Source: Octopus vulgaris
Taxonomy: Eukaryota
Assembly (NCBI GenBank): GCA_951406725.2
Contig: OX597814.1
Coordinates: 158,100,001-158,164,000 of the forward strand
DNA length: 64,000 nt
Direction of reading: 5' to 3'
Shown here in pieces: positions 1-64,000 of this stretch. Below the pieces are notes generated by a model. That model did not search any database and had not been told where the DNA came from. It worked only from the letters and a program-made list of their open reading frames with translations. The position numbers were made by a program, and so were the translations under genes. Position 1 is the stretch's first letter. Each line of letters starts with the position of its first letter.

Positions 1-802
1 ACAGGTTCAGATTCATGTTCGCTGTTGCAACTAAAAGATTTCGTAAACTCCTGTCTCACATGAACTGAGGTAAAGTAACGTTCATCACCATCGTCAATCA
101 GCTATAGTTGGAAATTATTTAAAAAACCAAAACTGCACTATGTCACTCGAAGTTGTCAAGATTGTGTTCATAAATGTGCTAAGTAAAACACAAGGTCTGA
201 GTAACTGAAAAGAATTGAAGGCGATGAAGAAGGCAATTTTTAGAATAAAATTAGAGTTGTTTGAGGTAAGAACAACAGTCTGAATGTTCTTAAGTTAGAA
301 AGGTTACATCTTTAAATTTTAATGATACAGTTACCTGTTTCCATACACGTTCATTAAGAGATGTGAAGTATTAAAATACATGAGTTTAGCACCAGCTCAT
401 GAGTATACATTTATAACTTTGGAGGATAGAATATCAACTGGACACCTTGTTTTGTGGAAATTTGATGAATAAGAGATTGTAACACCTAATAAATAGGTGC
501 ATGGGTGTTGGACAAATTGCTCTTGAAAAGAAAATTCATGAAAACAATTCATTGAGAATACAGAAACGAAACTGGGAGGGAAATGACTACCAATTCCACT
601 TGCTCATCAATTCAAATTGCTCATCAATTCAATTTGACTATCAATTCAACTACAGTTATAAATCAATCTCAGTTGAGGTGTATTGGGTAAGAGAAGATAC
701 CTCTAAGTCATATTACAGTTAATGGGGGTCAGAAATAAGGGTTCAGTCATTACTTTCCCAAAAGGTTTAACACATGATATATTTTTCCTTGTCTTTCTAA
801 AG

Positions 803-976
803 CTGAATGTCCTACATCAGCCGGCTACACTTACCACCCAAAATTTAGATTGTGTTTTCGAGTAAGTACAAGTAAAACAACATGGAATGACGCTGCAGAC
901 GAATGCAATAAGGATCGAGGACAACTTATCCACGCGGAAAATAAAGAAATAATGGAGTATATACAGAAGGAATTGG
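803..976 (+). CDS. C-type lectin gene copy A, exon 2 (N-terminal half of CTLD); exon 1 lies upstream of the window
   Basis: Acceptor ttctaaag| and donor G|gtgagt, 174 nt, phase 1-1. Translates ECPTSAGYTYHPKFRLCFRVSTSKTTWNDAADECNKDRGQLIHAENKEIMEYIQKEL. Paralogous to 53872-54045. Not in the ORF track. Confidence 0.9.
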
Positions 977-1092
977 GTGAGTAACATTTTACTATTTCAT
1001 ACACACTCTCCCTCACACATAGCAAGCTCTCATTCTCTCTCTCCTTATGTATCTATCTCACACACACACACACACACGTACGCTCACACACT

Positions 1093-1125
<33 letters not shown>

Positions 1126-2048
1126 TCAAACGAAAATGTACGCAAGATGTATCTAATATCAAACTATAAATGTTTAATGACATTCTTAATTTAAATTTTC
1201 ACAACTAAAACTCGCAGATATAATTCCGACTTTGGTCTAACCTTTTTTCATTTGTACTCTCTACTCTGATTGTTTCGTTTACGTTGAGAAAATACATAGG
1301 CTTTTGATAAACTACTGAATTTAATCATTTAATTCACACATAAATTGTTAAAGAATTATAGTATACTAGCAGTATAGCTCGGCTTTTCTCGGGATTAAGT
1401 TAGTATTATTAAGCTAATCAAGCTGTTTATTTCCAACCAAACTAACATCGACGTCAAATTTGAGCGAAATCCGTTGAAATTGGTAAACTTTTGGCTGAAA
1501 ATGAGTTACAGACAATTTGATTGGGAAATCCCATAAGCAATCGGTTTATCGGTTTTTGCCACTCATCGATTTTTGTTTTTTTGTTTTTGGAGAACTTAAA
1601 GCATTCGAAGATCCAATGAATCCTAAGTAATGCTGGCATCAAGTTTGAACAAAATACATGAAAATGGGGTATAGCCAATTTTATTGGGAAATCCTCTAAG
1701 GAATCGGTTTATCGATTTTTTTTTATCCTGATTAAATGGAAAACCCCATAAGGAATCAGTATATTGATTTTTTACCCCAAATAGAATTATATTTATACTT
1801 TAAATTTGGTTTTCACACCCAACACAGTTCTGCATAATCAGTGTCGCGACGAGAGCGCATGGGTTGGGAGTTTGATCGGCAGAGGTGATCGGGTTGCACA
1901 TACCAGCCTTTTTACCCCCCCCCCCCCAATCGAAGTCCCCTTTGACCATGGGTTGGAAACCCTTCCAGGAAGTAAAATAGAATGCCCAAAAGGGCTCCCG
2001 ATCCTCTGTGTCAGAAGCGGTTATGTTCAGATCACAACGAAGCCTTAA

Positions 2049-2082
<34 letters not shown>

Positions 2083-2170
2083 AGGAAAAATTTTTTTAAA
2101 AATGCAGAATGCTCAAATGAAAGAAAATTTTAATAAAATGAGAAAATGATAAAATATATAAATATATATT

Positions 2171-2211
2171 TATTCAACCGGTTTTCGTCATTGTATGACT
2201 TGTCAAGAATA
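2171..2211 (-). ncRNA. Minimal type I hammerhead ribozyme motif (U3-A8 variant), left arm
   Basis: Exact reverse complement of 5510-5550. Confidence 0.7.
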
Positions 2212-2843
2212 TTTATGTTTTAAGAAGTTTTTTTAAAAATTAGAAAGGGGAAAAAAAGAAAATTGCATTGTTTTTTGTAAAAGAATAATGATAAAAATGT
2301 ACAAAAATTGAAAAATAAGTTCTCCGATACATTGTGAGTTCGTTGTGTATCTTGAGTTTTATGGTTGTTTACCAAAAAATTACCTTGAGGTGTTAAGATC
2401 CAAAGGGATTAAGAGCATGCGATGTGTTGTGTTGTTAAATTCAGCATGTTGCAGGACAGGAAGTAGTAGTAATTGTGGTCCTGGTTCTTCAGTTCCTGTG
2501 TTGTGAGTAAGGGGAGACAACTCTTTTGAGTTCTTCAATAAAACCCAAATTATAAAACTATCATTTTAGCTTCATTTGCATTATCTTTTTTATATAATTG
2601 CTTGTTAACTTAACTTTCAGATTTTAACACTTTATTTATATTATTTTCTAATAATATAAATATGCATAGACAATTGCATTTCAAATTGTCATATCATTTA
2701 TAATAAAAATGATAGTAATAACAACAATAGTAAAAATGATATTTAAAGAATATAAGTTTTAGCTTGAAGTGATGAATGCATGGTATCTTTATATATTTGT
2801 GTTAGTCCATCCATGAAGAGTGAGGTAGAGAAAGGAAGTTTGA

Positions 2844-3859
2844 TCAACGAGGAGTTTGCATATTAAGTTGTGTTTGGAATTTTTCAATAAAGAGATTCTC
2901 CTTGTTAATTCTCTCCTGTGTGGTGATCCCGTCTTTACATTGGTAGAAGGGGAATATATAGAATTTGGGGTTTAAGTCTTTAGCACATGAGTCTAAGTGG
3001 TCACTCAGTGGAATTTGTCGGTATTCCGGGAGATTTATTTGTTCTTTATGCACCGTTACTCGTTTACGTAACGGGAGACTCGTTTGTCCAACATAATTAT
3101 GTTGGCAACCAGCGCATGTGAGAGCGTAGATAAGGTTCTCGGAGGAACAGGAGAAGTTAGTCTTGATTTTAAACTTCGTACCTTGTTTGAAGGTAAATTC
3201 AGAGCCTTCAAGTAGAAAGGAGCAGGTACCACAGTTTGAGCGTGCACATTTTTTTACTGTTGGGGGTGGATGTGGTGTGTGAAGTTTGGCATTTGTCAAT
3301 AGTTTTTTTAAAGATTTGTGTTGCCTTTTGCATTTGAGGATTTTGTGTGTATTTATAATGTTTTTCATTTTTGGGTCTGTTGACAGTAGACTGAGGTTTT
3401 GTATGATTGTGGTGTATGCTTCGATATTTTTGGGGTTGTGGGTGGAAATGTATGGAAGTATTTTGAGGTTGTGTGTGGTGTTAGGTTGGGTGGTTTTCAG
3501 TGTAGTGTTGTCTAGTTCTTTGGCGCGTTTTATTCCATACTCTATAAGGGTGGAGGGATATTGACGTTGTAATAGTGTTTTTTGAGGTCTTGAAGGCGTA
3601 TTTCTCGTGTTTTTGGATCCGAGACAATGGTGCATACCCTTTTAGCTAAATTGAAAGGGATATTTGTCTTGGTGTGTTTTGGGTGGCATGAACTAAAGAG
3701 GAGGTATTGTTGTGAGTCTGTAGGTTTGTGGTAGATGTCTGTTATGATTTGGTTCTTAGGTGTTTTTATAATTAGGAGATCAAGGAATGGGAGATGATGT
3801 TTGCTTAATTCCATAGTGAATTGGATGTTGGGATGTATGTTGTTTAGTATGGTTTTGAA
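2844..3859 (-). pseudogene. PLE RT-thumb/GIY-YIG fragment, left arm, frameshifted
   Basis: Mirror of 3861-4877. One A is missing in a homopolymer near 3580, splitting it into ORFs 3542-3919 and 2844-3635. Confidence 0.9.
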
Positions 3860-3860
3860 A

Positions 3861-4877
3861 TTCAAAACCATACTAAACAACATACATCCCAACATCCAAT
3901 TCACTATGGAATTAAGCAAACATCATCTCCCATTCCTTGATCTCCTAATTATAAAAACACCTAAGAACCAAATCATAACAGACATCTACCACAAACCTAC
4001 AGACTCACAACAATACCTCCTCTTTAGTTCATGCCACCCAAAACACACCAAGACAAATATCCCTTTCAATTTAGCTAAAAGGGTATGCACCATTGTCTCG
4101 GATCCAAAAACACGAGAAATACGCCTTCAAGACCTCAAAAAAACACTATTACAACGTCAATATCCCTCCACCCTTATAGAGTATGGAATAAAACGCGCCA
4201 AAGAACTAGACAACACTACACTGAAAACCACCCAACCTAACACCACACACAACCTCAAAATACTTCCATACATTTCCACCCACAACCCCAAAAATATCGA
4301 AGCATACACCACAATCATACAAAACCTCAGTCTACTGTCAACAGACCCAAAAATGAAAAACATTATAAATACACACAAAATCCTCAAATGCAAGAGGCAA
4401 CGCAAATCTTTAAAAAAACTATTGACAAATGCCAAACTTCACACACCACATCCACCCCCAACAGTAAAAAAATGTGCACGCTCAAACTGTGGTACCTGCC
4501 CCTTTCTACTTGAAGGCTCTGAATTTACCTTCAAACAAGGTACGAAGTTTAAAATCAAGACTAACTTCTCCTGTTCCTCCGAGAACCTTATCTACGTTCT
4601 CACATGCGCTGGTTGCCAACATAATTATGTTGGACAAACGAGTCTCCCGTTACGTAAACGAGTAACGGTGCATAAAGAACAAATAAATCTCCCGGAATAC
4701 CGACAAATTCCACTGAGTGACCACTTAGACTCATGTGCTAAAGACTTAAACCCCAAATTCTATATATTCCCCTTCTACCAATGTAAAGACGGGATCACCA
4801 CACAGGAGAGAATTAACAAGGAGAATCTCTTTATTGAAAAATTCCAAACACAACTTAATATGCAAACTCCTCGTTGA
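3861..4877 (+). pseudogene. PLE polyprotein C-terminal part (RT thumb, Cys-rich linker, GIY-YIG endonuclease); open frame but 5'-truncated
   Basis: IQFTME..LPFLDLLI..TDIYHKPTDSQQYLLFSSCHP (PLE RT C-terminus), CARSNCGTC linker, LIYVLTCAGC..YVGQT..LRKRVTVH (GIY-YIG). The upstream RT core motifs are absent. Confidence 0.9.
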
Positions 4878-5509
4878 TCAAACTTCCTTTCTCTACCTCA
4901 CTCTTCATGGATGGACTAACACAAATATATAAAGATACCATGCATTCATCACTTCAAGCTAAAACTTATATTCTTTAAATATCATTTTTACTATTGTTGT
5001 TATTACTATCATTTTTATTATAAATGATATGACAATTTGAAATGCAATTGTCTATGCATATTTATATTATTAGAAAATAATATAAATAAAGTGTTAAAAT
5101 CTGAAAGTTAAGTTAACAAGCAATTATATAAAAAAGATAATGCAAATGAAGCTAAAATGATAGTTTTATAATTTGGGTTTTATTGAAGAACTCAAAAGAG
5201 TTGTCTCCCCTTACTCACAACACAGGAACTGAAGAACCGGGACCACAATTACTACTACTTCCTGTCCTGCAACATGCTGAATTTAACAACACAACACATC
5301 ACATGCTCTTAATCCCTTTGGATCTTAACACCTCAAGGTAATTTTTTGGTAAACAACCATAAAACTCAAGATACACAACGAACTCACAATGTATCGGAGA
5401 ACTTATTTTTCAATTTTTGTACATTTTTATTATTATTCTTTTACAAAAAACAATGCAATTTTCTTTTTTTCCCCTTTCTAATTTTTAAAAAAACTTCTTA
5501 AAACATAAA

Positions 5510-5550
5510 TATTCTTGACAAGTCATACAATGACGAAAACCGGTTGAATA
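5510..5550 (+). ncRNA. Minimal type I hammerhead ribozyme motif (U3-A8 variant) in the PLE 3' pseudo-LTR
   Basis: TATTC [TTGACAA] GTCAT-aca-ATGAC [GAAA] ACCGG T T GAATA: 5-bp stem I, 5-bp stem II, palindromic AACCGGTT stem III region. Confidence 0.72.
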
Positions 5551-5687
5551 AATATATATTTATATATTTTATCATTTTCTCATTTTATTAAAATTTTCTT
5601 TCATTTGAGCATTCTGCATTTTTAAAAAATTTTTTCCTTACTTATCATTTCTCCACGTGCGGTCAACACAACCCCACCATTTATTGA

Positions 5688-5765
<78 letters not shown>

Positions 5766-6055
5766 AGTATGGGCAACACACACACAAACATACACACACA
5801 TACGTACACCTACTGCATACATGTTTTTGTATGCATACATGTTCGTGTGTGTGTTTGTGTGTGACTGAAGCCATTCACTCATACATACATAACAATCCCT
5901 CTCTCTCTCTCTCTGTCTTCACACACACTATCAAAACAACTCATACACACTACACTTTCTGTGCTGCACACCGCATATGTGTGTGTGCGTGCGTGTTTGA
6001 TGGGGTGTGCAATACAGAAAGTGTAGTGCGTATGAGTTGTTTTGTTAGTGTGTGT

Positions 6056-6105
<50 letters not shown>

Positions 6106-7144
6106 GATAACAGATTTTTTATTTCGTTTTTAGTGATTGATTGACAGACAAAAAGAGAGGGAGTGAGAGAGGAGATGTTATGTATATATTTATGTGTAAA
6201 TGGCTTCAGTCACACATACACACGAACATGTATGCGTACAAAAGACAGGTACGCAATAGGTGTACGTGCGTGTGTGTGTGTGTTGCCCGTATATCAACAA
6301 AACACTTTTTTCTTCGATGGATAAAAAACAAGTCTTAGCAAAAACTTACTCGTCGCTCATATTTGTAAACAATGTTGAATTTCTCCGAGTTTAAAATTGT
6401 TTAAAGTTTTCGTTGAACATTTATTTTTACCGCTATTCGCTGGTGCCTCTGGGGAAAATAAGTTGACGAAATTACAGCTAGGATCAAGACGAATGTCCTC
6501 CTAAAATTAGAGCGACATTCGTGCTAATTTGTGGAGTACATAAATTACATTCACGTACGCACACGCACGCACACATCCTGCCTTATATATACAGATTATA
6601 TTATCATTTATTTTCAATGCATTAGAAAGGAGAATCTGTTGCCCGTTAAAATTATGTTCTGCGTATTATACCTAAAAATCTGAATTGATATTGAAACAAA
6701 GGAAATATTTTGTGATATATCTTATTCGTTTACATTGTTTGAGATTTTAACAAATTTAATATCAGTTTAATCAACGTTTAAATATTCAGAAATATCATTT
6801 AGACTAGGCCCTTTTCAATATTAAAAGGCGGCAACTGTATTACTTCGAATTTGGTATTTGTCCTACCTTCTAAGAGCACGTTAGTGACAATGTGAATATA
6901 TTATCAACGAATAAATTTTGATTTTGGATTTAATCAATACGCTGATTCTTATTGTAGAACTCTAGAGTCGATTAAATTGCTCAACGATCTCATGAGTCAT
7001 TCTGTGTAATTCCAATAAGATGAAAGTCTATATCCGTTTGTTTTAAATTTATATGTAAACAGAGGTAATAAATAATTTACCTGCTATAATGGTTAGATCA
7101 GCACCCTTCATTTGCCAATAATTTACTCCTTATTTTTTTGTATG

Positions 7145-7215
<71 letters not shown>

Positions 7216-8187
7216 GAAAAACATGAAGACATAGAAGACGTTGAAATATTTCTTTGCTTTTCCTGAATTTTTCTTGCCACTAGGATCGAGGAATGGATTT
7301 CAGTATCTAGTTTACTGGTGCAAATAACAAGAAATCAATTTAAGTTAACTTATGCGATAGGATAAGATTCATTTTAAAGAGCTCGTAATTATTTCTAAGT
7401 TAGACCCAAATCCTGTAATTTGAAGAGGATAGCTTGTAGTTGATTACATTGAATACGGAGGAATACAAGGTAAAGTTGACCTCGGAGTGATATAAATTCA
7501 AATTGTAAAAAGCCAGAAAATATACTCCGAATCATTTCCAAAGCTCTAACATATCTATCAATCGAACAAATTTGTAGTGGAAGTCATATTAAGACGTGAA
7601 TATGTGTGAAGTTCCTTCTCGTAGTGACCGTGAAATTAACAAATAATATTCCACTATATTATTATTTATAGTCTACTTTATGATGTTCCCTAACTCTTCT
7701 AGTAACAGTAAATGTCATAGCTCAGTATTCTATGAAACTATTGAAAGAGAAACAAAGAATAACTAGAAATGTAATTATAACAGTAAATGCTCGTTGTTGT
7801 TGTTGTTTTATAACATTGCAATTTTACAGTATTAACATCCATACTTATAATTCACATAAATTATATAATTGGGAAATAGCATGAGCACCTGAATTTCCCA
7901 TTCTCTGGTCCTTCAGTATGTGATCGTGCACTTTAAGTTTGACAATACAATGCGACTCCAGACATCTGTGTTGTTCGACTGGCTAGAAATAGCAGTTAAA
8001 TCCCTTTTACATCACACCTACCGCCACAAGAAATGTAAGTCTCATAAGGCCACGTCTACATAGTGATGTACAAAAAGAAACGTCGTGAAGGAGATACCTG
8101 CAATATTAAGTCATCTCATTGTCTAGGACAACTCCAAGGCTAAACAACAGCACCTCATCCAATTCCACTTCATCCCCAAAAGCACCT

Positions 8188-8231
8188 CCCCTCCTCCTCC
8201 TCCTCCTACTACTACTACCACCACCACCACC

Positions 8232-8325
<94 letters not shown>

Positions 8326-8338
8326 GTATTACCACCAC
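8188..8338. repeat. Compound (CCT)n(CTA)n(CCA)n microsatellite
   Basis: Visible directly; paralogous tract at about 59830-59965. Confidence 0.95.
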
Positions 8339-8864
8339 ATTAATAAATTTCTAAAGCTATACTTTGCATTCAGCTTGAAAAGCACATACTTATATCATAA
8401 GAAGTATGTGATTATCTTTCATATTAATTTTAACCCTAAACTATTGACACACATTGCTGACTGCCCTAGAAGACAAAGTTACTAATTTTGTAAGAAAGAT
8501 TTAAGAATAGGTACAACTTAGTTAGAGAGATAACTCTATGTTATTGTTAAACGTTATGAATATAAATGATACAGAAATTTTGCTGTACATAAGCAAATAT
8601 GTAAATGCAAAATCTTTATTATTTTCTTTTATAAAGTAAATCTATTCCATTTCCTACTTTTCTACATAATTGTCTTGTTTATTTAAAATGCGAAAATCGT
8701 ACTCGACTAAAATACATTAGACAAATTTACTGTTATTCATGTAAATCTTGCATAAATAATGGCACTGCCTATTTCTGTAACCAAATAGTTTTAGAGTCTC
8801 TAGAAGCAGGATTTTAGATTAAATTTGTCAACTATTTATGTGTCCTCTTTTCAAGAGAAGCGTC

Positions 8865-9155
8865 ATATATTGGTGAACAATCAACAGCGTTGGGAAGCAT
8901 AAAGATAAAAGTTGTAGTTGAGAAAACGTTAGCTAACATATAGGAATGGAAGCCATCTGAATGTTGGTAAGGATTTACCTGTATCATGGTCAATAGCAGC
9001 GAGTATTCAAACGCCGACATCATGTTTTCTGTTCAAAGAGTGATTTATGAGAAATGTAGAGGCTGTAAGATGTGATTCGTACTTCATGGAAACAAAGTAC
9101 CAAGTTTCGGACCTGTCTTGAGGCCGTGTTGTAAATTGAGGCCGCTACCTGGAGT
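8865..9155 (+). mobile_element. Decayed, internally deleted Tc1/mariner-superfamily remnant
   Basis: Aligns by eye with both ends of 60765-61430 (tattggtgaaca.tcaacagcgttgg ... ccaagtttcgga.ctgtcttgaggccgtg). Confidence 0.55.
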
Positions 9156-10168
9156 AAAGGATTATTTGCTAACCACAATCTCGTTAATATCTAAAAACAA
9201 AAAAATATATTTTATTTTGGGATGGAATATTGTGTTTTCTTGATATTTTATGCAAACTATCTAATTTAACCCGAACACAGCTCAAAGAATTGGGGGAGCA
9301 ATATTTCAATTACGTCGACTCTAATAGAATACTTGTTATTTCATCGATACTAGAGAGAAGGAAAACCAAAGTTCAATCTGAGTTCAAATAACACCCTGTC
9401 GGCAAAATCTGAACTCCGGATATAAAAAGTTGTGGCTTTATTCTTCATCCGTCTTTTTCTACTTTAATTTGCAAATTACCATATTTTCTGTACATTAGTT
9501 ATGATAAATTTATCAAAATTTTGTTTTTGTATAACTGCACTTCAATGACTGAATCCAATATACGTGAATGTTGGGTTTCTTAGTTTTATTTTAGAGTGTT
9601 ACGTTTATATCTGTATGAGAAGCGTGGAAATGTGTTTCTGAAAGTCGAAACTACATTGTGGGCATAATTCTAAACAACCGAGCCTATTAAAAACACTTTT
9701 TTTCAATCCAAGTTACATTAAATTTGGTTCAGTCCGATGGTCCAATATATTCTCATATGTTAGGTACGTCTATAGGAACGTATGTTTGTATGTAAAAATA
9801 TAGTTTTAAAACACAAATGGGGAACTCATTACATTCTGATGCGTTTAAAAATGTTAAGTCATTTCTCTCCTACCTGCAAAACACGGGACACACCACCGGA
9901 TTATATGCAGATTTTGAGCTGCATCAGAGTGGGTGAAAATAACTGCACTGAGTGATCATTTGACTGGTCCTAACTACATAATATAGTCCAGAATGCATTG
10001 TGTAAGCACAAATTAATCGGAATATCATGATTGATTATGGATACGCTTGGGCTTAACAACAACAATAACAAGAATATCAATAAGATTCTATAATGGTAAA
10101 ATATACATCGAATAATAAAATGTATTTGCATGCTTATTCTTGATCTGTGATTTACGTTTGTTTTTCAG

Positions 10169-10401
10169 AAAAGTGGCCAAAGGAAAACTTTTATTTTGGA
10201 TTGTGTAAAGACATGAAGAAAGACGTCTTTCTATGGCAGAATGGAGAAGAACCTACTTATGATTTCTGGATGGAGGATAGACCTAGTGGTGGTGATCAGC
10301 ACTGTGGACTTTTAGACCACAGAAGTAATCACAGATGGAATGATGATCCTTGCGACAGGCAAGTCGGTAGGAGATATATATGCGAGATAGTCATGCGATA
10401 A
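10169..10401 (+). CDS. C-type lectin gene copy A, terminal exon 3 (C-terminal half of CTLD)
   Basis: Acceptor tttttcag|, phase 1. FGLC..FLWQNG..FW..RPS..QHC..WNDDPC..YICE then TAA. Confidence 0.9.
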
Positions 10402-10434
10402 ATGTGTAACTGGAAGAACTGTAATTACACGCAC

Positions 10435-10509
<75 letters not shown>

Positions 10510-10882
10510 CACACACACGCACACATACACACACACACACACACACACGCACGCTCACACATGCACAACCATGCATACATACAGAATCACACTATTTATG
10601 TAAGTATATATATATGTGTGTACGTATACATATATACCTATATATATGTATAAGTATGCATATATTCATATACATACATACATCCATACACACACACGCA
10701 TGTTAATGGGCAATATATGGATTTATATAATCCGGTGGTAATCACACAAAAAACTGCTGTAGTGGAACGAACTACAAACCACATAATAAACCAATGCCTA
10801 TGAGAGTATTGTAGAATCCTATGCATTTAGAATTCAGTTAATCCAATCAGTGAAGATCATTTCAGGAGAAATATATAGAATA

Positions 10883-11905
10883 CTAGCAGAGATACCCGGC
10901 GTTGCCCGTGTTACATGCTATTGAAGAATTAGACTTTTCATATTTTTATATGATTCCAATTTCATCAAAATTGGAGATTAAAAATTTTAATTAGAGTTCT
11001 TTCCTTCTTTACGCACACTAACAAACATTATAATTATGACTATTTATCCGATACTACTCATCTTTATGCCCAAATCCCAAAATCCAAACCTTGTAAAAGC
11101 TATTCAAAGGTTTTTGCTCCTGAAAAAAAAAAGAGTACATGGAGCTCTAAAATGTGGGAGTTAAGGCCCCTATTAGGGGGTCATCAAGTCAAGTAGAGAA
11201 GTTGACTTGTTGGGAATCTTTTTTAACTTGTGTCTTATATCTATTGTTTAAATTTCTTTGAACTCGGAAATATATGAATGTTCACTGGGTTTGTAAAAGA
11301 GAGCAAAGCTACAGGAAACCAAGAGACGAATGATCACAATAATCAGTCAGCTAGAAATTAGAAGGGCGTGACTCAGCTGAAATAAACATTAACAACTCTG
11401 TGACGTAAGGGTTAAAGGGAAATGAAAGTGTCACCTCTGGGGTTTGCCAATAGTCGCTATACCGATAGCTAACTGAACAGAATAAATTTGCAATCTATAA
11501 ATCTATTTGAATGGCCAGTCACTTATCTGGAAAGGCCTTGAAATCAATGTTATCATCTGGGGACGATCTCAGAGAAGGTCTGCAACCAAATCACTTTACG
11601 CAAAATAACACTTTGCAACTGAACCAGTGTAGGCTAACATGCCTCTCCTTAGTTGACAATTTATGCTCCACTTTTCAGAAATCACAATCTAAGTATGTCT
11701 CAAAGCAAATTCTTACACTGTTATACCATTGAATAACAAATAACGCTCATCTTGTATGGTCGGGTGACTCTACAGCTTCCAAGACTACTACTGTATTCGT
11801 CTTGGCCTGGAGAAACTGACTAAATTGTGGGGGTTAATCCCCCAGTAAGGGGTTTTACTAACTGCTATGAAGTTAAAAATTTTAGGAATATTACTTCATT
11901 TATGT
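10883..11905 (-). mobile_element. Non-autonomous Helitron-like element
   Basis: The minus strand ends cgggcaacgccgggtatctctgCTAG|t (subterminal hairpin + CTAG). The other boundary is approximate. Confidence 0.6.
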
Positions 11906-11934
11906 CTAATATCTATGGTAAAAATTACATGTAT

Positions 11935-12001
<67 letters not shown>

Positions 12002-12039
12002 TATACATACATGTATGTGTGTGTGTGCATATAAATATT

Positions 12040-12229
12040 ATTTTATCACTATGATAGATCGCTAGCCAATACACATTATTTTCTCTTCCTGTTTCTTTCT
12101 GTGTTGCTTTCTGTGGAAGAGCATAGGCTCGAAACGTTAAATACCTTTTCACTTCTCGAGCGTTAAACTAATACATATGTCTGTTGTCTACAACACTTGT
12201 CTTCGCCTTTTGTTTTTTGCGAATTCTCT

Positions 12230-12232
<3 letters not shown>
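12040..12232 (+). mobile_element. Short interspersed repeat with an atypical hammerhead-like motif (12107-12141), ending in (TA)n
   Basis: Homologous to 58645-58840 (tgatagatcg.tagcca.tacaca ... gaagagcataggctcgaaacgt ... tctcc(TA)n). Confidence 0.6.
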
Positions 12233-12301
<69 letters not shown>

Positions 12302-13351
12302 ATTATTACAAATTTGGGATTTTACCAATAGGATCACAACTTCAATTCCAGGACAACCTTATTTTCTGGAGTACACATAGAAAGTTATATCCCAAATACT
12401 AATCTAATAATATAATCATTTTAAAGCCTACTATATCGTACAATAAAATAAATGACATAAGAATTAATGAAAAATTATTTCAATAAATATATATATATAT
12501 ATATGTATATATATACCTTACCCGTTATTAGTCTGTGGGGACAGAAGATAATATTAATCAACGCTACACGTGTTTCTGCGCTGGTGGTTTGTTGGATCCT
12601 ACTTAACCATACAAATTCAAAGATGTTTTCATTAAAAACAAGAATATATATATATATAACTTCCTAATATAATTTTACAAAACTTAAAAGATTTTAAATA
12701 TTAAATAAATTAAAAATTCATAAGAATTTAATAAAATTAAACACCTAAAAATATAATAACGATATATATATATATATATATATAGAATGGACTAAACATA
12801 AAGAAACTTTCATTGACTATTTTATAACCTCGTCAAATTAAACCACCTATCTATATAAACTTTGATAATTTTTTGTGAAATTTACCCCTATCAATACTTG
12901 TATATATTACCATTATTACAGTAAAAAACAGTAAAAAACCTCTACATATGTTATAAATGTATTGAATAAATCTAGTAAATGAAAATATCTACCGCAATTA
13001 ATAAAGGAAGAATAATTTATCTGCATGTTTACACTTTCTTTAACCTGTGCAAATGGCTGCACCTTCTGTCCTGCTGTAAGTATTATGAGAATAAAAATAC
13101 TACTCTAAACACAAAATATTCTTTAAGACTAATATAATTTGAAAGGTTGAATTCAAGGGGAGATAATTATAAGATACTCTTTAGGTATATTTGGATTTTT
13201 CTCGTGTTAAAGATTTAGAGATTTATTTTATTTAATATGTGGCCAGTATAATCCTTTTTAAAGTAATATTCTTTACATTTATTCTTGCTTTTTGGTATAT
13301 CCGTATCTAATACTATTATATTGTTCTATTAAAACTACTTTTAACTATATA

Positions 13352-13387
<36 letters not shown>

Positions 13388-13423
13388 TGTATGTATGTAT
13401 GTATGTATGTATGTATGTATGTA

Positions 13424-14698
13424 TTAGCAGTTAAGCCTGGTTTCACCCGGTCTGTTTGGATGATGTGGCTGAGATCGTTCGGTTAGGCATAATCTATAAC
13501 ACCGTTTCTCAACCTTATCATTTCGGGTCCCTTGTTTCGATTGGAGCTTCCAGCTGTATGAAAATTTATCTCCCCCACTCCTGCTTCAGGAGTTGTGAAG
13601 AAAGAATTTGTAAGTAGTTGTATCCGTAAAAAATTTATTTACAGAGAGCAGAAATTGAAAGAAGATATGTGAAATGGACGTGTGTGTGTGTGTGAGAGAG
13701 AGAGTGTGTGTGTATGTGTGTGTTTGTGTGTATGCGTGCGTTCGCCTGTGTATGTGAGAGAGAAAGAGAGATAGAGTGAGTGAGTGAAGGTGTGTGTCAC
13801 TGAGTTACGTTGGCTGGCACGGCGACTACGAAGCTTTTGATGCGGCAGATGGGATGATTTGAAAGATGTGAAGAAATGCCGTCTTTTCAGTGGAGCGCTT
13901 CTTTGTAGGCAACGTTTCTCGTTTTCCCTTCTGATGCACAAATGTATAGACTTTGTGGCCTGCCAACACGGGAGCATCCAACGTAAAGTTGACCGTGAGA
14001 GGAAACTTGCTCTGTGAGATTTAAACCAACCATTTGCAATGATTGAACCTGTGCCTTATTTCTTGTCATTGCAAAGGAGAGTTTGATAGGAAATTGAAGC
14101 TGCTTAAACTTGTAGATCGTACCGGAGGGAGTGAGGGATATTGGGGTTATAAGAACATCTTGACTAGCGCCTGGTCCATTCAAGATGGCTGAACTCAATG
14201 AAAAGATTCCCCATGGTTGAGCCACGACTAACATTGCAAGTTGGATTTTCCTGTTTGGTCAGGTCTAGTGGTGATTTGAAGGCTGAGTGTGCCGTACGAC
14301 CGCCATGCAGTAGAGTTGCCGCAATGCCGCTGGATGCAACCCCTATAGCAATCCGATTATCCTGGCGAATTTTGGCTAGCAGGAGGTTCATGAGAAAAGT
14401 TTTTTCCGGTTCTGTCGGGAGCATCCAATAAAGCAGAAATTGAAAGAAGATATATGAAATGGATGTGTGTGTGTGTATGTGTGTGCTTTTCCGGCTAATT
14501 TGACGGAATTTTGCAGTCAGTACGAGGTGGTTTGAGTTTATCTCTCGAGTCGAAGTGTTGTTAATTTGTCTGTTATAGCAATGCCCAGAAAAGTGAAAAT
14601 GTCTTCGTTTTTTACTCCATCGCCTGCAGTAAAAGGAGTCAAGAGCCCTTCTCCGTAAACAAATTTTACTTTTGTAATATAGGACTGGGTGGAAAGGA

Positions 14699-14748
<50 letters not shown>

Positions 14749-15061
14749 TGCGTGTGTGTGTGCTTGATGGGGTGTACGATATGGCCGAGAGAGTTAACTG
14801 AAATTTTGTTATTCACTTGTAGTGAGTGAATGTGTGAGAAAAGGAAAGAGAGTTTGTGTATGTTAGCGGGGAAATTCCATTAGAAAATGTTTTAATCGAT
14901 TTTCTTAGTAACTGTGGGGGCTAGAAAAGAAAATACAAAATGCATTCCAATCTATGTATCCGTCTTCACATGTGTGCCATTTTTCACACGAATCCACACT
15001 GCCGTTTGGCTTTGAACCTCAAGACAAGAAAGAATACAACGCTCGGCCATGGGCAATTTAT

Positions 15062-15062
<1 letters not shown>
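13424..15062 (-). mobile_element. Helitron-derived element carrying a deleted helicase
   Basis: Degenerate CTAG/hairpin end at 13424-13450. A direct repeat (agcagaaattgaaagaagatat.tgaaatgga) at about 13647 and 14432 brackets the helicase fragment. Confidence 0.65.
13887..14430 (-). pseudogene. Helitron RepHel Pif1-type helicase fragment with a large internal deletion
   Basis: KTFLMNLLLAKIR..VASSGIAATLLHGGRTAHSAFK (motifs I/Ia) is followed closely by QFPIKLSFAMTRNKAQVQSL..SHGQLYVGCSRV (motifs V/VI). Confidence 0.88.
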
Positions 15063-15377
<315 letters not shown>

Positions 15378-16219
15378 CAGAAAGGTAGATTGATAGATGC
15401 AATTGATTGTGCAAATGAAATTATGAGACACTGCTTTGAAGAATTTTTTTGTCGAACGGATCGACCTCAGTGCTATTATATATTTTGATAAGCCTAGTAC
15501 TTATTCTATCAGTCACTTCTTGTCAAACCAGTAAGTTACGGAGATGTAAATATACCAAAATCAGTTGTCAAGCAGTGATGAAGAAGAAACACAGACACAA
15601 AGACACACATACACTTAGATATATGCATATATATACGATGGATTTCTTTCAGTTTCTGTTTACCAAATCCGTTCAGAAGACTTTGTTTGATCTGAGGCCT
15701 TAGCAGAAGACACATAACAAGTTACCAGACAGTGGGACTGCTTTGGAACCAAGTTTCTTACCACTCAGCCACACCTGCACCTATATATCTGGATGTCTGG
15801 CATAGTTTGTCCGATGTTACAGATATCGGACGGGTATGTTTGATTCTTAGTATTTTCAAATCTAAATCAAAAGAAATCTCTGAGCTGATGAAGGAAAAGT
15901 GGCGTTTTACCCACAAATCCAGAAACAGACTGTCCTCGGGTATCGTATATGGATGTGATCTTTCATTGTTTTTCCCTTATTCCTATGTGAGTTATTTTTC
16001 TGAGTATACATTGTCTGGAGACTTTTATTTGCAGTTGAAGAAATAGCCAAGTTTTTGGCTGCTATTTCGGAAAAGTTCGGTGTGTGGTAAAGTGAATTCT
16101 TTTACTTTACCATATTTTTATAAATTAATACTTCAAATATACCGTAAATGGTCTTTACATACCGAATACTGCTTGGTCGAACTTATTAATAATTAATTGA
16201 TTCGACCCCCATTTTCTCA

Positions 16220-16261
<42 letters not shown>

Positions 16262-16267
<6 letters not shown>

Positions 16268-16430
16268 CATGCTTTAAATAAAAGCAGCAGAAATATAACA
16301 AAAGCTGTTACTTAGAGTTTCACATTCCCGTTCGTAAAATGGAACAGAAATAACGATAAAGCATATTACTCTATCTCTGGTATTTGAGTACTCTTTTTTC
16401 CACCTTGTTTCGTATTTATGTGCGTACTCC

Positions 16431-16482
<52 letters not shown>

Positions 16483-16851
16483 AATGGTTGTGTGGTAAGT
16501 AAGTTTCTTACTAACCAGATAGTTCTGGGTTCAGTCCCATTGCATGGCACCTTGGGCAAATGTCCTCTACTATAACCTCTATATGTATGTATGTATGTAT
16601 ACATATACATATGTAACATGTGCACACACACATATATATATATACACATATATACATTCATATGAATATTTATACATATACACATATTAATACCTTAATA
16701 TATATAAGGTGGAAAAAAGAGTACTCAAATACCAGAGATAGAGTAATATGCTTTATCTTTATTTCTGTTCCATTTTACGAACGGGAACGTGAAACTCTAA
16801 GTAACAGCTTTTGTTATATTTCTGATGCTTTTATTTAAAGCATGTTCATAT
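16262..16851. repeat. Inverted duplication (arms about 16262-16406 and 16706-16851) of a rearranged PLE pseudo-LTR fragment
   Basis: The arms are near-identical reverse complements. The sequence is related to 17794-17855 and 19910-19986. Confidence 0.8.
16481..16580 (+). mobile_element. tRNA-derived SINE head, truncated duplicate
   Basis: A-box-like tggttgtgtggtaag and B-box-like gggttcagtccc; near-identical to 16950-17050. Confidence 0.7.
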
Positions 16852-16949
16852 ATAAAATTATATAGAACAAAATTAAATATACGATAAAACATTTACCTAT
16901 AATTAAGTAAAGTACAAAATAATAAATAAATAGTATATATATATATATA

Positions 16950-17172
16950 GGAATGGTTGTGTGGTAAGTAAGTTTCTTACTAACCCAGATAGTTCTGGGT
17001 TCAGTCCCATTGCATGGCACCTTGCGCAAATGTCCTCTACTATAACCTCTGGCCGCCCAAAAGAGACCGATAGAATAAGTACAGCGTTTACAAAGAATAA
17101 GCCTTGGGGTCGATTAAATTGGTTGTCCAATATGACCGCAGACAAATAAATGAAACAAGTTAATAAATAAAG
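16950..17172 (+). mobile_element. tRNA-derived SINE
   Basis: Pol III box-like head, then gcacctt-g-gcaaatgtc-tctactata body and A-rich tail. Confidence 0.7.
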
Positions 17173-17408
17173 GAATGTATATATATATATATATATGTAT
17201 ATTTGAGTAGAAAAATGAAATATCTTTTTATGGATAATTCGTTTAACCGATACCTGTGTAGCAAATTCACATCAGAAATAACACGGTTGAAGTTACGTGC
17301 CTAGGGCAGAGACTACGTGTTTTCGTGTGGAAATTTGTGTCTAGTTTTATAAAATTTATGAATAAATGAAAGAATGGAGTTGAACGACAAATTAACAAAT
17401 TTCCTTTA

Positions 17409-17491
17409 TTTTCGACATATGTTTCGAAGGCAGCATATTCCTAATTGTGAATGAATAAGGAGTACATTATGCCGCTTTCTCATCAGGAAAA
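17409..17491 (-). ncRNA. Canonical type I hammerhead ribozyme with extended stem II (left arm)
   Basis: Reverse complement of 17584-17666, with one substitution in loop II. Confidence 0.88.
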
Positions 17492-17583
17492 ACAAGGAAT
17501 TTATGTCAACATCAAGATTCCCAAAAACTTTTAGATGACTGCTGTCACGGAGCAGAATCTTGATGTTGACATAAATTCCTTGT

Positions 17584-17666
17584 TTTTCCTGATGAGAAAG
17601 CGGCATAATGTACTCCTTATTCCTTCACAATTAGGAATATGCTGCCTTCGAAACATATGTCGAAAA
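17584..17666 (+). ncRNA. Canonical type I hammerhead ribozyme with extended stem II (right arm)
   Basis: TTTTC [CTGATGA] GAAAGCGGCATA ... TATGCTGCCTTC [GAAA] CATATG [TC] GAAAA. GUC cleavage triplet after 17661; palindromic ACATATGT stem III. Confidence 0.9.
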
Positions 17667-17733
17667 TAAAGGAAATTTGTTAATTTGCCGTTCAACTCCA
17701 TTCTTTCATTTATTCATAAATTTTATAAAAATA

Positions 17734-17794
<61 letters not shown>

Positions 17795-17826
17795 TTTATT
17801 TAAAGCAGCAGAAAATTCAACAATAT

Positions 17827-17864
17827 CTGTTACTCTGAGTTTCTCGTTGCCGTTCATCAGACAG
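17827..17864 (-). ncRNA. Minimal type I hammerhead ribozyme
   Basis: Minus strand: CTGT [CTGATGA] ACG-gcaa-CGA [GAAA] CTCAGAG [TA] ACAG. GUA triplet; weak stem II. Confidence 0.75.
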
Positions 17865-19099
17865 TTTTTGCTAGAATGGAACTGATATATCAATTCAATC
17901 CAGACTCTTACAAACGCTACACCTTTAAAAAAAATGGACTTGTTTGATTGGCTCTTTAGAAATAACGGTCAATCCTCGAGCGATAAACAAAAAAATGAGC
18001 TCAAAAATATATGTATATATATATTAAAAAATTAGAAAAATTAGAAAAATTATAAAATTCGAGGAAAAAACCTTACATTGAATAAAATACATATTGACGT
18101 TAATGAAGGAAATATAATTAATGCATGGAAATTAAAAGCATTATAAATATTACACTGCAATACATATTCATATTAAAGTGTACATATATATATCAACATA
18201 CACAGAAGGATGCGTGCAAACGCCATACATATACAGACGTATAAATATAAATCTAAAATATACACACAAATGCATGCATACATATATGTACGCAATCTGT
18301 CTCGCACGCAAGTTAAAATCATCGATGCTAATGTAGCGTTTCTTATTTACGGAGTAAAGCTTAAGTAATGGGGACGCAAAGTTGTATGTACCAGTATCAG
18401 TTAGAGAAAAAAACGAAAGAAAGGAAGAGAGAGAAAAAGGAACGAAGAAGGGGGAAGGAAAAAATAAAAGGAGGGGAGGGGTAAAAACGAAATAAGAAAA
18501 ATTAAGTATACAAGCTGTGTAACCGCGTTATTGACATATATAGAGACAAGTATAAAAATACACAAGTTCGAATGGATACATACACATACACTCGCGTATG
18601 TGTGTGCTTAAGCACAAACATACGCTCACTTACACAGACACAGAGACGTATGCTTACAAATACATATCCATGGCTATACACATATTTACATCAAAATTCT
18701 AATTTTTGACAACATTGCTTTTTAAAAAAGGTGAGTGCAATAATGAAAAATATACGAAAGACATATAAAAATATAACACCCTATGTTGGATCATCTATAA
18801 ATTAAAAATCAAGGTAATCCTATACAATACAATAACATGAAATAAACAAAGCCGAAGGTTTTTCCTAATGTATATGTAGAAATATAAACAAAATAAACAA
18901 AATATATGCATGAGACTTTGCTATACGGAATGAAATCTGCATAGCGCGTAACAAATCCATCGTCGCGTTTACATACTAGTCCAAGAGTCAAAATCAATAT
19001 TTCAAAAATACAAAATATATACTCTATCTATATGGTATATTTATATTTGACATTTTAAATTTGGTTGCGTGCCTACATAAGTTCATTAGCTCACTTCTT

Positions 19100-19680
19100 T
19101 GATTCAAAGAATTATTGTCTTTGAATAAAATATACAGTTTCTCTAATAGGCAAAGCTTGCATTAAAAATTATTTCTGTGTGCTCCATGCCTGTATGGTGC
19201 CGCTCTGTCCAGAATGCTCCATGTCACGTTGAAAGGTGGGGTTTCCTTTCCTTTTAGTTCCCAGACATATTTTGCTAGGCTGGTCCTCTTCCTATTCTCT
19301 GGGTATCTAAATGAATTTTTATGTGAATAAAATCGTGTTTTAAATGAATTTTCTGAAGCCCCTGTATATGTCTTGTATTCCGATGAGCCTTCTATTTGCA
19401 CCTTGGCTCTATAAACTACTCCTTTAACTAGACATTTCCCTTCTAACGGACACGAGTTTTCGTTTTTGAAATTGCATTTCTTAATGGGCTCGGCACCATG
19501 TCTAATCTCAATCAGATTCCTATTATGCTGGCTAATGTAAGAGGCGAAATTTCTGCAACAAGAATAGCTAACCTTCAGGGTTCTTCTATTAAATATCCTA
19601 TAGAATTTATGGCCCTGCTTAAAATGCTTAGAGACTAATCTCAAAAATTCCTTACCTATATTAGTCTTTACGGCCAAATT
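19100..19680 (-). pseudogene. PLE GIY-YIG endonuclease fragment
   Basis: CPLEGKCLVKGVVYRAKV..TYTGASENSFKTRFYSHKNSF..SLAKYVWELK; CKLCLLEK continues in frame after the stop. Confidence 0.85.
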
Positions 19681-19844
19681 GAAAGCCCATTCGTTTTTTC
19701 TCTAACTGATAATGGTACATACAACTTTACGTCCCCCTTACTTAAGCTTTACTCCGTAAATAAGAAACGCCACATTAGCATCGATGATTTTAACTTGCGT
19801 GCGAGATAGATTGCGTACATATATCGGTTCCATTTTAGCAAAAA

Positions 19845-19882
19845 TTGTCTGATGAACGGCAACGAGAAACTCAGAGTAACAG
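19845..19882 (+). ncRNA. Minimal type I hammerhead ribozyme (inverted copy)
   Basis: TTGT [CTGATGA] ACG-gcaa-CGA [GAAA] CTCAGAG [TA] ACAG. Confidence 0.75.
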
Positions 19883-20071
19883 ATATTGTTAAATTTTCTG
19901 CTGCTTTAAATAAAGCATATTTCTCTACCACTGGTATTTGAGTACTATTTTTTCCACCTTGTTTCACATTTATGTGTTTACTCCGGTATATATATATATA
20001 TACGTTACCTATTATGCGTATATATATCAAGTTTATATTTCTGTGCGTGCGCATGTGTTCATGCATGTATG

Positions 20072-20105
<34 letters not shown>

Positions 20106-20123
20106 TATATGTATGTATGTATG

Positions 20124-20194
<71 letters not shown>

Positions 20195-20204
20195 CTATAA
20201 AACA

Positions 20205-20720
20205 ATACTGGGAGGATAGAGACGGAACGAAGTGAAAATTCGAAAAGTCGAAAATTCGAACGAACCCGACGCGAGCGTTGTCAGACAATAGTGTAATAAA
20301 TAAAATATATGCATACATACAAACATATATGTACGTACCGACATCTACATGTATATATACATGCATATATAAATATATAGACGTACAGGACACCACAAAA
20401 AGTCGTAAAACTCAACAGAAACGAAAACGGAAAAGCCGTTTTGTTACAACAGACGAACGAGAACGAAAACAGGAAAAACATTAAGTACAACAGAAAAACG
20501 AGGTACAGGAGATGCTACACAAGGAAAAATCCCCTTCATCAGCTGTCACTAGCAGACATAGCGTGTTTCGAAGGCAAGACAGGACACGTCTGGTCATGCT
20601 AGGCCTTCCTACGAGAGAATTAAAATAAAATAATCTCGCAGAGGGGTAAAACAAGCAAGAAAAAATGTAACACAAAAAGGGACGTAACAAAGAACTGCAC
20701 AATAAAATACAAGAACAAAA
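20205..20720 (-). repeat. Interspersed repeat, same family as about 63430-64000 in the opposite orientation
   Basis: aggccttcctacgagagaattaaaataaaa (20601) is approximately the reverse complement of attttattttaattctctcgcaggaaggcc (63961). The class is not determined. Confidence 0.55.
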
Positions 20721-20724
20721 TACC

Positions 20725-23700
20725 AGTATTCAACCCAAGAATAACAATGGAGCGGTACGTACTTTAAACTTACAACAAAAAATGTACGGAAAGCTACACG
20801 TGCGAAATAATGTGACAACAGAAATGAACGGACCGATACCCTACGAAAATGACGACCGTCAAAATAATGGGCCGGGCGTTGTTCCTCATGTCCCGCAAAT
20901 AAAACCCAAAAGACATAAATGGACACGTGAGGAATACATTTCTATCTTACACGCATACTTCACAGCAGTGCTCTACCAAAAAAATGAAAAGACAACAACA
21001 CATACATATAAAATATGGAAGGAAAATAACATAAATATAGACTTGGATATAGCAATGAACCCTAATAAATTAGCTAACGTACGAAGATACATTCTCAAAG
21101 CAAAAGAAATATCAGAAATAGAAATAGAACATCTAAAAGAAACAATACACAAGGAAAATGTAGATAGAAGCCACACAACAATACCCAATAATATAAACAC
21201 TGAAATAGTAAAACACGAAGACAAACGAAACATTCCCAACAAACACGATGTAAACAACGAAGGGGAGCCTAATGATTATGATAATATAAAAAGTAAAATA
21301 ATCAAAGAACTGAAAACCACAGAGCTCAAAATGGCCCACCGACCATACCTCCCAAGAATCAAAATAGACGAAACAACAACACCAATTATAAACAGCATAA
21401 ACCTAACCGTCACTGAACTAATAGCCACTGAAACAAAAAGCGACATCACTGAGCTAAATGACTTAGTATACGCAGCAGCCACTGCAGCCACAGAAGAAGC
21501 TGGATACTCACTCAAACCCATCCAAACAGGAGTACCAACACCCAAACAAACCCTGTGGATAAATAACATCCAAAACAAAATACAAAAAATGAGAAAAGAT
21601 CTGTCGATTCTTAATGAAATCAGCAGACAATCAACGCTACTGAGCAACAAAAAGAAAACAAAAATACTCCGCAAATATAACATCACAGAAAAAGATTTAC
21701 CTGAGATAAAAGAAAAGCTGAAGCAAGATATCCTTGCCAAAGCACAAAGAATCCGCCGGTACGAGAACCGCCAGCGCTTCTTTGAACAAAACAAAAAGTT
21801 CAACTCCAGCCCCAAAAAGTTCTACCAAGAACTTGGCAAAAATAAAATAGAAATCACTGCAGCACCAACGGCAGAAGAAGTGGAAGAATTCTGGAGAGAA
21901 ATATGGTCGGCGAACGAACAACCAAAAGAAAGGAGTATCAAAATGACAAACTCGGCATCTGAACAACTTTGGATCACCATAACAACTGAAGAGGTCACCC
22001 AGGCACTGCAAAGACTAAGCAACTGGAAGGCACCTGGGCATGACAAGATCCCCAAATTCTGGTTGAAATATCTAACAGGAATGCACAAAAAGCTGGCTGA
22101 AAACTTTAACAACATGCTAGCAGAGCCAGAGACAATGCCTGAATGGCTCACGAAGGGGAAAACCATCTTAATTCCCAAATCAAATGAGACAGCAAAACCA
22201 GAAAACTACAGACCAATAACCTGTCTCCTTACAATGTTCAAGGCATTTACTGCAGTGATATCGCAAAGGTTGAACAAGCACCTGGACGAAAACAAACTGT
22301 TCCCAGAAGAGCAGAAAGGATGCCGCAAAGGCTCATATGGCTGTAAAGATCAACTAATGATTAATAAAGCCATAACTGAAGACAGCCACAGAAAGAAGAA
22401 AGGCCTCAGTATGGCCTGGATCGACTACAAAAAGGCGTTTGATAGCATCCCCCACACATGGATCCTCGAAACACTAGCCATTAACAAAGTAGCACCAACA
22501 ATCATAAAATTCATAGGGCACTCTATGAATAAATGGCAAACAGTCCTACACCTCCAAACAAAAGAGGGACTCATGAAAACCAAAGACATCCCCATTAGAA
22601 AAGGAATATTCCAAGGAGACACGCTCTCTCCACTCCTTTTCTGCTTGGCACTGTCACCCCTATATGATTTGCTAAATAGAACTAGATGTGGATATAAATG
22701 TTACGACAAAACGATCAGCCACCTTTTATATATGGATGACCTAAAACTATACGCTGCAAATGACAACAGCTGGAAACACTATTAAAGGCTGTTCATGGAT
22801 TTACCAAAGAAATTTGGATTAGAAAAATGCGCCAAAGTAACCATGAAAAGAGGAAAACTAGTGAAGAGTAGCAGCATCACACTAGATAAAACCAATGAAA
22901 TAAAAGAATTAGACCAAAGCCAAACTTACAAATACTTAGGAATCCATGAACTAGATAAGACACAACACACACAAATGAAAGAGAAAATAAAAAAAAGAAT
23001 ATTATAGACGAGTTAGATCAATACTAAAAACAGAGCTCAATGCTAAAAACAAGATAATAGGTATTAACACTTTAGCTGTCCCAGTTATAAGTTACAGCTA
23101 CAATATCCTTAACTGGACACTAAATGAACTGACCAAAAAAGATAGGAAAACAAGAAAAATAATGTCAGAATCTAGGATGCCTCACCCAAACTCTGACATA
23201 GAAAGAATATACATACAACGTATAGAAGGTGGTAGAGGCCTTATACAACTGGAAAACTACTATAAAATAACCACCATAGGATTGCAAAAATATCTACTTC
23301 AGAAGGAAGAAAAACTGATACAAATAGCGGCAAAACACGAGCAAAACAAAAAATTGTTGTCAGTATTTAAGGAAGCTGACAAATAAAAACAAGAAATCAT
23401 ACCACCTAATAAATATGAAGAAGAAGAAGAAGATGAAGAAACAACAAAAGCTATAAAACAAATGAAATCCAAACTAAAAATCGAACAGCAACGAACCATG
23501 ATAAAACGATGGCAAGAAAAGCGCCTTCATGGTAAATACTGCACTAAACTAAACGCAAAAGAAATAGACAAAGAAAAATCTCAGCAATGGTTGAGAAGCT
23601 CAGGACTCAAAGCAGAAACAGAGGGATTTTTAATTGCAGCACAAGACCAAAGCCTCCTCAACAGAAATTACCCAAAACATGTAATGAAAAGAAATATAAC

Positions 23701-24374
23701 AAGTAACTGCAGAATATGTGGAGATGGACAAGAAACAATAAATCATATTATCTCTAGCTGCCCAGTCCTGGCTAAGAAGGAATATATTCACAGACATGAC
23801 AGAGTTGGAACCTACATACACTGGAAGCTATGCCAACATTATGGAATAACAACAGAAGAAAGATGGTATAGGCACACACCAGAAAATGTCACAGAAAACG
23901 AGAAAGCAGCCATACTCTGGGATATGCCGATACACACAGATAGAGAAATTAAGGCCAACAGACCAGATATAGTTGTCAAAGATCATGAAGAAAAAAATGC
24001 TTTCTAATTGATGTATCAATACCGGCTGATGACAACGTGTCTCTAAAAGAAATGGAGAAACTCTCAAAATACAAAGACCTGGAAATAGAGGTAGCCAGAA
24101 TGTGAAATCTAAAGACAGAAACAATTCCTATCATAGTAGGTGCATTAGGCATGATAAAAAAATATTCAGACAAATACATAACAAAAACACCAGGACTTAC
24201 AAACACATATAACATACAGAAAATTGCACTCACTAGGCACTGCACACATCCTACGCAGAACACTTTCCATACAATAACCATCAGAGCATCACAACAAATC
24301 ACAGCACATACCCAAGGCACACAGAGCTGCGCTCGGTAGTAAAGTGATAGCACGCTATAAAAATAAAACTACTG

Positions 24375-24376
<2 letters not shown>
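20725..24376 (+). mobile_element. Near full-length Dong/R4-like non-LTR retrotransposon (RT + CCHC + REL endonuclease), disrupted
   Basis: KAPGHD, YRPITCL, IDYKKAFDS, GIFQGDTLSP, YMDD; CRICG..ETINHIISSC, RHD, RPDIV. Frameshifts or stops near 22770, 22990, 23385, 24000 and 24103. (TAA)n tail. Confidence 0.93.
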
Positions 24377-24597
<221 letters not shown>

Positions 24598-24599
24598 TA

Positions 24600-25477
24600 G
24601 GGTTTCTTCATAGCCAACAAGAGAGAAGAAACCCTATTCCATATGGAATTACATGGTAAGTTCCACCGTGAAACCAACAAATTAAAAGACCAGGAAGCAT
24701 CATAGAGGTGACTTAACAAGGGTGACCAAAAAAGGATAGTAAAAGCCTAATCATCGCTACCCAGTATCAGGCATTAAATACCAATTCAACGAAAAATAAC
24801 ATATAACAAACAAGCGCATCGGACCTTTGCAGCATTGTGGGAAGAGGGTCGAAAATGGGAAACACATTTTTAGTATTTGTGAAAGACTTGCCCAGGAAGG
24901 GTACTAGCGTTGACACTACAAAGTAGCCCCAAACCTCCACTGGCCACTATGCCGTAAGTATGGATATGAGGTTACTGAGGTTAAGGGTCTTCATACCAAC
25001 ATACACCGGAAAAGCAATGGACGAAAAAAGGGAAGGCAAATCTCCTCTGGGACATTTCCAGATAAGCAATGTGTTAGAGCAGCGAAGGCTAGATAGAGTA
25101 ATATTTAGGTGGGACAACCAAGAGTGTCTAATAGTCGACGTAGCAGTGCCAGGAGATCAACGTATCATGAAAGAAAGAGAAACAGTTGATAAATATGGCG
25201 ACCTGAAAACTGAGATACGAACATAAAGGTTATCCCTATTGTTATCGGAGCATTAGGTTCAATACCATCTAATCTGAAAAAACATCTGAAAACTTTAGAG
25301 ATACCCTACAATCTAGATGTATTGCTAAAGTCGGCACTATTTGGAACTTCATGCATATTGCGTGAAGTACTGTCTGCCTGAAGCCCTTGTTGTAAATTGA
25401 CGGATAGTGCAAACTCCCCAGTAGACACAATATAATCAATCAACCACCTCACGATATGTTATACTGTGCGACATATA
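24600..25477 (+). mobile_element. Older, decayed 3' fragment of a Dong/R4-like element
   Basis: LHGKF, IIATQYQA, ECLIVDVAVPGD, VIPIVIGALG motifs in broken frames; followed by (TAA)n. Confidence 0.75.
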
Positions 25478-25507
25478 TAATAATAATAATAATAATAATA
25501 ATGATAA

Positions 25508-25599
<92 letters not shown>

Positions 25600-25601
<2 letters not shown>

Positions 25602-26526
25602 CTACGAAGAAATTAAATGCCACCGATACTATTCTACCCAAGAATAACAATCGAGCGGTACGTACATTAAACTTACAATAAAAAATGTACGAAAAACTAC
25701 ACGTGCAAAATAATGTGACAACAGAAATAAACGGACCGGTACCCTACGAAAATGACGACCGTCAAAATAATGGGCCGGACGTTGTACCTCATGTCCCGCA
25801 AATAAAACCCAAAAGACGTAAATGGACACGTGAGGAATACATTTCTATCTTACACGCATACTTCACAGCAATGCTCTACCCAAAAAATGAAAATACAACA
25901 ACACATACATATAAAATATGGAAGGAAAATAATAGAGATATAGACTTGGATACAGCAATGAACCCTAATAAATTAGCTAAAGTACGAAGATACATTCTCA
26001 AAGCCAAAAAAATATCAGAAATAGAAATAGAACATTTAAAAGAAAAAATACACCAGGAAAATGTAGATAGAAGCCACACAACAATGCCCAATAATATAAT
26101 TAAGGCCAACAGACCAGATATAGTTGTCAGAGATCATGAAGAAAAAAATGCTTTCTAATTGATGTATCAATACCGGCAGATGACAACGTGTCTCTAAAAG
26201 AAATGGAGAAACTCTCAAAATACAAAGACCTGGAAATAGAGGTAACCAGAATGTGGAATCTGAAAACAGAAACAATTCCTATCATAGTAGGTGCATTAGG
26301 CATGATAAAAAAATATTCAGACAAATACATAACAAAAACACCAGGACTTACAAACACATATAACATACAGAAAATTGCACTACTAGGCACTGCACACATC
26401 CTACGCAGAACACTTTCCATACAATAACCATCAGAGCATCACAACAAATCACAGCACATACCCAAGGCACACAGAGCTGCGCTCAGTAGTGAAGTGAAAG
26501 CACCCTATAAAAAAAAACTACTGAAT
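25600..26526 (+). mobile_element. Internally deleted non-autonomous derivative of the 20725-24376 element
   Basis: 25630-26098 matches 20727-21195; 26099-26526 matches about 23948-24376. (TAA)n on both sides. Confidence 0.93.
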
Positions 26527-26554
26527 AATAATTATCATAATAATAATAATAATA

Positions 26555-26593
<39 letters not shown>

Positions 26594-26599
26594 ATAATC

Positions 26600-27640
26600 T
26601 AGGTAAAATTGAGCGGTGATTAAGAGGAAACTGGAAAAATGGGAAAAAGACCGACCGAGAAAAATTAGAGAAGAAATATAAAATATGGAAGTTCGGGTTT
26701 GATGCAGTAATAGAGCAGTTAAAACAGAAAATCATGGCAAAAAGCCAGAAGATCAGAAGACTTGTGGACAGAAATAAACAGTTCGAGGAGAACAGTTTGT
26801 TCAAAAATAACCCAAAAGTTAGAAGGAGACAATGAGGAATATGTTGCTCCTGATGTAAATCAAATCAAGGAGTTCTGGAGCGGATTATGGGGAATCAATA
26901 TGGTACACAAATGGGATGCAATGTGTGTAGGAACTATCAAGGTAGACTTACAAGGAGGAAAGAAACAAGGGAATATTATCATAAGTATGGGCGATGTGAA
27001 AGAACAAGTGGGTAAAGTGTCTAACTGGAAAATGTGGAAAATGTAACCTTCTTGGTAAATGGATATGAGAGCCTTGCACATAAAGAATACAAACGCCGCC
27101 ACGATAAAGTGTGCGTGTATCTTCTTTGACACTTATGCCGTAAATACCAATATGAAGTAACAGAGAACTGGTATGACCAAGTAAATATAAGCAGGAGGAT
27201 GGAAAAGTAACGATACTCTGGGACTAATTATCAGATGGATCGTGTAATCGAACACCGTCGGCCGGATATTGTTGTATTGAATGAGAGAGAAGAATACTGT
27301 CAAATAATCGGCGTAGCCATACCAAATGACATGAATGTTGTGAGTAAAGAGGTTGAAAATTCACCAAGTACTCCGAATGGAAAGTGGAAATGACAAGACT
27401 GTATAGAATGTGAGAGTGTAAAAACGAAACCAGTGGTGATCGGGGCGTTGGGCTCAATCCCTTTGGAACTTCAAGACTTCTTAAGGCAACTGGAAATCCC
27501 ATGCAAGATTGAGGTCTTGCAAAAAGCAGCCTTATTGGGCACTGCGCACATCTTAAAGAAAGTATTATCTGTCTGAGGTCCTTGTGACTTAACAGATGAC
27601 TAAAGACTACGGTGCATTTTTACCTACACTATGTTACGAA
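26600..27640 (+). mobile_element. Decayed, internally deleted Dong/R4-like element of another subfamily
   Basis: IKEFWSGLWG, VSNWK, YKRRHDKV, RRPDIVV, KAALLGTAHILKK motifs. Confidence 0.72.
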
Positions 27641-27789
27641 ACAACAACAACAATAATAATAACGACAACAAGAACAACAATAATAATAATGATGATGATA
27701 ATGATTATGATGACATCAGGACGAAGTATTAGGGGGAAAATGCAAAAACAGACACAAAGTGTGGAGATGTACAAGTAATGAAATGATGA

Positions 27790-30210
27790 AATAACAAAAA
27801 CAACGAAAAAGAGTAAATATAAGTGTCATACAATGAAAAGGAAGGGAAATATACGCAATATACAAAGGCTAAAAAGAAAAAAGGCGGGTGATTGAGACGT
27901 AGTCCTCCTGATAGAGGATAACCTCCAGGGATAATCGAGGAACCCTACTGTGCCATATCTCCTTGAAAACCAAGGGCATGTGTCCTCTCCAATTCCTACT
28001 CTTCGACTCACAGGTTTACACACACAGAGGTACCATCCACTCTTGCTATTTTCGCAACTTTCACCCACCTTTTAATATATTAACTCGAGGGCAGAACTTC
28101 CCACTCTATACTCCATTTCCTTTTCATGTGAAACTTGAAGAAACCCCTCAGATCATAAACAAAGAGGAATGTATCTATCCTCATGCCTTTTAGTCTTGTC
28201 CACCAAACAACCTCTTTCGTCACAGCCACCAGACGAAAAACATGCCTTGCTTGCTGATTAAAGAAGAGCAGCGAGCAACCATTACTATGCACTCCACCGA
28301 TAGATGGATCTGTCCCATACGTGACAGGTGTTCGACATAACCCCACAAATCAGCAATGTCTGGACACTAAACGAGTGCGTGCAGAACAGTTACATCATTC
28401 AGTGCGCGCTTCGGAGAAGCCCGTGTGACAGGAAATCCGTGCCTATTGAATTTATCTCGAACCGGAAGCGCCCTGCGGCAGCACTATTTTGGCCAAGAAC
28501 ATATGGAATGTATCCATGATAATGACCGACCGGAACGTCTTCCAGAACGCCAAGAACATCGTCGCACTTCGCCAGTAATCATCTATAAATTACTGAAGCA
28601 GAACAGCCCACGATCCCATTGTCCGACTGGTAGATGGCTGTGAGTGCCTGTTGACATACTAGGCGTCAAGCGCCTAGTCGCGGTCTTTTCTTTACCCAGG
28701 ACTACAGCTCTGTCAAGGAGACAAGCTATGGAAAGACGTTCCTCCCAAACGGAGCCCACGCATGCTCACCTTTTAGAAATCATTGCAGGTGGCGCAACGT
28801 AACACCGTATCTGCGCATTAGAAGCCACAGCGTGCCTAAGCCGCCACTCAGAGGGTGCTGGCAGTAGACTGATAGTCTGACCATCGGAACGCAATCCTTC
28901 CACAAGAAATTAAATGAGACGTTCCAACCCAGTCAAGCAGTAACCGGGACAAGGCACAATGATCAGGCGATAAAAGATGAAGTAGGAAATGTAGGCATTC
29001 GCCTCCTCTGCCTGATCTTTCAAGGATAGCTTCCTCTCAGCCATTTCTGGGTAAGAATGGTCACCCTGTTCGTCACTTAGTCTCAGTTCTTACCTTCCTG
29101 GAGGGTGGGACCAAACCAGACTACGTGCAATTTGACTGGTCTGTCGGTCCAGCGTCCAACGACACCGTCCCATAACATGAACCTGACTATCCAGGAGACT
29201 TACCGCAAACAATCGATTTGTCAGCGGTGCTTTTAGCCCCTGCAACTGACTCATATTCCTCTAGAATGATGCCAAGAGTCTCCAGTTCGTTGGTGTACGC
29301 TGATACTGCCTTTCCGCGTCTGAGTTCGATCTTTCGCAGAAGTAGCTTGAGTACCAATATGCACAGAAGAGGCGACAGCAGGAAGCCCTGACGGATCAAG
29401 CATGCGTTGCTAGACTTTTCCGATTGGTAGCTGTTTACTTTGACCACCGAACAGATACAGCTGTGCATTGCAGCGAACCAACCTCTGAAACTGGGCCCGA
29501 ATCCCCTGCTTTCAGGACAGCTTCCAAGTAGTGATGGTCGACCCTACCGAATGTTTTAGAATGATTAAAATTAATCAGAGCACTCTCGAAGCTAGGTTTG
29601 ATCCCAGCCCTGTCTATGATGTATCGCATAAGGTGGAAGTTGTTGTGGACAGACCTGCCCGGGATTGTGCACCTTTGTGCTTTCGCGGCCAGGCTACCGA
29701 CAACAAGCGTCAACATTTTCGTCAATATCTTAGCCAAAATCTTAAACACTGTTTAGCAGAGATATGAGCTGAAAATTTCCTTGTACGTCCCCATTGTCGG
29801 CGTCCTTCCTCAGCAGTGTCACCACACTCCGACCAACAGCACTCGGAATTTTCCCTTTCTGTTGCCATTTACGGTAAACGTCTGCCAGCAGGTCACAAAA
29901 CAAATCTGTTGTCATGCTGGAGCGCCACCGGTGTCTTTTCAGTGGCTATTCTTTACGATTAGCCTTTTATGAAGGAAGGAATTCGAGGCTGCTCCCTTGT
30001 TTGAGTTTCTTCATCAGGGACCTTGGACGGCCGGTGATCAAATTGTTTCCTGAACACTACCGCCTCTACACCATGAAGATGTTTCAGATGTTTTGGGTAG
30101 GCATTAAATCCCAACCTATTGCAATAGTGCATTGTCCTCACTCTAGACGGGATGACGGGTACGTTTGGAACAGTGCAGCGACGTCCAGTTTGTGGTCAGT
30201 ATAACTCTCG
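27790..30210 (-). mobile_element. Decayed Tx1/L1-like LINE (RT and 3' part)
   Basis: KILAKIL..QRCTIPGRSVHNNFHLMRYII..NHSKTFGRVDHHYL and IRQG..LSPLL; related to 46790-47228. Boundaries approximate. Confidence 0.75.
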
Positions 30211-31950
30211 ATGCCAAAGTTTGGTTCCAGTTCCTCCAGGATCTTACACACGTACATCATTACATAGCTCACCTGTCTTCTCTCGAGGGAGCAGAGTTGT
30301 AGCTCCCAATAACTCAGTTGTTACTTTGATGCAATCTTCCGGGTGTAGGACTACTACACTTCCACTATTTAATTGACTCTGTGGTGTGACCACAGTTGAC
30401 TGCAGTATTCCAGGCAGTTGAGGACAAATGTCCTCTATAAGTCCAGCATAGTTTTTGGTCCCTGATTCTGAAGCTTCTGTATTGCATTCTAGTATTGCGC
30501 ATTCAGTATTTCACTAATCCTCTGGGGATTTGCAGTGGGTGCCATATTTTTCTCGAGCTGTTACCCCATCTTGTACCGTACTGAAGCAGACACTTTTACA
30601 AATTTATTGAAGGATTTGGGGGTTATTTTTATATTTTTGGCAGCCCTGGATTCTTTCTCTGCTCTCTTCTTTCTTGTTGTAGTGTTTGAATTCATTTTCG
30701 ATATTATCAATACTTGTTTGAGATAGAGTCCTTCGCTATCCTGTAGTGGACCATTTAGACAGTTTGAGATATTTACTCGTTGTCTCATTAGAATGGTTCT
30801 ATCCTTGGGAACTATATTTTCCCGTTGGGTTGGCGTTCTCTCTGGAACAAACGTACAGCATATCCAAATGCATCATTGACATAAACTGCTATATCTTTAT
30901 ATCAGTTTCATAGGAGACGAAATTTGTTCCATGACTTCTTTTTCGATGCCATTCCTATCAGCTTTATGAAAGTTCAGGCTGGAGAGCTGGGTACATGGCC
31001 TGCATGTCTACTATTTTCTGTAGACCATATATCATTAGCTCTATTAAGTTATGGTCTGAGAGAATCGTCAGTGCCACCTAAACATTATGGATGGGCACCA
31101 CGTTATTCGTGAATCAGATGCCCAGGACATTTTTACCCCTTGTTGATATATACATATATATATATATGTATATATATATATCGAGGAAAGTAACTGAGAA
31201 GAATGAGAAAGAGTCATATATCAAATATTTAAAGCAACCCCAATATATCATTTAATACGTTCGACATAATCATTATACCACATACACAACAAAGACACAT
31301 ATACAATAATTACAAGCAATTATATTTGCTTCATGATCTTTCGGCAAATATGTATGCATATGTGCGCGTGTGTATGTACGTATGCATGTGTTTTCATATG
31401 TATATATACACACATAATCTGTATAAGTGCGTCCACACACACGCACACACACATACACGCACACACACATGTACACCTAACAATATGGTAGATACTTTTG
31501 TAAGTATTTGTGTTTAAAGAACAAAAGAAAATATACCTGAGTGGCTCACTCCTCCACACTGCAGGTATAAACTTGTTTGTGTTTGTTTATGCGTATGTGT
31601 TGGTATATTTATACACGCGCGCAGATACATACTCACACAACCACACATACACACACAAATCACACACTTACACACACGCACGTACACATGCACGCACACA
31701 CACAAATACACACTCACATTCAATTAGAACATTTCACGGTATTCAGAAGAAATTAATCACTATGTATCACGCAGTTCAATTTGTTTGCGGAAGCATTTTC
31801 ACTTTGACTTAAAGAAAAAGGAAAAGAGCAAAACACAACGATTATTCAATAAGAAATAAATGTAACAAGATAACATTTTATGTATGAGATGTGATAATTA
31901 CTTCGCGCACGTAAACTTTTGTTTTGGTATTTATCACAATATGATAAAAT

Positions 31951-34653
31951 ATGTAACGTATGTGCTCGGGTAATAGTCGATTTCATGTAAAATGCGACCC
32001 CTTATTTTGGCACAAAACTTGAGAATTTTCCATAGATCCCGTATAAAAGTCGACACTAATATTTCACGAAGAACAGGACAATATTTGTAGATTAAGGTAC
32101 CGTATTGTCCTATAAATAGAAATAACACTGTTACACGTTTGTGTGGCTGCCTTAGTGTAGCCTGCTCTATACGTGGGATACTTGGTGCTTATAGTAAAAC
32201 ACCATTTAATAGCGAGCACTTCATATCTGCTGATTGGTGCCACAATGTATGCACAGGATATGCTGGAAGCCTGCACACATCTTCATGGCTAATAATCACA
32301 TGCGTCATACACTCGTTGTTTACATGGTGAGAAACGTGTTTCACAGACAGCACTATTGGCGAACACTAGCAAACACCTCTATCAGAATTCGTGCAAAGGC
32401 ATGATTTTTCGTAAGCATAAAAGTATTCAATTAATCGCTAGATCAGTGGTTCTCATGCGACCTTTATATTTTTCTCATATCCAAATACATTTAACATATG
32501 CGTCATACGCCCGTCTGTTTACTTGGTGAAAAATGTGTTTCCCAGACTATCGGTGAACGACAGCAACCACCACTACATGAATTCGTACAGTGATATGACT
32601 TCGGTAACCCTAAAAACATTAAAGGAACTCTGGGGTTTAACAGAACACACTTTGGGTATTTCTACTCCAGATTAACAACTCTACAACATATTATGGACAT
32701 TTACTGGTAATTGCACATGACATCCTGTAGCTGTTTTTTTTTTTTTTCATTTCTGTAGGGGACAATATATACACATAACACGACACCCTGTTAGTCATAT
32801 AAAAATCGAATGGCGAACGTATTCCGCGAAATGGCAACTGATCGTGAGCATGGATACGATAGCCCCTAGGCCGAAATGTATTAACGTTAAATTAATACTG
32901 TAAGTTTCACATTGATCTATTTTTTAATTACAGCTCTTGTTTCATGGCATAATATAATTTGTACCGGTACTCCTTTCAGCTTTAACGCAGGATTCAATTT
33001 GCCGTGCAGTTTAGGTACTTGAAAATCGTCAATGTGTGTTGCTCGTGAAGCCACCTTAATGCTCGAAATGAATAAAAATAGGATGGAATTTCAAATTTTA
33101 AAGCGAATGTTGGATGGTGAGATGTTATGGCATAGTGTATCAGCTGAGAACTAAGATCGCACAAAAGCTGCGTACTGATCTAAATGATAAGATAATAGCG
33201 TTTCATAGGTTTGTAATCAGAAATCAGCTGAAAGAGTATGTGCATTATCATGTATTGGGAACATGGACGAAACGCCTGTTACTCTTGACATGCCAGAGAA
33301 TCGAACTGTGAATCAAAAAGGAGAAAAAGCAGTATTCATCATAACCACCGGCCAGGAGAAAAGGTTACTTTAGTTCTTTCATGTATGGCCGATGGTAATA
33401 AATTAAACCGATGGTTGTTTTTAAGAGAAAAACTGTGCCGAAGGAGATATTTCCAAAAAGAATTATCATCCATGTGCATCCACAAGGATGGATAGAAGAT
33501 GAGGGTCGTTGTAGAAAATGGATTAAAGATGTTTGGAATTTACGACCTGGTGGAATGCATTGGATGGTACAGAAGACGATTGTCTATGGGATGACAAGGA
33601 TAACGAAGTGGATGATGCTCTACCTCTAAATATGGACAGCGAAGATGATGATGAAGAGAATCCTTACGATGATGCCATTCATCCTCATGATTAGGAAGCT
33701 TTATTCAGTGCTGAAGATGATAAACTGTGATAAATAAATTGGTACTGTAGTCTCTAATCTAGCCACGAAAAAGAAAACGTTTTCGGTGGAAACTTGCTGG
33801 TGGAAAGTGATATTGTGCTTCTACTTCATTTATCAGTTCTGGTATTTAATACATTAAATTGCATTTAGTTAATTAGAAATAAAAAGGCACCACTATTATA
33901 CTGTACTTGTGATGTGTGTGACTTTAACCATGAATATGAAAATAGCATAATTTATTGAAGAGGTATGAAGTGAAACACGCCGAGTAGATATCAGCTGTAT
34001 GCATCGTATTCCGGTAGGTAGCAACATGCCCAGTACCGGTGATAATATAACATAATTATGAGATATAAATTGATTTCACTCTGCTAGTTTGCTAGTCTGT
34101 TTGATGCATAAAATTAATATTACTGTAATTCATTTTGTTTTTATTCGCTTAGAGATCAGGTGGGATTCTGCTTCTGGTACTTGGGATTCTAGCTTGAATT
34201 CCAGCCCCTCAAAAGTAGTGTTCATGTAATAGACGACCCCATAAACTTGACCTTAAAAGATTGTTTAAAATATTCGACTTTCTCACGAGTATATACGGTA
34301 TTCCGTCTCAATCACATCATTCGACAAGCTAATCTTCACGTAATTACTTTCCCAGTGTTTTTATTCCAAATAGGCTTGGACAGTAATGTAGCTTGTAGAG
34401 AATATTATGGGACTCGTGTTCCACATCCTGTTACCGTTATTCCAGAAGCTGACAGATTAATTCAGATGTAAAATAGCCGATCAGAAATAGAGTTCTTTTC
34501 TCTTTGTGTGACATATTCTGAATGAGTTATGATTATATGCAGTGTTTCCAACGATGTATGTATCGTTCGTAAAATCAAGCTATTACCTGTTGCTTCATCA
34601 TTCATTGACATTCCTGCAAACAATGTGTATTCCATGCTACAAGCTCTTGAGTA
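31951..34653 (+). pseudogene. PAN-CTL gene copy B: exon 1 pseudogene
   Basis: ATGTA at 31951-31955 plus 34301-34653 aligns with 48721-49081. In-frame stops (34469 TAA, 34524 TGA) and a mutated donor (c|ttgagt). Flanks 31545-31950 and 34654-35780 match copy C's flanks. No exon 2 or 3 seen. Confidence 0.88.
31956..34298 (+). mobile_element. pogo/Tigger-like DNA transposon, decayed
   Basis: TA duplication (31954-55, 34299-300); imperfect TIRs acgtatgtgctcggg / cacgagtatatacgg. IGNMDETPV..DMP..TTGQEK..CMADGNKLKPMVVFK at about 33255-33430. Confidence 0.82.
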
Positions 34654-36599
34654 GTATTCTTTTCAAGAGAATGTATTCCATATATTGCTACTGTGTTAGC
34701 CATTGTTACACCCTGTTCTAGAAAAACCTATATTCAAAGGCGTTCGAGCTGATTCCGTAGTATAAAGTGTCCTTAGTGAAGACGATATCCGTTGTTTGAG
34801 AGAAATTTGACTTTTATTTCCAGCAGGACACATGACTACGTAAACGTCCTCACATTGGATCATATTGCATATATTGTTGAAGAATAACTATTCTACAAGT
34901 CGTTTAATCTGTAATGATCTTAGTTTAAACTAATGCATCATGGTCTTATAAGTAATCCAGTCTTTTTGCTTTTATCTAAAACAGTAAGACGTTTATTTGA
35001 AGGCCATTTGGCTGTTATTTCTAGGATATCTTGTAACCACAGAGACGCTACCTTTTGGTTCGTATTGCACAAGTGTGTTTTGTAGAGGATGGAGCTTTCG
35101 TTGTATATTTAGTTGTATATTTAATATACACGTGTGTTTCGATAGTTTTATCATATCAGATCACACGTATGGATAGATAAGATATGTCCTCTAGTGATAT
35201 AAAAATATTACACCTTATCATCAAATATCACAAAAAATATTTGTTCCAGAAGGCGTCTCACTAACCAACGTATTAAATTGTGGTCTCTCACATTATGCCT
35301 ATTCGAAAAGATTCTAGGGTTGTACAAAATAATGTGTCTTTAAATAAAATTTAATAAAAGTATGTAAGAATTGCTATTCATAATTGTTCAAATAGCATGT
35401 TATTACAAATTTTGTATTGGAATGAGATACTGATCGAAAATAATTTTTGCTTCATTCTATGTTTTAATAACATAGAATATAGGTATGATGAATACGATTT
35501 TTTGGAAATATCGTATACAGCTTCCACGGCAAAATAAGTTTGAGGACCATTGTATGAGATACCTTCCATGTCTCCTTGTAAAACAACTAATAATAGCATC
35601 TGTAATCAAAGCTCTGAACGCCTATACATACGTAAGCATTTTGTAATTGTTGATTTGAGGAATAGTAGCGTATTGCTTGCCTTTTATCCTTTAAGTTTTC
35701 CTTATTTGTAGAGCTCCCATGATCGCAGCTGCACAGTAATATAACTATGTTTTTGACATTTATTTCCATATATTACTTTCAGTACGTTTTACGTTGCTCC
35801 TAAAATTATATGACGTTGTTGTTGCTGTTGGGGATGAGATTCACTTTGATCGAGACATTTCCGCCGTAATTATCACGTCTTGTTTACAGTACTCTACTAA
35901 ACATATTATTTAATGAGTTCCTTGCCTATTATGAGCGTGTGATTTCAGGGCGTTTTGACTGATCCTTGAAAAAGATCGAACGGCAAGAGAGAAATTTCAC
36001 ATCAGTGTGTTTCCGCAAATTTTATGATTAATAACTTCTCCCGTAATTTTTTTGCTTAGCCCTATGCTATGGTAGGAAACACACTTTAGCTCATCATACA
36101 GTGAGATTAAACCTGGAACAACGTGGTTACTAAGTTGACGTCTTTACACAACCATGACTGCACTCCATTATAATTCTATTCTAATCAATATAGATAGCAT
36201 AGTGTTCCTACATAAGTACTTAATTTGGTCACTTATTATAATATTTTTGTTGTTTGTCTCTTCAACCTTCATGCATAGTCATCTCACATAGTTTCGTTCT
36301 ACTTTCCATTTTCATCACAAACGTTCACACTCATACCTTTATTAGATTTCTTTAATGAAATACCTTTTCTGCTATTGTATCTTGAAATTCGTGGAAATCG
36401 AGAACAGTTATGATTTAATATTTAATATTTCGGTTGATTGATTATCCAAATGTTGTCCCACAGTCTTCTGAATACTTTTCATCTTTCATTTTTAAAGTCT
36501 CTTATAATTTGTTTTCTTTGAATTAATTTTTTTTTACTTAGCAACACATTTTTTTCTAATTTGTAGCAACAATAAGAAGGCATGAATTCTGAGCTGCAT

Positions 36600-37200
36600 C
36601 TATTAATTATTTGGGCTCACATTACGAGATATGAAGAAAATGATGGAGAAAATCTGCTCCTAAAATTGGATGAAGAAGGTCAGCAATGATAAAAACAATC
36701 CACTGGAAACTTCGTCCAGTGCGAGTAAAATCTCACCGAAAGTTTTAACAGGAGAGTCGTTGTCTGCTGAAGATATATATATATATATATCAGAAGCAAA
36801 AAGTTTTTCTTTGACAAATTTAGAGGACCCTATACTGCAGGACTCTCCGGAGTCGACTAGAAATTCCTTCTTAGACTCGAAATCTAATATAAAAAATGCG
36901 TGACTAGGAGAAAATGTGCCAGGAACTTCGGTCACGCTGGGAGCTCGGCTTTTTAGTTTTCCTGAGTTTTTAAATGTACTAGGCGAAATACATTTCTTAG
37001 CTGTAGAACCAAACTTATAATGATACCAGCAAAAAGGTTTTGATCTGCTGGGAGAACGGGCATTAGAACGACGATAGCGACGAGGTGATGAATTTCTATT
37101 GATATGCAAGAGACAAATTTCTGTGACTAGCTTATCTATAGTCCTCTGTGTAGATTCACGAAATTCTTTGAATTTAGAAGAAACTGTTGCAAATGACAAA
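36600..37200 (-). pseudogene. Gypsy-like LTR retrotransposon gag C-terminus/protease fragment
   Basis: CWYHYKFGSTAKKC zinc-knuckle variant followed by FLVDSGES (aspartic protease DSG). No LTRs seen. Confidence 0.75.
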
Positions 37201-37379
37201 AGGGTGTTGTTCTGTTCTGGAATAGGTTTTGTATTAATTATATATTACAATCAAATCTACCTCTAACAACAAATTCACAGTAAAATTTGTTTGAGTTATT
37301 GCCTAAGTTATTGCCAAGTCTTCACATTTTTAGTATTGACTCAATGCCTATTTTTTACATAATGAATTTGCCTACCATA

Positions 37380-38568
37380 CGAGGGGCGTTCAATAAGTAA
37401 TGCCCCTGACCCACTTCCCATAACAGTAGAGCAACGAAACTTGGCACAGTTATTAGTATTTTTTACATAGGAACCACCCAGAGTTACGCATTTCTCCCAT
37501 CATTTGATGCAGCTCTGGAGACCGTTTTTGTAGAAGACCTCAGTTTGGTCCTCCAACCACGACGTGACTTCAGAAATCAAGGCTGCATCATATGGGAAAC
37601 GCTTTCCTTTCAAAAACAACTTCATGGCTGGGAAGAGATGAAAATCAGAGGGTGCAAGGTCAGGAGAGTAAGGGGATGGGGGAGGAGTTCATAATCGCGC
37701 GCCTGTGCTTCTGATCTGGCGACACGTGAGTTGTAGGCTCCTGTAATTGTGGTACCCTTTGCCAGGAAATCTGTCATCACTACTCCGTCCTGGTCCCAGA
37801 AGACTGTGAGCATGACCTTGCCAGCGGAGGGCTGCACCCTTGCCTTCTTTGGGGGAGGTGAGTCACGGTGCTTCCACTGCATTGACTGGGCTTTGGTCTC
37901 TGGATCATAGTGATGGACCCAGGTTTCATCCTGTGTAATCAGTCTTCTGAAAAATTTTGACTCATCTTCTTGGCACATCTCCAAATTCATCCTCGAGCAC
38001 TCGACGCGTTCTTGCTTCTGGAAAGGTGTGAGCAACCTGGGAATCCATCTGGCAGACACCTTTTGCATATGCAAATGGTCATGAATGATAGTTTCCACAG
38101 ACCCGGTACTAATCTTGACCTCATGGGCTATTTGGCGAATAGTTATGCGTCGATCTTCCAAAATGGCAGCCTCAACTTGACGGACAGATGCCTCATCAAT
38201 GGCAGAAGAGGGCGACCAGATCTAGGAGCTGTTTCCACAGAGTTCCGACCATGTTTAAATTCACGATGCCAGCGTTTTACAAGGTCATATGATGGGGCAT
38301 CATCACCATAAGTTACTTTCATTTCATCAAAAGTCTCCCGTGGTGTGCGTCCTTTCAAATACAAAAAACCGGATCACTGCTCGACACTCAACTGGCTCCA
38401 TTTCACACTTGACTCTGTTAAAACACCTGTAAATCAGAAACCACAATTAGTTTAGAGCTGTAATTTGCCACTTCATCTATAGCGATATAAATAATTGCAC
38501 ATGCAAAATTGCAGCTAGATCAAGCAAATGCAAGTGGGTCAGGAGCATTACTTATTCAACGTCCCTCG
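37380..38568 (-). mobile_element. mariner transposon, defective (frameshifts and internal deletion)
   Basis: TA duplications. TIRs cgaggggcgttcaataagtaatgcccctgaccc / gggtcaggagcattacttattcaacgtccctcg. WIPRLL, ITQDETWVHHY, GKVMLTVFWD. Confidence 0.95.
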
Positions 38569-41500
38569 TATTTATTATTCTGCTTTGTATAAAACTTTAG
38601 CTATATTAATACTTCTGGCTATCATTTTTTTGACATTCTAGAGTGTCAATATTTTAATAAAATAATGGTACCTTTTTTAATTATAATGTTATTTTGTAAA
38701 TTAAAATCAAATAATATTTAATATTCAAATTTTACCCTTAGTTGCAATATTTGAAGTAAACATTTTCTTGTTCTGTTCTCTACTTGATATAATAAGTTAT
38801 CCTGAACTTTTCCAAGTGTAATAATTTTTCATATAATTTTCCAGGTTTATAATCTTAAAAATATTATTTCTCTTGCTCGCGTTTTTCCATGTAATTATGT
38901 TTTTTCCAGGTTATGCTATTATACTAATTAGTAATGCGTGAAATGTATGAATTAGCGTTATTGTTGATAAGTTTTCCTTACCTCAATGACGCCGGTGATA
39001 TATATTAAAAGTCCCCTTATAGAACTATATTCATAAAAATGTATCGAACATTATTATCACCTTCAAATTTGAGAAACAAGTATTCATAACTTGTTTGCTG
39101 TAAAACTTCATTGCATGAGATTGATACCATGAAATTTCTCGAATCGAGCTCTATCATGTAAGCTTAAGTAAAATATAGTTTGTTTTTAAAATAAAAAAAG
39201 TTAATTATACTTAAAGCCAATTTTTTGCTCTACTTATATTTTTTTCACGATATTTTACCTCAACTTTTTTTATACAAATTTTTGTTGTATGGTACCAAAA
39301 CTATGAAATTCTGCATGCTTCTTTTATCATTGAAGCTAAGATAAATACTTTTTGCTTTTAAAATAAAAAAAGTTATTTAGATCTAAACTCGATAGTAAGC
39401 GTTACTCACTCTCCTAAAATGTTGCTTCAGATTTTGGTGTAAACTTTTTTTTCTACTGGATCAAATCTTTTATGCCGGAATGTAGCTAGAGATCAGTCCT
39501 CTTCAAAAATGTTAACAGTTTTTAATTTGGTTCAGAACTGAATTAGCGACAAGCTCTGAAAGATGCTGCATTTGAGTAAATTGCGGCATTAAGAATATCA
39601 TTCAACTACCACAGTAGTTGAATGATAACTAATTACTTAGTCATGATTAGCATATGCAAGTATACATATACAGAGACACACACACATATGTATATATATA
39701 TATAGATATATACACCTCTCTCACTCCCTCTCTATTGTTCTCTCTCTCCCTCACACACATACATACACAAATAAATGTCTGAAATATTGAATGGTATATC
39801 TATAATATTATCTATCAATATAGTTATATTGTTATTTCCATATTATTTTTAAAACAAATTTCGAATTTACTTTATTATGCAGCTGGTTTGAAGAAAACAT
39901 CCAGCATACCTCTTATTAATCATAGGAGATAATACATTTCAAAAACAGTTCGAATATATTCTCAGAGTGACTGATATTGGTCTGTTCATTTTCCTCAACT
40001 TGAGTAGATATATGACTGGAGCTAGTCTAGTAAGAGGAAAAGTAATAAAGTGCTTGCAACTAAAGATATACAACAGCTAACTATTGACGTTAAAGTCTAC
40101 CATGTCCCAAAATAAACTGATTCACAGAACAATTTTTTACACGAACTTCCTCGACCAAATCTATATCTGGCATTGGGTGCATAGATTTTTTGAAAGTTAT
40201 TGTCCCAAAGTTCTGCGCAGTGAGATCGAAACAAAAGCGAAGGAGCTGAGGAATTACATTTGTTCTTAAAGAACATTATTATTTGTCATGCTTTTTTTCT
40301 ACCTGCCATTTTCTCTTTTTGTAAGCGGCGTCTTCCATTTTTAAATCAAGAAGATCTATAAAACTGATACTCGCTTCAAATTATTTTAATATTTCGATTT
40401 TAATCCTTTTTTATGATGATAAAACTATTAGAAACTAACAAACAAAATTCATTCTTTTGGATGGTCATCAATTTCTCTACCTTTACTGATCGTTTTGATA
40501 GCTAATTCTTTTGCAAGTTACCACTCACCGCCGGAAAATTGAAATATGTTTTAAATTGTTTTCAAGCACTTACTGATACAAACTGAAAAAATGATATCAA
40601 TCATAAAGAAATATTGTTTTTCTTTCATTTCATAATAGCTTCTAATTTACTTTTTTAATGTTTCATACAATGAACATGATTACTCAGTAAATGTATACAG
40701 CCCTCATAGAATTTGCGAGTGTTAATTGTGGGCAATGTAATGTAAAGAATCAACATCGTGTCAAAAGTCGATATTAGACAACAATGTAATAAACTTATTC
40801 ATTAACTGTCGAAGTGTCCATAAGACCTTCGAATTTTTAAAGAAAACTATATTGTTTGGAGATAAATTGTTCTAATGAAACTAGAATCTCCGAGTGAAAC
40901 AAGTGCAAAGCAATTTAATCTTTAAAACACATGCTTCTACTTGTTTTCTTCCATTACTGATCAATGAAGACCTTCACAACAGTTACGAGGTCGATTCGGG
41001 TTTTTCTATATATCAGTATATGTATAAGAAACATTGTTGTATGAAAATATCGATCATATGCAAGCAAATCCAGTGCGTAGTTTCATCTGATGTACTGACT
41101 GAGTCTTTGCAAGGTTCTTGCTTATTTTACGTTGCCTAGATGCGGCCTCTAAACAGGAAATGCTTTCTTTTCTGTAGAGAATAGATACATGGAGCCTGTT
41201 CAGAGAATGCTGTTTCCAGAATTTTTGTCAATCCCTGTAGCTTCCACTTTTACTCTCAGTCAATAATCGTAGGTTTTTTTTTTCTCCGCTGACTGCTACT
41301 CTATTGCAATTCAAGCAATATCAACTACATATGGCTGGGAGATAAATTTACACAAAATAGCCACCCTCAGCTCCCACTGCGATCTCAAGCCGGATTAGGA
41401 AACTTGCGCATGATTCCTTCAATGTGAGCTTGAGAAAATCTTCGAACACCTTCGACATCTTCACCAGATGCTCGGTATTCATGATGCAAACTGAGAAGTA

Positions 41501-41984
41501 TGTGTCATTCTCAACAGCACCTCACTCATTATAATTCATGGGATTACAACTGGGGGATTAGGAAGCCTGGTATTGGGACTGGGGATATCATAGAAATTGT
41601 CCACCAACCACTTCTTACTATTTCCGGACATATAGCAGGGGGACAAATCATGATGCCATACACGTAGCCTTCAGACAGCAATCTTCCCCTACCAGACTTA
41701 ACCACAGTCTTCAGTATCTTCGTATAGCCGTCTAAACTAAGCGTAAAGACCTGTTCATAAGTCGTTGGATGGATTTCGAAGTGCAGAGGCAGTCAGAATG
41801 CCTATTGTCTCCCTTCCTGCTGGCCACAATATCACAGTTGCAGTTGTTTATGTCACATCTTATGGTATTTACAGCGTTCACAGATCATGGAACAACAGTC
41901 ACGATGTCAGTACTTTGATACCCCACACGAATCATCATGATACATGAAACTCTTTTCCAATATTCACATGGCCTGGAAGTAGTA

Positions 41985-42370
41985 CGGGATGGTATCAAAA
42001 AGTTCCAGGACAAGTACTGTAGCGTGCCAAAAGATGTCGGCACATGGTTGCATGTGTAATAAAAGCTTGCAATAACCATCCTGAGGCAGTATGCCGAGGG
42101 AAACTTTTGTGTTTACTTCGCAAGTTGTGAAATTTGTGTTTATTTGATCATATATATGCTGTAGTCTGCGATTTTGTCATGCTCAGGAAGTTGTAACAAA
42201 CAGCCAACGAGAAATTTTGCGTTAAACTTAGGAACTCTGCTACAGAGACATTGATCATGCTTCGGTAATCTTTCGTTTTTGAGTGGCACACTTTCTTCAA
42301 AGCAGAAGAACGTTCCTGGAAGACAATGAGCGATCTGGAAGACCTGCCACGAAATGGGGTATTGTGTATC
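41985..42370 (+). mobile_element. 5' fragment of a mariner related to 50688-51972
   Basis: gtatcaaaaagttcc TIR and an EQTAN.KFCVKLG.SATETL-like segment. Confidence 0.75.
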
Positions 42371-42416
42371 GAGACTGCAATTGAGAGTTCTACTGTGAAG
42401 TTTGAGGTGCAAACAC

Positions 42417-42463
<47 letters not shown>

Positions 42464-43227
42464 ATCTCACCGAATAAACTGCTCTTCTCTCTAGACATCA
42501 CATTCTGCGTTCCCTTCCTAGTTTCTACAATCACCTGATAAATAATTCCTGACTTTCCTGTGAAGCACTAACCGATTATCAAAATAATATACTTACTCAA
42601 TAATATTAAAAGTTAAAAATACTTATACAAATTTTAAAAAACAAGTATATGAAATTTTTGTGGAGAGGCAGAACGGAATGAATTTCACCAAGAAACAGAA
42701 TCAGGTTTTTTACAATAAAATACTACTACATTCAGCAACATATAGATATTGATTATAGACATTCATCTAATGCATCCACAATGAAACATCGAGAAATACA
42801 ACTGCATCTACGCATCAGAAATAAACGAATTCATAATAAACCAGTGTCAAACACAAATACATTTCATCAAACCACATCTCAGCATTAAACAACTTAATAA
42901 TGAAATAAATTCAAATATATAAATAAACAATAGAAAAACAGAACATAGAAAATTTTGTATCGTGCAAAACACATAAATCTATAAAGAGTGCAGCATTATC
43001 ACGAACACACCAAAAATAGCAACAACAACAGCGATCTGAACACGTGTCAAAATATCAACTTCGCTCACAGGCCAAATTATCAAGCATTTCTAGAAACCAT
43101 CCAAAAGACGATATGAAAGAAGAAGCGAAAATTACACTAGCTATCTAAATATATATGTGTATATATGTTTGATCATCCCTTAAATAATGCGGTTTTGTCA
43201 ATTGCATTAACAGAAGACATGAGATTT

Positions 43228-43562
43228 AGGACTGGTACTTATTTTATCGACCACGACGGAGTTTGAACTCAGAACGTAAAGACGGACGAAATATCACAAA
43301 GAATTTAACCGTGTATGCTAATTATTCTCCCTGCATGCCGCCTTAACCACAATAATACATTTTCTACTAAAGGCAGAAGGCATGAGATTTAGGGGAGAGG
43401 GCTAGTCAATTACTTCCATCCCAGTACCCAACTAGTACTTATTTTATCGACCCTGAAACAATGGAAAGCGAAGTTAATCATGACGAAATATCAACTCAGA
43501 TCGTAAAGACGGATGAAATGCCGCTAAGCACTTTGTCCGGAGTGCTAACCATCCTGGCAGCT
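43228..43562 (-). mobile_element. Two adjacent SINE fragments
   Basis: Repeated gtacttattttatcgacc ... aactcaga.cgtaaagacgga.gaaat; other decayed copies near 7440-7560, 44060-44130 and 59150-59260. Confidence 0.6.
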
Positions 43563-44169
43563 CAAATATCCCGAAATCCCCAAAATGTGAGAACCACAAA
43601 AAAAAATAAATAATAATAATTATAATAATAATTCATATGCCAGGAAACCTAAAAGTATCAGATCTACAACAAAATGTTTTCATGGCGATTATCCTCATTG
43701 TAAGAAAAACATTGTCGACTTGGAAATAACTGATTTTCTAAAAACTCTTTCAAAACCGAAATATTACAAACGTATAGAAACTTAGTTCTCAGATGCTGTT
43801 CTCCTTCCGCTACAGTATATCATTGCCAATCATAAATAACACCCATACTAGAACGTCCAAATTGCTGTTACATGATGTTTCTGGATCAGACTCGGAACAA
43901 TTCGTATAAAATCTAGCAACAATAACGTAAATAAGACTAATAATAATCCTCTCTACAATAGGCACTAATCTAGCAATTCTTGTGAGAGGTGTTCCTTATT
44001 GCTAAACAAGTAATTACATAAACTGTTAAGTACCTGAACTGGTAATTACCCTAAGTGGTAATTATTTTATCGACTCTGAATGGATGAAAAGCAACGTCGT
44101 TATTCACAGCATTTGGACTCAGAGAGTAGTGAGGTGGAAGAAATTGCTAAACATGCATTTGATCATAAT

Positions 44170-44300
44170 TGATCATAACGAACTGAAATATGAAATCAAT
44201 AGGATGTGAAAAATAAAGCATTTAAACATCACACCAGTAATCGTAGGTGCATTAGGAACAGCAAAGGAAAACAATAGCAAAATAGAGAAAATCGAAGCAG
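44170..44300 (+). mobile_element. Small REL-element 3' fragment
   Basis: ELKYEINRM*K..ITPVIVGALGT. Confidence 0.55.
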
Positions 44301-44599
44301 ATAGTGACAGAGCTATTGCAAACAGTTTTCTCAGTATTCCGATGTTGTTTTTCTGTTTCGCTGAGTCCAATCGTCACTGTTTGGACTAAGGTTTACTTAT
44401 ACAGTAATTTAAAATCAGGTTAAAAGCATTTGTTTTCCTCTTCTTCATTAACGTTAGCCATTTGTTTCGCTGAAGGAAAATGATTGCAAGTCATTATTTA
44501 TACTTTGTGTCCCACCACCTATACGGCAAGTTTTGATAAATACAACGAAAATGATGATAATAGTAATAAAAGTGAAGAAAAATTAGCTTAATAAAAGTG

Positions 44600-44644
<45 letters not shown>

Positions 44645-44659
44645 ATAATAAATAATGAA

Positions 44660-44690
<31 letters not shown>

Positions 44691-45599
44691 CTATTTGTAG
44701 CAGCAGCAGCAGTAGTAGAAGTAGGAGTAATTGTTGTTGTTGTTGTTGTTGTAGTAGTAGTAATTTAGTTTCAAAATGGTCAACACGCATCACATAAACT
44801 AGCAGATAAATGTACATATCCAGCAACAAACAGAACGATAGCAAGATAAAAAAAATAGACAGACCTACTCACAAGAATACCAAAATAATTGTACCCACAT
44901 CCAACTTTGTTGTGGTTAGAAAGAAAAATAAATAACAAAGATGCCCCTGTCGCCAAAACATATGGGCCTATAGTATGCTTGAAAATTATATGCAAACTGT
45001 ACACTTATTGTCTGAATATGTTTCTCCAAGACCACTGCTAAAGAAATGGTATAATAACTGATGAACAGGCCGGAGGAAAGGAAGGTGTATGGGGTTGTGT
45101 TGAGCAGTTTCTCAACAAAGTTTTCCTTTAGGGAGCTCAGCAACATCGCCGTTATCTCTTAATAATATGGCTAGACTACGAGTCATTCCACTTTGTTCCT
45201 CACTAACAGGTGCATTTAACAAGACCATATCTCACAATGCTTTTTGCAGTGCCAGTGTTAGTACCAACATTTGGTTTGTTTGACTGGATACCCAACAAGA
45301 TACGCAGACTGGACATCTAACCGGAAGGGTACTGACCACTGCTGGTATCTTCTACGTTTACGACCATACCGATAGAGTCTATGTGAAACGAGTTGATGTT
45401 TGTAGAGGTCAGTAGTCAGTTCAAATTGCTGTCCGATAACAGCTGCTGAAGAAAGAAAGAAGTACATTCCATAAATACTGAAAATTAAGAGCAAAACATC
45501 TTAAGAATTAGTGAAAATCTACTGGGCATGTTCTCTGAGAATATAACAGTCTCCTGCAACTGAAAGGAGACTGGACTGGCCTACCAAAACAGAAGCTTG

Positions 45600-47228
45600 G
45601 AGGAGAAGCGGGCATCATGCCAACAAAAAGCAATGCATGGGTATATATTCCGTAAGCTAGAGGGCAACAGCAGCATTGACAAGAAAAGAAACCTCGCCCG
45701 GACGTGTAATAGATACATTACATCCCACCAAGAGGATATGCCTTCGCTATCAAGGAACAGGAGATAGTTATTAAATCCTGATAAACAAGAGAGACAATGA
45801 TATCACCAAACGTTTACGTTGTAATAGAAAATGTGAGCTCTGCAGAAGATATCACCAGTATCATTAGCAGTTGGCCCAAATTGTCTACCAGATACTACAT
45901 GCCCTGTGGCATGACATAGCTGCAAAGACTGTTTATAATGCTACCCACAGGAATGACTGCCCAGACGTATGCATCAAAGTTACGACAGATGTGCCAGAGA
46001 AAGCAAAAAAGGACAAAGTGGGAAAACCCGAAAAGGAAAATAAGGAAACGACGGAGGTGACCGTGGAAGAAGCTGGAAGGCAGAAGAGCGACAACAAGGA
46101 AGGCAGCGAGATAGAATTCACGCAAGAGACGCACAAGAGGAAGAAGCCCAGTTCCATCGACTCCCCTTCCCAAACATAAAAAAACAACAATGCAAACAGA
46201 CAACATTAAAACAATTCCCCAACTCCACCCCTTTGGCACTGTGTTCGTGGGGACGAAAAATACCAAACCCCACCCCATAAACCCAGAAAGAAAAATAAAG
46301 ATAAATATATTTCTCTCGACTCGAAAAATGAAAGAATATTTCGTTTCGTAAAGGCGCACCATCAAATAAAACTCTTAAGCAGAACGGTAGACAACAAGTC
46401 TGCTGTTTGCTACGCAAGGGTGTGCGATGACGGGTGGATGGACAGAATTCTGCAAGAACAGCTGAAAAAAAAAAAAGATGTGAATGATATCGCTCAAGAA
46501 ATAGCGGACGGGAAAATAACAATTACCCTGGCAGCCACACCAAGCCAGAGCCCGGTGGCCACACCGGTAAAAATCCCAGCGGTTATGTCTACTAAGGGGA
46601 GAGAGGGAGAAGCAGTCAGACAGAAACTGCCATACGCCCGGTCGCAACCGTAAGTAGAAAATTTAATCTTTCGTTCATCAATGATTAAGTTAGGTTGTAT
46701 AAATGTGCGTGGGCTGAGGTCGAAATGGAAACAAGCTTATTTCCTGAACGACCTCAGGATACACAGTATAGATATAGCCGTTGTAACCGTCTATACAAAC
46801 TGGCAACAGAATGGGAGAATTTCCAGTGCTCTAAGCCGGAGAGGGATGACGCTGGTCCAGAAAGATCCGAGCAAGGGGGATAGTATTAGTAACTACCGGT
46901 CCATAACTCTACCTAACGTAGAGTTAAAGATTTTGGCCAAGGTGCTAGCGAAAAGGTTGATGGATGTCGTGGAGAAACTTGTCGGGAATGCACAGACATA
47001 TGCAACACCCGGCAGGTCGATCCAGGACAATCTTCACCTTATCCGCCACACCTTAGACAGGCTGGGTAAATTAGCCGGCAAAGGTGGCGCAATAGTCCAT
47101 TTAGACCAAAGTAAAGCATTTGATAGGATCAACCATCAGTACCTGGCGGTGGTCCTCGAAGCGGCTGGGCTGGGCCCAGTCTTCCGCGGATGGATCTCTG
47201 CTATGTACAGCAGCATCGAGTCCACAGC
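45600..47228 (+). mobile_element. Tx1/L1-like LINE remnant: ORF1 relics plus internally deleted ORF2
   Basis: 46681 MIKLGCINVRGL..IDIAVV (APE start) joins in frame to NYRSITLPNVELKILAK..LDQSKAFDRINH (RT), then is truncated. Left boundary uncertain. Confidence 0.8.
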
Positions 47229-47644
47229 CCTGATAATCCACCCAATGTCATATTTTAATTTAAGGTAAAAAAGGTGGTGTCAAAAAAAAACAAAAACCCA
47301 GTTAATTGTACAATAATGAATGCCATTTGTAAATATATTCATCCGAACTCAGATATCATTTTTGTGTGTTTGCAATGCTCTGTAATGTGCCCCTGTGTTT
47401 GATTGTATAGTCATAAGAAATATATTCATCATTAGCTCGTGATTAACACACGTTGAGGACGGGAAACCACCCAGAAACTCGAGTACATGTGTATCACGTA
47501 AAGCCAGAGAAGAGCGCGATGACCTCTCCTCGCAAATACTAATCGGACACACAATGTGTGTCGTTAGGCAGCTGGAAGGGATGTCTTCCTGGGGCTATAA
47601 ACGTCACTAGCACTGTCCCGTATAGGACGCCAAGCTTGGTTGGC

Positions 47645-47682
<38 letters not shown>

Positions 47683-47935
47683 CTGAGTTTGTCTGTGTCT
47701 ATTTCTTCCAACTACTGCTTAAAGACTGGTGTTGTTTTTTACGTTCCTGTATCTTAAGAGTTCAGCAAAAAACCCAAATAAAATCGGTACCAGGCTTAAA
47801 AATGTATATGACTTGCGGTCGATTCGTTCTACTAAAATTCTACACGGTGATGCCCCAGCATCGCCATAATCTAAATGATTGAAACAACTGGTGTGTGTGT
47901 GGGAATATATATATATATGTGTGTGTGTGTGCGTA

Positions 47936-47999
<64 letters not shown>

Positions 48000-48417
48000 A
48001 TATACTCCCACACACACAACACATGTATATTGCATACACATACATACAGTAACTAGAAATCATGTTTTATGTTTTGGTCCTTTAGAAAATATATGGATAT
48101 GTATGAATATGTGTATGTATGTGCATATTCATTTCTACACACACACACACATATACGTATACACACACATAATCCGTATGTATACACATATAAATATAAA
48201 TATATATGTGTGTGTGCGTGTGTGTGAGAGAGAGAGAGTATGAGTATATGCATGAATTTAAAGAACAAATGACAATTCAACTGTTAAAATTATTTCTCTA
48301 CACTACAGGTATAAACTTGTTTGTGTATTTATGTTTGTGAGTATACACACACCGACACCCACACAAACACGCAGACACACACAAACACACACACACACAC
48401 ACTGACACACATAATAC

Positions 48418-48475
<58 letters not shown>

Positions 48476-48720
48476 TCAATTAGAAAATATTTCACTGCAT
48501 TGACAGAGATTCATGGTTAGATGGTCACACGGTTCAGATTGTTTGCACAGACAGTTTCATTTCCTTTTAAATAATAAAAAACAAAAAGAACAAAACCGTA
48601 ACACAACAATTATTCAATACGAAATATATATAAATAAGAGAACTTTTATGTATGAAAAGTGGTAATCATTTTCACTCGTTAACATTTTACGTGTTGTTCA
48701 TCACAGAATATTAAAGAAAT

Positions 48721-49075
48721 ATGTATTCCTTCTCAGTCGGGCACGTCATTCGAAAAGCAAATCTTCACGTACTTACTATCCTAGTGCTATTATTGCAGAT
48801 GTACTTGGTGGGTAGCGTGAGTTCCAGAGAATATTATGGGATTCGTATTAATCCTTCTGTAACTGGCATTCCAGAAGAAGACAAATTGAATAAGATGTCA
48901 AACATCCGATCACGTATTGAGTGCTTTTCTTTCTGTATGACAAATTCCAAATGTGGTATGATTATTTACAGTGTTTCCGAGAAAGTATGTATCCTACGTA
49001 AAATCAAGCAACTACCTGGTGCCCCATCATTCATCGACATTCCTCCAAACAGTATTTACACCATGCTTCAAGCCC
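48721..49075 (+). CDS. PAN-CTL gene copy C, exon 1: signal peptide + PAN/apple-like domain
   Basis: ATG; hydrophobic LHVLTILVLLLQMYLVGSVSS; SRIECFSFCMTNSKCGMIIYSVSEKVCIL (C-x3-C-x5-C-x11-C). Donor C|gtgagt, phase 1. Confidence 0.85.
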
Positions 49076-50687
49076 GTGAGTAGTTTCCTTTTCTAGTGTA
49101 TGTGTTGCGCATATTATTACCTTTTCTTTCACTTATTATTTAAACCCTCTTCTTTTGATATCGAAGACGATATCTGTGGTCTGAGATAAATTTCGACCCT
49201 ATTTCTAGTAGGTCATCGGAGACGCAGAGATTCTCTTTTTGGATCATGTTACAAATGTTGTTCAAAAATAATTATTCTTACTGTCATTTCAGCTTAGTAA
49301 TGTCGTCTTAGCATAATCTGCAATGTATCCAGACCAACGTGAAACTCGTTTTTTTTAAAAGACAGTTGTATATTTATATGAAGGCGATTTTTTACAACCA
49401 CATATAGGCCATTTCTAGGTTCGTATTGTGCTAGTGTGTGTATGCTTGTGTATTGAGAGAGAGCGTGTGTATGCTTGTGTGTTGAGAGACAGCCTGTGTG
49501 TGTTTTTGTGTTTTGTGTAGGTATGAGCTTTTTGATTATAAATTTAATACGTAAAGTATCTTTTGGTAGTATATTTTTTAAAACTCGCCCAACAAAAAAT
49601 CGTTTTATTATCATGTAAGGTCACTGGTATAGATAGATAAGATCTGGTAATATATATTAATAAGGATCACAAAAGTCATTGGATGCAGAAGACTCTCGAA
49701 TTATGCCCAAAGGAAAAAAAATAGTTTTCAATGAAAAAATTTGTCCATAAATAAAATTTAATGAAAGTAAAAATTTATAAAAAAACGTTATTTATAATTT
49801 TTCAAAAAATCCAGTCATTGCAGGCTTTTTGTACGATCAAGTTTCGTCTAAAATAAGTCTTGCTCCAGATAATGTATTCTTAACAGTAAAGTTGAAAAAT
49901 ATTGTTTGACTCACTTGATGTTTTGGAAATATCGAATAATGTTTCCACAGTAAATTAAGTTTGAGAACTTCTGAATGAGACATCTTGCTGCTATAATTGC
50001 ACACACAACTACACATAACATATATATAGAATAGTTTTCTACGCCATTTGGTAATATTTAATTTAATATTGATAGGTTCCATGTAAAACAATGGACGTTA
50101 CCATCAGTGATTGGTGTTGTGAAGGGCCTGTGTATAAGTAAGCATTTTATAATTGTTGATTTCAAGAAAGGTTAGTTGAAGCAGCATCAGTAACATTCCT
50201 GACTGTGTTTTTGACATTTTTCGTTGAATATATTTCTTTCAGAAATATTTAAGTTCTTATTCGAGTTATAGATTATTGTTGCTGTTCTTGTAGTTATTAA
50301 TCTTCTTGTCGTTGTTGTTGTTCTATTATCACAATTTGATCGTATTTGGTGCTTTTCGTTACGGTTTACTTCTCCTTCATTGGTATCTAAATGAGTATGT
50401 TTGCTAGACCCAGTAGGTGGCTTATTGAACTGTTATCGCATGTTATCGCTATTGTTTATGCTGTGCATATGCTGCTCCATCTAAATTAGTGAAGTTAGCG
50501 TCAGATACCTTCACGGTGTGACGATTATATATAGAGAGAGAGACATACACTCAAACATATATACATAGACACATTTATTTACATACTTATTTATATACAT
50601 CAGTGGTCAATGAGGAAAGGAGGCGGAGAGACAGCTACGGGAAGGAAATAGAGATGAGAGAGGGATATTTTGCACTACGTATATCTA

Positions 50688-51972
50688 CGAGGCTGTATCA
50701 AAAAGTTCCCGAAATAGTTCTGTAGCGCGCCAACAGTTGGCAGCACACCGTTGTGCGCGTAGTGAGAGCTGGCAGTAACCATCATGAGGCAATGTGCCTA
50801 TTGACATTGCTGTGTTTACTTCGTAAGTTCGGAAATTTGTATGTTTGTGATCATGTGTATGCTGTAGTCTGCTATTTTGTTATATTCAGGAAGCTGGAAC
50901 AAACAGCCAACGTAAAATTTTGTGTTAAACTTGGGACGTCGGCTACAGAAACATTGAGCATGCTTGCCAAGTTTACGGTGACGAGGCAACGGGTCGAACG
51001 CAATGTTTCGAGTGGCACGGCCGCTTCAAAAGCGAGTGAGCATCCCCGGGAGACAATGGATGATCTGGAAGACCTGCCACGAGAGTCACCTCCGAAAATA
51101 TGGAGTAAATTACTCAGATTGTGCATGACGATCGCTGGAAGACACTCAATGACATTGCTGATGTTGTTGGTCCATCGCATGAGTTCAAGCAGGAAATCCT
51201 AACATCTGAATTGAACATGCGACGTGTCTCTGCCAGGTTTGTCCCTCACCAGCTGACTACTTAGCAGAAAGAATATTGCATTGAAATCTGTCAAGGTTCT
51301 ACGTCAGCGTGCCACTGATGACCCGTCCTTCATGTCGAGGATCATCACCGTTGATGAGAGTTGGATCTACGGGTAGGAACCTGAGACGGAGCAGCAGTCG
51401 TCACAATGGAAAAGCCCTCCATCTCCACGACCGAAGAAGGCACGACGGAGACGCAACTCAATCAAGAGCATGCTCATTGCTTTTTTTCGACATCTACGAT
51501 CTTATGAATCGAGAATTCAACCCTCAGACCGTCAATCGAGAGCTCTACTGCGATGTTTGAAGCGTCTGGAGGAGGACATTCAGTGAATGCAACTGGATCA
51601 GTAGAGCGTGAAGAATTGGATTCTTAACGACGAGAATGCTCCCTGTCACGGAGTTCTCCTCTCTCCTGAGTTTCTCGCTAAACACAACGTTGTATCTCTT
51701 CCGCATCCACCATATTCACCAGATTTAGCACCTCCGGACTTCTATTTTTCCCCAAGATGAAAACGCTGTTCAAAGGTTGCCGTTTTAACACCATTGACGT
51801 GATCAAGTGCGAATCGCAAATGGTCCTCGACTCGCTTACGGAAAATATTTAGGCCGGATTACAAAAGTAGCAGGACCGGTGTATTGCTGCTCAAGTTGAC
51901 TATTTCGAAGGAGACAATGTTAAAACGTTTTATTACACATAACTTGTCCGTGAACTGTTTGATATCACCTTG
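50688..51972 (+). mobile_element. mariner transposon, decayed
   Basis: TIRs cgaggctgtatcaaaaagttc / gaactgtttgatatcaccttg. FVPHQL, ITVDESWIYG, HPPYSPDLAPPDF in broken frames. Confidence 0.9.
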
Positions 51973-53871
51973 TTTGATATCACCTTGAGGGTAAATTTGG
52001 GGAAGTGTGTTGCTCAGAGAGGAAGAAAGTCTGAAGTTTGCAGGAAAGTCAGATAAATAGAAATTACTGAGCACATTTGATTAAAGTGGAGTTAGGCGTT
52101 AAAATTGTGCAAATAACATCATTGCAACTAATCGAAAAGTTCGGAAACATTGTGTATACGAGCGGAGGCTGAAATGTTCTTGTCTTTGGGCAAAAGAAAA
52201 TACAGGAGGATCAGTTAATTATGATTTTATTTAACTTTTCCCCTTCTCAGATTCACAAACTTATTACATCGGTCCTTCAGTTTCCTTGAGCCATGTAAAA
52301 TGAGCTCAGAATGTTGAGCCTCCAACCAAGCCTCTGTAGCAGTGATCACTTCCGAATAGGAGTGAAATTATCATTAAAAACTACTGTTTGCTAATTTAAT
52401 TAACAGGGGTATTTTCCTGCGTTGTGATAATAACACATCTCAAATCTCAAGAATATTTCTTAGAGGTCTTGCATATATTCCTATATCCTTTCAGCTTTTT
52501 GGGGGTGTTGTGTTGAGTGCACCAATTAAAAGAAGATTTTTTTTTATATGCAATCTAATATCGATAGACTGTGTAGCGATTAGAATGAACTTGAGTTGGA
52601 TTTGAACTCAGTAATTTAAAGCATTAAAAAATTACCACAAGTTAATTTGTCTGATCATTTATTTATTCTCCCTCATCCCAGCCACAAATTAAAATTAAGC
52701 TCAAAGATATTAATAGTTCATGATACTAAGCTCCAGTTCACCTCTTATAGAGCGGACCTCTGATCCAAAGCGTTCCAGATATAACCATTCGTTATTTTAA
52801 AAATGGTATAGTGTATTATCTGTGTTGCTATAACGAACGCATTAAATGATATTTTAGTGTCTTTGTTGTTGATTCAACTCTTCGTGAGTCGTATTAATGA
52901 ATGGCAGAAGGTGTTTTGTTTGCATATTTAAAAGATGAGTGGAATATAAAACAGTTTTATCTGCAGAGGAGTTTTTGGTTCTAAGCGGCTGAGAGGACAT
53001 TATTATCAGAGTTAGAAGAGCTTAGAAGAGATTATTTAATTCGCATAAAGTACATTAGTCGACAATCGAAGACCCATTAAAGAACCAGTCGCTTCATATG
53101 CTGCGACAAAACATCCCGTTAAGAATCTCCCAATCCAGTTTGAAGATGAAGTCGATAAATGAGCATTAGTTTACTGGAAGATTCTCAATCAGCTGTAGTT
53201 TAAAATCATATAAAGGAATCAAATTCACAATATATCTCATATCGAAGTTGCCAAGACATGTAACTATAAATGTGTCGTGTAAAAATATGATAAAATGACT
53301 ATTAGAAATCACTGAGTAACGGAAAAATACACAAGGTGATAAAAAAGGGAACCTTTAATAATAAGTTAGAGATGCTTGAGATAAGAGCAATAATCGGGAT
53401 ATTCGTAAGTTAGGAAGGTTACTTCTTTACGCTTTAATGATGCAGTAATCAGTTTCTATACACATTAATTAAGATGTGGGGAGTATCAACATTGGTGAGT
53501 TTAACACCAGCTCCTGAGCATACATTTCTAACTTTGGTGGATGGAATATCGATTGGTCACACTATCTTGATGTATTCTGAGGAATAAAAGATTTAATACA
53601 TAATAACTATGAGCATGACGGGATGAGAGAACGTTGTAGAAAAGAAAATTTTAGAAAGAGATTGTGTACGCAAAAACAAAACTGGAAGGTAAGTGATTAT
53701 CAATTCTGCTTGTCAGTGTACAGTTAGAAATCAGTCTGAATTGGGGTGTACTGAGTGAGAGAAAATAATTCTAAGTCAGTCAGAAGTTAATATTGGCCTC
53801 AAATTAACACAAGTTATTACCTCTCCAAAAGATTTAACGCATGAAACATATTTTTCCTTGTCTTCCTAAAG

Positions 53872-54045
53872 CTGAATGTCCAACGTCAGACAGCTACACT
53901 TATCAACCAGAATTTAGATTATGTTATCAAATAAATTCAAATAAAATGTCATGGAATAACGCTGCAGACGATTGCAATGAGAAACGAGGACAACTTATTC
54001 ACATTAGAAATTTAGAAGTAATGCTCTATCTACAAGAAAAATTGA
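53872..54045 (+). CDS. PAN-CTL gene copy C, exon 2
   Basis: Acceptor cctaaag|, donor A|gtgagt, 174 nt, phase 1-1. ECPTSDSYTYQPEFRLCYQINSNKMSWNNAADDCNEKRGQLIHI. Confidence 0.9.
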
Positions 54046-54434
54046 GTGAGTAACAGTTTGTTATTTTATACACACACTCCCGCACACATAACACGCTCTC
54101 ACGCGCTTTCTTTCTCTCTTCCTCTCATTAAAAACATACACAAACACGCGCACGCGCACGCGTACACACGAGCGCAAATGTACTCAAGATATATCAAATT
54201 TCAGAAACTATAACTGTTCAATGAAATTCTTGATTTAAATTTTCTGCTATTTGGCAAATTACATTCCGTTTTTCTTGCAATTATTTTCTTTTATTTGTAC
54301 TTTCTACTCTGATTATTTATTTAGTGACTAGAAAATACACCAACTTTTGATAAAATATCGAATGTAGTCACTAATTTCGTACATATTTTTAAAAGAATTA
54401 TATTATACTATCATTTATTCTCAATGCGTTACAA

Positions 54435-57117
<2,683 letters not shown>

Positions 57118-57209
57118 TTATGTATGTATATATTAATAATAATAGTATGACAACAAAAGAATGAATGAGACCTCGATATTATGTAAATAGAGGAATTTAT
57201 CTATAATAT

Positions 57210-58112
57210 AATATGTGACAATTAGTTGGTTGCCATAATAAAACACAGACTTTCGGTTGTTGGGGCGGAATACAAAAATGCTATGAAAATGACCGTTAAA
57301 TAAAGGGAAATTACTATGAAGATGACCGTTATTTAGAAAAACAAGAGAGCTATGATAATGACCGTTAAATAAAGGGAAATTACCCGAATAGGAAGAAAGT
57401 AGAAATACTCGAAGAAGGTAAACACACGCTCATAGAATCCGCGTATGCGAGCATGTTCATACATGCACATGCGGACACGCACACCCACGTGCATGTGCAT
57501 ATATGCCTATGCTCGCTCAACCTCGCGTGAAATACATACATGCACACACACACACACCTATATGTATACATATGTATGCATCTATACACATGTACACATA
57601 TACATACTCGCACACACGTACACATACACGTATATCTATCCATACGCGCAAAATTATGCTCATATACACGTCTCTATATGCACTTGCACAAATATGAATG
57701 GTCTGTACATTACCTTTCACCCTGCATATTTGTGCATGTACGTATAGAAACGTGTATATGAAAATAATTGTGCGCGTAAGGGTAAAAATACGTGTGTATG
57801 GGTATGTATATGTGTACATATGTATGGATACATAAGGTGTATGTGTGTGTGTGCATGTATGTGTTTCACTTGAGTGTGAGTGAGCATATGCATATATGCA
57901 CATGGGCGTGCGTGCGCGCATGTGCATGTATGGAGAGTGGGTTTACCTTCGAGTATTTTTACTTTCTCCCTATTCAGGGAATTTCGCTTTGTGTAACGGT
58001 CATTTTCATAGCATTTTTGTCTTAATAACTGACGATATGCCGGAGCAGAATTCTGCCCCGACATCCGAAACTCGAGTTTTATTATGTCAACAGACTAATT
58101 GCCACATATTAT
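57210..58112. mobile_element. Older fold-back element (diverged inverted arms about 57210-57660 and 57765-58112)
   Basis: caaaaatgctatgaaaatgaccgtta mirrors taacggtcattttcatagcatttttg; agaaagta.aaatactcgaag mirrors cttcgagtattt.tactttct. Confidence 0.78.
58023..58084 (+). ncRNA. Type I hammerhead ribozyme motif
   Basis: TAATAA [CTGACGA] tATGCCGGAGCAG-aatt-CTGCCCCGACATcc [GAAA] CTCGAG [TT] TTATTA. Palindromic ACTCGAGT; base of stem II imperfect. Confidence 0.75.
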
Positions 58113-58644
58113 ATCCTCTTTTCTCTCTTTCTCTGTCTCTCTCTCCTTACATACCCACCTTCCCCTTCATCCTTCGTCAACGCTCCCCCATAAGCTCACC
58201 TCACCCCTACACATTCCGACTCCACCTTCCCTATCCACCCATCCTATCCCCTTCACCCTCTCCCACATACTCCATCTCTACCCCACCCTCTGCCCACCCA
58301 CATACCACAACAGTACCCCAACCCTCAGCCGAACCCACACCCCACCCCTGCTTTCCCCACTCTCTCCTCCCCACCTCCCAACAACATCACACACACCAAA
58401 CTACATCATACAACGTTACTCATTATATCACAATACATCACCCACACACCAGCACTGACCAATTCCCATCCACACATTTTCACAGCTACACATACATATA
58501 TGCACACGTCAAGACCACCAGCCCTCTTTCACACGCACATACGTACTCATTTATACACACACGCACCTTCGTGTTTGGGGTCATCTTTACTTTGTTATCT
58601 CCCCTACTTCTTCGCTCTCCTGTGTGACCCTTCTGTCCGGAGTC

Positions 58645-58838
58645 GCCATGATAGATCGGTAGCCACTACACATGTTTTCTCTCCTTGTTTCTCTCCTTGT
58701 TTTTTTCTGTGTCTTTTTCTGTAGAAGAGCATAGGCTCGAAACGTAAAAGACTTTTTCAATTTCTGAGCGTTATACTAATACATCTGTTTGTTTTGTACA
58801 CCACCTGTCTTGGTCTTTTGTTTTTTCGTGAACTCTCT

Positions 58839-58840
<2 letters not shown>
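58645..58840 (+). mobile_element. Second copy of the short repeat with an atypical hammerhead-like motif (58711-58752)
   Basis: Homologous to 12040-12232. Confidence 0.6.
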
Positions 58841-58887
<47 letters not shown>

Positions 58888-58889
58888 TC

Positions 58890-58933
<44 letters not shown>

Positions 58934-59859
58934 GAACATGAAAACATGATATACGTTAAACTATTTCTTTATCGCTGCTGAATTATTTCTTTTTGCCACC
59001 GAGATCAAGGAAGAGATTTCGGTATCTAGTTGTGTGACAAAAATAGCAAGAATTAAATTTGAATTAATATATACGGTAGGATATGATTCATGGAAGAGCA
59101 CGAAATTATTTTTGACACAAGCACAAAATCTAAAATTTGAGGCGGGTGGCTTGTAGTCTATTACTCTGATTGCAGAGAAATACAAGGTAAAGTTAGCCAC
59201 GGAGGCATATAGATTCAAAATTTAAAAGGCTAGCACAAACACCCCGAATCATTTCCAAAACTCTCGAACAAACTTGGAGTGGAAGTTATAAGGCGTGAAT
59301 AAATGTAATGTTTTCTACTGATATTATTATTTATAGTCTACTTTATGATGTTCCCTAACTTTCCTAATAACAATACGTGTGTAGCTGAATATTTTATGAA
59401 ACCATTAAAAGAGAAAAAAATAGATAATTAGAAATATAATTATTACAGTAAGTGGTTGTTGTTTTCTAACGTTGTGATTTTACAATCCTAACATTCACAC
59501 TGATATTTCTCGTAAGTCATATATTTGGGAAATAGCCTGAACAATTCATCTGTCCGCTCTCTGGACGTTTAAAGTGTGATCTTGCTCTTCAAGATTGACA
59601 AATACAATATTTCTCCAGATATCAGTGTTGTTCAACTAGCTAGAAATAACAGTTAAATTATCTTTTCTTCATGTTTACCGTCACTAGAAAAGATCCCATA
59701 AGGCCTCGTGTAGGTAGTGATCCACTTAAAGACGGATAGTGTCGTGAATGAGATCTTTGGTATTAAGTCACCCGTTGTTCACGGCAAGCCCAATGCTAAA
59801 TAACAACTAAATAACAGCAAATATTCCTACTCCACCTCCACCTCTTCCTCCTCCTCCTC

Positions 59860-59914
<55 letters not shown>

Positions 59915-59924
59915 CACCACCACC

Positions 59925-59962
<38 letters not shown>

Positions 59963-60301
59963 AACGTTAATAAATTTCTAAAGATGTACTTTGCATTCAG
60001 CTTGAAAAGCACTTATATCATAAATATGTGATCAGCTTTCATATTATTCATAACCTTATACTGTAGAATCACGTTGCAAATTTTCCTAGGAGAAAGAAAT
60101 ATCAATTTTGATGGAAATTTTACAGCTAGTCAATGAGCGATAGTAACTTTCTTTTATTGCATATCGTAATGGCTGTAAACGATATCGAATATTTGGATTA
60201 CAAAAGCAAAGTTGTAAACGCAAAAATCATTATCTTTCTTCTCATAAAGAAAATCTATTCCTTCTTAAGCCTTTCATTATGATCATCTGTTTTAAAAACA
60301 A

Positions 60302-60765
60302 CTAGCAGTATAACACGGCTTTGACCGGGATTAAGTAAGGATTATTAAGCAAATTAAGATCTTTATTTCAAACCAAACTAAGTAGCATCTACGTCAAATT
60401 TGTGGGAAATTGGTTTATATATATATGGGCAACACAAACACATACACACGCATACGTGCGTACACCTATTGCATACAAGTTTTTTGCACACATACATGTT
60501 CGTGTGTGTGTTTGTGTGTGTGCGTTGCCCGTATATCAATAAAACACCTTTTTCGTCGACGGAAAAATAACATAAGTCTTAACAAAACTTACTCGTCGCT
60601 AGAAGGGGACTTAACTCCTGTTTGCAAACAATTGTGATTTCTCCGACTTGAAAATTGTTAAAAGTTTTGGTTGAAAATTTATTTTTTACTGCTATTCACT
60701 GGTGCCTGGTAAAAATAAGTTGACGAAAATACAGCTAGGATCTGGACGAATATTCTCCTGAAATG
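60302..60765 (-). mobile_element. Short Helitron-like element of the 1366-6595 family
   Basis: ctagcagtata..cggcttt..cgggattaagt start; matches 1366-1470, about 5770-5860 and 6270-6505. Confidence 0.72.
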
Positions 60766-61430
60766 TATTGGTGAACAGTCAACAGCGTTGGAGAGCATAA
60801 ATATTAACGTTGTAGCTGAGAAAAAGTCAGCTGACATGGAAGACAAGAAAGTAGCTGAATATTGGAAAGATTTACCTGTATCAAATGCCAGTCTCATGGC
60901 TTCTGCTCAAAGTTCTGTGCGCAATGAAATAACAATAAGATCTGATACGGTCATCATGAAAGCGAAGTTATCCCAAAATGTGATGGTCTTTGGGAGTGTC
61001 TCCAGTAAGGATGACGTCATGCATCCCACATCCTTGAGCAGGGATTAAAGCACAATACATTTAGCTTTGCGAAGCTTCTAGAGACTGTAGTCAAACCCTA
61101 CCTGAAGAGGGTTGCTACTGGAAAGCCATATGTGTGGTGGTAGGATTCGTCGTCTTGCCATACCTCTTGAAATATTCAAAGTGGTTGTCGTAGAATATCT
61201 ACGACTTCACCTGCTCCAACTTTGGAGATCCTAATTTCTCCAATTTTCATCCAACGGATTATTACGTGTGGGGCACAGTTGAGGACACCAACTGCCCTGC
61301 CTGCAACACTAAAGCCGTGCTGGTAGCCGAGTTCAAGGAGGTGTCTGAAGCTTTCCCATGTACATATTGAGGAACGCATGTGCCAAGTTTCGGAGCTGTC
61401 TTGAGGCCGTGATGGAAACTGAGGACGGTA
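60765..61430 (+). mobile_element. Decayed Tc1/mariner-superfamily transposase remnant
   Basis: VMVFGSVSSKDDVM, *DSSSCH, W..NFSNFHP.DYYVWG, NACAKFRSCLEAVMETEDG. Confidence 0.7.
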
Positions 61431-62789
61431 TTTTGAGTATACCTTTATCTGCTAGCCATAATGCTGTTATAATGTGGATCCTTGTCCCCTTGTATGTTAT
61501 TGTCGGCACTATAATATTCTTGTCGTCACTATTACGTTGTGGTGGTATTCCACATCTTATTATCTTTGACTCGTCTATCGTGCTTTCGCTGATAGCTGCG
61601 CAAGACAATAACTTTTAAACGTCTACCTTGACGGTAAACTCGAACTCGTATATATCACGTAACTGACTCAGATTCCAACTGAGAACTCTTACAACGACTG
61701 TACTACTACTGACTTCCTACAACGACTGACTATCTGGCTTGTCACGGGGAAAGCGGGGTACCATTTTCACTACAACAATATTTTGAATATATTTTAAATA
61801 TATTTTTTTAATTTTTTGATGGAATATTGTGTTTCCTTTTCCTTTTATGCAAACTTTAAAATTTAACCTGAACACCCTGTACATTGATTTTTGAAATGTG
61901 CTCAAAGCTCAAAGATTTGTGGAGCAAAGATCAATTAAATCGACTTTTGTCACTAGAGAGAACGAAATCCCAAGCCCAATCTGATTTCAGATAACATCCT
62001 GTCGACAAAATCTGAACTCCTGATGTAAAAATTGTGCGTTATAGTCAGAAGGCTTTGTTCTTAACGCATATTTTTCTACTTTGATTTTGCAAATTGCAGT
62101 ATTTTCTTTGCATTAGTTATGATAATATAAGGGGTTTTTTTTTATTTCAATAAAATTGCAGTTCAGTGACTGAAACCAGCATACATGAATGTTCGGATTG
62201 TTTGTTTATTTTACTCAAAACAGGTTTATTTGCATTAGAAGCGTGGAAATGTGTGTTTGAAAACGAAACCTACATCGTGGGAATTGTTTTAGCCAATTAT
62301 GCCGATTTGCAAACTTTTTTCAATCCAAGGCACATTCAATTAGGTTCAATACGATAGTCCATTAGATTTTTGAAATGTTATGTACCTGTGTATGCATTAT
62401 GTTTGCATTTATAAATATTATATAAAAAGGGATATGGGGCCGCGCATTACATTTCGCCACGTTTCAAAATATTTAGCCGTTTCTCTACTACACTAAAAAC
62501 GGGGCACACTACCGGATCATATGCAGCTGTTAAGTGTGTTGCAGCATAGTGAGTGAAAATATGTATGTTGAGTGATCGATCATTTGACTCGTTCAAAATG
62601 CATGATGCAATACAGAATACACTTTGTCGGCAAAATTAGGGCCGGATGTCATGATTGATTACGGCTACGCCGGGGCTTAACTACAACAATAACAAGGATA
62701 ACAAGAAGATACTATAATGGTCAAACATAGATCGAATGATAAGTTTTTGCAAGCTGATTCTTTACTTGTGTTTTATGTTTGTTTTTCAG

Positions 62790-63022
62790 AACAGTGGCCA
62801 GACGTGAGCTTTCATTTTGGATTATGTAGAGATATTGATAAGGACCTCTTGGTATGGCAGAATGGAGAAGCACTTACGTTTGGATTCTGGCAGAAGGATA
62901 GACCTGACAATCATGGAGGCGATCAGCACTGTGGAGTTTTAACTCATAATAGTAATCACAGATGGAATGATATAAAGTGTGACGACGAATGGGGATATAT
63001 ATGCGAGATAGTCGTGAGATAA
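62790..63022 (+). CDS. PAN-CTL gene copy C, terminal exon 3
   Basis: Acceptor gtttttcag|, phase 1. FGLC..WQNG..FWQKDRPDNHGGDQHC..WNDIKC..YICE then TAA. The three exons total 762 nt = 253 aa + stop. Confidence 0.9.
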
Positions 63023-63127
63023 ATGTGTAGCTGAAAAAACCGTAACGCACACGTACACACACACATACATATATACGTACTCTTATATATATATGTGTGT
63101 GCGTATGTATGTATATATGTGTATATA

Positions 63128-63165
<38 letters not shown>

Positions 63166-63222
63166 GGTGCCCCAGCATGGCCACAGCTCGTGAGCTGAAA
63201 CTAGATAAAATAAAAGATAAAT

Positions 63223-63272
<50 letters not shown>

Positions 63273-63589
63273 GTCTAGCCAAATTGTCTACTTTTCCTTT
63301 CTACTTTAACTTCTCTCCCTCTCTCTTTTTCTCTCTGTCACTGACTGTCTGTCTGTCTATCTGTTTCTCTCACTTTCACTGTTTCTCTCTCTCTCTCTCG
63401 CTATATATATATATATATAAAACCTCTTCAATCTTTCTCCCTCCCACTCCTCCTCTCTCTTCGCCGCGTGTCCCCCTCCTCCTTCCCTCTTCCTTGCCTA
63501 TAAAACAAAATTCCTTTACACGTGGTTCCCACTATTGAAAAGACTGCCTCCACGCGCTGCTACTACACTTTCGTCCTTGCCAGCAAAAG

Positions 63590-63920
63590 GCCCTTTCGTT
63601 CGTCCCCCTGTGTGGTTGATTTCCTGTATAGTATTCTTTTTATTTTCTCGTTTTGTAACTAATTGTATTTTTTGTACATGTATTTTTATTTTTGCAGTTT
63701 TATTGTTTGTCTATGCCAGAAAAAAAGGCTTTTTCGTTCGTCCTCTTGTGTGTTTCTTTTTGTACGTGTATCTCGTTTTGTAACTAATTGTATTTTTTGT
63801 ATATGTATTTTTATTTTTGCAGTTTTATTGTTTGTCTATGCCAGAAAAAAGGCTTTTTCGTTCGTCCTCTTGTGTGTTTGTTTTTGTACATGTATTTTAA
63901 TTTTGCAGTTTTATTGTTAC
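63590..63920. repeat. Tandem repeat, unit about 125-135 nt, about 2.5 copies
   Basis: tttcgttcgtcc.c.tgtgtg ... gcagttttattgtt repeats. Confidence 0.8.
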
Positions 63921-64000
63921 GTCTTGTTGTGTTCGTACTCATTTTGCCCCGCTGCTTGGAATTTTATTTTAATTCTCTCGCAGGAAGGCCTATTGGATTA

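What the first reader, a model, noticed from the sequence alone, without database searches (positions are those of the whole stretch)
2079..5642. 3.56-kb palindrome with a 1-nt spacer inside a lectin intron
Seen: arms of about 1.78 kb pivot at A3860 (ttttgaa-a-ttcaaaa). By eye I found only 7 transitions and a 1-nt indel. The inversion includes about 1 kb of coding sequence, not just the pseudo-LTR. Known: long spacer-less palindromes are unstable, long dsRNA is an ADAR/Dicer substrate, and coleoids edit RNA heavily. Inference: it formed by cDNA snap-back self-priming during PLE integration, and the copy A pre-mRNA would form a 1.8-kb hairpin that could yield siRNAs against this PLE family.
Basis: partly seen in the sequence, partly recalled or inferred. 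Interest (0 to 1): 0.78.

Follow-up and report, generated by a model that had tools for sequence, protein, structure and literature searches.

The report
Head-to-head Penelope retrotransposon palindrome
Two truncated copies of one Penelope-like retrotransposon sit head to head in an octopus lectin intron, a known insertion form that likely arose when the element's new DNA copy folded back at a short internal palindrome; the RNA hairpin it would make in the host transcript is predicted, not shown.

Summary
The palindrome is in the sequence. Arms 2079-3859 and 3861-5642 differ by 7 transitions, 1 transversion and 1 single-base indel. It is a head-to-head pair of 5'-truncated Penelope-like elements (RT end, thumb, CxxxxCxxC linker, GIY-YIG with CCHH; Neptune/Nematis type). 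It lies between two (TA)n runs and has a 47-nt tail on one end only. Inverted 5'-truncated copy, one-sided tail and (TA)n target are published PLE features; self-priming, siRNAs from inverted Penelope copies and hyper-editing of Penelope are also in print. New detail: family contigs show the native element reads GAATTC at the pivot. The '1-nt spacer' is therefore native sequence, and the join is a 1-nt overlap inside a 6-bp palindrome. Both arms share minor family alleles (one template), yet each carries private, CpG-biased changes, and a paralogous intron shows the flanks adjacent. An artefact is unlikely (about 10%) but not excluded: no displayed contig bridges the pivot. Snap-back priming is my best mechanism; priming from both strands is a close rival. 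Host expression and hairpin RNA were not shown. Verdict: real and ordinary for PLEs, a clean specimen.

The parts
2052..2079 (.). (TA)14, left half of the microsatellite target; last A shared with the arm
   Evidence: sequence
2079..3859 (-). Left arm: inverted 5'-truncated PLE copy without tail; ORF remnant 3859-2844 with a 1-nt deletion (frameshift) at 3577-3583
   Evidence: family contigs carry the extra T (table 4)
3857..3863 (.). Pivot GAA-A-TTC; native element reads GAATTC here, so the arms join with a 1-nt overlap (A3859), one base off the centre of the native 6-bp palindrome
   Evidence: loose ends at 3859 in runs X2, X3, X9 (table 7); their reading (..L-L-E-F-K) fits homologues P0002/P0003
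3861..5642 (+). Right arm: 5'-truncated PLE copy, same sense as the host gene
3861..4877 (+). ORF remnant, 338 aa: RT from just after YxDD, thumb, CX4CxxC linker (C205, C210, C213), GIY-YIG endonuclease with CCHH (C249, C252, H271, H288)
   Evidence: Pfam GIY-YIG E=5e-4, below the curated cut-off; 66 longer RT+GIY-YIG homologues, best 60% identity, E=2e-118; alignment A1
5510..5550 (+). Minimal hammerhead-like motif in the pLTR (UUGACAA core variant, 5-bp stem II, GAAA, palindromic stem III); activity untested
   Evidence: own motif scan: 4 hits in 64 kb, 2 of them here and in the mirror arm; same pattern in 8 of 83 related loci, all on the sense strand, 2 with the UUGANAA core; no Rfam hammerhead hit
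2171..2211 (-). Mirror copy of the hammerhead-like motif
5643..5689 (+). 47-nt AC-rich 'tail' present on the right arm only
   Evidence: fold no better than shuffles, z=-0.95
5690..5761 (.). (TA)36, right half of the microsatellite target
   Evidence: sequence
803..976 (+). Host C-type lectin exon upstream of the insertion
   Evidence: Lectin_C E=0.003; 63% to P0068; splice sites
10169..10401 (+). Host C-type lectin last exon
   Evidence: Lectin_C E=1e-8; 100% identity over 87% of the query to P0067, named Octopus vulgaris
60301..60520 (+). Paralogous intron site where homologues of the left flank (1365-1470, 83%) and right flank (5758-5863, 85%) lie side by side around a short (TA) run, without the PLE

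Best explanation
This is a head-to-head pair of 5'-truncated Penelope-like retrotransposon copies between two (TA)n runs, likely made in one integration event in which the truncated cDNA folded back at the element's own GAATTC and copied itself. Shown: PLE identity, (TA)n flanks, tail on one end, native GAATTC at the pivot, arms that share minor family alleles. Inferred steps: (1) the GIY-YIG endonuclease nicked (TA)n and RT began at the tail end (5689); (2) RT stopped just 3' of the YxDD codons; (3) the cDNA 3' end primed on itself, with a one-base slip or off-centre pairing; (4) the copy ran back 1.78 kb, stopped at the second pLTR boundary 47 nt short of the start, and joined the other (TA)n end; (5) the arms then drifted apart by 8 substitutions, roughly 0.6 My (0.27-1.2) if these are real mutations. 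The structure is a selfish by-product without a dedicated function. If the lectin gene is transcribed, its intron would form a 1.8-kb duplex open to ADAR or Dicer. Confidence that it is a genuine PLE inverted insertion: about 0.88; the figure below is for the snap-back step.
For: Anatomy matches the published PLE form: inverted 5'-truncated copy immediately adjacent, 30-40 bp tail at one end, (TA)n preference (PMC8557442); self-priming inferred from palindromes at inverted junctions (PMC3846280). The two arms are truncated within 2 nt of each other, at a native 6-bp palindrome (table 7). Only 1.3% of ORF positions centre such a palindrome (about 4% allowing one base of offset; one case only). 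Of 15 variable sites displayed inside the element, 13 are identical in both arms. These include 2310 and 3300, where 97.7-100% of contig depth in all 4 runs carries the other letter: one template. Each arm has private changes: left 3124, 3221 and the 3577 deletion; right 5431, inferred from one X9 contig with a single difference over 2180-2351. 7 of 8 substitutions are transitions (P=0.003) and 3 of 8 are at CpG (P=0.002). The flanks are adjacent around a TA run in the paralogue. A related copy in L081 also has a 1-nt-centred inversion at its RT truncation point.
Against: A hairpin needs a loop of several bases (4-6 unpaired central bases, PMC7999016). GAATTC offers only about one closing pair, and the product as assembled needs a 1-nt loop or a later +1 change, so snap-back is sterically awkward. 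Snap-back alone does not explain why the copy stops before the tail. No displayed contig bridges the pivot and no strand-change joint was among the 15 of 21 joints shown. 38 variant rows were not shown, so 4 of the 7 transitions (2420, 2482, 3319, 3327) are not polarised by data. Shared alleles could also come from later gene conversion between arms. Noisy long-read consensus errors can mimic transitions; I did not determine how the window was sequenced.
Confidence: 0.5

Rival explanations
1. Priming from both strands: a dimeric PLE protein nicks both strands of (TA)n and starts two cDNAs, one at the tail end (5689) and one at the inner start site (5642). Both run to the same point of one RNA (or two RNAs of one source locus) and their 3' ends pair in trans at GAATTC.
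For: In vitro, the anole PLE cleaves and extends both strands, is predicted to be a dimer, and starts RT at two sites that bracket the tail (PMC11167929). This explains the one-sided tail directly, and pairing in trans has no loop constraint. Shared minor alleles fit a single source.
Against: Both cDNAs must end at, or be trimmed to, the same place; the join is off-centre by one base; the in vitro work is on another clade (Poseidon) and shows no joined product.
Confidence: 0.3
2. Sequencing or assembly fold-back artefact (a read turning back on its own complement inside a single PLE copy).
For: No independent record shown bridging the pivot or the left junction (the tool skipped 2043-2179). 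The arms share rare alleles, as one molecule read twice would. The junction-spanning ORF is not in the protein collection (0 of 4 start variants).
Against: The palindrome stops exactly at a pLTR boundary with a one-sided tail and different flanks; a read fold-back would carry on into the flank. Flanks are adjacent in the paralogue. Differences are mostly CpG-biased transitions on both arms. The laid runs differ from the window by 4 letters + 1 gap in 142 nt (X1) and 5 + 1 in 245 nt (X3) in the unique flank, so they are probably other individuals, species or paralogues and cannot test this allele.
Confidence: 0.1
3. A single truncated copy inserted first; the inverted arm was added later by host break repair (fold-back at GAATTC with return to the flank) or rebuilt by gene conversion.
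For: Inverted repeats of 5-9 bp can seed large palindromic duplications in yeast mutants (PMC7999016). A possible 5-nt match (GTAAG) between the left arm end and the right flank start is visible in the sequence.
Against: The inverted copy ends at the element's own boundary and duplicates no host DNA; the same form recurs across PLE clades.
Confidence: 0.07
4. A domesticated hairpin-RNA locus kept by selection to silence this PLE family or to tune lectin splicing.
For: siRNAs match inverted regions of rearranged Penelope copies in flies (PMC3681739). Gene model P0067 at this locus joins the PAN exon straight to exon 10169, leaving out exon 803-976 that the O. bimaculoides model P0068 keeps. 5 of 7 transitions stay G-U pairs on the host sense strand.
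Against: Absent from the paralogue; young; arms decaying like neutral DNA; 5 of 7 wobble pairs is within chance; P0067 is a prediction that also runs into a downstream pseudo-exon.
Confidence: 0.03

Closest known systems
EN+ Penelope-like elements, Neptune/Nematis type, inverted insertion form (Craig et al. 2021, PMC8557442; passages seen)
   Same: C-terminal GIY-YIG with CCHH, CX2-5CxxC linker, 5' truncation, inverted truncated copy adjacent at the 5' end, tail at one end, (TA)n target, HHR-like motif in the pLTR
   Different: Tail is 47 nt rather than 30-40; no direct upstream pLTR, so the whole insertion is one palindrome; Neptune versus Nematis not resolved
Adineta vaga Penelope Pen2/Pen3 inverted structures (PMC3846280; passages seen)
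   Same: Head-to-head inverted copies with palindromes at the junction, read as self-priming; inverted halves that include ORF parts
   Different: There the inverted parts are mostly about 200-bp pLTRs with 15-38 bp palindromes; here 1.78-kb arms meet at a 6-bp palindrome. That paper places self-priming on an antisense template RNA; I place it on the (antisense) cDNA
Rearranged Drosophila virilis Penelope copies with long inverted repeats (PMC3681739; passages seen)
   Same: Long inverted repeats within the element body; siRNAs map to the inverted regions
   Different: Penelope/Poseidon clade, transgenic invasion; small RNAs measured there, not here
Poseidon of Anolis (PAc) in vitro (PMC11167929; parts 1-2 of 4 read)
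   Same: AT-rich target, AC-rich tail defined by two RT start sites, HHR in the pLTR
   Different: Different clade; inverted products not reconstituted; the tail here shows no significant fold

Membership tests
EN+ Penelope-like element | PLE-type RT followed by C-terminal GIY-YIG in one ORF | tested here: met
   338-aa remnant aligns over 95-99% of its length to the C-terminal part of 659-772 aa RT+GIY-YIG proteins at 55-60% identity (top 4 hits); RT core itself is truncated
EN+ Penelope-like element | CCHH motif with two Cys between GIY and YIG | tested here: met
   IYVLTCAGCQHNYVG, H271, H288; C249, C252, H271 invariant in A1 (definition)
EN+ Penelope-like element | Hammerhead ribozyme motif in the pLTR | tested here: inconclusive
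   Variant core motif at 5510-5550, paralleled in relatives L011 and L018; no Rfam hammerhead match; core consensus recalled; cleavage untested
EN+ Penelope-like element | Inverted 5'-truncated copy adjacent at the 5' end and a tail at one end | tested here: met
   description
EN+ Penelope-like element | Insertion into AT-rich or (TA)n target | tested here: met
   (TA)14 and (TA)36 flanks; short TA run at the paralogous site; TSD length cannot be read inside a microsatellite
Neptune or Nematis clade | CX2-5CxxC linker upstream of GIY-YIG with C-terminal EN | tested here: met
   C205-x4-C210-x2-C213, invariant in 13 of 13 aligned sequences
Neptune (rather than Nematis) | RT phylogeny with named references | not tested
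   No named reference sequences were at hand and the RT core is missing
Penelope/Poseidon, Hydra, Naiad | No linker Zn finger (Poseidon); no CCHH (Hydra); N-terminal EN (Naiad) | tested here: not met
   Linker and CCHH present, EN C-terminal
Hairpin-RNA / endo-siRNA locus | Transcribed through both arms and processed to small RNAs or hyper-edited | not testable with these tools
   Only contigs were offered; no run on record as RNA
Foldback or TIR DNA transposon / MITE | Terminal inverted repeats of one element with transposase or fixed TSD | tested here: not met
   The arms are two retroelement 3' halves, asymmetric by the tail

The most novel reading that the evidence does not exclude
The palindrome is a fossil of two-strand priming by a dimeric PLE: two cDNAs started at the two RT start sites that bracket the tail and were joined in trans at the element's own GAATTC. 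High-copy octopus PLEs would then routinely seed kilobase, spacer-less palindromes that persist for hundreds of thousands of generations and feed the octopus's large pool of edited dsRNA. Pivot positions and arm alleles of the family's many copies would make the PLE integration mechanism readable from one long-read genome.
Probability: 0.25. Interest if true: 0.55.

Novelty: new member of a known kind. Interest (0 to 1): 0.27.

Why it matters
The form is known, so the single locus matters little. It is a clean specimen for two open points. First, how PLEs make inverted insertions is still undefined (PMC8557442), and pivot sequence, tail side and arm alleles can be read for every copy in a long-read assembly. 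Second, long spacer-less palindromes are expected to be unstable (PMC7999016), yet this one appears to have lasted long enough to gather 8 substitutions without a central deletion. Octopus has an unusually high share of near-perfect dsRNA-forming loci and hyper-editing (PMC5625713); intronic PLE palindromes are a candidate source.

Tried and rejected
No whole genome is held, so no genome-wide count of pivots. Run search: no RNA holder listed; 20 of 24 rows hold part of the stretch, and shares of 0.33-0.59 could be the element alone. Read laying (contigs only, 1150-3900): no displayed piece bridges the pivot (32 of 9065 pieces, 24 of 509 loose ends and 15 of 21 joints shown); 2043-2179 was skipped as repeat; the guessed-RNA run X9 has no cover over 1150-1333, which proves nothing. 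A>G counts are alike in X9 (13) and the other three runs (14-15), so there is no editing signal. Rfam: only chance miRNA-type hairpin hits below gathering score. Tail fold not significant. 83 related loci: 3 of 83 have an inverted repeat of 50 bp or more and none is kb-scale, but 80 are short metagenome contigs that would break at palindromes; the L019 and L024 repeats are not at an RT truncation. Test for antisense-derived N-termini: 0 of 46 near-length homologues (P0024 of the 47 hits left out), best 14 nt against 35 for the window control; uninformative because most start at internal Met. Exact look-up of the junction-spanning ORF: 0 of 4. Three look-ups of earlier findings returned nothing. 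Paper search 'Penelope' + 'twin priming' listed 3 papers, none on PLE mechanism by title, not read; 'Penelope', 'head-to-head', 'palindrome' listed 2; one instability search gave 0. The library lacks most subscription papers, so absence from print is not shown. Rejected: foldback/MITE origin; two different subfamily templates; an untemplated spacer base.

Full report
Observation. The palindrome is there at the stated coordinates. The arms are 1781 and 1782 nt around A3860 and differ at 9 places: 7 transitions, 1 transversion at a T/A run boundary and 1 indel that frameshifts the left arm. The symmetry ends at 2079/5642. The left arm abuts (TA)14; the right arm goes on for 47 nt and then meets (TA)36. 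It lies in a 9.2-kb intron between two C-type lectin exons. The last exon is 100% identical over 87% of its length to P0067, labelled Octopus vulgaris. The gene's first exon lies before the window, and expression was not shown.

What the arms are. The right arm opens with a 338-aa frame that matches the C-terminal part of RT + GIY-YIG proteins (66 hits, best 60%). It starts just after the YxDD motif and holds the thumb, a CX4CxxC linker and a CCHH-type GIY-YIG. By the definitions in PMC8557442 (passages) this is a C-terminal EN+ PLE of Neptune or Nematis type; I could not separate the two. 638 nt after the stop lies a minimal hammerhead-like motif with a UUGACAA core. The same pattern occurs in 8 of 83 related loci, always on the sense strand, twice with the UUGANAA variant. 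The consensus I scanned with is recalled, and Rfam gave no hammerhead hit. The two copies face head to head, 3' ends outward. The family is high-copy: summed contig depth is about 10^4-10^5 on the arm against about 60-180 on the unique flank in runs X1-X3, which the tool warns is no copy number.

The pivot. Loose ends of family contigs at 3859 in X2, X3 and X9 give the native upstream sequence (table 7). It reads ..L-L-E-F-K-T, as in homologues, with GAATTC across E-F. So A3859 and A3860 are native to the right arm, the left arm is native up to A3859, and the join is a 1-nt overlap one base off the centre of a native 6-bp palindrome. Such a palindrome centres on 1.3% of ORF positions; with one case this is suggestive only. 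A related copy in L081 has a 27-bp inversion with a 1-nt centre at its RT truncation point, followed by a further inverted piece. L081 is a contig filed under a bacterial MAG; I infer it is animal host DNA.

One template, then drift. Of the 15 variable sites displayed inside the element (38 rows of the table were not shown), 13 are the same in both arms. At 2310 and 3300 both arms carry a letter that 97.7-100% of contig depth lacks in all four runs. The arms thus share one source, or were homogenised. At 3124, 3221 and the 3577 indel the family agrees with the right arm; at 2290/5431 one X9 contig agrees with the left arm. Both arms therefore have private changes. These are biased to transitions (7 of 8, P=0.003) and CpG (3 of 8, P=0.002). 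With the calibration in PMC13282606 (JC 0.09 = 25 My; passages) the arms parted about 0.6 My ago (0.27-1.2). That holds only if the differences are mutations and not consensus errors.

Real or artefact. For real: the symmetry ends at an element landmark with a one-sided tail, the flanks differ, and in the paralogous intron the homologues of both flanks stand side by side around a short TA run (both flanks are themselves repeats, and that intron is partly rearranged). Against: nothing displayed bridges the pivot or the left junction. Those runs differ from the window by about 2.5-3.5% in the unique flank, so they probably do not carry this allele. I leave 10% for an artefact.

Mechanism. Target nicking and RT start at the tail end follow from PLE biochemistry (PMC11167929, parts 1-2 of 4 read). 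For the inversion I favour snap-back of the truncated cDNA at GAATTC (0.5): it explains equal truncation points and shared alleles, and self-priming was proposed for such junctions in PMC3846280 (passages). Its weak points are loop geometry and the stop before the tail. Priming on both strands from the two start sites, with pairing in trans at GAATTC (0.3), explains the one-sided tail and avoids the loop, and fits the in vitro finding that both strands are cut and extended. I found no paper proposing it for PLEs, within a limited library. Later host repair (0.07) and selected function (0.03) are minor.

RNA consequences. If transcribed, the intron would fold into a near-perfect 1.78-kb duplex with 5 G-U pairs, 2 A-C mismatches, 1 U-U and 1 bulge. 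No RNA evidence could be had. Precedent exists: siRNAs matching inverted Penelope regions in flies (PMC3681739, passages), and Penelope as a massively edited element in lizard, with octopus rich in near-perfect dsRNA loci (PMC5625713, passages).

Comparison and verdict. [quoted passage not shown] This window has another hammerhead-bearing head-to-head pair at 17342-17733. The finding is a new member of a known kind; what it adds is arm length, a resolved junction and apparent persistence. Other papers seen: PMC8969392 (passages), bioRxiv 10.64898/2026.07.22.740005 (passages), PMC7999016 (passages), PMC10636886 (listing only). No supplements were read; those of PMC8557442 and PMC3846280 may hold equally long inverted examples. 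Interest 0.27.

Noticed in passing
window 17342-17733: Second head-to-head pair: 179-nt arms, 98% complementary, 34-nt spacer, each with a canonical CUGAUGA..GAAA hammerhead-like motif pointing outward, right end at a (TA)n run; likely pLTRs of another PLE family.
   Followed up: partly
window 16248-16864 and 17789-20027: Further nested inverted pairs next to (TA)n runs, and a 179-aa frame at 19162-19701 (-) that looks like a GIY-YIG remnant by eye but has no Pfam hit.
   Followed up: partly
window 803-976, 10169-10368, 34367-34468: Gene model P0067 (Octopus vulgaris) joins the PAN exon directly to exon 10169, leaving out the open exon 803-976 that O. bimaculoides P0068 keeps, and then runs on into the broken PAN exon at 34367. 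Probably a prediction error; exon skipping not excluded.
   Followed up: partly
window 34298-34686, 48721-63022: Tandem PAN + C-type lectin (perlucin-like) paralogues: a complete-looking copy B and a PAN exon with stop codons at 34.3 kb.
   Followed up: partly
window 1334-2050: The left flank is itself high-copy repeat DNA; family contigs run into (TA)n at 1484, so the site has taken nested insertions.
   Followed up: no
window 20671-24400 and 25630-26598: Non-LTR retrotransposon with RT (Pfam RVT_1 E=2e-23), broken frame, ending in (AAT)n, with an internally deleted second copy at about 95% identity.
   Followed up: no
window 5758-6308 and 57327-58034: Older imperfect palindromes rich in CA/TG repeats, 70-83% identity between arms.
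   Followed up: no
window 2079-2084 and 5762-5767: GTAAG follows the TA run at both the left arm end and the right flank start; possible microhomology or chance.
   Followed up: no
L081 5866-5981; L082, L083: PLE copies inside long contigs filed under a Nitrospirales MAG, likely animal host DNA in the bin; L081 has a 1-nt-centred inversion at its RT truncation.
   Followed up: partly

What the first reader, a model, noticed from the sequence alone, without database searches (positions are those of the whole stretch)
17345..17730. 386-bp ORF-less hairpin element made of two canonical hammerheads with a branched stem II
Seen: intact CTGATGA and GAAA cores, GUC site, 5-bp stem I, a 12-bp stem II (1 mismatch, 1 G-U) enclosing a second hairpin (TTCCT-tcacaatt-AGGAA), and palindromic stem III. 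The arms differ at only 2 sites, so it is recent. It looks like a MITE in DNA but is a ribozyme in RNA. Known: retrozymes have hammerheads in direct repeats and make circular RNA; here the repeats are inverted. Inference: a minimal PLE-derived ribozyme element and the best candidate for activity in this window.
Basis: partly seen in the sequence, partly recalled or inferred. Interest (0 to 1): 0.8.

Follow-up and report, generated by a model that had tools for sequence, protein, structure and literature searches.

The report
Head-to-head Penelope retroelement ribozyme stub
The hairpin and its two hammerhead-ribozyme motifs are real, but they are likely the two tail ends of an ordinary Penelope-like jumping gene that inserted head to head, and an RNA read through the site is predicted to zip into a long double strand that would bury the ribozyme instead of letting it cut.

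Summary
The sequence facts hold: 176-bp arms differing at 2 sites, a 34-nt centre, and an intact type I hammerhead core with palindromic helix III. But there is one hammerhead per strand, not two in one RNA, and the unit is larger than reported: about 17203-17730, with a ~140-nt extension on the left only and a candidate 14-bp target duplication inside a (TA)n tract. Public contigs show a very high-copy family in which the 'spacer' is simply the upstream continuation of the left copy, and other copies turn around at other points. This is the published insertion form of Penelope-like elements (5'-truncated copy plus inverted 5'-truncated copy, one-sided tail); the same window holds two larger examples with RT/GIY-YIG remnants. 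A read-through RNA of either strand is predicted to form a 176-bp duplex about 120 kcal/mol more stable than the ribozyme fold, and a freed single arm would likely need a same-sense partner to form helix III. So it is a poor candidate for activity in place. Left open: the autonomous partner, an unusually long (54-nt) stem II, and a possible turnaround hotspot just upstream of the ribozyme.

The parts
17189..17202 (+). Left copy of a candidate 14-bp target-site duplication (G-interrupted TA run), end of a (TA)n tract
   Evidence: Same 14 letters as 17731-17744; inside a microsatellite, so supportive only
17203..17344 (-).
   Evidence: Covered by many contigs in 4 of 4 runs (69/58/65/13 contigs at 17257); X8 record 25 spans 17249-17391 with 3 differences; two records begin to fit at 17206 and 17207
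17345..17520 (-). Left arm: 3' part of the longer, 5'-truncated copy
17409..17491 (-). Type I hammerhead motif of the left copy (CUGAUGA 17486-17480, predicted cut after 17414)
   Evidence: fold z -2.82, 2 of 200 shuffles
17521..17554 (-). Unpaired centre: the 34 nt by which the left copy reaches further upstream than the right copy; not a dedicated spacer
   Evidence: 34/13/29/4 contigs cover 17521; X4 record 24 runs 17462-17553 and goes on for 56 letters that do not fit the right arm
17555..17730 (+). Right arm: shorter, inverted 5'-truncated copy, no tail, ends in (TA)n
17584..17666 (+). Type I hammerhead motif of the right copy: stem I 17584-88/17662-66, core 17589-95, stem II 17596-607/17638-49, bulge 17608-19, hairpin 17620-24/17633-37, GAAA 17650-53, palindromic helix III 17653-60, C17 17661
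   Evidence: fold z -2.49, 4 of 200 shuffles
17731..17793 (+). (TA)n tract beginning with the right copy of the candidate target duplication (17731-17744); a second PLE-type insertion starts at its other end (17789)

Best explanation
This is likely one insertion event of a high-copy, hammerhead-bearing Penelope-like retroelement (PLE) family: two 5'-truncated copies of the element's 3' end lie head to head in a (TA)n microsatellite, the left one 34 nt longer at its 5' end and ~140 nt longer at its 3' end, and any read-through RNA is predicted to form a 176-bp duplex that would silence both ribozymes. Shown: anatomy, family membership of centre and left extension, other turnaround points, hairpin energetics (computed). 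Inferred mechanism: the RT/GIY-YIG protein of an autonomous copy nicked both strands of AT-rich DNA with a stagger (giving the duplication), and each end primed reverse transcription on uncleaved element RNA, from two different internal start points (tail on one side only); both cDNAs ran through the ribozyme, stopped shortly upstream of it and were joined at their ends. I put this two-ended priming slightly ahead (about 0.5) of a fold-back in which the first cDNA is copied on itself (about 0.4). In the parent element the hammerhead likely cleaves slowly as a dimer through the palindromic helix III; at this locus it is a passenger, and the likely RNA product, if the site is transcribed, is double-stranded RNA open to editing or small-RNA processing.
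For: Family: 1529, 790, 1171 and 90 contigs laid on 17202-17600 in runs X1, X2, X4, X8 of three coded organisms. Centre belongs to the left copy: 2 of the 32 listed pieces bridge 17520|17521 with 31 or more letters on both sides (X2 record 16, X4 record 24); X4 record 24 and a loose end of 3 contigs at 17553 go on into non-arm sequence. Other turnarounds: 17514->17569 with 6 letters between (X4), 17258/17543 on opposite strands (X1, X8), 17338/17397 on opposite strands (X4), X8 record 32 with a deletion and 4 changes packed at 17554-17561; a head-to-tail joint 17540->17315 (X2). Tail: 1 of 32 listed pieces bridges 17344|17345 by the 31-letter rule (X8 record 25), 3 more overlap it with 10-27 letters on the arm side; 4 contigs of X8 end at 17362 into TA-rich DNA as the right arm does. 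14-bp duplication at the outer bounds. In-window analogues: 2079-5642, 1773-bp arms, 99.5% alike, ORF whose relatives carry RVT_1 and GIY-YIG domains, hammerhead-like motif at 5515+/2206- and ~45-nt one-sided tail; 17789-19920 with motifs at 17860-/19849+ and an ORF remnant weakly like the first (E 1.4e-4 pairwise, 2e-5 by profile). Energetics: hammerhead-constrained fold is 121 (+ strand) and 123 (- strand) kcal/mol above the hairpin; in a lone arm stems I and II form (P 0.79-0.99) but helix III does not (P 0.01-0.02); two same-sense copies fold unprompted into the dimer form with an 8-bp intermolecular helix III, -58.8 against 2 x -25.7. Literature: inverted 5'-truncated copy and one-sided tail (PMC8557442; PMC3846280, with 9-10-bp duplications); opposite-strand hammerhead pairs (PMC4209133); both-strand cleavage and extension, two RT start points, AT-rich targets, uncleaved RNA as main template (PMC11167929).
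Against: No RT or endonuclease sequence is linked to this family: 60 PLE-type proteins give no real match to 17202-17733 (best E 0.019) and the whole genome is not held. The tail (~140 nt) is far longer than the 30-40 bp described. Each alternative joint rests on one contig per run at 85% likeness, one with only 21 letters on its short side; no run holds half of the stretch's words, so the runs may not be the window's own species. The 5' ends seen cluster at about 17506-17560, which could mean a fixed 5' end of a short unit (though the laid stretch could not show joints further upstream). The duplication lies in a microsatellite: 4 of 24 TA tracts in the window have such a G near the right end and 2 of 24 near the left end, this locus included. 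Both arms share 6 departures from the majority letter of the laid contigs (17389, 17400, 17432, 17448, 17500, 17519), which fits fold-back copying or gene conversion as well as two templates from one source. All RNA statements are predictions.
Confidence: 0.85

Rival explanations
1. One reading: a short non-autonomous ribozyme element that spreads as a fixed fold-back unit (same centre, same arms), mobilised in trans by a PLE and active as RNA.
For: 5' ends of the copies seen cluster just upstream of the ribozyme; X8 record 32 turns around within about 8 letters of this junction; a head-to-tail joint in X2 implies a unit of about 250 nt; catalytic positions show 0 of 22 listed variable places in 19 positions (P 0.07, 6 rows not shown).
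Against: The joints seen differ from this one; contigs continue upstream of the centre into non-arm sequence; the full RNA cannot fold the ribozyme; the left copy has a tail the right lacks.
Confidence: 0.07
2. A single PLE stub inserted first and was later duplicated in inverted form at the DNA level (replication fold-back or break repair).
For: Arms nearly identical and sharing 6 departures from the family majority.
Against: The inverted copy holds no host flank; the outer bounds carry a candidate duplication; two other PLE insertions in the window have the same form; no microhomology at the centre.
Confidence: 0.04
3. A MITE or foldback DNA transposon with 176-bp terminal inverted repeats; the hammerhead is incidental.
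For: Short, ORF-less, long inverted repeats.
Against: No duplication at 17345/17730; family sequence continues 140 nt beyond the left 'terminal' repeat and beyond the centre; intact hammerhead typical of PLE repeats.
Confidence: 0.02
4. Assembly or library fold-back artefact.
For: Near-perfect palindrome; this exact junction was not retrieved from any run.
Against: Each arm has its own private change (at 17452 the right arm has the majority letter), flanks are not palindromic, candidate duplication present.
Confidence: 0.02

Closest known systems
Inverted insertion units of endonuclease-bearing Penelope-like elements (Craig et al. 2021, PMC8557442; Arkhipova et al. 2013, PMC3846280; passages read)
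   Same: 5'-truncated copy with an adjacent inverted 5'-truncated copy, head to head; extension on one end only; target duplication of about 10 bp in some copies; AT-rich or microsatellite target; hammerhead in the repeat.
   Different: No ORF left in this copy; extension ~140 nt against 30-40 bp; centre is a 34-nt loop, not a palindrome; parent ORF not shown.
PLE hammerheads, including opposite-strand pairs 100-700 bp apart in Schistosoma mansoni and the variants with small palindromic helix III (Cervera and De la Pena 2014, PMC4209133; results and discussion read)
   Same: Type I, conserved core, G10.1-C11.1 pair, 5-bp helix I, palindromic helix III needing a dimer, dispersed copies and inverted pairs read as truncated PLEs.
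   Different: Stem II domain of 54 nt (12 bp, 12-nt bulge, 5-bp hairpin) against 4 bp (canonical) or 6-8 bp (minimal); no bulged base between positions 9 and 10.1; helix I extends through internal loops.
Poseidon element of Anolis, PAc (Frangieh et al. 2024, PMC11167929; main text read)
   Same: Provides the mechanism invoked: both strands cut and extended, AT-rich target, two internal RT start points that make the tail, ribozyme cleavage not needed for insertion.
   Different: Different host and family; its start points are 30-40 nt apart; that paper's text as read does not test how inverted copies form.
Non-LTR retrozymes (Cervera and De la Pena 2020, PMC7229834, passages; Li et al. bioRxiv 10.64898/2026.07.22.740005, abstract, introduction and start of methods)
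   Same: Non-coding, type I hammerhead, low GC, PLE-derived, unit of a few hundred bases.
   Different: Retrozymes are head-to-tail repeats whose same-sense ribozymes release monomers and circles; this locus is head-to-head with one ribozyme per strand and cannot do that.

Membership tests
Type I hammerhead ribozyme | Core CUGANGA, GAAA, NUH with three helices in type I order | tested here: met
Type I hammerhead ribozyme | Match to a curated Rfam hammerhead model | tested here: not met
   0 matches at gathering level in the window; none of 17 matches at E<=10 is a hammerhead family; probably due to the long stem II
Type I hammerhead ribozyme | Self-cleavage after C17 | not testable with these tools
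   needs in vitro transcription; only contigs, no raw RNA reads, were offered
PLE-type dimer hammerhead | Short palindromic helix III, unstable in a monomer, stable in a same-sense dimer | tested here: met
   predicted only: P 0.01-0.02 in monomer; 8-bp intermolecular helix in cofold
EN+ Penelope-like element insertion | Head-to-head 5'-truncated copies with variable turnaround | tested here: met
   (single contigs per joint)
EN+ Penelope-like element insertion | Optional 3' tail on one end | tested here: met
   17203-17344 is family sequence; longer than the 30-40 bp described
EN+ Penelope-like element insertion | AT-rich target, short duplication possible | tested here: inconclusive
   (TA)n on both sides and a 14-bp duplication, but within a microsatellite
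EN+ Penelope-like element insertion | Linkage of this repeat to an RT + GIY-YIG ORF in full-length copies | not testable with these tools
   no genome held; no protein match inside the element; pattern scans found no true copy
Non-LTR retrozyme | At least two same-sense hammerheads in tandem units | tested here: not met
   one sense core per strand; one head-to-tail joint elsewhere in the family (X2)
Non-LTR retrozyme | Abundant monomer or circular RNA | not testable with these tools
   contigs cannot show ends, strand or circles
MITE (TIR DNA transposon derivative) | Inverted repeats form the element's ends and are flanked by a target duplication | tested here: not met
   no duplication at 17345/17730; family sequence runs past the left repeat
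MITE (TIR DNA transposon derivative) | Many copies with the same ends and interior | tested here: inconclusive
   joints seen differ from this one, but contigs drop rare variants and may come from other species

The most novel reading that the evidence does not exclude
The turnaround just upstream of the ribozyme is programmed, not random: the palindromic helix III pairs two element RNAs, as a retroviral dimerisation signal does, and a dimeric PLE RT-endonuclease copies both from the two cut DNA ends, so that this octopod family's long-stem-II hammerhead works as a template-pairing device and the family spreads largely as ~350-nt non-autonomous units that land as hairpins and seed double-stranded RNA.
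Probability: 0.08. Interest if true: 0.65.

Novelty: new member of a known kind. Interest (0 to 1): 0.15.

Why it matters
As it stands it matters little: it is a common kind of PLE insertion scar, and the lesson is for annotation (such stubs look like MITEs or microRNA hairpins, and their hammerheads escape Rfam). Two modest uses remain. The family's hammerhead has an unusually large stem II and an intact core, so a single arm is a ready substrate for a monomer-versus-dimer cleavage test. And how PLEs make head-to-head copies is still open (PMC8557442); a very high-copy family with young arms and visible junctions would allow two-ended priming to be told from fold-back copying by a junction census.

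Tried and rejected
Whole genome: none held, so no copy census and no autonomous partner. Pattern scans: 0 matches in metagenome contigs for one 22-mer; 2 matches for a 20-mer, both 20-nt chance hits inside bacterial-looking coding DNA with no further likeness (L001, L002), dropped; 0 in viral and prokaryote genome contigs. Other copies in the window: none beyond the two arms. Rfam: no hammerhead model; the microRNA-family matches are below gathering score and reflect the plain hairpin. Coding origin of arm or centre: no real match with 60 PLE-type proteins. Sequencing runs: no RNA holder listed; X8 is only guessed to be RNA and is not used as evidence of expression; 4 of the 24 listed runs were laid, on 17202-17600 only. 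No contig of X1, X2 or X4 covers 17556; a part without cover proves nothing and is not counted. Contig depth was not used as copy number. Conservation of the core among contig variants is not significant (P 0.07). Variant letters in stem II point both ways (17599 and 17602 would add pairs, 17600 would break one; linkage unknown). Earlier scan notes by sequence and by place: nothing. Lunse et al. (PMC5785218) is not held; I know it only from its citation in PMC6765202. Five literature searches showed no description of this family or of helix III as a template-pairing signal, but I saw mostly listings, none was aimed at stem II length, and I read no supplements (those of PMC4209133 and PMC8557442 may hold related motifs or cephalopod PLE models).

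Full report
Observation. The window shows two inverted arms of 176 bp, 17345-17520 and 17555-17730, around a 34-nt centre; they differ at 2 places. The right arm holds a type I hammerhead motif on the + strand (core 17589-17595, GAAA 17650-17653, C17 at 17661), the left arm its mirror on the - strand (core from 17486). A strict descriptor finds exactly these 2 hits in the window and 2 hits in 30 shuffled windows together; each motif folds better than shuffles (4 of 200 and 2 of 200 as good). Stem II is a 12-bp helix, a one-sided 12-nt bulge and a 5-bp hairpin, not a branch. No Rfam hammerhead model matches. There is no other copy in the window.

Host. Relatives of a retroelement ORF in the window include two proteins named from Argonauta hians at 54-56% identity, so the host is likely an octopod cephalopod; that the nearby short repeats look like octopus SINEs is recalled, not tested. 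No whole genome is held.

True extent. I laid contigs of 4 of 24 listed runs on 17202-17600 at 85% likeness: 1529, 790, 1171 and 90 contigs fit, so the family is highly repeated in three coded organisms; none of the runs holds half of the stretch's words, so they may be relatives of the window's species. The left 'flank' is family sequence too: 69, 58, 65 and 13 contigs carry a variant at 17257, X8 record 25 spans 17249-17391 with 3 differences (1 of 32 listed pieces bridges 17344|17345 by the 31-letter rule; 3 more overlap it with 10-27 letters on the arm side), and two records start to fit at 17206 and 17207. Left of that lies a (TA)n run whose last 14 letters (17189-17202, with one G) recur at 17731-17744, right after the right arm. 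This is a candidate target duplication; it is supportive only, since 4 and 2 of 24 TA tracts in the window have such a G near their right or left end. The insertion is therefore about 17203-17730.

The centre. 34, 13, 29 and 4 contigs cover 17521; X2 record 16 and X4 record 24 bridge arm and centre with 31 or more letters on both sides; record 24 goes on for 56 letters that do not fit the right arm, and a loose end of 3 contigs starts behind 17553. So the centre is the upstream continuation of the left copy. Five other joints appear, each in one contig per run: 17514->17569 with 6 letters between (X4), 17258/17543 on opposite strands (X1 with 21 letters on the short side, X8 with 31), 17338/17397 on opposite strands (X4), X8 record 32 (a deletion and 4 changes packed at 17554-17561, which I read as a nearby but separate turnaround) and a head-to-tail joint 17540->17315 with 26 letters between (X2). 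None is this locus's junction. The 5' ends cluster at about 17506-17560; the laid stretch could not show joints further upstream, so this may be partly an effect of my choice. Four contigs of X8 end at 17362 into TA-rich DNA, near where the right arm ends, which suggests two preferred 3' ends. Both arms share 6 departures from the contigs' majority letter in the three DNA runs; at 17452 only the left arm departs, and at 17387/17688 the right arm likely does (no variant row there; 6 rows were not shown).

In-window controls. 2079-5642 is the same design on a larger scale: 1773-bp arms 99.5% alike, a perfectly palindromic centre at 3860, (TA)n on both sides, a ~45-nt extension on the right only, a hammerhead-like motif of the U3-A8 type at 5515+/2206-, and an ORF with a sub-threshold GIY-YIG match whose 42 relatives include proteins with RVT_1 and GIY-YIG domains. 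17789-19920 has hammerhead motifs at 17860- and 19849+, nested inverted segments 95% alike, a one-sided extension before (TA)n and an ORF remnant with 18 unnamed relatives that weakly resembles the first ORF's endonuclease region. It shares the TA tract 17731-17793 with the finding.

RNA behaviour (predicted). The whole element folds at -283.2 kcal/mol. Forcing the hammerhead costs 121 kcal/mol on the + strand and 123 on the - strand, and its helices have pair probability 0.0. Because the copies point outward, the antisense arm is made first on either strand, so there is no time window for folding during transcription. A lone arm forms stems I and II (P 0.79-0.99) but not helix III (P 0.01-0.02); two same-sense copies fold into the dimer form with an 8-bp intermolecular helix III (-58.8 against 2 x -25.7). 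The inverted partner cannot supply that copy. PLE hammerheads were reported to be inactive as monomers and weak as dimers (PMC4209133; review PMC6765202, passages), and the Anolis one needed protein (PMC11167929).

How it arose (inferred). Both copies keep sequence upstream of the cut site, so the template RNA was uncleaved, as found for the Anolis element. That protein cuts and extends both strands, prefers AT-rich DNA, starts at two internal points and is predicted to be a dimer; priming from both DNA ends would give outward-facing 3' ends, independent 5' truncations, a one-sided tail and a duplication. The centre has no microhomology. Fold-back self-priming, proposed for rotifer PLEs with palindromic junctions (PMC3846280, passages), fits the shared departures and the 2079-5642 insertion, and remains nearly as likely.

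Comparison with what is known. The inverted 5'-truncated copy and the one-sided tail are standard PLE features (PMC8557442, passages; PMC8969392, passages). Hammerhead pairs 100-700 bp apart on opposite strands were reported in Schistosoma and read as truncated PLEs (PMC4209133). Hammerheads are on record in a cephalopod genome (235 Rfam matches in giant squid, PMC6962438, passages). It fails the tandem test of non-LTR retrozymes (PMC7229834, passages; bioRxiv 10.64898/2026.07.22.740005, part 1 of 5) and the boundary test of MITEs. Membership of the PLEs is well supported by architecture but not closed, because no ORF has been linked to this family. Earlier notes of this scan on other genomes reach the same reading; they are unchecked and are not counted as support.

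Verdict. A new member of a known kind: a young-looking (2 of 176) head-to-head PLE stub with an intact but likely buried hammerhead. What is a little unusual is the 54-nt stem II, the ~140-nt tail and the possible turnaround hotspot. Interest 0.15.

Noticed in passing
window 2079-5687: Large head-to-head PLE insertion: 1773-bp arms 99.5% alike, perfect palindrome at 3860, RT C-terminal part plus GIY-YIG ORF (3870-4877+, frameshifted mirror on -), U3-A8-type hammerhead-like motif with palindromic helix III at 5515+/2206-, ~45-nt tail on the right, (TA)n on both sides.
   Followed up: partly
window 17789-19987: Second inverted PLE-type insertion sharing the TA tract with the finding: minimal hammerhead motifs 17860-/19849+, ORF remnant 19162-19701-, about 390 extra bases in the left copy (17890-18282), ~67-nt one-sided tail.
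   Followed up: partly
window 15885+, 47453+, 58029+, about 20530-20575-: Further lone hammerhead-like motifs of other families; the one near 20550 has its CUGAUGA downstream of GAAA and GUC (permuted order, type II-like) and shares about 20 letters with the finding's core region. None of those folded (15885, 20510-20600) beats shuffles.
   Followed up: partly
window 17230-17292: Part of the left extension is covered by far more contig depth than its neighbours, and 14 (X1) and 11 (X4) contigs leave it at 17278 into other sequence: possibly a 3' motif shared by several related families.
   Followed up: no
window 20671-24007 and 25682-26158: Broken non-LTR retrotransposon ORF with RVT_1 domain (E 1.6e-23), in several pieces, plus a second internally deleted copy.
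   Followed up: no
window 16500-16580 and 16969-17050: Two near-identical pieces of a short interspersed repeat 470 bp apart; 16248-16480 / 16633-16864 is another inverted pair, 88% alike.
   Followed up: no
window 13887-14793, 37622-38221, 46654-47268: ORF remnants that look, from recall only, like a Helitron-type helicase, a mariner-type transposase and a LINE reverse transcriptase.
   Followed up: no
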